From Catajapyx aquilonaris (Eukaryota), in contig KZ537974.1 of assembly GCA_000934665.2 (NCBI GenBank), positions 1 through 64,000 on the forward strand: a stretch of 64,000 nt of DNA. The letters run 5' to 3'. Under the pieces are notes generated by a model. The model was not told where the DNA came from. It worked only from the letters and a program-made list of their open reading frames with translations, and made no database searches. Below, one piece after another: positions 1-64,000 of the stretch; the first letter of the stretch is position 1, and the number at the start of each line of letters is the position of its first letter. The position numbers and the translations under genes are program-made.

Positions 1-393
1 GGGGGGGTACCATTACGACGACCCCCAACTTTATGCTGATGCCACCCCTTTAAGCAGAGTCATATGGGGCCCGCTGGAAAACAAGCTTCGTCGTGGTTTA
101 GCAGATATTTTTTGAAATGGTGTGTGTACCGACGCGACGGTTCAGTGAACTCGTACCCACTCCTTCAGCTGAAATTAAACAGGCAGGGAAATAAAACATA
201 AACATACAATATTATCTTCGGGCATTTTAATCACGATATGTCACTCTTCATGCAAAATGCGTGTAAGGCGCATATTTGTTGAACCGGCTTGGAATGATTT
301 CAGGGAGTAATCCCGGACACAACTTAAGCCTGCAGCCATATGTGACGGGCTGCAAAACAGCGACGTCACATTGCAGAACATATTTCTGACACC

Positions 394-438
394 CATGTGT
401 ATTCGGTACAGGACCAGCCTCTGTACCGAGTACACATG
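394..438. repeat. Short strong hairpin (18-bp stem, 9-nt loop)
   Basis: CATGTGTATTCGGTACAG (394-411) pairs with CTGTACCGAGTACACATG (421-438); the single non-Watson-Crick position is a G-U wobble on the + strand. Confidence 0.9.
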
Positions 439-3400
439 CAGATGGAAAAAAAGGGACATGTGGTTACCATATGCCAGCGTGGTTTGTGGCGATGTCCATT
501 TTGCTCTGGTCCCGCTTTGCGAGATAAAGGCATTAGAGGAGGGGTTGTTTACAATTTTACATTACTCGCTCGTTAATTTTTATTATTTGCGCGGGCAAGA
601 GCGACAGGGGTTTCAGCGATATGCGGGCCATGTTTTTTGGCGTATTCGCTCTCCGGATCCTAGGTGTCCCCACCTCTGCTGGCACCGGGATTTACTACTC
701 TATCGTGAGCTGTTAAGCTCAGCCATTATCTATAAATTTAATTTTTGTAACGAGCGAGCATAAACAATGCGCGCTACATCATTAGCTTAATGCCTGGACC
801 ATCGTGTTCAGTTTTTTTCTTCTTCTTTTTTTTTCCTGCGCATTCCAGCGGGGGCTATAGAGTGCGTATGTATATGTGGGACCGGGGCTCGTCAGGGTGA
901 TTGGTCGCAGGGACAAGGGAAAATGAGTCCCCCGCAAATGACACTGGTCGGATTGTCCCCAGCTCCTGCTGTCCACTTTGACTCCCAAATTTCGCTGCCA
1001 TCTCTCCCGTGAATCGCCACGGCCCTAACCTGATCTGCGACCATGTGACACGATTATTGTTTCGTGTCGGGTGGAACTACGGCCGGTGTACAAATTGGGG
1101 CACCCAAATTTGGCTCCGGTATCATCCAATTAGGAGTGGGGAATGTGTATTTGCGGTAGGTGTACTGTTTAGGTTGATCGATGTCGATAATGTGATGTCT
1201 AATTTTTGGACTTGCAATTGCACGGATGAAGTGCGGTTTAGTGAATGAAACGGTGGCCACTGCGAATTTCATTTGGCAGGTTAGGGCACGTGCTGTAAGA
1301 AGCAATTGGGTTACCCGTGGAAAAGGACTTTCTGGTGCAGTTGTGTTTTTAGGTGTTTCAGTGCCTAAGTTTTAAGTACAGTACGCTGCCGCTAGCAATT
1401 TTTAATCACAGTGGATTATCATGGCTCTCAATTTACCTAGACCTAAATACCAGAGTATGCCGTTATGCACGCTCTACCGTAAGAAAAGGCTTTCACTTGC
1501 AGCTGTGTTTATAATGGAAATTGACCAGCTTTAATGTTGGAATATGAATAACGTAAACGTGGTAAAAGCAACAAGCACACAGTCACCTACCGAATATTTT
1601 CCAGCCGCAGAAAGTAGCTTGTACTATACAGTTAACACCTTTTGCTAACACATGCTCGACTCTGGAAGGCTTTATAATATTTTAAACTGCTAATACGGCT
1701 TAGGGAGAACACTTTGTAATTACAATTTCAGATCCCTTAGTCTTTAATAAACTTCATGAAGTCCTTTCAAAGTAAATCTCGGCGCCCTGCTGTTACGTAA
1801 CCTTTGAAGTATTCGGTTGTAGGCACTTTTCCGAGTAGGGAGAATTTAAACAGACACCTTGCTTCTACATAAGTGTAGAGTGGGTTAGAGCCAGCAAAAG
1901 ATCACAAGAAACTCTTGAAATTCTGAGAGCTTTTCTCCAACATACGTCTAGGACACACCACAGGATATCCCGCCATGCTCTGAGACCTAAGGTATAGAGA
2001 TGATGCGAGTAACGCTATACAGTTCCGCTGCCTACACAGTACACAATCATACTAAAATCTGCTGAAAGATTAGATTAAGCCAGCACTCATCACAAAAGAG
2101 AAACTCGAGTGAAATTAGGCGCGCAGAAAGAGAAAGGTCTCATAGAATTCGGCACATCCGACAAGAAATACATATTTACATTGTAGGAGTAGCACTGGGG
2201 GATCGTTTATTATGCATTGCGGCCGGATGAAAGTGGAAGCATGCGACCTCGGAAGGCTCAGATTTTCTCATGAATCGCGTCCCTCTGTCTTAGACTTGAG
2301 TCGGGGGGCGCAATGTGGGCATAAGCCAATATCCAGGATTGAATTCCAAGAGGCAGCATCTTGGACGTAAAAGTGGGACGCCACCCAGGCAGTTGTTTTC
2401 ATTTCAACCTACGCCTTCTCAGGGGGACGGGGAAAAAAACTGTCATGAAGACGGACGTCCGGCAAGTGAGAAGTGATTGCAAACTCAGTTTGATTACGTA
2501 CGGAACGAACGGAGCTGAAAAGAAAATCAGGAAGATGTTGGTTCAGCGTTCATGAAATGTCAATTCGTATTTTTTTTATGTAGAGAACTATAGCTAAATT
2601 GTAATTTGCGTCATGATATATTTGTACATGAAAAGTGGAACTTAACGTTCCCTCTCTGCGCTCCATATATCTCCCGGGGCAGTGTTCCCGTAATTTATTC
2701 TTGGAGGGGGTTGGCCCGGATTTATTTCCGGAGCTCCAAAGTTGAAAAATCCGCCCCTACAACTGCAATTCGCCGAATAATTTCATTTGGCCCGCACCAA
2801 CTGTAGTGGTAGATCTGTAAAGAAGTGGACACGATTTGAAAATGCTTTGATAATCGTATTTGAAAAGCTCCACTCTGATTACACCGTAAACGGTCCATGC
2901 TGCTGTTTGGGAAGGTATCAGCCGCCAATGTGGGTAGAGAAGAGGAGCGGGGGGAAAAAAATGGCAACCGCTTTATTAAATGTTTGTAAAGCGTAGCTGC
3001 CAGGTAATGGGGATGGATGTGAACTTCACTCATTGGATTCGCAGGGAACGGCCTTTGTGATGACACGATCCGTAAGTAATGTCGGATTACCAGCATATGC
3101 TTCAAAGGATTACTGATTAGATCCAGGAATAATTTTGATTTATAGATGGGCTAATTATCTGCGATGAATCCAATTAGAGTTGTAATTGGACCCGGGTTTT
3201 TTTTATATAGAGGGGTTTGCGCGACATCAAAAAACCGCGATCAAAACGTAGCCAAGTTTCGCACGGTTTTTTGCATTTGGATGCAACAACATTTCCCACA
3301 AAATGCGGCTGCAGCACTTTTGGAGCCGTATCATTCTTGTTCTTATTTTCTAAGTTGGTCCGGATCATCTAAAGTTGTTATCTTGTAGAATTATGGGGCT

Positions 3401-5411
3401 CCACTTCTATAGTCGAGAGAGTGGGAATTTGCTGGGGGGAAAAAAGAAGCTCGCGATATTAAGTATTCGGAGCACAGCCAAGTGTGTAAAGCGATACGAG
3501 GTGCTTTTCTAAGCCCGGTTGTAAAGGTAGTTCGCACACTTTTTGGGCGTCGTTAGTGGAATGGGAGGAAGTATTGTTTCGAAGATTGCGTTCTCTTCAG
3601 GGAGTGTTACGGCACGGTTATTGTGTGGTATCTTCTCTGCGCAGTTGGAGCCGGATTATATTTGAATTTGGTCACACGTTCCAATAACTAGAATCGTTCT
3701 TGGGATTGGGCACAGTGAACTGGCAATTAGTTAAAAAAAATCCTGGGGGTGCACGTTAAATTGATTATTTACGATTGAGCGCCGGATAGAGATAACTGCG
3801 ATATTGCAATCTTAGCAGCATAAATCGCGAACAAATGGCGTAATTGCAACGCCGACTGTACATTATTTCGGGAGTCCATCAACCAAATCTGTGGATGTCC
3901 ACTGCCGATAATTGTAGTGTAAATCCTCACGCATCATTACAGTGACAAATTGGATTCATTGTTGAAGTCTGGTAATTTATGTTCAGAATATGAAGCATGC
4001 AGAATACGAGTTCTCCGTGGGGATGCAATGTTTTTGTATGATCACCATACTGCACATTATGGGATTTTCTGCTTGCTGAAGCCTGCATTGTATACCGTAT
4101 TGCTTCATCTGTATTGACCCAGTTTGCGTGTCTCTTTGTTGCTGCACAGGACCATTTGCATCCTAAATCCGGGTCAAGGAGGTCAATACAGTGGGATGTG
4201 CTTTAGTCAATTACAGTGGTCATAACATGGTGCAATGTTTCATGAGCAGGTGCCCATAACTTTACATGATTTAGATGCCTGTGCACATCCCGGTCTCATA
4301 TTTGGCAAGGACGTAGTTGACGCAATTTGCATGCACCGTCACTCGGCGTTTGTTAATGCAACGTAGTTTCCGGGTGTGGATGTGCAGAAAAGGTGCTTAA
4401 GAGGTCGGTCCTCCCTTAATTTATGGATAGCATGTCGCCTGGAGAAGGAGGGAAAGAAACTGCGCTAGTCTTTGCTTGTTTATATAGTCTTACAAAGCGG
4501 TTGACTTGGATACAGAGTAGATGGGTGAGTAACCTTTGGCCCCTTTCCTTCTCCTGCCTGTGGCCAGTTTCATGAGCGGTTTTTGCATAACATGAGCGGC
4601 ATTAAAGTGCTGTACATGCATAGAAAAGTATAGTGCATAATGATGTTTTGAGAATGTGACCATCCTATACCGGATGTCTCATGGCGCTCTCAGGTGAGCA
4701 CCCTCTGCAACATTCCTCGGCAGGTGATATGATCTGAAGGTATAGTAGGAGTGTCCGGGGGCTGGTCCTAGCTACTGTACAATGCCCTTGGAGTAGGCCT
4801 ATAGCACAGTACATAATCGCACGGCAAAGGTTTCCGAACGATGTTACAGGCAATATAGTGCATTGGAGGAAAGAAAACGTTTTCATGAAACTGCGACCTA
4901 ATTTTTGCCAATTGCATTGCGAAATTTTGTTGACGCACTTCACGAAACCACATTCTGCTTCCTTTCTTTCAATTTTCAGCTCCGATTTGCATCCACCACA
5001 TCCTCCGGCTATAGCAAGAAAAGCGGAAACACTAATCATGTATCCAATAGGGAGTATGCACCACCCTTTCAGCCGGAAAAATTGGCTTTATCCTCCGAAA
5101 TACATTTTTTGATTTAATCATGCGAAAGAAGAAAGGGAAAAGAGACCTCGGTTGTTATCTCACTGGCACGGGATTCCCAGAACACTGCTTTTATGTCTTG
5201 CGTGTGCGCTGGGACGTTACTTAATATGAAGAATTAGTCCAGATCTCTCCACCCACTTCCTTTTCTCTCTACCCCCTTCTTCTATATACCACCAGGACCA
5301 GCCTAGAGTTGAAAGAGAAAAGAAAACCAGGCTGGAACCGAGGGGATGTTGCGAGGTCGCCTCTTTTGTCTTGCAAAATGGGCGACTCGCCCGAAGCAAT
5401 TTCGGCCAGCG

Positions 5412-5415
<4 letters not shown>

Positions 5416-5483
<68 letters not shown>
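5416..5483 (+). repeat. (GA)34 microsatellite
   Basis: Uninterrupted GA run; it explains the ERERER and SLSLSL ORFs. Confidence 0.98.
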
Positions 5484-5484
<1 letters not shown>

Positions 5485-5759
5485 GCGGCCTCCCCCCTCG
5501 CCCCCTTCCAAAAACTTAAGCCCGCCTTATGACGTGAATTAGTGTACGAGTTGTGCCCCCTCCAGGGCTTATTTACGGCTTCCGCATACTTCTTGGCGCC
5601 TGTCTTTTCTATTAATTAAGTGAGCATCATCGCAATACCAGTAGGGCGAAGAAAAGAAGTGTGGTTTAAGTGCCGTTTCCAGTATTGTTGAGGGTGTGCC
5701 AGCTCTAGTTGGCTCAAAAAAGTCGGTGTATGTTGGGTTGCATCACATCAGGATGGAAA

Positions 5760-5853
5760 GTAATCCTGAATGATTTGTTTGATAATTTTTAAATATTTTA
5801 ACGAACAATAGCCAAAAACCGTATAGATGTCCTATATATAGGACGCTATGCAT
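5760..5853 (-). repeat. Dispersed repeat copy 1 with palindromic core GTCCTATATATAGGAC (5829-5844)
   Basis: The reverse complement (ATGCATAGCGTCCTATATATAGGACA...AAATATTTAAAAATTA) resembles 60881-60975. Confidence 0.65.
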
Positions 5854-8800
5854 GTATTGAGCGATTCTGTAAAATTGCATGGTCCAACTAGGTCCAGTGG
5901 AAAAGTGCTGCGTTTACATGATCCCAGCAGCTGATGGTGGTCCGAGACTAAAGATGACGGCGTTCAAAAATGGCCAGAAACGACGTTACGTAAATGGACT
6001 GCCCCATAACGCTTAGTAGTCGAGTCCCTCTATCGCTTGCCGCGACTTGAGGTGCAAGGTAGCGGAGGTAATAAGGGATAGTGCACTGATCCCCACAAAA
6101 TCCTAGCTTAATGCCCAGGTTAGGCCAGGAGATCCCCTACTTTTGTCCGGTCCGGCGAGTGTGTGGCTTAAGGCAAAATGGGGAAGCCTTTTTCTTATAC
6201 TTTTTTCCGTTTTTTTTTAGAGGGGGCCGATTTGCATTCGGGCAGATTGAATCGTTCGGAAGCCGATGCGAGCTATTTGGGGGGGTCTTCTTAAGGAGAT
6301 TGGCCCATTAGGTAAACTTTGCAGGCGACTGGACTAAAATGCAGCTGGCGTGGCCTTTAGACTCGTTGCGTGTGCCTCAAATGCTAACCGGATTAACAGG
6401 AGGTTCGGGAAGCCCCCCGGGATTTCTGGAAGGGGGGTGAAGGAACAGGAGGGGGGGGCTTGAAAATTGTCGGGTTGGAACGACGACGACGCTGTCTTCT
6501 GGCGCGTCAAGTGCTTAAGGGGGGTTTAACGTGATGAATTATAATTATGTCTGTAGTGTAAGCCACGATATTCTGCAAAAAAAAAAAAACCCGTTGAAAA
6601 AGGAGGCAGATATTTCTTCTTGGCAAGTCGACTTTTGAGAGAAGTCGTGGGAAAGAATAAATGTTTGCAAGGCGGTCCTCATCTTCTCTTAATGAGACCG
6701 TTAGTGGCGTAGTGTCCGCTATTGGAAAGTGGCGTAAGTATCGGAGGATCGATCAGTCCGGCTTCAACTGACTAGGAGTCTAGAGTAAACAAGCGACAAT
6801 CCCCTTAAGAATTTTTTAGGTGCTAAAATGGGGATTTTTACCTCGACCTTAGCGTTTATTAACGGCACGTTTTCAGAAAGGGGAGTGACAGGGCTGACAG
6901 GGCTGACGGGCGTTCATTATGTGAGCCACGCCCGCCCTCGCATTTTTTTTTTTTTTTTTTTACAATTCTGAAAGGAAAATGGGGCGTCCAACCGCGCCAT
7001 AGAGTTGGCGTACAGTAATGTTTGCTAATTAGTGTTTACGGCTTGATTGACGAATTTATCTGGCGAATGTTTATTAACAGGACGTCAAATAATAATGCGC
7101 GGTAATAACTCCGCGAATCGAGCGCCATACAAATGTGATTAGTTAATTTGAATCTGCAAAATGCTGATAGCTTTGTTGCGTGCCGCGAAGGTGTAATGAG
7201 GACATGGATATATCGGTTTGTGGCGTGCAGTTTCAGGACATTTTTTGGAGTGCCTCTGGTGAGGCTGATTTTGCGATATCTGCATCAGATTGTGGCCATA
7301 GGAACGTAATATGTACCTAAAAGTGGCTTTGGTGGGACCATGTGGTTTGTGGCTGCTAGATGTCGCCACACATCTTGGATTACAAACGTGCTGCCATCTA
7401 CCGCAATTTTTTATTTCAAAGGAGACGTTCCTCTCTAAGGTGTTAAATTCTTGGCCCGTACTACACAACCCCCGTTTTTTTGTGGGGAAGAGGCGGTCAT
7501 TTTCACTGGATGGAAGGCGACCAAGCGGTAAGGTTCCAGCTCTTTTGCTCCAGAAGCCTCTTGAGATTGCGCCTCAGTGTAGCCTTTATCTCCCGAGGAG
7601 GAGCCGGCAGGCAACTCCTTATTTCCAGCCTGGTTCAATCGCTGAGAACTTTGGAAGCCTCAAAGTTTTCACAACCGCACTCCAGCAGGAGCTGTAGCCA
7701 TGGCTTCTTTTTTTTTCTTCTTCTACCCCATCTTCTGCCTTACCCTCTTCTTTTCTTTTCTTCTTACGCGTCCGCAGGCAAACGAGAGCGACAACGACGC
7801 TCTAAAAGTTTCAGGATCGCATGACTGAATTAATGAGATGAAAAGCGCATACATTATAATCATTTTGACGAATTTATGAACCACGCTGCGGACTTATCTT
7901 TCAACCTTGTGGCTGTTTTTAATCTTCAGGGCAAGGAAGAATCCTTAAAGACGATCGATAACAACAGCACTTGGTATTAAATTACCTCATTTTTTTTTGG
8001 AGCCATCCTGTAAACTAGTCAGGAACAGAATATTCCTTCTGGACTAGCAGGGAGCTAATATTGGTTTCGTTTTGGGAGCACGTCAGTTGCAGTAGATCTC
8101 AAGCATTAATTAACCAATAGGCACATGTTCGGATAGATGCATGGGTCGGCCTGCTATTCTAGGGGCAGTTTTCCGGGGAAAAAATGACAACGACCATTAG
8201 TAAATTATGAGCAAATTATGAGTTTCAGAGTGGACCCCTAATTATTGCATCCATGATTCCGAGCCAAGCTTGAAATGCGAGCAAAGTGCAGAAAGTGCGA
8301 CCACTCCACAAGCCACAAATATTGCCGCTCTCGAGCGTTATTGGTCTGGAAAAACGCGGCCTATAATTCTCCCTAGATGTGCTCCATAGACCGCGTGGAC
8401 CACCACCGGCTAAATAATACGCCCTCGAAATTGCCCAACCAAGAAGAGAGATGGTTTCGAAGAGGAAGATTTCTCCCCCTCCACCAAAAGACCATGAGTT
8501 ACGTGAGTTGCGTGAATCAGGCGATTTTGGGGAATAACCCACCAGGGAGACTTGTTAGCGAAATAACTAGCATATCTGCGTACTAAAACCGGTACAAGCC
8601 ATGTTCCTTAAAAAAAAAAGGTTGTTGTTACTATAGGGTGGTTGGCTGCAGTGATTTGGCAGTCCAAGGACTTGGAAGTCGAAAGTTGTCCGAGTCTGCT
8701 ATTGGTCCAGCTGGACTTAAACCCAAGCGCCGCTGTTGCTGACCGTAGTTTTCCCAGCGCCTTTACTGGAGGCCCTCGGAGAGAAGTACTGCTTTGCTTG

Positions 8801-9185
8801 AGATGATTTCCTGGAAGTTTGGAGCTAGAGTGGTGTTTAAGGTGAAGAACTCCAGGGAGGTGTTCCCTGCGTTTAAAAAAAAAAAAATGTAACTTCCATT
8901 CTTGGCGGGAGGGCCAAAAGGGTATGACCTAGGATTTGAGGTGGGAATCAAAATGAAGCTAAACTCGACAATGATGTCAGTTGGCGTCATAAAGGGCCTT
9001 TCATGCTATGCGGGGTTTATTGCACGGAATTGCAGCCATTTGGGGGTCGATGGCGTCGGACGGCATATGATTTCGCATATTAGCACCTGTCCTGGCATGT
9101 GAAATCGCAAATAATGTCTTGTAAATATTTAAGTAAAACTGCTATCCGCTTAACATTTGTGCCGCAAAAAGGTGTGTTGTATCAT

Positions 9186-9224
9186 TAAATTAATTGTATG
9201 CCTTTTGTGTCTTTACAGGTAAGG
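9186..9224 (+). promoter_or_regulatory. Candidate recursive splice site (ratchet point): 3' acceptor abutting a regenerated 5' donor
   Basis: TAAATTAATTGTATGCCTTTTGTGTCTTTACAG|GTAAGG: branch-like TAAT, pyrimidine tract, CAG (AG 9217-9218), then immediately GTAAG (9219-9223). This matches the YAG|GTRAG architecture of Drosophila recursive splice sites. Confidence 0.6.
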
Positions 9225-9249
9225 ATCTCTGGGGATTGAAGCAGTGAAG
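9219..9249 (+). other. Candidate cryptic RS-exon (31 nt; 78 nt with the alternative donor)
   Basis: Downstream donors AAG|GTAGGC at 9250 and GAG|GTAACG at 9297. The 31-nt segment ends in purine-rich GAAGCAGTGAAG, which is ESE-like. Confidence 0.45.
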
Positions 9250-9339
9250 GTAGGCCTGTGCCTTATTTGGTATGCAAATGTCATTTTGGTTGTGAGGTAA
9301 CGTGCGTCGCACAATGATTCGATCGAATCCAAATGTGCG

Positions 9340-9360
9340 ATTTATTTATTTATTTATTTA
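9340..9360 (+). repeat. (ATTT)5 microsatellite
   Basis: Direct tetranucleotide run. Confidence 0.9.
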
Positions 9361-12300
9361 ATGTCCCGTGAGGGAGAGACCTTTCCAATCAGAGGAGGCA
9401 AAGAAGAAAAATAAAAATGTGCGACTTTACTGGTAAATTTTACCACAGCTTGCTTATTAGCACGAACCTGTAAGTTCCATTTTTTTTTGCGTGTTATATC
9501 CGACCGGCTTGCATTGATTCTTGCAGTACCAGTGCTTTGTCTGCAGAAAAGCTGTTGAGCGACTCGGTGACAATATTTGGAGCTCCATGTACCAACCTGA
9601 AAGAAAACTTATTGGAAAACTCGAGGCCCGAAGGACGGAACCCGGTTAATAGAATTACTCCCCTGCGCCATTTTAAAGATGATTCACAGTCCTTTTAGCT
9701 GCTCGCCCAAGGCTTTTGTAGTCCCAGTCACGGAGCCATTGTTTCTCCCCATCTACACGCCCCCCCCTCAGATTTCTCAGCGTCAAAATCCTCCTTTGCA
9801 GTAATTAGATCCAAGTTCTTCAACTAGTATTTTTCACAGTTACTCTCTTTTTTTGTTGGTTTGGTTGGTTGGTTCTCTCTGTTGAGTTTTCCCAGGAACA
9901 AGCCTCCGGAAAGTTTATTTTTTGCACGCCAAACTATGAGAGGAAGGATGATTGGCACATCCATAGCGCAAGCTCACTAATGGAGTAGCCTTTCTCAGAC
10001 CACGTTTTGGACCGGGATTAATTATTACCCAACTCTACAGTGTGCTGTACTTTGCTAACTAATGCCAGTAACGTAATTTTCCTAACAATTAAAAGGGCCT
10101 CGGTACCGCTTATGTAACTCTGGTGTAATTATTGGGTTACGCAGGCAGCTACTTGTGGCGGAGTGGAGATGCCTTGAGAGCATTCTGCCTTGGGATATGC
10201 CTGTCTTGTTAATGAACATTGGTCGGTTAGGTGTGTGGTTTTAATTTTACCTCACAGTGTACAGTGTGCCCGGAACAATGTTTCAGACAAACGTTGTTAT
10301 CAGCACCAAGGTTCCTTTTTCTACACCACCTGTTTTACAAAGCAGCTTTGTGATTCAGCGAATCAGTAGAGGTCCCTGTATACCTGAAATTGACGTGTAA
10401 AAATTGACCGGATGTATTTTTTTTTGAGGCCGCAGACTTGGCAGGATGCAGTTGGGAGACGCATTTTTCAGAGGGCGCTCATGTTAGCCGCCACCATTAA
10501 TCACCACTCATGAAACCGACTCCAATTAACCGTAGCTGGCCTGGCACCGCCGGTTGTTACATCGTTATTAAAATGCATGCGACTGTGGTCGAAGTTAGGA
10601 TTCGGCTGGCTTGATGGCCCAGCAGTGTAAAATTTAGGAGATGCGTATACCTTCCTTTTAAAAACGCGGCGTAAATGGATGCTATATGGGCTTTTTATGG
10701 CGCAGATGGTTGTATTGGAGCGGCCATAAATGGAGCGTAAGAGAATCTGGCGGTTCATCTTTGCAGTTTGGCGTGGTACTGACATTGGTCACCAAGAGCT
10801 GGGTCGGAGAAAATCTGTACACATATCAAAAATGTTAAAATGTGCCAGAAATGTCCATAACTTGCAACCGGAAAGCATTTGCTGTAACTTGTGGATTTTT
10901 TTTCATGGGGATGGTAAAAAGTGAGGCAGTTCGTACTAAATATTGACAAAAATGTCAGCGTTGCGCACTTTTGCCTCGAACAACGAGTATATTTGCGCAA
11001 ATGTGTTTCTCTTGAAAATGAAAGTCGAGATTGCGCTTTTGCACTAGATGCTTGTGTTCCTCTTTTTTTTTCGTTTCGCTTCTGTTTTTTTTCTTTGTGA
11101 CGGAAGAAAATAAGTGAGGTTGACGCTTACTGCGGAAGCGGGTTTGTTCTCTGGAAAACGACCGCAGTGAAGACGAAGGCGTGAATTTACTAGAGGACGG
11201 TTTGTGGAGTCCAGAGACACATGTGCGCGCCGTTTATTTTGGCTGGCAGTCATAAACAAACGACGCCTTCCCCTGTATACAAGGCCTGCTGGTTAGGCAC
11301 TTTGAGTCTTTGCTGCGTTGCTCAGAACCAGAAATATTTTCGTGTTCCAGATTTGGCCATAATTAATATGTCGTGCCATATGTTGGGTGTGGTAAACAAG
11401 TTAGTCCTATTTGTGCAGCCGTAATAATTCGTGCTAGAATTTGCGCAATATTAAAGTGACACAATTAGTACTGGAACACGGTGATTTTTTTTTTGCTACA
11501 ACTGACAGGCATCGACTAAAGTTCATGATTTGATTCAGAAATGAGTATATGGTCATTTGCATTTTAGTATCAGTAGGCTATACGTGGGTCAGGTCTGTGT
11601 ACTTATACTACACCTGCTGAAATGTTACTCCACCGAATTCATCAGGAGAGGATAATGCTTTGAATGTGACGTGTTGAATAAAGCCCATTTCATTTCGCGA
11701 AGCCATCCCATTGTTACCTATTTCGATCCTAGTTTTTTTCTCTGTCGAACTGCAGTGAAAGGCTACTGAGGACCGCTGAAAAAAATGTCATTTGACTTCC
11801 ACTGGTGCACACCATTACGTGCGACGGAAATTGAGCCGGCTAAGGGGTGCTTTCTGTAATAAGTGCGTTCGAATGAAATTGTCCAGCTGGAAATGTAGTT
11901 TTTGGATCATGTCCATCCAGTTTTTTTTTTTTTTTTGTAAAAAAAAATCAGTCCCATTTATTGTAAGAATGAAATATAACTACGGGAATGTCCCAAATGA
12001 CAATGGCAGATACACAATTAAGGTGCACTGCGCTAACTGTAAATCAAACCTACACCTGTATGTGCCAACATGAAACTGCTTGTTTTGTTTGGAGGGGTAG
12101 GGGCACGAATCATCCGCATATATAGCAGTGCCCGTAGGCAGCCAAAAAACCGGAATCACTGGGCACGGAAGCGTCGCACCGCAGCAGGAATGAATTGGGG
12201 CATAAATTTCAAAATGCATGCAAACTTGGACAAAAAAAAGCTGATTTTCGTAATGAAAACGCGGGGCGGTGAGGACTGTTTGGCAAATGAGAAACGGGAA

Positions 12301-13647
12301 CGTAGCTGATCGTACATTCATGTTTCCAGAGAACGGATCGTGTTTCTGGCTGCTCTGGAACGGATCGATTAGCGAATCAAAGCGGTGGACGAGACGAGAT
12401 GGGATGGGATAGATGGCGCTTTGTTACTGCCTCTCTCAGTTTGTTTGCTCCAAAACCGTCGGCGACAGGGATTCCACCCCCCTGAAGCCGTCAAAAAAAT
12501 AGTAGTACCAAGAGAGAGGGCCATTTGTGTGTGCACAGGGTTGGAGACACCCTGAAATCGCTGGTTATTTCTGAAAAAAAAGTAGTTATGTCGCCTCCCC
12601 CATGTAAGACCGGTGGGACATTCAACGGGAATGTTATGCTACTCTATTCCGAGGAAACAGGCAGGGATGATGGGAAATCAATCCACCTGCCGCAGAGTCC
12701 GGATTCTTTTTGCCATTTTTGGAGCATATTGGATGTGTTATTTTCTTATACTGCCCGCAAAAATGGCGACGAGTTTTTTTTCGATGCCACCCCGGGGCGA
12801 GAAGATTGTTTTGATATGTCACCGTCAAAATCTGAAATCTGTTAAAATTGGGCCGGGTTTATGCTACATGCGGTGTGATTTATTATCCGCCCAACGCACG
12901 TCTCCTTTTGTTTTCGAGCAACCGAGGCTCTAATCGCCAACAATGGTTGGTAATTTTGTGAAGTTTAATTGATAGGCCTGTGGAGTACTGTAAAGGGTCG
13001 ATGAAATTTTTTTTCGCTTGTGTGGATGAGTTAATCCGACATAATATGCATGTGTATTATGATGATATTGTGGGGCATAATAATCCATCATGGAATATTA
13101 GGATGTTGCTATACGTTAGGAATATTATTGCATGCGTCTGTAGAACTTTTGGTGTAAACAATGAAAATAATGGATAGCTTTTTTTATTATTATTTTGTTT
13201 GAGCAAAATCGTGGCTTGTAGAAACTTTGTGAGCCCCTGTGTATCAGGCTGCGTGTTGAACAAGAGAGGCTGAAGTGTTGCGGTAGAGAAACAGGATAAC
13301 CCGCGGATGTCTTTTGGATACTGTACTTGAAGTATTTAAGAGCAGGATTACAGTGCAGAGCACCATTCCTTTGTTGTATGCCTCAAGGTAATGTTACAAC
13401 AGTTGCTGTAATTATAATCGTATGCATTTTAAGTCGTGCGGTTTGCTTCTTAATTTGCAAAGTGCTTTGATAATCACAGTATGAAAACGTCTGGGTAATT
13501 ACGTGCAAAGGCTTGTGATTTTCACTCCGGGTTGAATATAGTGCAACTTTCCGAAGCAAAAAAAAAACATCCAATACTTGCCGGCATGGCAATTAGAACT
13601 GTCACGAATTGAGCAAGGTTTATCAGCGGAAGCAAATGCAGTTTTAA

Positions 13648-13693
13648 AAAATAATTTTCTGCCGCATTCTGATTATAAAATAATTTTCTGCCG
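13648..13693 (+). repeat. Short direct duplication AAAATAATTTTCTGCCG x2 (period 29)
   Basis: Identical 17-mers at 13648-13664 and 13677-13693. Confidence 0.85.
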
Positions 13694-14582
13694 AGGATTC
13701 AAAACATGATTTGAAGCCAGCATTAACAAAAAATTGAATCCATAAGAGGTGACAAATGCTATTATTAATCAGCTAATCACGTAAATACTGTACGTGACAT
13801 GCACTTGCAAAATTTTTTTAAGTAGGGGAAAAAAGGGCGTCAGCTTGGCATAGTCACATCACGAAGTCCATGTATACCGTAGGCAGCAGGGATGATAGGA
13901 GAACAGCTTTGGTGGAAATTGATGTGCCGGCGGGAATAATCCAGACAAGCCCAGGAATCAGTGTCAGGTCTCAAGACGTACAGAGAGCTCCTCTTTCCCT
14001 CCGCATTAAAAAAAAAAAAAAACGAGGAAGCGGAATTATGGAGTCTGAATTTGTAATTACAAGAGAAGGAGGGAGGTGGACCCCGTATCGAGTTTGCGGA
14101 TCAACAAGGCGTCATCGTGCACCCTGTGTTTTCCGGCTTGATTAATAAAACAATCTGGCCTGCATTTGCCTCGCACAGATTCCTTATGCAAAGTGGGCCT
14201 TGGCCCGGGGGGGTCCAAAAGGAGCCTCGAAGTAGGAGATCCGGGAAGAGGGGGGGGGAGGGTTTCAATGCGGTTCATTTGGATTAGGTATCCGGGCGGG
14301 CTCCGGATGATGGAAAGGGGCAGTTATCTCCGGGGAGAGAGTCTTGTCCGTCCCTAATCCACTTTGGACCGGGGCGCTGGGGTTCAATGGGGTCGTTTTC
14401 CTATCCCGCAGGGAAACTTTAGTAGTGTCCGCCTGCTAGAGGTTAATGACTACCGCCTCCCCAGCTATACAGCCTCGACCCGCACTACTAGCCTTCTATT
14501 ACAACGGAATACGTGACGAGATGGGTTTTATGAATATTGTTCTCACCTCCTGCGCGAGTGTGCCCCCCTCTATTAAGCTGTA

Positions 14583-14620
14583 CAGGGTGAGTCGTTATTG
14601 TGCAGTTTGGGGACACCCTG
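14583..14620. mobile_element. Minimal 38-bp Tc1/mariner-type MITE-like element
   Basis: TA|CAGGGTG...CACCCTG|TA: terminal inverted repeats with TA on both sides, the target-site duplication of Tc1/mariner elements. Confidence 0.5.
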
Positions 14621-17600
14621 TATACTGAAGGGAATGGGCGTTTTAGCAAAAATGTTTTTATGTACACAGACCGCAGAGGGGGTAGAAAAGGCTTTTGAAT
14701 AAGCCGACTGGAGAAAAGTGTGCTTTTTGGAACGAGTGGGTGTGGCAAGTTGGGACACATTTCTAGTCTTCTGAGAGAATTTTTTTTCTCTTCTTCCTCC
14801 TTTTCCTGACGGGGCTGGGAGGGGTTAAAAGTAAGCAGATGAGTAATGGCGAACGCGATCGAAGCGCACTCATTGCGTCTCTTTTTGGCAGTAGGGGCGC
14901 CATTTGAATGCTAAGCAGATGAAATTTTTGGAATTAAAGCGGGTTGGAAAGGGTATTTAAAAGGAGATCGCTGGTGACGACCGGCGCCGCTTTTCTACGA
15001 CCAAAAGATGCAAAGAGCCTATTCGCAACTTTTTTATACACGGGCGCTGATATCATTGCAGATGCAAAAAAAAATTGAGAAGAATGTCGGCTGGGGCTAT
15101 AGTTGAAACTTTCTTTTTAAAAAATCCACGGAATCTGCGGAATTTTGGGCATGCCGACCAGTGCTCAATCGATGAAATTTTTCGCGTCCTAATCACACTC
15201 GCTTATTAATATCAGTTTCTCCCACTCTGGTTGCAATCGTCCCCCGCTCGCAGTCAGACCTGATAAAGTGATGTAAGTTTGCTGGGGTGGAAACGTATGT
15301 TAGACTGCCTCTGCCACTTGGCGCCATCCATCACTAATCAAAGGATTTAATGAATCACGGCTGATAGGCACGCTTCTAGGGTGGGCCATCCGTTTCGCTC
15401 TGCCGCGCTTTGTTCCGCTGACGTGAATGTCTAGGGGTGGGACGGCGGAATCTTAACATTTATTTCAAGGAAAACCTCACAGCCTGGTTGTTTTTACTTG
15501 GGGAGCCAAGGAACTGGCCGATGAAGACGCATTGCTTAGGGAAATTCTTGGAAAGAGTAGACCCACAATAGGGTTGACATAAATCATGTGTAGGTTGTTC
15601 CCAACCGAAAGTTTCAAAAAAAAAATGCTTTATGCTGAAAATTGACCTGGATCCTGCATCCTGTAACACTTCAATGACAGCGCAGGCATTTTTATTGGCG
15701 CGTAATTTTTTATCGTCTCCAGTCAATACATCACTTTTGACGCGGCTGTGTGGCAAACATAGTAGATGGCCATGGGACCAACTGGTGTTCATATTTGGAC
15801 ACGATCCAAAGACGTCTTCTCTCCGTAAATCTTGGCCTGCTCAAACACTGTACAGTATTATTAACACCCTTCATTCATACGGCCTTTATCATTTTCCAGG
15901 GAGACAAAGCGTTCGGTGTCATATTTCGCTGGGAAGTTATTTCAATATTTGGCGTAACCCGGCTGCAACAGGTGGTTAAATTCTGTGGAAGTTTCGTGCA
16001 AGCTCATTTTTGTCATTCCTTCTCTCGCCGACCAAGTTTTCCGTAACTTTCTCTCTAAGACGTCGTAGCTGGATTCCTGGGCCTGTCCTATCGCGTCTTC
16101 TTGGCAGAATATGGCGGTGCTTGAAAGCAAACTGGTTCCTTCCGAGAGGAAAGTGGAGGGTGGGGCGTAGCTCTTCTCCGACTCATTTCCTATGCATAGA
16201 ACCCTAGGGATTAGCCACAGTCCATTTTGGGATGTTTAGGCAAATGAGGTCTCCTGTTACACACACACTTCGTCTTGGTGTAGTGTTAGTTAGGCTCTTA
16301 TCAAGGCGAAAGTGAGGAGGTCCAGGGAATTGGAATTAAGGCTCCTGGGAGGGTGTGACGCAAAGGACTGGAAATCAAGGATGTCGCCGACTGCCAGCTC
16401 CGTTTTCACACCCTTTTCGCGTCGCGGTTGGTTGGTGGCGGGTCCATTCAAACGGTGTGCGAAATTGTGCATCTCCTGTCCTTTGTTAAACCACAGAAGC
16501 GGCAGGTGAGATGCTTCATTTGTGCGCAAAGTCGCGTGGGATTAGGGTTTTAGCACTATCACGATATGGGGAGCCGCGTAAATATTCGTTATAAGTGTAG
16601 GGTCGCCTGGGGCCTTAATGGGATAAAAATTATAATTGTAGCTAAAGTTTGCGCTTAGCGTGCATCGAAAGATGGCTTCTGGGCTGATTATGCGGCGGTA
16701 TAATTAACGCGGAATGGTCCGGATGATCCCAATGTTCATTTCCAGGAAATATATAGGAATTTAGGCGCAGCAGCTGCATTCGTAGGCGCAGATTAGGGAG
16801 TGCTTATACAGTCAAATCGGACCACAATGCGGCGTGACAGTATCAAACACTAATATTAGTCATACGGCCATAATAATTGTGTTTGTTGGTGGTGGTGTTT
16901 TGGCAGAACCGCGGTTTGTACGTTATTAATGGGATTGTCATAATTAGAAGAATATAAGGTTAAATCAGTGTACCCGAACAGTATAAACATTTCATATCCA
17001 TATTTAATCATACTTGCAATAACAGCGGGTGACCATAAATAGCGGGATACTGCAACCAGGGTTTAATTAAATTTATAGTATTCACTGGCAGCTGATCCTG
17101 GTTGTCCAACCAGCCGAAGTCTAGCTACTGGCGGTGATGAGAATGGCCTCCTTCGTATAGCTAACACATCCGAGTGGGGCATGAAAAGAGGTCCGGATGA
17201 GGACGGAACAGGAAGTGGGCATTCAGAATGGAGGAAGTTGGGCGAAATTGAGCGGGAAAAGCCGGTTAGGAAAAGCGTCGTTCTGGCCCGTGGCCAAAAC
17301 GGAGCCGAAGCACGTGGTATCTGAGTGGCGATGAAGGTAATAATTGTTCCTCCCCCACGGCGGGAGTAGGTCTTAATTGCAGCTTGCAGGCACTGGTGCA
17401 TGCCACTTCCTCCAGATTTCCGCCCTTGCGACTTGGACCCCCTCGTGCTGCTTGTGACAGCCTTCGTTTTCCCAAACCAGGAGCCTTTCTGATAGACGCT
17501 GAAAAGGAGGCTCCTTTGTTCCTCCTACTCCCTGTCATGTGCAACCTCCACTTGCCCTACCCTCAAAAAAATATTGAGGTTCCTTATACACCACAGGCCG

Positions 17601-20218
17601 GGTTTTATTAGAATACAAGCCTTTTTTTTACTAGAAGTTTGCCAAAACAGCCTATGTGATGTATTATGACATGGGCTGTGGCGAAATTTGTACAGGAGTT
17701 GGCAAAATCGGCGGGTATTGTTTTGGGGAGCTAAATCCGGGGTTGGGTGAAAATGTTTACATTATGAATTTTAATTAAATTTATCATTGTCGACGTGGCA
17801 GATAAACAGAATAATGTTATCGTGTATAAGCGTGTAATGTAGCAGGTAGGTGCGGTATATTGACGCACATCATTAGAATAATTGGATAGGGGTCCGCAAA
17901 AGGGGGCGGTTTTGATTTCAAAGTTAGGTTAGCTTTAGAGTGGCCTTCAATTGGTTACTTTGGAATTTTCATGGGGGATGGTTAATGAGGCTTGAAGTGT
18001 CCGCCGATATGGGTTTGCTACAATAACAATTTTGGCATTGTCCGAGCTTATTGATATGACAGGCAGCTTAATCACACATTTTACAGGGTTGCCTGTGTTG
18101 CCATGCATTATGGTGTCAGTTTTTGGAGGGCATGTACACTGGATGTTCCTGCATGCCTTTAGTCTGATATTTTAATATTGCAATATGTATTACTGTATAC
18201 TTGAGAGAGAAATGACCCTTGAAGTCTTAGCCTCTTTCCCATCCTGCTACTTCACGATCCATCAATACGAGTTACTACCTAATAAAACTGATATCAATCG
18301 CCAATATTAGCGTCAGAGTGTGGCCGAGTCACAGATTACAAAGAGTTAGTTGTATTGCTATTCAAAAATGTGCCATAATTGGCACGTATCCCATAGGGAC
18401 AAAACCCCACACGCGTAATAAACCAAAAAATGAAAATAATTGGCAGGTAGGGATTGTGCACGCGTTATCTCGATTTGTGTGCCACCATGTTTTGTTCCAA
18501 ATCGGTTGGCATGACCGGATGACAGCACGTGTTTATTTTAATTTCGGCTCGCTATTTTTACAATCGATCTTTTGAGAGTTCACTACACTAACACTCCTTT
18601 ATTGCGCCAGTAAAACTGCGGAAGAAAAAAAGGTCAGCACGTTAACCGCTTCTGTGCATTTGTCAGGCAATTTAATCCAGACAGCCGCACTTTTCTTGCG
18701 TCGCGTGCGATATTATGTACCGGCGATTTATCCAGTTCATCGGTACCCGGAGCTTTACCTGCAAGTGCGGCTTGTCATGCAGGAGAGAGATATCGGCCCC
18801 TGTGGGAAAGTGGTCTTGGGCTGCTCGCGTGCAAGGCTTCATTTTCCAGCCTGGCTGCTCCGATGCATCTTAGGGCAAAGAAATCGGCCTCAGTGGTGTT
18901 AATTCTGGCGAGGAGAGTTAGTCGGTTTTATATGCGAAGTGAGGCATGTCCCTTCGCGCCCCTCGCGCCCCTTTTCCTTTCTTCTTCATTTAAAGGCCCG
19001 CATGAAATTCGGTAGGCCTACTGCACTCGGGTTGAGCCAGACGCCATCGGAATTTAAAATCTGTTTCTACTCAGCTAACTAACGGGGATTGGGGGCGGTT
19101 TGGGAGCTTTCCTCTACCATGTCTCACATTTTAATGCGTCCGAATCATATAAAAAAAGAGGAGGAAGAATTGCAGGTTGTAAGGGGTGACAGTAAAGATG
19201 AGGATGGTGACCCTGGAGACAACCGGACCTGCGTAAAACCCTGACCTACAATATCTTGCTGAACTGGATGTTTGTGCGTGGGTTTGCTCATAAGTAATGC
19301 AGTGTGTAGTTTGGTCTGTTCAATCGTGTGTTATTTTACTGGGATGAGTTTGCATCGTACGGAAATTAATAATTTGATGGAAGAATATTAGTTTGCCTGG
19401 AGGATACATGCTGCTTGTGAAAACTGCACGAGTTTAATTAAAAACTACCTACTTTGAATTCATGAGCCATGACGGTTTTTAAATGATCTTGTAGGCCAGG
19501 TGTGTTTTCAGAAGCAGAACTGTACTGGAATAAGTAGGCAGCAGAAAATCTGGGATCAGTTTGAAACTGGCAGCACTACCTCTGCACCGCAGACCTTTGC
19601 CCATACGCATAAATTGCGTCATGCTGCACAGCGGTAATTTTACCTAGCTAAAGTACTGATGGTTGTATATGGCCAGGGCACCGAAACATTTTCCCCCCAC
19701 ATCAAATACGTGACCTAATTCAGAACTCAAAGAATTTTACGCAGTGATGTATTGAAAACAACGCAACAAAGCATGACTCGCCATTGTAAATTATTTATCG
19801 TATAATTTTAATGCTGTTCTCCATTATGTAGGGCTCATCCATAAGGCAGTGACTGGAAATGTAAAAAAATCGTATTAATTATTCAGCTTTGGACGACATA
19901 AAAATTCAGTTTTGAAACCGCTTTGTAGAGTGTAACCTGGCGCATGCCTATAGTGCTGGGCTGGGCCCTATATTATAGTAGCCTCCGGGAAGGCCGAAAC
20001 TTTCCGCATTAATCTATGGCGTTAAGTTTCCAAGGGGGCAATTCGCAGTAGCGCGAACCTGTTGTACCCCTTGGTCTTGCACTTGTAGCACTCCAGATCT
20101 CTTCCTCGTCGAACATAATAACCTCTGATGCGGCATTAAACGCGTGTTTTGCCATGAATTAGGGCGGCTGCAGCGTGGACCTCGCAGAGATGGGTACCTT
20201 GGCAGCAGTTGTGGCTGA

Positions 20219-20242
20219 CAGCAGCAGCAGCAGCAGCAGCAG
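20219..20242 (+). repeat. (CAG)8 trinucleotide repeat
   Basis: Eight perfect CAG units in a GC-rich block. Confidence 0.95.
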
Positions 20243-23200
20243 CCGGGGCGTCGGCAGCGGCGGGGTCGATACTAAGCTCCTTTGCGTATACGGGTGAAAA
20301 GTGGGCTAAGTAAGGGGAAGTGGAGAGAAGCCGCGGATGGGACGAATCCCGTGGGAAAAGTGCCCGATCCTCTCCAGCAGGAAGGCAAAGTGGACCGAAG
20401 GAGCCCGGCCAAGAAGACGTTGGGGCAGTCCCAATTCGGACATAAGTCCACACTCGGAAACAAAAGGAACCCCTCCCTCTGATTGGTGCCACCTGCCCAC
20501 CCACCCTCCACAACACGCGAGTGCCAAATGTTGTTTCCGTCCTGCCCCTTGTTTGCCTTCTGCCAAAGTGCTCTCGGCTTTCTATCCGCAACTGCAAATT
20601 GCGTTATCAACTCTCCCACCCCCCCACAGGCCCTCACCCACCGGAAGAATAGCCCTTTCCGTTACAAGTACCGGTTTATGTCCGGCAAGTCTGTCGTTGC
20701 TTCCCGGCTATGCTTTGTGGCTGTAAAATCCGGTTATTGTCGGCGCGCCCTAATTGAATTTCAATGGCGTGTCTGCCTTTTCTCTGCGGGCTATGTCATT
20801 CGTGGCATTGAAACAAAAAAATTACGGAAGTTGGCCTGGAATATAAGGCTGGTTTTTTTTTTTTTGGGGGGGGGGGATTAGCTGGGGGTATCTGTGGTGG
20901 AAGGGTGACCTAGTGGTCGTCGTTGACTTTGGGTCACATACACCAATATTCGTAAATGTGGATTCGGATTCCCGCGTTCTTGGCATTCGGTATCATACGG
21001 AACACCTTGTAATTTACACCTACTGCAGTTAGTGGTCTGACACTGTATATTGCTGTCAGGATGCTAATGTTTGTTTACAGAGCCACTCGCGACACCAGCA
21101 GGAAGCGAAGCTCCCATTTCTGTCCCATTTGCTGCAAGTTCAGATTGTAGAGGAAGTCATAACATAACTAACCTACTCCTTCACTGTAAGCCCTCTGATT
21201 CTATAACAAGGCCTAGTAACTAGTCCAGCCAAGTTTGTTGCCTCATTGGTCATGGAAGTTTGGGAATTGGAAGGATTCTGAGCTCTGTGCAGTGTCACTT
21301 TGGATAGAATTTGGAAGGAATTCGGGATGCGTGATATTCTCACGAAAGATGCAGGGTTGCGTGATGTTGCCAGATTCTTGCAATAAAATCGAACGACACT
21401 GAAGCGACATTGTTGCAAATAGAGCACAACTGCATCATCGATCGGTCGACGCAAGATGGCACAGCTCGAAAAGCAGTCGTAAATATATGGCCATATATAT
21501 AGGTTCTGGTCTTGGAAAACGGATGGCATGAAGGAACGAATGACCCGACTAAGTCTGGTCGGGAATCCGAGGGGGCCCCCAGCAGCCGAAGACAAAACGA
21601 GGATCAATAATGAGGCTAATTGTTCGGGGTGTCTCATCCCGCTTGTCGTTGACGTCGAAGCTTTGGGGAAGAAAAAGGGAAAGCTGCAGCATCAATCTTG
21701 GAAGGAAGGACCAGAGAAAAGAGTGAGTCGGAAAGGGAATTGAGGTCGTTTGCCGTTGTGAAGGAACCAAATTAACCCGCTCGCTTTTGCGGGATCTGGC
21801 CCGGATTTTACCCCCTCCCCCACCCTCCACCCCCCCCCTGGAGGCGAAATCGCTCCAGGGAGAATTGGCTAGGGAGAAATGCCCCTGTTCATTATACAGT
21901 ATATCTAGAGGATTGTAGAGGCGATTTGCCAGCCAGCGACGATGGCGTTTGACTGATGCTGGCAGATGCTGCCGCCGCCTACTTTGTCTTATCCCCCTCT
22001 AACCATTTTTTTCGTTTTATCCTGGAGAAAAAAAAAATCTTCTCGCTTATTCTACCGACACGGAATAATGATGACAGATGCTTCGCCGTGTGCCGCTACA
22101 AAACCCGGGGCAGATTGGATTGTTTGTCATTGGGAGGAGATGATGAAAAGTGAGCAGACGCCTCTTGTTATTGAATTGCCTCTGGTTCGGCTCAGAAAAT
22201 ATGGCGGAAGAAGGTGGAACGACTGTGATTTCTTTCCGGGGAATGAGGATGGAATTTGTGGATGATGGTGTGCGGAGTTGCACCCAAACTAATGAATTTT
22301 GCAGCGGGACAGGATCGGCGCCCCCAGACTTGTTTGTTTGTGCCAAAATTCTAGGACCGAGATTCAACACGCATTGGAGATAGTGTCGTAGAGCATCGTG
22401 GGGGCGATTAAGGCGAGATTGGGCACGCTTCGAGGATTGATCGGAGAGTGGCTGGAACAAGTGGGTCCAATTTACAATAAAATAACTAAAAAAAAATAAA
22501 CATCTGCACTCCTATATGTCATACCCATTTGTGCAATTGTACTTAATTTACTCAAAAAATTATATTATAAAAAATTACACTCGGGCATACTTGGGTCCAG
22601 TTTTGACTCGTTTGAAATAGGTCCATATATGCAGATGAGCGGTGCCTAAATCCTCATTACTCTTGCGGCATATGCTTTCCGATCACGTCTCGTGGAAGCA
22701 CGCTGGATGAAGAGCAGAAGTTGAAAAAAAAGGCTGGTAATCGAATTTTGCGCCTATTTGAGTGCGGATTATATGCCGGCATTTGGCGGCGTCAAATTGC
22801 AAATATGAGCGGGGGTTGCGAAAACTCCCCGCAGGGCCCCCCCGGACAATCAACGCACGTTTACCACTCGCGTCACGGGGATTTTTCCCACCCATCCCAC
22901 TCCCTTCCCCCTCTCGTCCCAACCGAAATATTAATTACGTGCGTGTTCTCGTCCCATGTGTCATATCGTGTACATCTGCACCCGTACGAATTACTGTGGT
23001 GCCGTTTGATGTATTGTTGATTTCCGAAAGAGCCCGCAGCGCATAACTGCGGAATACCGCTCTGAATTTTGTGGGGTTTGCAGGTGATGAATCTTCGAAC
23101 TTTGTTGACCAAATATCGGAATTTGATGTGCGCATAAACAATGTGGAACTACCTTTAACCGCAGTGCATCTTTCACCCCCCTATAGACGGAGGAATATTT

Positions 23201-26200
23201 TGGGACGGTTCGGAGCTATTGGCGTAGATGGCGTTGGGTGGTGACCACCTGCCTCCGGTTATATAAGATGGCCAGGTGCATGCCCATGGCTACAATGGAG
23301 CCAATTGGGATGTTGTGGCTTGAGGGGAGCTTTGGCGCACCCGGAGCGTCCTCTCATGCATCTGCAAGTCTTTGGGGCCCGGAGGAGAAGAGCCGGTGAA
23401 ATAGGCTTACTGGGAAGGATTGGGGAGTTGCTATGGGCTCGTAGCTAGCTTTCAGTCAGAATTTCAGGCCTCGTGAACGAATGCCGGCGGTGTTCGGGCC
23501 ATAGTTACGGTTAGTTTTCATAAAAATCGATGGCGAATTTAATATCGCACAAAAGTTCGGATTAAATATCTGGTGGTTGCTTCAGTTTATTGATGTTAAA
23601 TTGTGCTCAGCCCGAGCCAAGAACTTGTTATATCCCAGTATAGCTCGTATGATTTTGTACTATAGACAAGTGTTTATAACCAATATGAGTATGCTGCGTA
23701 AATCGGCAGAGATGTGTCGCAGGACAAGTAACGTGAGACCCCGCCGACGTGTATCCCAGGTCAGGGCACCGTCGCAAAGTAAATGCGAGTATGAAGCGGA
23801 GGAAGGTGAGAGGTGGGTGGTAATGTAGGAGGACGTGCGTGGTTTATGGCGGCTCCGGTTCTGCCCGGATTATCAGCGGAGAATTCGCAACTTGAACCTT
23901 GATGAATGGAGACGTAATCCTGAGGCTGAAGCAAGTGAGGTAGGAGAGTGCACTTTGCTGTCACGCTCCGAGCGACTCTCCTTAGAACTCCAAAGGACAG
24001 CATAGCCCGATTCTAATGAGCTAGACGTGCTAAAGTACAGATGACTTCTCCGACGCCTCTCACCAACCAGGGAGGATTTTTTGCAGGGATGGTTTTAAAA
24101 CGGGAGATCTTCGTTGCTGTAGTGTTAGTTAAGTTGGTGATCACGGACTTTATAGGTGTTAATCAGGAGGGGAGTGGAATCAAATGGATATGCAAATGAG
24201 ATGCTTTAAGGGGGAGAGTGAGAAAAAAAGGAGAGAAATGCCAGCTCGTTCTACGGCCATCCTATTCTGGAGCGAAAGGCTTCAACCACGTCTCATTATA
24301 CAGCTGTACTAAAATTAATTAAATCTAGGTAGGCAGCTCGGAGACTGAGCTATACGGTGTCGGTGGGAATGAAGGTGGCAGGGTTATAATTAAACCCATT
24401 TGGGCTCATCGACCCAGATTTCAGATTGACAAGAGTAATGACAACGTTGTCTCCAACTTTGCTCGGTTTCTTGTTCACCAGGGGGTTTCTATCTCGTGGG
24501 GTCCAAGAAGAGCCAGGAAATGTGCTTTCTATGATTGATTCTTCGGGGTATAGCCTGGCTGGCATGGCAGGTAATGACCACAGCCGGATTTATGGGCCCT
24601 TTTTTTGTAACTCGACTAATACTATTTCGTGTATGCACTTATTTCACATATATAGTGTTACAGAGGCTGAATCTGATAGTTAATTTGTTACGCAGCACTT
24701 TGTGTGCTGACTGTAGGACCATATAGAGGCTTGGGTGTTTCGTGGATGCTCCGTTAAGGACTCGTTGCAGCATGAATATTCGGGAAGCAAGCCCTCCTGA
24801 ATGTGGTTGCAATTTGAGTGTGCCGTTGTTCTGCGGTTCAGTTGCCGTCCAGGCCGGTGCAAGCACAGTATGCGAGTATGAGGGGGACTAGGGTTAGCCG
24901 GTGGCCAGCTTTTGGCCTGTGCCTCGACATCATTAGAGGCCTCTACCAAATTGATGAGGGTATGTCTCCGGTTTCAAAGGGCGTCCAGAATAGGGGTAAA
25001 AAGGCCCCTCCATGTGATAATGCTTGATTCATTAGCCATAAATGAATCCGGCCCGAATCCACAATACCCCTGGTTGATAAATGCGGAGGTAACGGTCGGG
25101 GTGGGGCGGGGAAAGATTTTATGGGGAGGCCCAGGAGGCAATCGGTATTCAAGGAACGGCTATAATAAGGCTCATACGCAACGAATGGTGTGCGCAGGGT
25201 AATCGGTAACAAAGGAGGTAGACCAAAATTTGCTGTTGTGCCAAAGGCTATTGGGAGCATCGATCTTCATTCCTGTCCTGTTTACACCAGCATGGCGATC
25301 ACTTTTATCTGCTGCATTTTCTAGGAATTCTCCAGCGTTCTATGAACTAGCTCTGTCATTAGCCGTGATGCAGTGAGCACTAAATAAAGGGGCCCAGATT
25401 TACTGCAAGTCGGACTCAATTTGAGCCATTTCACGGCTCCTTCGCTGATTGCTATAGAGCCATTTACTTTGAAATTAGGGAGCAAAACCGCTCAATTTGA
25501 GTAAGTAGCTCTAAATCGGATAGAGGGGGAATGTCGGTCAAAATGGAGTTCGCAACTTGAGTGAATTGCACTATTTTTTTAAAAGTAGAGTGTTAGAGAG
25601 GTTTTTTCCAACGATGTTGTCAGTGAGGGCAGCCATCAAGATATTTATCTGCTCTTGATCTCTTATGAGCCATGATATCCTAATCTTCATATGAAACGAG
25701 CAAGAAATGGCCTAATGTACCGAGAATCTAACTCGAAGTGTTTTTAGACGAATCCGTAGGGGTCCTTATATATAGTTCAGGGACGAAAAGGGATTTTTCT
25801 TTCTCAAGGGCTTCGCTAGGCTTAGAATGAACATTATCTCGAAGGCGAATGTTGCGGAAAGAAATTCACGTTTCTTGTCGGAAGTACCTAGGAAGTAAGT
25901 TAGTAGCTGGTAGCGAAAACGAACAAATTCCATGTTGCAGTCCATCACCGAAGCCTTGCACCAGTTTCTCGGAAGCTATGTGTTCAGGTTCTCAGGACAA
26001 GATGTTTATGGTGCCGTTGTATTGCAAGTGTTTTTAGCTCGTTGGACTCCAGGCTAATACAAGTTGGTGTACAATGCAGTGCAGTAACTTAACTGAAAAA
26101 ATACGTTAGCTACATGCAAGCTATAGGAGCGTGTTGTCCAAGAAGCAGGGTTTCAACTTGCTGTAAATTCTAGAGGATTACTGCCAGCGTTAAGAAGCTT

Positions 26201-26442
26201 CTCGACGTCGAAAATAATTTGTGGAAAGTTCCCAGGAGAGGGTCCCAACTCTAGGATTTCCTCCGGAAAAAAGAAAGTTGCGGCCTATACCGGACTGGAG
26301 AGCGACTGGAATCCGGGGCAAGAAAAGCCGGGGCCCTGAGAAACTTTTCTGTCGCGAGAACTATAAATAAACAACGGTGCTTTTGGCCCTACGACATGGA
26401 GCCCCAGATAGATTCGGGCCAGGTGTTATTGCTCTATTTTTA

Positions 26443-26673
26443 CAGGGTGTTTCAGAATTGACCGTGTTCACTTGTGTATAGGGTTGCAACTTTCTCATTT
26501 CAGTGATTTCACCCGATGGAGGGAGTTGGGGGTGATTAGTAATGTTAGACGGTAGAGGGCATTTTGGTGCCAGGTTTGTAATAATATCCGCTAGTGGTTA
26601 ACATGTTAAAAAAACCGTGTATCTATCAGCCTGCCATTTTTGCAATAATTTTTGATCCAATTGCATCACCCTG
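26443..26673. mobile_element. ~230-bp Tc1/mariner-type MITE
   Basis: TA|CAGGGTGTTTCAGAATTG ... CAATTGCATCACCCTG|TA: imperfect TIRs, TA flanks, AT-rich non-coding interior. Confidence 0.65.
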
Positions 26674-29600
26674 TATAGCTGAGTTTATGGGGCAGTACGC
26701 CCTCCAGCAGAGAAACGAGCTTCCATTTCTGGCCCTGAAATTAGTTTATTAATGGATGGAATTAGCTGAGAGTCTCAGGTTTCCACCTCCTTCTTAGCCA
26801 TCCAGGATGTTTTCAGGGCTGCTGAACGGTCCCATTAAAGCCCTCGGATTATTGCTGTTAAATACTTGCCACCCTGAGTTATCGATAGGAGAGTTACTAC
26901 TTTTTTCTCTCCTCTACCCCCACTTCCCTCGATTCGATCGCGTGTTAACAGCCTCGTAAAAGCAGCCATCGGGTCATTTGATCCCGCAATCGATGCCTGC
27001 GGAAACTAGGAGTAGTTAGTGAAAATTATCCTAGCTGGTGATTTTTCTGGGATTGTGGTTTAGACGATTACCGAACTTTCGATCCGTGGGAAATAGCGTT
27101 CTTAAGTGAATGGGAAGACACCGCGTTCTACACTCCAAATGACATGGCATTGCCGCTCGAGTTATGCCGTAACGACCCCTCCGGAGTTTATAGGAACCGC
27201 CCCAAAACTTGTCGCGTCCACCGAATATTAATCGGCGTTACCGAACTTTTCCATGCTTCTACGCACAACTATATGGGAAAAAAGGGCATATGTTCGTCCG
27301 ATGCTCCCTAGAGTTCGCTTAATAAAATGCTAAACTATCTCGGAGCGCTTGATAGTCCTTTTCCCCTAAGAGGTATTTTTTTTTCTTTTCTCCCCCCTCG
27401 TCTGCTTCTTAAAGATAAGTGCGTGAGGTAAATTCGGGTCTTGTTGCCTTCCAAGCCGAGAAGGGAGGAGTTTTTTGCATACAATTTGCATCTGGGGCCC
27501 AGGATTAAATGTACGGCACAAGTTCGCGACAAGCGCAGAAACCGCGGGGACTTTGTACCCGGACAATTTATTTCCGGGAAGATAAAATCAGCATGAACTG
27601 CATCCAAGTGCAAGCGACCCATGTACTTAAAGGGTGGGGTTTTGGGCGATTCTATATGTACAGTACATGCCAAATTGCGTTTTATCATTACGCCAGACAC
27701 ACTATCTCACTTACTGGAAAAAGGTCATCCCTTAGACCGCAAGCTTCTCTTTAAGTGGTGGACCCCGTCTGCAAGGCCCAGCACTTTTCCTGTGGCTTGA
27801 AGAGAGTGAAGAAGGCGATTCTGTTAATGGAAGAGGGTCCAAGTTCGACCGATTCTCGATTCTGTAGCTTTGTTATCCGGAGCGGAAAGGAATGGGTTCG
27901 CTCAGGAACCGACGTCGTAATTTTTACCCAACGAAAGCTGTTACACTGGAACAAATAGTGGAGTTAGAGCCAACCTGTGTATTTATCCAGCCACCTTCGC
28001 GCAGAGTAATCAGTTATACTCCTTACGTGTTACTTGACTCATCATGCCAGCAATACTCGGCGGGTTTGTTTCCGAGAGATATGCAGCTGGCAAGTCAATA
28101 ATGAAACGCTCCTTCCCGTGCACACCCGGATCATGCAACTGTAATGAAGCCCTGCATGCAGATATGGGTCAGGTTATTAAGTAGGTGATAAGAGTCGCCC
28201 TTTCCTTGGGGGTGGGCCAATCCGTCAGGTAGATCCAGAGATATGACGCGTGTCTGCCCCGCTATTCCGTGGGTGATGACATGAGGGTCATGAGGGGCCA
28301 TGAGAGGAGGTCGTCCGTCTTAATTCTCCGGAGGGCAATGTGGTGTGAGAGGCCATCGGGAGCTGATCGGAAGCTGATGGGAAGCCTCATCTTCCGGCTC
28401 TTCGCCTAATCACGTTCGCTTATTGGGGATTTCATGGCACTGTTCCACCTCCCCGAACTTCCCACATTGATGACCTCCACCAAAAGAGACCGTTCAATCT
28501 TTGGGAATGACTCTCGTTACCTTCCCAAACTGACACTCAAAACTGTATTTTAAATCGAGGTCAGTTAATATGCGAATGTTGCAACCACCGTATATAAGTA
28601 GGGACAGGTTGGTGCACATATCGAAAGTAATGCTTCGACGTCCATCACAAAGAGTATGACGATTTACTATATGTTCTTGGGAAGAACGCTGTACACTGCT
28701 TGGGTGGATCCATGCTGTATTGGCAAAAAATGGACAATGCACTCTATATACCGATAGACAGCGTGCCAAGAAAAGTATCGGATGATTTTTAACACCATAA
28801 CCTTCTGGGAGTATACATCAATATCAATACCAACCGACACGTTAACGGACACTGTAAGCTGCGTTTTGTTTTTTTTTTGCCATCACAGGTCGCTATAGGA
28901 GTGACGGATTTTCTGGGTTGTTAATCCTCTTCCCCAGCCTGTCCACACTGTCTACCATCATTTTCTATAATTGACTAGCGTGGGGTTTTTCAGATAAAAC
29001 ATTGCGGTGATGTATAAGCCATCCCGAGGGGTGGTACGGCCAGGATACAGCTCTAGGGTTGTGGGCAATGCAGCAGCGGGGGGTACAATGAACTGGAGGG
29101 TTTTGGAGTGGGTGGGGGTCCGAATATTACCGCGACAAGTTGACGTTATATCCCAGAGGCGAACACCGGCAGCGGAATCGGCAACTATCCGTAACGATTC
29201 AATTAAAATTTTTTAGGACGCCGCGGTTAGTGCGGACATAAGTCTGTTATGAAACAAGCCCCGGCGCTGGAAATTTAACGACTAATAATTCATTAACCCG
29301 GGGTGCAGCTTGAATCCGAGCGGAAGTAAATTAGTCTTTCCGTTTATTGTGGCTCATGCAAGCCTGAGTCCCCAGGATCAAGAGGGGAAGGTATATATAG
29401 TATAGCAAAGTGCAGGCTGAGCCTGGCAAGTTTTAGTGGCGTAGTTAATTGTAGTGGTAGTTACGTGCAATGCAAACTATAATTATTACCTATAGCGTTT
29501 CAGCTGGACGTTCAGATGAATCTGCGAATATCACTGTAATGATCATGGAAGGGTTGAGGAAAGTGTGGAGACTAAAAAACGAGCCCCGTCAGCCAAGCAG

Positions 29601-32600
29601 AAATGGGCTGCAGCAGATGGCCATCAAGATGTCTCTTTGAGTACATGCACCTGTTCTCCAGTGGTCAGTCCCTGAGCCCTGTGGGGGCTAGATCTCATCT
29701 CGGATTACTAATTGTACTGGGGAACGTCTGCGCAGGTCCTGCTATCATAATTGCGGTGTAAGACGGATTCTATGCAGCCGCGGCAGGAAGGAAGGGATGA
29801 ATCTGCGATTGTAATCGGGTTTTTGCCAAGAGTGCATATATAGGTTGCTTTGCAATGGAAATTTTTCGGGCTGGAAGGCAGAAGAAGGGGGGGAAAAACA
29901 ACTGACTTGAGTTATATTGGGAGGATATTTGGGAAATTTAGGGAGCTGGTTGCCACAAGGCATTTTCTTCCGTAAGAGCGGGCACGTCACGTGACATATT
30001 CGGAAAATGAAAATCCTATCTTATTATGGGATATGACAGTGCGTGGTGGTGCGTCGCAGAAAGTTTTCCGTTACATCCGGCCTCAATCTTGAAAGTGTGC
30101 TGTGTATACGGCCCTATACATATAGTCCTTAAAATTTGATTATGTTCTTTCCTGCTCACTAACGTCATTTGATGAACAAAAACAAATAATAGCCACTGAG
30201 GACGGAAACTGCAGGTATATGGCCGAATTGTTGGTTTGACTGTGTATAGAAGGCTCCCGTAATATGCTGCTTAAGCCTAGGAAAGTGCATTGCAATATTA
30301 ATATACCAAATTATTAACTGAGGCTTAGGCTCCGTGTTTAGCTCATAACTTAGCCTATACCAGAATGTTTACTTAGTTAATGAGTTACTCTTTGCAGTGT
30401 TTTCAGTACGGCTGAATAATGCAAGGAAAAAAAAATCTATGAAATATTTCCATTCTTACAACAAAAAGTTCACAGGTCTATATTCACCTTTGGTAGTGCC
30501 GAATGCATAAATGTACCCTATACAAGTTGGCGAGAGAAAGTATTTCTTTAAATGCGAGTCCCAGTATCTTTTGATATTCCTTAGCGAATCCCATTAGACT
30601 TGAAAGAGGTTTGAAGAGCTGGAAAGTGTTCCCGGGAAGAAGTCGTGATTGATGTCGGAGATTAGTGCCTTTTCTCTACGCAGCTTTTCTATTGACTCTG
30701 CGCCTCCGCCGATATCTCCTGCAGAAGGAATCAGGCAAGTGGGGAGGAGGGGGGAGGAGGGGACGTGACCCGAAAGTTTTGCATATCTTTGGGTACATTG
30801 ATGGTCTTCCGGGTCGCGTCTGGCTGGAGGCTATTGATGTGTGAGGTAGGCCCAGGAAATCCGGGGGGGATAGTCCTTTGCGACGAATATTAAATAGCGG
30901 CTCGCTCTTGTGCTGCGGGCGGGATTATTATATTGGTAAAGGAGGGGGACAAGTGGTGAGATGAATCGTTTTTCACCTGACTGTTCCACAAAGGGCGCTG
31001 GATGGAAAATGGGACCGGGGGGTGGGGTGGGGGGGAAATGTATATAAGGAAGGATCTTTCCCCACCAAAGATGTTATTGGATCCCTTTTTGTTCGCCCAT
31101 CTCACAAGCCTTGACTCGAGTATCTGGCCGTCCTTTAGCCCGTCTTATTAAAAATGGAGGAAAAAAAAGCGTCGTGTCGCGATATTGAAATTTCGATCTT
31201 TGCTCTGTAATCTGAGGGGAGAAATTAGTTCAGGCGACTGCTGGAATTGGAAGGTGAATTTTTGATGGTGAGGCGGCATGCAATTAATGTGCCGAGCAAT
31301 ATATTCTCTTTCTGCAACTCACACACTCTTCTTTGATGCTTGCGTGACTCGACGTCTCATAATTCATTGGTGCAATTCCGGATGGTGTGGGCTCTCTCAG
31401 ACAAGACGGATCTAGTTCGGTCTATGTGGTGTAAATACACGGAGGGGGTGGGGGTGGGGGGCAAATCCGGCTGAAAATTCGCGATGAATAATTAAAACTG
31501 ATGAATAAGAGCTCGGGATGCGCAATTTGGGTCTGAGTCATGAGCGTTCATCATACTCCGCGAGGGGCTGCTGCTACGACAAAGTGTAGCGGAGATAGGC
31601 ACTTAATTTATTTGGGGGATGGTTGTGGCTAGGACGGAGAAAAAAGACCGGTTTCTAGCTGAGGTCATGAATATTGGCCTATGTTGCTGGGTGGTGCAAA
31701 AGCAAATAGAGGGCTAAGAGAGAAGCGGTTACCCTAGTATTCGTCTCAATAAAATAGCAATATTTTATTAATAGTTTAATTTGCTACTCCTATATGGACT
31801 AATATAAACGAATAAAAATGGAACTATTTCCTCCAACTTTGGTTCTAAATAAGGTTTACAGTACTCGTGACACAAAAATGGTGTCCCTTGACATTGCGGG
31901 GTCTTTGAATAAGGCTCTTTCATGGTCTGGCAAAAGGCCTTGACGTGCGGGGGGATGTCCGCAAAAGTGGCCTTTGATAAGAAAGGGGGGTTGGTGAGTG
32001 ACCGTCGGTCAAATGGGCTGCACCAAAGGCTTAAGGTTGCTGCCATCAGAAGCAACTTTGGGATAGCGTCTGTCGTGCGGGTAAAATAGGGCCCGGGCTG
32101 GCCTCGCCTTTAGAAAACGCAATTAAGTCTTTGACGAGCGGCTCCCTAAACTCTGAGGACGTGACGTGCGAACTTAAAACCGACAAAAGTGGTCAATCCG
32201 ACCGTAATGGCAAATCCGGAATTTCAATTAGGGCGCGACACATTAACAAATTGGGGCGTCGCCTCCAGACTCAGCTTCATGTATGCGGATGGGACGACAT
32301 CAAGTAAATAACCGACGCATCTTTTTATAGGCTTTAGCCACCAAATATAGTAGACCGGATGTTTATACTGTGTAAATGCTCCCAATATGTTGATTGTACT
32401 GTCGCAATTTTCCGCATTGTTTTTCGAAGAAATTGCACGATATCGATTTCACCGAACAAATAGCAATGAGAATCCTACGATTCAATATCCGTGCCTTTCC
32501 TGCAAATGAATGGCTTAGGACCCAAACCTGGGGGAGCCTTAAAGCATTGCAACCGAGGCCTTAAAAACGTTATTGGAAGCGCAAGTCCCCGACGAAACGA

Positions 32601-35600
32601 AACCAATTTTCAATATAGCCTCGGAATCGGTTTGTGCACAAGGACGGGAAAGGCAAAGACTGTGGGACCCGAGTGGTGATGAACGGATCAGATAAGGTGC
32701 TACTTATGCACAGAGTGAGTGCAAGAATTGTAATGTCGTGGAAAAGTGCGAAGGCCAACCTTTTGGTGTTATTTCGATTAGCATTCTAATGAGGTCGGAA
32801 GGCGGAGAAAGTGGCTACTATTTTGCATTTTCCGAGGGGGTAATCTAATCAAGGGGAGATAGCGGCAATTAGAGAGGAGATCCTAAGGGCATCCGGTCTC
32901 TTTTTTGGCGCCTTATTCGCCGAAGCTCTTAAGGGATACATGAAGCTGGTCACGTTCGAGTTCTCACTCGGTCGAATCGGTCCTTTCCAGACCATCGCAT
33001 AAGAGTAATGTCGGCTGTTTGAGGTTGCCAGGGGCCATCGAGTGCCCAGGACTAACTGTACACTTTTCCACTTTAGCTCACCCGTCATGTCATTAGCTTT
33101 TTTAACAATCGCAATTTTTCTGCGAGTACTACTATATGAAGGTGTGCGACCACGACGATACACATTGCGATTAGACTTGCAGTGTGGGCGACTCCAGTAC
33201 TGAATGAAGGAGGAAGGCTTTTCAGCTGGCCCATGCAGCCGCCTCCAAAAGCCACTTGAAATACAGGATATCGAACGGGCGCCTGTCACGCCGACCCTCC
33301 AAGATAAGGGGCCAGAATTTAGTGGGGTTCATGCCGGTGATCTGGAGCTATTCGAAAGGTGCTTTGGAGAGGATGTCATGAACACCGAATAGCCGGGCGG
33401 CCAACTCCCAGGCCAAGGAGGCAGCCAATCGAATCTGCTCTCTGTAGGACCTTCACTATAGATGTTGCCACAAGCGTAAGATGCAAAAGAAAATTTTCTT
33501 CGCTGGCCATTAATAAGGTTTTGTTGCCGTGCTCAAGTTGGTGTATTTGGATGCGAACGGGTTTTGATTACTTCTTACGGGCGAAGAAACGACGAGATCG
33601 ATTTTTTTGATTGGTTACTGAAATGGAAAGTTATCCGGGTTGCTTGGAGTCGGAAGGAAACCGTTAAGTCCCAAATTGTTGACTGGGAGAGAATTTTTTC
33701 TCCTCCCCCGTCTTTCTTCTCAGGCTCCTCCCGGAAGGAAAGAAATCCCTTTCAGAAACTCAATCTTCTTTGCGGGCGGCTTTCTGGAGGAAATAAACTC
33801 GTAAAGCCTTAATGAAAGCCTACGGTGGCTCTGTTAACGCCTGCTGCCCAACGCGCCTTTTCTCCATAAGTCGCTGCCAAATCCCTCTTCGTTAGGGAAA
33901 ATCCGCTCTTCTCCACCTTTTTCTTCTCCGCTTCAACGCACTCATTCTGCCAGAACTATTTGCTAAGACTCGAATGACGAATCGCTTGTCAGCACAGCTC
34001 TAACCAAGATGGGAAGATCAGCCCACATTCCAGTACATGCATCTTTTGCCTGCTTGGTGGCGCGCAGGTGGCTCAATGCAATCCGCATATACTGCTGAAC
34101 TGCCACGGAAGGATGGGAATGTGTCTGTAACTGACCATATTACGAATTTGTGGAATTTTAGGACTTTTCTAGCTATTTGTGTCATCTCAGCTGTCAGTGT
34201 ACCAAGTTTCAGCTTTCTCAATAGTCTAGTAGTGGATTAGATAGCCCGGATATGCACACAAATTGCCTGTTTTATATATAGATTGGCCCAAAACAAGTTT
34301 GGGAATGTTTGAACCCTTATCATCTTGGCGTTCAAAAAATTGCTTCCTTACATTAAAAAAAAATCTTTTAGCAACAATGCTCTTTCGTGCTGGAGTCCAG
34401 ATCGGAAGTCGCGCTAATCGCCCGGATGATTACCGCGCAGATAAACGAAATGCGTTGGGTTCGTTCTAATGGCCAACCGACACGCGTTATTCGCGCGAAT
34501 GGAGCTATCCATCCAGAGGCTGGGCCATTTCCAAATCGCGGCAAAGAAAAGCGCAGAAGAATGGGTGGGGGCGGGGATTGTTGGAGGGGAGAGGAAATAG
34601 ATTTTCCAGGCCCCTACCGAGACCATCTCCCCCCGACTGATCCGGCTACGCGAAAATGTATGAAGCAGATCGCTTTCCGCATTCAGATGGCCGCCGGGGT
34701 GCCCTCCTTTTTTTCTTCTTCCTCCACCGTCTCAGATGACGTCGTTGTGAATATGTTAATGAATAACTTCTTTTCGATTTGAGACGGGTGGAGGGGAAAT
34801 GTATGGCGTGAACTGTAACAGATGTCCAGACACCCGGTGTTTCGTGTGCTGCATACTGCAACCATAATATACTGTAGTAATAGTATAACTGAATGCAGCT
34901 GAGGGGTAAAAACGTGTTTAAAATACTGCACTCAATTTTGGTGGGTATAATTGCTACAGCAGTGAAAGCCTCAGCTGTCGAGTATGGGTGAATCTGAGTG
35001 TGTCAATTGCAAAAAAATTGCTATTATCGTTTCCTGTCGGCCACTTCATTTTGAATATTACACGGAGGAATTGTTTCCACTAGTAATCATTGTTTTAAAA
35101 CAACAAGCGGTATGCCTTGCTGTATGAACTAGTGAATTTCACTGGAAAAATGACACACTTCATGCAAAAATATGTATGATTTATTTAATATGCACTCATT
35201 TCCTAATGCTATTTTTAAACCGGGCTTTCATTTACATGTAATTTGTTTTACCTATCTCATAATACACTGCCTAGGCCCTAGGCGGACGGAACACATGAAA
35301 CTTGTGATAAAACGAGCCTTAGAGCTTTATTGGATTAATGCTGTGCAGAAAGGTATTCGTCACTTTTTGCCCAGACTACTGTAGGTACAGTACAGAGCAA
35401 ACATGAATATGCTGATATCCGAGAGAGGAGAGATGCCCAAAAATCATGCTTTCAAAGGACAGCCCAAGGAAGTGCGTTAAATTTTTAAAACCTTTTAACA
35501 ACGCGCATGGATGCCCGAGAGCTTCAGCCCTCCCTGAATAGATATAATAATTATACCATCCTAACCCGATGCTATATAGCCGTCCATTACGATCCTCGCA

Positions 35601-38519
35601 CTGCAACATTAATAATTGCTCGGTTATTATGGCCGCAACATTGGAAATTACATGATAAAGCTTTGTGCAATGAACCTGTTTCATAAGGCCTAGGGGAAGG
35701 CTTGGAGGGTCAGGGATATATAAAAAAAAGGTAAAAAAGTCCAGGCAGGTAGAGGGGTAGGCAACTAGGCAATGCATGGGGTCCAAGTAGTGTAGCGGAG
35801 GCGACGGGGCAAAGGGAGCAGGCGCCGGCCGCTTTTCGGGGGGATTGCCGGAGTGAAGCTGGGCCCTCTCTGGGCCCGCCTCACTTGGTAGTGGGGGCAC
35901 GTGAAGGCACGAGGGCACTGGGGGACTCAACCCCCAACACCGCAACAAGAGATCGACAGATAGAGAGAGAAAAAATTGAATTGAAAACATATCTACACAC
36001 ATGGCCACTGACACAGTGATGGTGCGTAGTGACAGTGTGGTGGTGAGAAAGTGAAAAGTGGAGTGCAGTGCCCTCTTGTGCTGTGTGCTAGACAACAACT
36101 GTGATTGGTGATTGGTCCGGCCTTGGCGGACTGCAAGAGTTCACATGGCTGCCAATGTCATCCTCCCTATTCTGATTCCGCTCTCGGGGAATTTCGATAA
36201 TGGTAAAGTGTAGCGTTTTATTCAGGTTCGTGTGTAGAAATTAAGCCGACCTACCCTTGGATGCTCTGGTGTGGTGCGGTGAGGCGTCAGATGTGCGGAG
36301 TGGTTTCGATGCTCGTCTGTGCATAGCTTATGGGGAATATTATTTACGTTATCCTGAGTACGGTGTGGTTGGAAAGGCTGGTGGATGGTATTATCCTGTT
36401 GCGTGGTATAGAGTGTTGCAATCTCGAAATATGCCAGCAGATTTTATTGCAATTTAAACAAATTTTAAACGTGGTTATACAGGGCCCTGCAGCGGCCACT
36501 TTTACCACAGAAAGTTGAGAGGGCACTTACCATAGGCGCATTAGTTAAAACATTTTGGTGTGTTCACAGCTGCCCGCAGTTCAGTTTTCCCAAACGCACT
36601 CAGCAATTAATGTGGGAGAGCATGCGGTAGAACCCTCCATATTTGAAAATTTTTGTCATAGTGTTGAGCTCCTTTGAACTGCTTTGTTAATTAGGCAAAA
36701 ATGGTGTCAACGTTTTTACTGTACCAAATTAATGCTAATATGATAAATACATCGATGCAGTTTTGGCGACATGATGTTGGACTCCTGTCAAAACTCGAGC
36801 CTCCCGGAATCGATTTCTAGGCAACCAACAGCGCTCCGCTCATGCATTGGTTACATCCTATCTGTAGAGACCTTTTCCAGCAACACACACGTGCACATAG
36901 ATATTGCAAGCAGCTTCTATTTGCACAAAGTTGGATAAAAAAACCTCTGCAACTGGGTAGTAATTAAACGACCGGTAATGGCCTTGATGTGAATGCGGGC
37001 TAATTTAATGCATCATAGTGGAAGAAAAGATTGGTTATGGTGTAATTAAACTGCAAGCTATAGCCCGGTGCATCTGGACATACATTTATATTCTAGTTAT
37101 ATGACATAATGTTCTACTGTAATATATTTTTGGGGTATATTTTTGTACAATTACAATGGGGAGCCACGTGGATAAGCAGACCTCTTTAGGAAACGTCGAA
37201 CCCCCGCAGGCACGGGTAAACACATGGTGACCGCCTTGATTAGTACTCCTCCGTCTGGCATGCCGATTTGCATTTCATTTGCGGTTAGTGGGCAGAACAA
37301 AAGCAAGACAGGGCCCTCAATTCAATGGTTTCCAATATCAGGAAGCGGGGATCCCATGAGGCTTGCTTGGTGGCTGAAGCTGCACTGCGGAAGCTTAGCC
37401 TCAGAACTCTTTCTTCTTAAAACAGAATTACCTTCTCCGGGGATAGCCCACTCGCGTATTATGGAGATTGCTCCTTCCACCCCACCAATCTACAGTAGCT
37501 TATACCCAGGGCTTTATCTGGACCCGGAATGGTCACGTACTCGCTGCAGGTGACTAAAAACCCAAGTACGTGATAAGGTCAAGGGACCCAACCCAGTCTG
37601 AGGCTAGTTTTTTTTTTGGCAGATGGCGATGTTTGTAGGAGTTTTTGCTGAAATAAATTGGTGTCATTGCAGGCATGGCTATTGTTTGCATTGGAGAAAT
37701 ACTGCCAGTGACGTACAGTATATTTTCAGATTGTAGGCGCCACTTTTTCGATAAAAAAATCCTGCTTATTTTTCCGACGGGAAGCCGTAAGAACAGCAGG
37801 CTGTAATTCGCGCATAAGTGAGCATTGGAGGAAGTGTGGGTCGTAAGGGCCGTAGATCAATGCGTGTGTTAGTATCGCCTCCGATTCCAATAAACGGAGG
37901 ACTTTGCTGGACCTGACGCTGCAGTTGCCGCCGTAAATGTGCAGGCGGCTCATTCAGCAGGACAGTAGTGAGCAAGCGCGTAGGAGGCACACTATACCCA
38001 GGCTTGCCCGGTAAATGAATTTTCTTCCGACCAAACCTTCCCCTTTTTCTACCCCCTTTTTGCCGAATTTCCGTGGCACGGAGCCCGGATACTGCTTGGA
38101 AAGCCATCTCGGGATAATTGCGGGCTGGGACCAGCTCATTCTGTGACCTCCGAGTTGGACGCCTACTGCTCTGGGTGACAGGATGGCTGGAAATCACCTG
38201 CGTGGACAATATTCAGTGTCATAAACAACACACCAATTAATATTTGTTTGTTGCGTGTTGGTGCAATATTCATGACCCTGTATGCCTTTGTTGCGCTGGA
38301 AATTCAGGCTGAAATCATCTGCATTAAAATATGGACGGTCCATCCTCCACTCTCAGATGATTTTAATTTTTGGTGGCATTTAAAATAATTGTAAATGTTA
38401 TTATGTGGACTGTGGATAAATCTTTTATGCTGTTTACGTCAAAACAAACCTGTAGCATGTACAGTATGTCTGAAATAATATTTGCACCAGTCGTGCGATG
38501 TAATTGGTTTGGTGAATGA

Positions 38520-38860
38520 AATATTTGGTAAACAGGAGCTTTTTGAAGCGGTTGAGAAGTATAAAATAAATATTAGTGTACATAATAAATTATGCAAATC
38601 ATACATTTTTCAGTACATTATAACATTGTTAACTATAAATATCCTATTAAATTATTGATTACTTTCGTTGTTCTCTGAATATGTAAAATTGGTAACTTAA
38701 ACTGCACCATTGCATAGGTGTATGTAGACTATGTTTTAAAACATATCCTACTGTATATTATATACATATACAGCATATGTATATGGTTCGGTTTATCCGG
38801 CGGGTTTCACTTACAGAGCTTATTTGGAACCGATTACCGCGGATACCCGAGGACCGACTG
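38520..38860. mobile_element. Degenerate pogo/Tigger-like non-autonomous DNA transposon fragment (right terminus at 38860; left boundary approximate)
   Basis: AT-rich body ending in GGTTCGGTTTATCCGGCGGGTTTC...TTGGAACCGATTACCGCGGATACCCGAGGACCGACTG. From recall, this resembles the termini of pogo/Tigger-derived elements (MER2/MER44-type ...CCGCGGATA..GAGG.CCGACTG); not database-verified. Confidence 0.5.
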
Positions 38861-41800
38861 CAGAGTGCCATTTGTGCATGATTTCTTTCGAATGGGTTGA
38901 TTTTAAAAAGAGATGTAAGTTAATTTTAAATACAGTAGCTATAAGCTGATTTCATTATGTGGCACGAGGAAATAACAGGATCACTTTTATGGTAAACTCA
39001 CATTCTGCACTAAAAACTCTCGGATCATGTTGATTAGAAACATATAGGAAGTCCTCTGGCTCTGAAAGCTGAAATAGAACTTGGTTTCGATTCTCACCTG
39101 AAGGTCTCATCTCCGTCCGTTATTACACAGTGCCATATTCATTTTGAAGCATATTGACATTGGGTTCAGGAACCAGCCCCCACCTTTCCCAATATGTGTA
39201 ATTAATGTAAAATGAAAGCCACTCTCGGAGAGAAGGAGAGAGAAAACTGTGTGACGGTAATGACCTGGCTAATAGGTAAACAAGGCCATATCCACAGCTC
39301 TGCGCAGCCATTTCGAAGCAGGTGAATTAGTAAAGATGGGCGGTCGGGAACGGGCGACACGTCGGTTTACAGCGCCAGAGACAAATCAATTGATCCTTAA
39401 GCCCTCAGGTTTACGCGTCCCGTGAGAAGGGAGACAATGGCCGCGGATGTGTCTTGACCATATAAAGACAGATAGGATTGGAGGGGGGACTGAGAATTCC
39501 CTGGACTCCAGTAGTTGTTACGCAGCGCTTTCAACGCCGTCAGCAATTAAAACGTTAGTGTCCAGGTGTTAATGCCTCTGGGAGCTTCTTCTGGCCAGAT
39601 AAGTGGAGGTGGCGGTCGGCCATTTCGGTACCGCCCTGTGTCGGTGTATATATCGTACATTCCGCTGGAGAGAGATAAGGGCTGGGTTTCTCTTAACGAC
39701 AGCAACGGCGCCGTTGAATAATGCTACAGCCAGCACCGAATTATTAAGATTCTCGGCAGCAACTTTGCTACATCGTTAGCTGGATTCACTTTTGTTCGGA
39801 TCTGATCGTGCGAAAGGGGGGAAAGGGGACCAAGTTTGGGGAGCGGAATATTTTCGGAAGCAGCATTTCGATAGGAATTAAACATGCGCATGGTGCGTCT
39901 TTCGCTTGGCTGATGAAGTGAGCAATGCACCAGTCAGGCCCCAGTGTACAGCTTGTTGCACTGCCGTCTGTCTTTAAAGGCACCGTGAAGTTCTGCCTTC
40001 TCGATAGAAGCTCGGGCGAAATAATTCCAGACGTTGAGTCGTAATTGAAACGGAACATCATAAATTTCTAATTTCCCTGAGTAGGAATGAGGCAGGAAGA
40101 GGAAAAGACGATATTCGGGGAAGGGCCAGAAGGGGAGTAATAAATTTAAGCTGGTGCATTTGGCTGCGAAGGAAGAATGGGGGACCCATGCAACAGTTAG
40201 CATGAGACATTGCGCCAACTGTACTGTACAGTCACATCCAACTTTTTTTTTTAAAAAAAAGGTGGGTGGGTGGGGGGTATTATGTAATGTTCAACTTCAG
40301 ATGTAGTTCGCAAAGTTGGGATCAAAACGGCCGTCTTAATCCCATAGCCTCTACAACCCATTCATTTTGTTCAGGTGGAGTTTCCATGTGATGCATAAAT
40401 TAATTCCCGAAATATTATGTCCCGGAAATTATCCTACGCATGACATGGTAATTCCACTCTGTGCTGAGGGCTTTATCGTCCCATGATACCTCGTATGGAT
40501 TGGACTAGTGGCTGGAATATGCCGCATAGTTTGATTTGAACTACAATATTGAATTTTTTTTGTGTGCTGGTGCTGTAACGCGTCTGACACTTTGGCGTGA
40601 TGCAGCTTTAAACTCGCAGTCTAAGGGATTAGCGAACCTTTAGAGTGCTACGCTGTATACAGTTGGTACAGAGATGTGGATGAAACTTGCTAATTAATGT
40701 TTATGTGTTCTGCAGCTGCCTGAAAGCGTGATTAATTAATCTTTAACGTGCCCATGGGGAATCTTCTAGGTGTTGATGCCTTTCTGTATAATATGACAAT
40801 TTGATGGCTGCCTACTTATGGATACACGGAATTGAATTATTTTAAATAGAGAGTAATGAAGGTCTGCAATGCAAGCCTGTATGCTTATTTTTATGGAACA
40901 ATTTGGCTGGATTAGCGACTGAATGATGTGGCCTACATGGAGTTAGAATCCCAGCAGGACACCGTGTGCTTCCATTTAACACAATTATTTGTCAATATGC
41001 AGATTACACTACATATCCTCCACATTAACATCACAAACATGTGTGAAGTTTGGCGAATTAAATCCAGCTTACCCTGAGAGTTGTCCTGACTGGCGGGTAA
41101 ATAACTGTTGCAGATATTTTATGCACAATTCTGGTTAACACTGCTAACGGACCTGTCAACACACTCTACGCATTGAGGTTTTGTTACCATCACGTCGCAC
41201 CAATGAGAGGACCCTCCCCTTTTTAAAGCTAAGACTGACGTCATCATTGTTAAGGTCACATCAACCCGGTCCTTCGAGCAAGTCGTGGCTCCCCTGAGTT
41301 ACTGATACAAAATATTAGAAGGGGTGCCCCCCTCCGTTCGCGGATGTTTGCAGCACCAGTTCTGAAAAGAACCCCCAGGGATCATTTCCAAGAGTCAATA
41401 CCCTATAGGCTTTGATGTAGCAGCCACCCGAATAGAGCTTCCTTGAGAGCCGGTAAGTCTCCCGGCACTGAATAAAAGAGAATGTATAGAGCCAGATAGA
41501 GCCGGACTTCAAAGTGCGCGCGTGTATGTATAGATGTGGAGGAATGCTGGGAATGCGGATGGCGAGTACCAGGGCATGCGGGTAAATAACAGCTGGAATG
41601 GGCAAGAGAGCATCGTGGCCAGCTTCATTGGCAGGCTGGGAAGATCGCCTGTAATTACCGCCAGATGGAAAGTCGTCCGGAGGCTCCCTCCAAAACTTCC
41701 TAATGAGAGCTAAGCTTATGGCGAGCTTATAGCTGGCAATAAACCTCGAGTGGATACGTTCAGAAGTGCGAACTCTATTAGACTGCGTGTAAACCATAAA

Positions 41801-42729
41801 TGGGTTGTTTGCCCAATGTAGATGGCGTCATGATCCAGTGGGGGCCAACTTTTTTAACGGCCGGCTAGTGTCTAATGCATTTGGAAGGATGTGGAGGAGG
41901 AAGGAGATGCGGGGGGTACCTAGGTTGTGTTTTACGACTCAGGCCTCTTTTATAGGAGGGTTGTAATGTGGAGTCTGCCTGGTGGAATCTGATATTTGCC
42001 TCCCCCCGGTTCTTACCAGATCGCCCACTATGAAAAGTCGAGAGAAACTCGTGCATGCAGTTCAGTTGATGAATAAGCTAGAGAATAGCTTCCGGGTACT
42101 ACTGAATCATGGATGTCTACGCCCTAATAACTTTTGCTGGAGTGGTCTCAACTCGCTAGACCCCCTTAAAATACGCGAGAAAAAGGACAAAACAACCAGA
42201 AAAAAATATGAAGGTGAAGGGAATAGTAGGGGGGGGGGAAGTGCCATCTTCAGGCTGTCTTTCCGGGATCGGCGCCAAGGAGATTTGGGCCGGAAAAGGG
42301 CTCGAGAAGAGCCATCGGGACTGCATGGAAACGTGGCCGTACATCGCGCCATTTTTTAGAGGGTGGGAAACTACGGCACATTTGGCCAACAGCACCGTTT
42401 CGCATGGGCAAATAATAAAATTCGGCCGGAGCGTGACATAACTGGGAATTTGATGCGCACAAAGAATGCATGGGGAGGTTCTCCGAGGTTGGAAACCACT
42501 GCATGGCACCATTTGTGTCTGGCCGACCAGTGGCTTTGTTTTTGCGGCATTCTCTCTCCGGGGTCCAACAATGCGCAGGCGTCACCATCGATATCGCGCT
42601 TTTAGTACCGCCACTTGAGTGTCGACTATCCATGACAAATGGGTAATTAGTCGCGGAAGATTGCCTTCGGAGGATTATTCATTAAGAGGGAGAAGTGAGG
42701 TTAATGACTCTATCGGCTGGAAGCAATTT

Positions 42730-42756
42730 GGGGGGGGGGGGNGGGGGGGGGGGGGG
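42730..42756 (+). repeat. Poly-G run containing an ambiguous base (N at 42742)
   Basis: 27-nt G homopolymer with one N; possible sequencing or assembly uncertainty. Confidence 0.95.
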
Positions 42757-43372
42757 AGCGAGAGGTTAAGGGGTACTGTAAGAAAAGGTGGCCCGTAAAT
42801 TGACCCGCCTATCGGAAAGCGTTCAATCTGCTTTGTTTCATTACACACTCGGATGACGTACAGAAGGTGTAATTTCTGTAGGGGGTTAGCGCCCCCCGGA
42901 CTCTTGACCGGAGCCAATTTCCACGTCAGTGAAGTGTCAGGAGAGAAAGGGGGCCAATCGCCCAATTTCGATACGAGGTGCGGGGCTCACTTTTCTGCCG
43001 TTCACTTCTTGCAATTACAGGGCATTGCATTCCTGGCTGAATTGTTAGGGTCGGGTTTACCGGCATGGAGGGTGGCCTCTCTCTACCGGTCTACCTGATC
43101 CGCGGCAATGACCGGAATGCACGGATGACAGGCACCGTGCCAGCCTGCAGTCCAGCGCACCCCAAATCGGGGCGTGTATTAAATTTGTAATAATGTTTGA
43201 TTAGTTTCATGAGCTAATTGGGAGCCGGGGGGGAAATGGTTCCCTGGTTGGGGGCAGTTGGATGCTAATTTTATTTGGTCATCAGCTACAGTGTTGGCTG
43301 GTTGGCACTTCATGCCTGGTCTGCCTATGCGTGGGATAACCCGTGTTTTCTTACGGTAGGCTAATGATGTAC

Positions 43373-43632
43373 CCTCTCTTGCTCAACCGAAAGCATAACA
43401 GGCAGGGGCTCTCACTCCCTGCTGTACAGTACTGTATATGGGGCTCCTATTCTTTTGGCCAATTTATCCTGGTCTTGAAGCAACCCTTCGCACAGGCCCC
43501 ACGGTGTGTGTGTGTGTGTGAAGGGCTGCTTCAAGACTAGGATAAAGTGGTCAAAATAATATGAGCCCCATTTACAGTACTGTACAGGAGTGGGAGCCCC
43601 TGCCTGTTATGCTTTCGGTTGAACAAGAGAGG
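43373..43632. repeat. Long inverted repeat / fold-back (~120-bp arms, short loop containing a TG run)
   Basis: Left arm 43373-43494 aligns to the reverse complement of about 43515-43632 with 10 substitutions and one 4-nt indel (manual alignment). The ORF track shows near-identical peptides (PLLLNRKHNRQGL / PLLFNRKHNRQGL) on opposite strands. Confidence 0.95.
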
Positions 43633-46600
43633 CTTGTAGGTTAGCGTTGTCAGGATGAACTTTGTCCTTCCATACTCCAAAAGCTGGAGGCTGCCATGAC
43701 AACTTGCTTTCCTCACTAACCTGAGCTGCAAAAATGCACACATGTCAGAAAAGGATGCCTGTAAGCCATTCCTTAGCCCTAGTGACTATACCGAGGCAGG
43801 CAGCTCATCAGAGTTGTGGTAACCTACTGCAGAAATGCCACTCTTAATGAGATGCTGATGTTGCTGGAGATTGGGCAAGCCCGGCGGTTTTAGGCTGCCA
43901 AGGAGGAATTTTCGCAGTGACAAAGCGCTTTGATTAGGCTCCATGTACTGGGGGCGTAATTTTTGAGATGCCGCTGGCTTTTGTCACTTTTTTGTCACAT
44001 TATTTTATGGGCAAAATTGGTGTTTAGAGCTGGTAGGTGCAAGTTTATAAATACTTTGTTGCATATGCTGGCGTGATAGGTCCCAGCTCAATTATGCAAA
44101 CAGGCTTTTAAAAATTGATGACTGTTTTTCATCGCAGCCGCTCAATACCCCGACACATAGGGTGTGAGAATATTAATTTACACGCATGACAGCATATTTA
44201 AAAAAAAGGTGGCTGCTTTCATTCAAGATTATTTTTTTTCCTTGTGATTAGGTGATCTGTGGGGCTTCTGATGTGAGCAGGAAGGAGAAGAGTGAAAATT
44301 GGTGCGATAGGCCGAAAAATAGACAGCTGGCGCGGAGTGGAGGCGATTTGTTAGGTCTCTCAGGTGGAAGGGGCCAGTTGAGGAGTTGTTCGGCTGGGCA
44401 AAGCGCAGTAATCTGATGTGACAGGGCCAGTCATTCACTCGCAGAACAAAAAGGGGCCGGGAGGGCAGCAGCGAAAAGTTGGTGGGGAAAAGGAATTTAT
44501 GGCGCAGCACAAAATCCCCAGACTCTGTCCGCCAGACAAACCTTGAGGGAGGAGGGGTGTGTGCTTGGATAACCCACCCACACACACCCACACCCAAGTC
44601 GCCGGCCGGACCTTCCTTTTCACAAGACATCGCGTCCCGGGATTTTTGCCGGCCTGACTCGTTTCCTCCCAGAAATTGGGAGCTCCAGATTTCAATGGAG
44701 CCTGTAAATCCGAGCCCGTCTTTGGGGCTGAAGTGGTTGGCTCCCGCCTCCAACTGAAAATACGTGGGGCATTTTCAAAATGTGGCGTGCTTCCATCTCT
44801 GTAATTGTCCGATTGTTGTCGAGTTATGTGTTCGGTCTGTCGCAGGCGGTTTTTTGGCAGGGTGGGGTCGAATGAGTCCTAGTTGATGTCGCTTAGAGTC
44901 ATGTTGTGCCCACTTCATACTAGATCTAGATCTGGTTCTTTGAAAGGGTTTAGGCCAGTTTGCATGACCTATATTCATTCGAACGGATATTTTGGACATT
45001 TTATTTTCACCAATTTTGTAACCTAATGTATAGTTCGACGGGTACAAAAAATTATTCATATTTGTGGTAATATACAGGTTAACCGCAGGCTTATGAATTC
45101 CAATCCGGACAGTAACGATATAACACAGGCATCTCTGCGCCGAACCAGTGCAGTGTCTATATCTTCAGTTTTGCATATCCTCCTCCTTTTTTTCAGAGCA
45201 ACCGCCAGCTGGAAATAACATAAGCGAATTTCAGTAAAATCCCGGAAGGTTCACTACTGATATGAAAAGAAAACAAATTTCAACCAACATGCAGGCACTC
45301 CATATGCGTCTGTTCGATTATTATTTTTTGGACACAATACCTCATTTGTAATTGAATATTACACCGAACTATATGCATGAATAATCATTTCACGAGATGA
45401 ATGGTCCGTTATGCAACCCCTTAAAATTAATCTTGAAACTGATGTTTTCTCCGCAAATAGCTGCAGTTACATATAGCGAGATGTTATGTACCGACTTTCC
45501 TCGCATACGGCGGAATAAGGGGCCAGGTGGCACCTTATCGCCGCAGTTGGAAGGCCATTTGTATCCCTCTGCGAACATCCCATTATCTTCTTATCCCCCC
45601 CTCCATTTCGCATATATCAGGATTCCAAGCCGAGCCCGGATAAGCATAGTATCGGATTATTCCGGGCCGTGTCCATCTCTCTCCTCGTCCCAGCGAAGAA
45701 ATGGCAAAAGACATGTCTGGCGCCCTCGTACATTCAGCCCTAAGCAGGTCAGGCGAGAGAATGATTCCAGTCGTGATGATGATGATGTATGGCGCTAAAA
45801 GGTGTTGAAGGATCGGCCAACGGCAGCATCACGAGGGGTTATAGTGCGTTGATCTTAATGGCCGGATTTTGGAGATTTTTATCAGAGGTTGGCGGCATTT
45901 TGGAGGCGAAAATGGGCGGGCGGGGAGCCATTGTGCCAGACTCTGCTTGCTGCCGCTGTCGGAAATGTTTCATTTGGACAGGCAAGACCTCAACCAAGCC
46001 CCCCCCCCCCCTTTTTTTTTTGGGTGCTGCCTCTCTATGCAGTAGATTCAATGTGAGGTAGTCCGACCTCATTTTTGCTGGATCCTGCCATCCGTGTTTA
46101 CTGCCGGGAATTGCTTTAGTCGCACCGACTCACTTTTCCGACATTAACTGCCCTTTAAATGCCGCGGTTCGACGAATTCATTAACGCGGCTTATTATCGT
46201 CTCGGAGGACTGATTTATGGCCACATGAATCACGTTCGTCGTGTATGCCTGCCTTGCTTGGGTGACGGCATTACAGGGCTGGTTCCAGCAGAGGGAAATT
46301 GCACAAAACGGGGAGGGGAATAAAATTGTCATACCGCCTCTAAGTACTGAAAATATAAAATTAAGAAACTCGTAGCCTACTGCCAACTCCCGGGGCTGTG
46401 ATGCTGTCGCGCTTCTGAAGGGTAGACTGTACTTGGTGACGGGGGGAAAAGCCCAATTTCTTAAGTGAAGAGGAGAGATGAAGGGAGGTTCCTGTATATC
46501 TTATGCCGGGGGTAACAAAAGAGACAGGAACGGCAAGAAGAGAGTTGAAAAGAGCTCCCTTGACTGACAAACGGCCTTTGATGTTCTCCAGATTTCTTAA

Positions 46601-48113
46601 AGGTTGAAATACCTAAGTTAACTTGTGGCAAGTGAATTATACGGAAGAATTTATAATTTTATTTATCGCTTATTTGAGCTGCTGGTAGAGTTGTGTAGTA
46701 GAGCTGGCAGACAACGTAGAGTGGGTGGTCGGCGATCTTTTCCCCCCGATACTATTCTCAAGTGGTGTTTTACACTCGGTTGAACCCCGATCTGTTTATC
46801 TGAAAAGCCTTGGGCGACTCCATAAGGCATGTGACAAGCGCAAATTAAATTGGAGGAGTAGCGCGGCATAGAGAGACTCTATGCAAATGAGGAGGCGTAG
46901 GTTCCCTTGAAGGCTGCAGGTTGGTGGTCCCCGGAAGAGGTGGCAGCTGCCGAGTAAATGAAAGCCTCAAAGAGACAAGTTGTTGCTGGGAGAGGGGTCG
47001 GTTGAGGGCTGGGCGGAATCTTCGATGGTGGAGGTGGTGGCTGCGGTGCAGGCAGGCAGATGAGAAGGAACTTGTGCCTCCCCTCCATCCGATATTGCAT
47101 TTTCTGGTTTCCAAGCGTAAAATTGAGCAAATCGGGAGCAGGCCGTGGGTTTTCCCTCCGCTCCCATCCCCCAGCTCGCCTCTTGAGCTGGCGTCAACCG
47201 GCCAGCGTATCTCGTCTCTTGTGCCCCCTCCCAACCCTGCCTACAACCCCCCTGAAATCCCAATCTCCACTAGATAGAGCAGCTTCCATCCCTGCTGCAG
47301 TGGATCTATAGTCTGTGAGTGCCCCAGCAGGCTAAGGCCCCTGGACGTCCACGCACCATCGAATCGCACAACTTTCAAAACCCTCCAGGCCGCGACACGC
47401 ACAACTGAGCCGTGCTTGTGGCCGATGACTATACATGGCAAAGGAATGCCTTTAATGTCAGGGCTCCTGTAGGCCGGGCTTATACTGGTCGGTTTTCTCC
47501 GTTACACTATACGTTATGACGACATAATCCCTTGTTCTCGGTTAACTTTAGCTAATTAAGGGATTATGGCCTGGGGGCTTGCATAGCCAGGCCGGGCAGG
47601 GATGGGCAAAAAACAAATGGCCGTTGAGCCGACTGACTCAGCTTAACGTAATTGCCCTCTACGAAAAGGTCAGCAGATCAGGATCTGGAGGTTGTACTGG
47701 ATCCATCCTCATTATCGCCCCCTCGGAACTTGGCCTGATTGGCTTCAGCTACAAGGAAATTGTTTGGTTAAAAATTAATCAAAAAGCTCGTACTTGTAAC
47801 ATCTGTATACGGTAAGGACTGTGGTGTCGGAGTCGACTTTTCTCACCTCGAAAACAGCAGCATCTGCCGTGTTTAGTCCCCCCAAAAAGTAGCGCTGCTG
47901 CCGGTGCCAAGGGAGCAGAGCAGAGAAGAGAGAAACGTAATGCAGGGAAATAGGAGCAGCAGTAATTCATAAGCAGAGCCAGGAATTGCTGTGGCGAATA
48001 AGCCTCGCTAGCAGGGAGGCTTGGTGCTAAACTTATTTCGCGGGGAAATTTGCGGCGCGCTCGGGGTTAGCTGTAGGCAAGCAACGCTAATGGAAAGAAG
48101 GTCTCCCCATCTT

Positions 48114-48163
48114 CCTCCCTCCCTCCCTCCCTCCCTCCCTCCCTCCCTCCCACCCACCCACCC
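48114..48163 (+). repeat. (CCCT)n grading into (CCCA)n microsatellite
   Basis: Tetranucleotide run; the G-rich minus strand has G-quadruplex potential. Confidence 0.95.
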
Positions 48164-51100
48164 AAACCACCACCTTCCCATCCTCTTCCAGCTTCCCATC
48201 TACAAGTTTCAGGGAGTTGGGTGGTGCCAGGCCAAGTGGCAGTAGAAGGAGGCCCGCCGCGGCAAATATGCTTAACTTAGTCCAGTCTTTCCGGCTTTCT
48301 TAAGGTCCCAGCCTCAGGGCTTAGAGCACAAACTAGCTGTCCTGGGCTCGTCTTGAAAGGGCTCCGGGGATCAGAGAGGGTGTCTGAAGGGGGGTCCTAT
48401 GTATGAGAACAGTGGGGCGGTGATGTTTGCACACCAAGTGGCTGTGTCTCGGTGGAAGTGTGCGGGATTGTAATTATGGAGTGTTTATCAACCCTCGTTG
48501 ATGGCTATGGCTCGAGGGGTGAATGCACCTGCTGGGTTTTGTAGATAAGTTGAGCCAGAGTCAGGTGAAACAAGGGGTAAGAAACTGCTGGGTTATTCAT
48601 GCGCTTTCACATGCAGTCAATGTGCATTTTTGGCGCATATTTAAATTATTTGTAGACTGTTCTAAAACTAGGCTAATGTTGGGCAGTGTAAAGGCCCCGG
48701 AGTCATACTTACCTGCTGCTTTATAAAGCGGTGCACGTATTGAGATGTTCATTTTTGATGAAAGTGCGTGCTGTAAATTACATTACTGCACTATTAGTTG
48801 CATATTACGGTTCTCTGAAGCTGAAGCACCTTCTGAAATCCTATATAGTTCAGGTTATAAAATACTGTCATTCGACACTTTTAGGTTCGGATTTTCCGCA
48901 ACTACAACCTAAGCACTTTTGTGACACCTTTTTTCCCCAACCAGCATATGCTCCATTTTTTAAAAGTCGCGACATTTGGTCACCCTATTTTATAAGATTC
49001 GCGTTTACAAACTTTGGGAGTACATCCCTTTCGTCTAGGAGCGCCATTTATCTGGGAATCGAATTATGGGACGCTCCTGGAAGCCCGACGATGATATACG
49101 TTATATTCCGGCATCATCCGCAGGAAGGGGGGCTCACCAAACTTTTCGGTCGACCCCGGACTTCGTACTTTTTGGGCCGAGCCATCTGATTCAATCCGGA
49201 TCTTTCAGGAGAAACTGAACTTTGCGCTGCAGAACTTGGAGTGCACTTCGCGTCATCGGTCATTGCAGAGACAAAAAAAAAAAAATGCCGTATGACCAAT
49301 GAATTTTTTCGTGTAGACCAATATTTGTAAATTTTTTTATTCAAAATACATGTTGGTACGACTGTAGTTTCGAGCAGCTTTCTCATTTAGTTTTCCAGGC
49401 ACTTGGTGCGATCATACGTGAGGCAGAGAGCGCGAATTGGATAGCCAATCTCACCTCTGAATTTAATTACCTCCCGCACTTTTTTGAGCATGCAGACCAT
49501 ATGTGCCGAGACGTAGTAGGTTTTTTTCACCGGGGTAGCCTCATCTGTCAAGAGACATTAGCTCCAGCAATACCCAGCATCCGAAATGATGTGCTTATCC
49601 GGCTCCGCTCTGAAATGCATTGATGTCGAGAGTAACTTCATATGACGAGCGGGAAACAGCACATGACGTTACCCCCCAACAAAAGTGGACTTTGACAAAA
49701 AACAAAAAAAGAGAGAAGCACCATCCCTGAGAGGAGTTTGTGGTGCAGACTGCAAAGTCCGGAGGGCAATTATTTAATAATCCAGGACGAGCGTAGGACC
49801 GAGGTGAGAGCGTGTAATGCAATTTTGATTCTAGAGGCCGGGAGTTTGGGAATTTCGTGAAGGGATAGAGTCAACACTGCCAAAAAGTGTGAGGGGGGGC
49901 ATCTTGCGTGAGAGTGACGGCGGTGACGGCTGCTGGGACTTTATTAGCCCCCTTCCACACCTCCTACTCCTTGGCCCGTCGCGCATCATCTTCTTTTTGC
50001 GGGGACCCCACCCCCCCAAATTTGATTGAAACAGAGCGCAAAAGGGGAGCGCCCTAAGTGTCATTCATATTCCGCCGGTGGTCCTGTGGAAATCCGCCGC
50101 AGCCATTCTTGCTTGCGGGATGGGATCCGTGACCACGATCTGAGGCCGGTGGACCCCACCCACTTTGGCAGAAAAAGAGAGGTCGGCAGGCCGTTTTGGA
50201 TCGCTGAGATCCCTTGTGCACAGAAAAGGCAGCGGGGAGAGATCCCTTAGGGGGAGGAGGTAAGGGAACCCGGGCGAAAAAAAGGAGATTTGGCTTCTTG
50301 GAAACCGTTCAAGGAAAGAGGGCCGCTCGTTTTCTAAACTTGTATCCGTGCCAACTATCAGCCCGGCACTTGCTTTTGTCGATTTTCTAGGAGGGAGTTT
50401 AATAAGGGAGAGGCCCAAACGACTCGTTTCTTTTCCTACAATGGGATGGGCTACCTGCACATGTTCTGACAGGTACAGTCCCCCATCATAATGATTGCTT
50501 TCGCCAGCCAGTTTTGGCCAAAACCGAGCTGTCCGACTTGGTTGATTCTCAGCGAATCGAATTTCAAATAACGAGGTTCTCCGACGCCCGTCTACCCTAC
50601 CCCAGAATGGAACACCCTCCGTCCTCTCGGAGTTGTCCAAGTGTATCGAATTGGTAGAGTTTGTTCTCCTGGAGCTTTCTGCAGTTTTCTCAGGCACCTT
50701 GTGAGTGATGCGGATCGCATGACATCAGTTGAAAATTAGTCCGAGTCTGTTGCTTTTAAAGTAATTGGACCAGTTCCGGGAGGTGACGGGGGTGCAGTGA
50801 GAGGGTAGGGGGCAAAACCTCTGCCGCAATGCATGGAATGCTCCCAAATAATCGACTTCGCAATGAGCGCGAAGGAACCGGGGAATGAATGCAGATCCAC
50901 TCCTATAAGCTTCGATTAAACGCATTTGCAAATTAAAATTTTCGCGCCATTTGGTCGCCTGATTTGAAGCACCTCTCTGGCATTAAGTTGGATCATGCAT
51001 CCCCATTATTTATGGCGTAGTCTGCACTGCGTCGGATGAGGAATGTTGAATGCACTGAGCTAGATGCTATTACTGTGTCATCTGCAGAGGGTTTTGCAGA

Positions 51101-53313
51101 GAGAGAGCGAGTAATCCCGGTGCCAACTGACATTTTTGTTCAGCCAAGAGTTTAATAGTTAGGGGCGTTCAGCAGTTGGAATTGTTTTGTGCTCGGCAAT
51201 TGTTTGCTCTAGAATGGACGGATATTGTAACTAGTTTCGTGGTTGCTTGTTGAGGAATGAGCGAATAGGGTCGTCCCTAATCAGCCAGCTTATTATTATT
51301 CACGAGTCTGCTCGCATTAGAAAGTTGTGGGTTTTTATGGTCAGGATTGTGAATGCAATATGAAAGTTCATTTCCCGCGGCGTTCGACTGAACGTGCTTC
51401 TGACTTTGTATTTATGTTTCAATTGTGAGTTATTATCATTCAGGGCTACAGTATTTCACAGCAAACGAAGCTGCACCCCATAGGTCCTGATTAGGCCAGG
51501 TTTCTTCTGAGGGCCGTGTTCCGCCATTCGAAAAAATTGCCTGAAGAAGTGAAGATCTGATAATATCGGAGAATATCAAAGCAGAAGGACAAAGGATGAC
51601 AACGCAGGCGCTTGTCTCTGGAATCCTTTGAGGAGTAGGCCCCTATATAAATGGGCAAAGGGGGAGCAGGGCTCGGGACTTTCCAAACCATGCAAGCCCG
51701 TTGCTTTAGAAGCCGTACGTTTTCCGGGAACGTCTACTCGCATTGTGGAAATAGTGATTTTATGAGAACTATGCCTCGGGCATGAGAGAATAGAGCAGGA
51801 TAATGTTGCCCACTAGAGGCTAGACGGGCAGAAGATAAGTACCTGGGATTAAGGTTTCCTCTTCCACTGACAAAGGCAAGCCTGCCAAGCGCTGGAGGTG
51901 TTGCATCAGCCTGCCTTAAGCACCCGTGCAAGTTCTTTGAGCTGAGCCTGCTTTGAACATCTACACGGCTCCAAGGTGATCCATTGCAATATTAAGCCAT
52001 CCCGTAGTCAGAGACAATTTATTGCCATTCACTATTGCTGTTAACTATGAGATTGAGATGTTGAATTATGCAAGTTGCTACAGTGAAGCCTGTATTCCGA
52101 CAGGAGCGAACCGCCTGCAAAATATGAAGCCCATATGAAACTGTAGGGTGGTTTTCGGCACACTCTAGGTTGAAAATGGCTGGTAGTTGTGGTTAGAATC
52201 CAGTATATGCCGGGGAAATAAAATTGGGGTAGACCACTTGCAAACCAGATTAATCGAGAGCCTGACACAAAATGCGGGGGGCTTACGAGAAAGTCGCGAG
52301 GGGGAGCATGTGCTGCGTTGATTAACGATGTTGGGATTGCCCCCTTCCTCTCTATTAATTTTCCCAGGGTAATTGAATAAATGCTGACGGGCTATTAATT
52401 GAGTTTTTGTTAACATAGTCTGCGGAGTTATGCGCAATGATATGCAAATTCCGTCTTATATCGATAGAGCATGTTGGATGTAAGTAGGTTGACGTAAGAG
52501 CCTTAATTAAAGTGGAGCTGTGATCAGGAGCAAAAATTTTCTGCTACAAGTCATACACTATCTACGCAGTCATTACCCTTTTTATCCTAAACGTTCTCTA
52601 TGAAAAGCTAGCAGAAAGTTCCCGCCTACATAGGACCCGAATTAGGTCATTATTATGAACTCTCCTCGCCGAAGCCAGTTCATGGACGATTCAAAACTAC
52701 AGAACATTTTTGCCCTGTAATGAACCGGCTTTCGAGTGCACATATCTCCAACTTGGATAATGACTTTCAAAGTTCAATTTTGTAAAATCTGATTGGTCAC
52801 CAGCGAGATTGGTAGCCAGTGGAAAGCTATATAATGAATATCTTGTGACTCGATTATTATACATTACTTGCCTGCATGAAAGAGATCTTGGCAGTTATAG
52901 TCGTTGTGCTATTTTATGATGATCTAGCCTTGCTATTAGGGTAATTATGTGCCATTCCAAGTTCACATCTCTCGACTATTTTTTTGCTATTTTCTCTCTC
53001 AGCCATACCCCTTCCATCTCCGACTCTTACATAATGAGACTGCTAATTAAAGCCCAGAGACCCATCCGCCCTCTGGCTCGTTTCATTTGTAGATCACAGC
53101 AAGTTGAAGTGGAGAATCTGCTCGCGTGTGACACTAGCTGGTAATAGAGTTCCAAGGTGCCAATTTGATTAGCAATTAGCTGGAGGGATTGCATTTTTTA
53201 CCCACATTCTTCCAGAGAGATCGAACATATACAGTTCAAAGTTTTATTCGTTTTTCGTTGCTAGATTGTGCTTGCGGAAATTTCAAAAAGTCACGAAACT
53301 GGCAAGCATCGCT

Positions 53314-53329
53314 TAGCGCCTTCTAGTGG
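53314..53329 (-). promoter_or_regulatory. CTCF-like motif
   Basis: Minus strand reads CCACTAGAAGGCGCTA, one mismatch from the CCACYAGRKGGCGC core. Confidence 0.4.
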
Positions 53330-55256
53330 TGCAAAATAGAACTATCACTTGTGACCCTAATAAAACTGACCCGACTGTACATACACGAAGGCATGCTTAT
53401 ATTCACAATGTGAGATTGAATTTGATACGCTCTGTTCATCAGAAGAAGTAAGGGCTAATGCGATTTGTCGGCCTGCTTTATGCCCTTCCAGCATAATGCT
53501 TTAATGCACGTGTCAAGATGAGCCATAATTAAAAACCCATGTTGAAATGTTGTCAGGGTTTGTTGCCCTTGCTGTGTTAATTTGCCGCGCTGGCATCAGC
53601 ATGGGTTTTTTCAACTCATGTTGATTGCAACTCGGTTTCTTTTATTTTTTGTTGGAAAGGCTACAGAGTTTATTATGTTCCTGAACATACACGACGTTTA
53701 ACATTTAGCAAACAGAATTTTAAATGTGGCACAGTATGATGTGCTGGATATTGGCATACGACAAAAAGGGTCGGAAGATTAATGAGGACCATCAGAGGTG
53801 CCGACTGCTCATGCAGAATGTAAATTGCGGCTGTACCGTCATAATTATAAGCCGAAAGTCGGTGGAACTCTGTGCAACTATAGTTACTGGATGTCAAAGT
53901 GCATGGTAAAATTGAGCCTTCAAACCACCAGCCAATTAATGCGTGACTGTACAGCCAAATGCGTCAACATCTAGAAAAGACTACACCGCAAATGACTGTA
54001 CACTAAGGCACTGTAAACCTGTTCCGATTTACACAGCCATAGTATGAAAGCCACCGTGCGAAAGCTGGCCCACCGCACTGACATCCCTCTGCGCTCGAAG
54101 TAGCTGCTTATTTTTAATACCCGTGTACGATGGGACATGTGCAGGTCGGCTTAAAGCTTTTCCACCCTTGTAGCCTGCTTATTGCTTCTTAATGGAGGTC
54201 GCGCCTGAAAACAAGTTATGGCGACGCCTTGCCAAAACTTCTATCGACTCCCTTAATACTTTTCGCATCGATTTTTGCATGAATATATCAAAAGGTGGAG
54301 CTAGTTTATCGCAAAGGGGTGAATATCGCAGCTTGTATGCTGCTCTTTTTTTTTGTCTTCCTTTAACCTCCTCTCCTACCCCCTGCTGCTCTCCCGGAGG
54401 TTACGTGAGAGGGCGCGAGTGTTTCTATAGCTTTTAATAGAATAGCGAGCCCTTTGAAGGCCGCACTTGTAAGCTGCAGAGGCCCCAAGCCATGAGATAA
54501 CCGATAAGAATAGCCTGGCTTTAATTTGCATTAAAATTTCAACCGAGCGGCATGGAGGTGGGAGGCAACGATGGCTTGCCCTAACGTAAACCTTATCTCC
54601 GTCTCTAGGGAAGGAAACACCACAACAACCGAAGTTACGGTCACCTCCAGAGGGGTATGGGAGCGATAAATTTTATGTATTCATCATGGATCGCTTTATT
54701 ATCGATGCACGTGTAATTTAAAGGGGGGCGTTTTTCGGGCGTATAATACGAGCCCGCGATTATGTATGGCTAATGGGTGGCTAATAAATTAGTGTACATG
54801 CTTGCAAGGTGGATGCTGCTATGGACAGTAGGCTCGTTATCGGCGGTTTTTTAACAGGCTCACGTGACGCCACCTGGTTGGTTTATTAGATGGCAGTATG
54901 CTTACACGTTTAACGCTAATATGGCCCTTATATTGGTCTTAGCATGTTGTACTGGACATCATGGCAACTAAGGGCATCCAACGTGTGAGCCATCCAACAC
55001 CGAATCCCATTACCGAATAATTGCGACAGTATGCTAAAACTATCGCCAATATAACAATAATTTTCAACATTGTTTGTAGCCACGATGACAGCGTTAATTA
55101 AATGACTTTCCAGCGTGCAGTAGTTGCGCGTTTGCCAGAATGAATTGCGCGCAGTTGGCCCGCATAGATGGCACTCTGCTCCAATGGAAAACGAGGTGGG
55201 CATTTGCATAAATTTGGACCTTGCCTGGACTCAAAAATTCGGGACGACGTACAGTA

Positions 55257-55288
55257 CAGTGGCCACCACAACTAACTCGGACACCCCT
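55257..55288 (+). mobile_element. Possible solo Tc1-like terminal inverted repeat
   Basis: TA|CAGTGGCCACCACAACTAACTCGGACACCCCT has the TA-CAGTG...GGACACCC layout of Tc1-family TIRs. No partner TIR found. Confidence 0.3.
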
Positions 55289-58200
55289 ACGTTTTTTAGA
55301 CTTTTGCTTTGTGTTGCAGAACTACAATTTGACCCGTTGCAATTGGATTGTCAAGCGGGAACAGTTTTTTTGGGGGGGTGGTTCTCTATTTTTTGCGCGT
55401 GTCAGTTTGGGTGGCGGGTTCATGATGGGAAACGAGGGTCTGGAGGGGACAAACGGCTGGACAGTCGGGACACCTCTGGGATGGAATTTCAAATGTAGGC
55501 TGCCTTCCAGAGTCTGGAGACCGGAATTTCCAGCTCACGACGACGATGCGATGGTCCTTTGAAAATGAGGAAATATGCCGGACTATTAACTGCCATGTTT
55601 TTCTCGTGTGAATGTTCCTGCATGTACAGTATTCAGCAAAAAAAAATTAAAAAATACACGCAGGAGGTTTACATGCAGTATTCGCTGAAATATCATAACA
55701 TTAGTTCTAGACACTGTAGCCTACTGCCAGGGAGCATGAATGTAATTATGAGCCATGTATGTTGAAAAGAAATATTAACACTCATTAGCCAAGTGCAATT
55801 AGCCTTTCAGAAGCGTATTTAATTTGGTTAATAATCAAATAGCCGTGAGACTAACCCCATTTCTAGCCCTAGCAAATCGATAGTCTCCTTGGTGCAGGCA
55901 ATACTTGGGGGGCTATGTGCAGAAAGCGTGAATACGATTCCCCGACATTAATTGGTCAGCATTTTATACTACCCAATTAATCAATTTGCATGGAGGGGGG
56001 TAATTGGGTATTATTGGACCGGTTAAGCTCTCTGGCACATTATGAAGTAAACTGGGAGTTAGTTTAGAGAGCTGAAAAGTAGGTGGCTGTTGCGGGCTTG
56101 GAGTAATCCGGGGGCGAAGGAAATCAATGTATCCGGTACGTGAAAGCGCAGGTGATTGGGCTTTCTTGGGGTGGAAACCAGCTCTTCTTCCAACCTAGAC
56201 TGTGCTTGGTCTCCTATACGAGTTGCGTTTGCAAAGCCTAGTCTGGGACGGAAGGAATTCGTAATTAGAAGGCGGCTCCTTTGCACCCAAACCCAAATTA
56301 ATTGAAGCGAATCTTTTGGCCAATGACTTGTTTCGGCTCCTGCTTGTCTTAGAAAATAGTTTGGAAAGTTCGGTATTTTAGGGAGGCGAAATGAGCTTTT
56401 TTTTGTTGGGAACCCAGATGTGCCTATTGATATTCTGTCAGTCACTTCGTACTTTAAAAAGTTGAGAATTTTCATGAAAAAAGCATCAATTTTAGGGCTA
56501 TCCGCACAGTTTAGCTGCGGCTCACCTTTTCGACATCCACGGTCATTAATGCACATTTGGGGATGGATACACCAAAAGCGGCTCATTCACGCAAGAGTAA
56601 ATTATGTATCCCAGTTGTTTTTTTTGTTTGGAAGCTGCTGAGTGATGAGGCGGAATTTTCCTGGGCAAATCAATTTCCAGGATGCCAAGGGTAGTGGTAG
56701 TGACGTATAAGGAAAGGGGGGCGTAATGGCGGAACAGCCTGCGGCGTTATTAGTCTTGTGCTTGGAGGAGTAGGACTTGGTCTCCGGAATTTGGACTCAA
56801 GATGGTCCCAAATGGGCGCTGTAATGCTGCCTTGCCTGCTGGGGGAATAGGAAGAGCCGGGGATGTATTCTCCGCGTGTGTGGAAGGAGAATGGAGGATT
56901 TTCGGATGAATTTAGTAGGTTGTTTTAGGTTCATTCTTGGTCTTTAGGCTCTCAGGAAACACGGGGACTTGGGAACCAACTTTCTCCATTCGGTTTGTAT
57001 GGCCATATTGGTACAGTGCTAAGCGCCTGAAGAAGTCCATTGACCTGGCTGCTTCTTGACATGCGGGTGGGCCACTTGTTCTTCCATGTCGATGACCCCA
57101 CAGCGCTGATTAATTGTGCGGGCCTGGAAGTTGAAGAGCAGTGTTGCAAACAAGAATTGGAGGGAAGCGCTGTGCCGCACGCAAATTAACCTGCTAATTC
57201 AAACATGCCGCGGCTGTGGAAGGCCATTGGAACCAGGAGTGGAAGCGGAGTGAAACAGGCTGCGGCCTTTCTCGTAAGTGAAAAATAAAAGAGCGCGAGG
57301 AAGCTCCCCCAACTCTAAAAGCTTTGATGTGTCGTAATGGGAAGAGAGCAGCGGGGCCAACTGCGATTGGGCTTATTTAAGAACCGCAAAAAGGGCCCAT
57401 CAAGCCCCTGCCTCCTCCTCCACTTGCAGGGAAACCAGGTCTGCAACTAACTCTTGATTTCCAATCTGTTTACCGTCTTCCTGGGGTCCGAGTGCTTGTT
57501 CCCAGAGCAATTTGCTTCAGACCAAAGGAGGATTCCAGCCTCTGATCCTTGCCTTGCTACTCCAACAACTCCCAATTTCTTCTCAGTGCTTAGACGAAAA
57601 AAAGAGAGAGAGACTGATGTGGGCGAATGTTACGGAAGCAAATTCGTCTCTGATAACTGCAAACTTGAGACCAAATCTATTCCACCTCGGAGCGCATTGC
57701 CAGGCTGCGGGCTTGGCTAGATTACATTCAATCTAAGTTTCGAGGAGGCTTTGCTATACACCCCGGTCTTACTTTCTTCTCTTTTTAGTAGAGCAGAGGC
57801 AATAGCTGCCAGAGGGTTAGTAGTGCGTGATATAATGCACTGAGCTTTTAACTCATAGTTTAGAACGATCTATTGTCGATATTTTTAATTTGGCACCAGT
57901 ATTACGCTGGATAGTCCTAATAGTCGGGAAACAAATGGAACATTTAATGTAACTGTGCCGCAGGCCTCGTGTATGGCGCTTCATGAATGTGGACCCAACT
58001 TTATTGTTTTTAGCAGTTGACAACGTGCGCTGTTTAAAATGCGACGCAGGAATTGTTTAATTTTCCAAACATAACATTAGTTTGTGTCTCATAGCGGAAT
58101 GAATTCACCTTTTTTGTGTGCCCATTACAAAAAAAATGTAAACCAGGTGTATGGTCCAGAATTTTTGTCAGCATGCACACCACATTTGCAGCCACACGCA

Positions 58201-60880
58201 CGGTGGGAATGGAAATACTCTAGATTTATCTGCAAGCCTACTTTCATGCCGTTTTTTTTCCTAGGCTGGAGAGGTCTGGTTTAGAGACTGTACGCGGTGT
58301 TATTTTCCCAGGGAAACACCTTCCTCTGCTGTAATTGGCCTGAGCTTGTTAACGGACGTAGAACTTAAGTTAATGCCCGCTATAGATCACCGTTGGGTAA
58401 GGTAGGAGAAAAAGCAGCGGGGGGTTTTACTGCAGTGTGCGAAAGAAATTCCGAGAGAAAGTTTTCGGAGGACGGAAACTTTGTCGCTAACCAACTTTGT
58501 CCTTAGTCGTGATCACGGCCCTGACTTTATTCAGGGCTGGAACGTTCTTAAGTGTCTGGGTGTAATTGACGGTAAGTGCTAGCGGCGCTCTTAGGCTGCA
58601 AGGAGACGCAGAAACTAAAGGGACGTGGGAGCCGACACTGATATGTGTTGCTGCCCATATTTCGGGGGCTGACGATGAATCAGGAAGGGTCCCCGATTAA
58701 GTAGATGCGGCCTCCGAATATAAACGGTTAGCTACGGGCACACCAATGTCCGGATCTAAAACCCTCCCCTGCCGGGATGGGAGGGTGCACTTTGGACGGA
58801 TACAAACTGCATCCAACGGGGCGATGTTAGTCCTCGACCTGCTTTCCCAATCCCAAAGGAATTGCCGCCGGCTAATGCGGGCTTGTGGTGCATCATATCA
58901 GCTCCACCAGACACCGGAACATTCGACCAAACCCTCTTTTTTGCGTCTGCAAGCTAGAGTAATCTGGTGGTCAGACCCACGAGTGCAAGCAAGTATAGGA
59001 ACACCGTACGGCTTTAGGTTCGCAAAGTGTTGAAGTGACGTTTATAGTCGAGCCTATATCTGCTGGGGTCGTAACCACTAGACTACACGAAATGTTGTAT
59101 GAAATTTATTAATAAATTAACCAAGATACGCCTCATGTCCTACATGTCATTATGTTAGTTACTTCGCTCATTTAAAAAATACCAAAAAAATCAGGCACAT
59201 TTGGGTTTCCAAATCAATATTTTCAAGAAATAATTTTAAGTGGCATCCTCGAAACTTCCGGGTACAGTATACACTTCCAGTGCTTGTCACCTGTTACAGG
59301 TGGGCGCGTCCAAGATGGGTTGGTGTCGTTGTTGAGTGAGCCAATCACAGCTGGCTTATCCCATCCCTGGCGTCAGTTATAACGAGAGCAGTATAATTAT
59401 CCTTCCTCAGAGGGAGGGTAAGCCTGCCGCTCAAGTAGGTTGGCATCACCTCCCTGGCTTAATTTCGACGCCACGTCTCCCTGCCTCTCATTTCTCGGGT
59501 GTAGCCTCCAGCCGAGGCGCCACCAATGCAATGGCACCAACCAGGAAAACCGAATTGTTGGGAGAAATCCAGTGTGCAGACGGCTAGTGAGCTCATGCGA
59601 CTATAAAAAGTATTGGAACCTATGTCACTGTATAGTATTACTAATAATTATTGCAGTTCATAACCCTTCAGAAACACCTGTCATAGAGCAACGAAGGACG
59701 TGCTCATTATTTCATAGGTTCTGTTGCAACCTATTAGTGACGGGTTTAGACATATTATGCGGATGTGGTATATGTCATTGGATATCATTGGGCCACGAAA
59801 GAGGGAATTTATTTGATATTTTTTCTCAGTATGATGTTCTATATTTGGTATAAATGTTAAACTAGTTAAAGGGACTGTGTGGAATATAATTAGCGACACC
59901 AATGTCCCCCCGGCCAGACCCCGATAAAGCACTTTTCAGTGCTGAACCCCTGACACAATTTCCAACAACAACGTAACAACAGTACCAACGTCCAAAACAC
60001 GTCACTTATTGTTAAAGTGGATGTACTAGTTTATCATGCATGTACATTCTTTTACATGCATTCCCAAAGTAGTTGTACTTAACCGAAAGGATCATGCCCG
60101 ATGAAAATTTCAGCACATTTGGCGTACTCGGTGCAAGTAGGCCTACGGCAAATGTATAACACATTTTTACCAAATTGACGTTTTTTTGCGGTACCGTAAA
60201 GAATAACCCTGGAATATTCTGCTGCGAGCGAGTCTGATAGAAAGTGAAAATACTGTAATACTTTCACCTTTCCCGAGACTTTGCTGCTTTCTGCATCATT
60301 TTAACCGACATGTCGCGACAGTGTGACATTTAAAGCTGGCAGCGAATATCGTGATATTTTACACCCAATGTATACTTACCTGCTTCATATGTACGTAACG
60401 ACGTGTTTCGTTGAAACCCCCCGCCTTTTTCTGATCCCTTCCCATTTTTTAAAGCCTCCGCGGGCCGAGTATGTGAAAAAAAACATATATGTATTCCTGT
60501 TCGAACGGCCTTAATTTAGGGTACTGGTGCGAACCAACTTTTTATGACTTTCCGGGGCTCCCTATCTATCCCACGCAGATTCCGGATGTAAATGTTGCAG
60601 TGCGAGCAGGTGATACGACCTAGTGAAAAGTGATGTATCTCCCCACTGGGGGAATGTTATTAACTCGGGCAAATGATACTGCGGCAAAGGCTTAGGCCTG
60701 CCAGGGCCCAGCTACGTGCTCGCGTCACAACATTGCCTTATGAGACAGCCCAGGTTACCGGCGCATGAAATTTACACTCCATCCCATTTCCAGCCACACC
60801 TCTTCCCAAAACTTGATTAAACCCGAATTATAATCAATCCGGTGCGTCCTACTCGTGAATTGTTAACTACAATGTCTTAT

Positions 60881-60975
60881 ATGCCTAGTGTCCTACATAT
60901 AGGACACTCGTATCATATTCATAAAAATGAAATATTTTAAAAATTAAGCAACAGGCATATCTGGGTTAAGTAGGA
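60881..60975 (+). repeat. Dispersed repeat copy 2 with hairpin AGTGTCCTACATATAGGACACT (60887-60908)
   Basis: ATGCCTAGTGTCCTACATATAGGACA...AAATATTTTAAAAATTA, in inverted orientation relative to 5760-5853. Confidence 0.65.
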
Positions 60976-62633
60976 TTCGTGGGTAAGAGTTTGGATTATA
61001 TTTTGAAGAGGAGGGTATATAGTTAGAGTCTCTTACAGATTGGAGGCTAGAGTGAGGATATTGGAACCGCAGGGTAGGAAAAGCTCGTTAATAAGAGAGT
61101 CGGCAGGGGTGAGGTTGCGGAAGAGAGGAAGAGATAGTAGTTGGGCCGACCAAATTCCGTTTGCCAGGATCGCCTAATTTTCTGGCCATAATGGGAGACT
61201 TTGCAGGATTAGCTGGGGCGGGGATTGGGAGTTTTTGTCTTGGAATTAGCGGGGACTGCCTGCCTGCTTGGATGGGTCTAATGGCGCCGAGGCCCTGCCA
61301 GCAAGGTTGGCAGCTTTAAGGCCTATATAGCATCCTCGGCGGTGTATAATACTGGGCAATTTGTTTGTCGGATGCCCGGACTCTGGTTACGGGAGATGCG
61401 TCTGGTCGTCAGAAACTCCTAATCGGCTTGTGCCGGTACTCACTCAGGAAATGAAGCCTCCCAGCGCGTGGGTCATTTTTTGGTGCTAAAATTATATTTG
61501 CTGACAGCTTTCATCCTGTCTGTGTGCACAGCGCGGGACTCGACTGTAGCTTATGAATGATTAGGGAAGGTTGGGGAAATTTTCATATTCAATATACCAC
61601 GTCAGGCGCAAAGTTTTGGATCAGTTGTTGATTGAATTGAGGAGCGTTGGCCTGAAATACAGAGTTATGCGTATGCTGTCAGGATTTGGGATTTATATGC
61701 TCTAAACCTTTTCATAATTTTAGCACAGTCAATTGTGCAGCCCAATGTGTAGGAAATAATAATTAACACATCCCCTGTGCCATCTTTGCAATAACTATGG
61801 GGTAAATTGTAACGTGCAGTACTGCATCATGTAACAAGACTGCAGTATTGAAACTTTAGGAAGAAGCTGCAAGTTATACATCGTATATTAACGAGACTTT
61901 GAACACGAACATTTTAGCGCCATAAACTTTATTAGAAGGCCATTCCCCTGGAGGCAATATTTACTATTGGGCCATGAAAGTGGAATAAAAATGCAGTGTC
62001 CTTCCCGAAATTGCAGAGGCATAAAGTTTTTTTTTTGTTTCTGGTACCGAGTCCCCAGGCTTGAAATTCGTGGACTATTTTCGCATATCACTTTCACCTT
62101 GGAGACATTAGGGCCTGATTTATGCGCTCCTGATATTCCGCTGAAGGAAGCAGTATATTTTTATTTAGAAAATAAAGGAAGGCTGCGAGGCCTCCTCGTG
62201 ATGATCCGAGGCGCCTCTCCAGAAGATACGGTTGTCACTTTTAAAGCTCCAGGCACACACGCAGACCTAGTAATTCAACATCTCAGCGAAAACTCTAAAT
62301 AAAATCTATGCTCATCACGTCCGCCTCCTGCCGATTGGGGAGGATATTTTTTCGGCAGCTTTTCTCCTGCTCCTTTTTCGAGCTGAGAAACATGCTTGGA
62401 TATATCCACTCCAAACGTGTCCTGTTTTGCATGTATTGTATGGGGTGTGACCTAGTTAGGCTGAAATCAACGATAGCATATGTAAACGTTTAGAAGGCAG
62501 GGGTAAATCGCAGTTTCTATAATAGTATTTGTACTAGTTCATTCTTGTTTTTAAAGGCCAATTGAATATATTACAGTATTAGATGACTTTAGAAGTTTCT
62601 AGACCAGTTTAAATATTTTTATTGGTATCTGCG

Positions 62634-62760
62634 CCGTGGGACCGCCTTATCCGTGGGTTCCATATTCAACTAACCGCGGATCGAAAATATTCGGAAAAAA
62701 CACGAATTTCCGGGAAAAAAACTAGCATTTGTCGAACACAACAATACACGAATACGCAGG
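62634..62760. mobile_element. Degenerate pogo/Tigger-like terminus (left end at ~62634; right boundary approximate)
   Basis: CCTTATCCGTGGGTTCC..ATTCAACTAACCGCGGATCGAAAATATTCGGAAAAAA resembles, from recall, the MER2-type Tigger terminus. It is also partly similar to the reverse complement of 38837-38860. Confidence 0.55.
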
Positions 62761-63270
62761 ACTGACTGCATGAAAAATTTCAGGTTGTGCAGTGTACCAG
62801 TTTTTAAAACAATGACTGAAACCGATACTCTAGAGTCTAGAGAGTCTAGAAGGCATCTTGTATGACATGCATGTATATACCCGTTAATTAATGTAACAAT
62901 GGCATACACATAACGTAGTTTCTATACTGACACGCACCAATTAAAATTTGCGCACGTTCCATTTAGCACATTGCATTGGTGCCACACATGTTGAAATGCG
63001 GTCTATACATGTAGGATACAGTCGCATCATATCTATCACATCTCTTACAATGTCGCGCAACATGGCTGATTTTTAACATTGAGCAGTTTATGGGAGTAAG
63101 TTAGCATGCCAAAAATGTTTCGTGTATGTCAAGCATCACCTTTTAAACGTTGTGGTGTGATCTATAATGCTGAAATTAGAGACACTATACAGGGGATGTG
63201 ATGCTTTCAGTGAACTTCATAGATCATTGCGAAGATGATTATGTGATGGGTATGTTGCGCTCATTTCCAG

Positions 63271-63329
<59 letters not shown>

Positions 63330-63333
63330 TTTT
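63271..63333 (+). repeat. (TTAT)~15 microsatellite
   Basis: Uninterrupted tetranucleotide run; it explains the IYLFIYLF ORF. Confidence 0.98.
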
Positions 63334-64000
63334 CATCCACCATTTTGGGGGCCTGGGGCTCCTTTAGGGGGACACATACTCTCTGATGATACACTAAATA
63401 CATAATTGTAATCTTTTGTGAATACATATGAAAAACATTTCCAGTTGTTATTATTACAATAGCATTATAAATGTTGCATTTTGATCACTGAGAGAATTAT
63501 TGCAGAGTCGATCGGCCTATGAGTTTGGTATTGTATGAAGTTTGTTGTCGATAATAGTTTGTTTACATTAATCACCCAGACTAATTTTTAGACCGCAAAA
63601 AATTAAACGCGATTGGAAATGTGGCGAACCCATTGCTATTTGGCGCTGTAATTTTGTACCTGTTCATTTCCGTGTTGGTGATATTGCCGGGGAATTTATA
63701 TGCAGTATAATGATATAATTTACAATATATCGTGGTCGGTGGGTAGGTTATAATATTGCCCACATGCTGTTACGCCACTGATGTTATAGAAAAATGTTTG
63801 TGTAAAATTCGTATTTTGATATTATAGGGAATTGAATTTTTGTTGACACCGAAAAGAGAAACTTGTGCAAACCTCGAAAGACCTATATAATTATACGGTT
63901 TCATTACATTTGAAATGAAGGTTGCGTCGTAATATGAATACCGGTATATCAGTTGATTTCTCTCCCAAGTTTTTTTTTTGCATGGAAAACTCTTGCTAAA

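Follow-up and report, generated by a model that had tools for sequence, protein, structure and literature searches.

To our knowledge, nearly all ratchet points mapped so far have been found in flies. Recursive splicing by way of RS-exons was reportedly described in vertebrates by Sibley et al. in 2015, and the logic of that system is like the one considered here: exon definition comes first, and the regenerated donor then competes with the donor of the exon, in long introns of neural genes. For mammals, the account given in PMC8605326 is of only nine fully suppressed intronic recursive sites that have been definitively noted.

The fly system is described in far greater numbers. As given in 10.1101/006163, of 197 ratchet points in flies, 196 carry the dinucleotide TT at positions −5/−6, vs 43.76% of all fly introns; the recursive introns reported there span 11–133 kb, and the segments removed from them measure 2.6–63.6 kb, with a mean of 18 kb. 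A high-confidence recursive site is reported in 63% of fly introns longer than 40 kb (PMC6110457). In the fly model as PMC8605326 presents it, the RS-exon is ∼50 nt long, poorly conserved, and out-of-frame, and its donor is weaker than the ratchet donor. According to the same source, mutation of the ratchet donor forces inclusion of the RS-exon, and flies have <50 expressed RS-exons vs >500 intronic ratchet points. Our literature search found a sole case in a non-dipteran insect, a predicted site in the locust. This site lies in the 230-kb intron 2 of NPF1, where PMC8892266 reports a recursive site that was predicted by motif and supported by U2AF65 immunoprecipitation. Here, we compare these systems with a candidate site in a window of 64,000 nucleotides, by which we mean the whole stretch of DNA that was analyzed.

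An acceptor abutting a donor at 9218/9219

The + strand junction at 9218/9219 reads ccttttgtgtctttaCAG/GTAAGG, which in the letters of the window is gccttttgtgtctttacag/gtaagg and in a longer form attaattgtatgccttttgtgtctttaCAG/GTAAGGatc. This arrangement fits the YAG/GTRAG abutment of an acceptor and a donor (CAG/GTAAGG, 9216–9224). The first-pass annotation had placed CAG at 9216–9218, GT at 9219–9220, and further donors 31 and 78 nt downstream, and a re-reading of the sequence bore out these coordinates. We found two more donors downstream of the junction, which brings the features of the site to the following.

9190..9194, + strand: candidate branch-point motif TTAAT (YTRAY), by motif match, with its A at 9193, 25 nt 5′ of the acceptor AG
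9200..9218, + strand: pyrimidine tract and acceptor gccttttgtgtctttaCAG, the tract at 9200–9215 and CAG at 9216–9218
9219..9224, + strand: candidate regenerated (ratchet-point) donor GTAAGG, 5/6 against GTRAGT; CAG/GTAAGG matches 8/9 in its genomic context
9219..9249, + strand: shortest candidate cryptic RS-exon, 31 nt; donor aag/GTAGGC with GT at 9250, 7/9 of the consensus
From 9219, + strand: candidate RS-exon of 51 nt; donor ttg/GTATGC with GT at 9270; absent from the first-pass annotation
From 9219, + strand: candidate RS-exon of 78 nt; donor gag/GTAACG with GT at 9297, 6/9
9219..9301, + strand: candidate RS-exon of 83 nt; donor aac/GTGCGT with GT at 9302, 7/9; absent from the first-pass annotation

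Upstream of the acceptor, 14 of the 20 positions from −23 to −4 are pyrimidines; the longest run is 6, and the tract is interrupted by three G and several A. The acceptor carries TT at −6/−5 (...tctttacag). Only one YTRAY motif falls in the zone from −50 to −15, and no AG occurs in 9194–9216, that is, from the TTAAT motif to the acceptor. In the DNA runs, the depth over 9186–9302 is that of a single copy, and no variant is listed there.

Downstream of the junction, the ratchet donor (8/9) outscores the donors at 31 nt (7/9), 78 nt (6/9), and 83 nt (7/9). Of the + strand positions, 15.8% have one or more donors scoring at least 7/9 at 20–100 nt downstream, and 1.5% have two or more. Each of the candidate exons of 31, 51, and 78 nt meets a stop in all three frames, so that a CDS including such an exon would give a truncated protein.

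Comparison with described systems and proposed reading

The site at 9218 is like the Drosophila ratchet points of Ubx, kuz, Bx, luna, and other genes in its YAG/GTRAG abutment, in the TT at −6/−5, and in the branch motif upstream. As in Drosophila, the junction is followed by a short candidate exon whose donor is weaker and in which each frame meets a stop, and the site stands in a long stretch without a recognizable exon. This anatomy fits that of a Drosophila-type ratchet point with a putative cryptic RS-exon. The site here, which is a prediction at the level of a motif, differs in its pyrimidine tract. When compared by eye with 47 fly motifs, the 9218 tract was poorer than most, though a few of the fly sites looked equally interrupted. 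The same tract is the best among the six YAG/GTRAG sites in the window.

We also compared the donor with the recursive sites tabulated for flies by Pai et al. (PMC6110457, 539 rows), among which AGGTAAGG appears 5 times, AGGTAAGT 37 times, AGGTGAGT 51 times, and AGGTAAGC 43 times. GTAAGG is a minority donor at fly sites, yet it is used. We note that three of the five GTAAGG rows, which the table shows as high-confidence, have strong tracts. For the fly N-cadherin genes, neither the name CadN nor two FlyBase ids for CadN and CadN2 appear in the tables of that study, which come from S2 cells, where CadN may not be expressed. In arthropod N-cadherin, ME-18, the transmembrane exon set, is reported to come last among three mutually exclusive sets (PMC2655722).

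With regard to the vertebrate system, the motif style of the 9218 site, TT at −6/−5 included, was set against fly data only. The locust site is similar in that there, too, a ratchet point was predicted from its motif within a giant intron; at 9218, the giant intron is itself a candidate. The two differ in that the locust site has U2AF65 support, whereas the 9218 site is a prediction at the level of a motif.

Our leading reading, to which we assign a probability of roughly 0.45, is that 9218/9219 may be a real Drosophila-type ratchet point within a very long + strand intron. From the DNA sequence, we infer that the + strand is transcribed, that the site is used, and in what order the steps occur. 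In a first step, the acceptor would be recognized by exon definition together with a weaker donor 31–83 nt downstream. In a second step, the upstream exon would be joined to 9219, which would remove the first segment of the intron and leave GTAAGG directly behind the exon. In a third step, the stronger regenerated donor would beat the donor of the cryptic exon, and the cryptic exon would be removed along with the remaining intron. The resulting mRNA would carry no trace of the recursive step.

If the window belongs to a sense-strand intron of >100 kb that is spliced as in flies, a true site would be far likelier than a chance one. The mediocre tract and the lack of a second good site in 64 kb count against a ratchet point. 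The mechanism of recursive splicing is already well described, and the 9218 site would be an additional, predicted candidate that is plausible and unproven.

Were the site real, a candidate at the level of a motif would become a recursively spliced intron outside flies, and the age of the mechanism could be better judged. On a bolder reading, which we hold to be less likely than not, a giant intron would be removed here stepwise through a cryptic poison exon, zero-length ratchet points would be ancient among insects and not peculiar to Diptera, and they would coexist with an intron base skew, G>C on the sense strand, of the opposite sign to that in Drosophila. A real site would further predict that, once the GTAAGG donor is mutated, the mRNA has to include an exon that contains stops.

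Possible chance juxtaposition or use as a short exon

The explanation that competes most directly with a ratchet point is a chance juxtaposition, in which an acceptor-like AG happens to stand next to GTAAGG in noncoding DNA and the site is unused or contributes splicing noise. We regard this as a serious possibility, though one that falls short of even odds. According to the first-pass annotation, no other fusion in the 64 kb is of this quality, and this was upheld, as 9218 is the best acceptor–donor fusion on both strands. YAG/GTRAG occurs three times on the + strand and three times on the − strand, and only at 9218 is it preceded by at least 14 pyrimidines in 20 positions. Looser rules (AG/GT, at least 13/20 pyrimidines, no AG in −15 to −3, and a donor of at least 4/6) return five sites on the + strand and four on the − strand, with a 5/6 donor at 9218 only. 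Weaker fusions on the + strand include those at 44251 and 13387, which read ttttttttccttgtgatTAG/GTGATC and cctttgttgtatgcctcAAG/GTAATG, respectively, and both their donors and their acceptors are poorer than those at 9218.

To set these counts against expectation, we simulated 300 sequences per model, using Markov chains of order 1 and order 3 that had been fitted to the window. The bare core YAG/GTRAG was expected 3.5 times (order-1) or 2.3 times (order-3) per strand vs the three observed, and the bare core is thus at chance frequency. The expectation per strand (order-1/order-3) was 0.20/0.15 for the core with the pyrimidine tract, 0.16/0.11 when no upstream AG was allowed in −15 to −3, 0.05/0.033 when the YTRAY branch motif was added, and 0.013/0.007 when AGGTR was also present downstream. 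These expectations flatter the 9218 site in that the thresholds are the site's own values, picked post hoc. A fair expectation is therefore somewhere from ∼0.03 to 0.15 per strand. The 9218 site stands out by its combined features and not by its core. The observation is only modestly above chance, and the motif by itself is too common to prove use.

Several of these results are what a chance juxtaposition would produce. The bare core occurs as often as expected, and the core with a pyrimidine tract alone is expected in 13–19% of simulated strands. In addition, the best site was picked from the window, and a procedure that picks the best site per window is bound to bring chance cases to the surface. 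The tract, as judged by eye, is mediocre by fly standards, and a second good site is absent within 64 kb. On the other hand, adding the TT at −6/−5, the branch motif, the AG-free zone, and the two donors lowers the expectation to 0.007–0.05 per strand, though post hoc, and the context fits the type of intron in which flies often use such sites.

Sequence searches bear on the same question. No look-alike stretch of the site was found in the other genomes scanned. When the 22-nt core was searched against metagenomes, one marine scaffold (L001) matched, with no similarity beyond the 22 nt. We considered this scaffold as a conserved instance of the site and rejected it as a chance match with dissimilar flanks; as such, it shows that cores of this kind recur, as the chance explanation would have it.

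The candidate exons downstream raise a different explanation, that the interval is a real unannotated short exon of 31–83 nt that is sometimes included. Such an exon could be a cassette in the 5′ UTR, could act as a poison exon, or could be an RS-exon that is expressed, as Ubx mI/mII are. The acceptor and the donors at 31, 51, 78, and 83 nt do make up an exon-sized unit, and flies do have expressed RS-exons, although PMC8605326 puts these at <50. We nevertheless consider a short exon unlikely. The stop in every frame would confine it to the role of a noncoding or poison exon, and GTAAGG is stronger than each downstream donor, an arrangement that in flies favors skipping, as reported in PMC8605326.

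The 64 kb around the site

The reading of 9218/9219 as a ratchet point presupposes a long intron on the + strand, and the window as a whole is described by a single feature.

1..64000, + strand: context without a recognizable exon and with a diffuse G>C and T>A bias, from ORF, Pfam, and skew analyses

On the + strand, G exceeds C in all 32 of the 2-kb bins, and T exceeds A in 28 of them. Binning at 1 kb gives 57 of 64 bins for G>C (mean skew 0.092) and 45 of 64 for T>A (mean skew 0.031). A bias that holds so evenly across the window suggests one transcription unit. As reported in PMC5786239, T>A marks the coding strand generally, whereas the G/C sign varies, with G>C on the coding strand of vertebrates and C>G on that of Drosophila and the other invertebrates studied there. 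Because of this difference, the skew leaves the strand unsettled and is better evidence for one unit than for the + strand. If the + strand is the sense strand, then the G/C skew here has the reverse of the sign published for Drosophila introns. We presume that the window lies within a very long intron or transcription unit on the + strand.

Word counts were also compared between the two strands. The raw counts are 35 vs 65 for AATAAA and 101 vs 53 for GTRAG. However, AATAAA and the words resembling 5′ splice sites, branch points, and acceptors all occur at approximately the maximal-order Markov expectation on both strands, and the raw asymmetries therefore add nothing beyond the base skew, which is spread through the sequence and does not sit in particular words. 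Runs of G4 number 445 vs 241 between the strands.

It is very improbable that the window falls outside any + strand transcript, in intergenic DNA or a − strand unit where the motif would have no role in splicing: an exon to anchor a transcript was not found in the window among ORFs of at least 60 aa, but T>A indicates the + strand in vertebrates and invertebrates alike in the account of PMC5786239, the skew is uniform up to the end of the window, and a diffuse 9% skew across 64 kb would be hard to account for without transcription.

The search for coding content covered all 385 stop-to-stop ORFs of at least 60 aa and gave no Pfam domain above the cut-off, a limit on length at which short exons (UTR or signal-peptide) could be missed. 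The only Pfam matches lay below the cut-off and consisted of low-complexity matches at the (GA)n microsatellite, plus a single weak match to Bcl-2_3. The 12 longest ORFs have nothing in Pfam, there is no long ORF of note, and an Rfam search of the window returned no family match. The longest ORF encodes 254 aa at 35379–36140 on the − strand; it belongs to no Pfam family, has no protein homologue of near its length at E ≤ 0.001, and is probably a chance ORF.

ORFs of at least 120 aa are more numerous than in order-3 Markov sequence, with 18 observed vs 9.7 expected on the + strand and 27 vs 16.4 on the − strand, for a total of 45 vs ∼26. This excess probably reflects patchy GC content, with patches at 20–22, 42–44, and 46–48 kb. 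The GC-richer patch at 20–23 kb was considered as coding sequence and rejected, as its translations are not coding-like.

Over positions 1–20000, the DNA runs X1 and X3 give full cover at single-copy level with no joints, while the run X5 gives 18-nt scraps only. A high-copy repeat occupies 4670–5407, where the depth reaches ∼3400 in X1 and ∼2000 in X3 vs ∼32 and ∼24 elsewhere, and many loose ends fall in 4670–4742. The YAG/GTGAG site at 4693 sits inside this repeat. The assembly has a single N at 42742. Tandem repeats are few overall, and the microsatellites are (GA)34 at 5416–5483, (CAG)8 at 20219–20243, (CCTC)12.5 at 48114–48163, and (TTAT)15.5 at 63271–63332.
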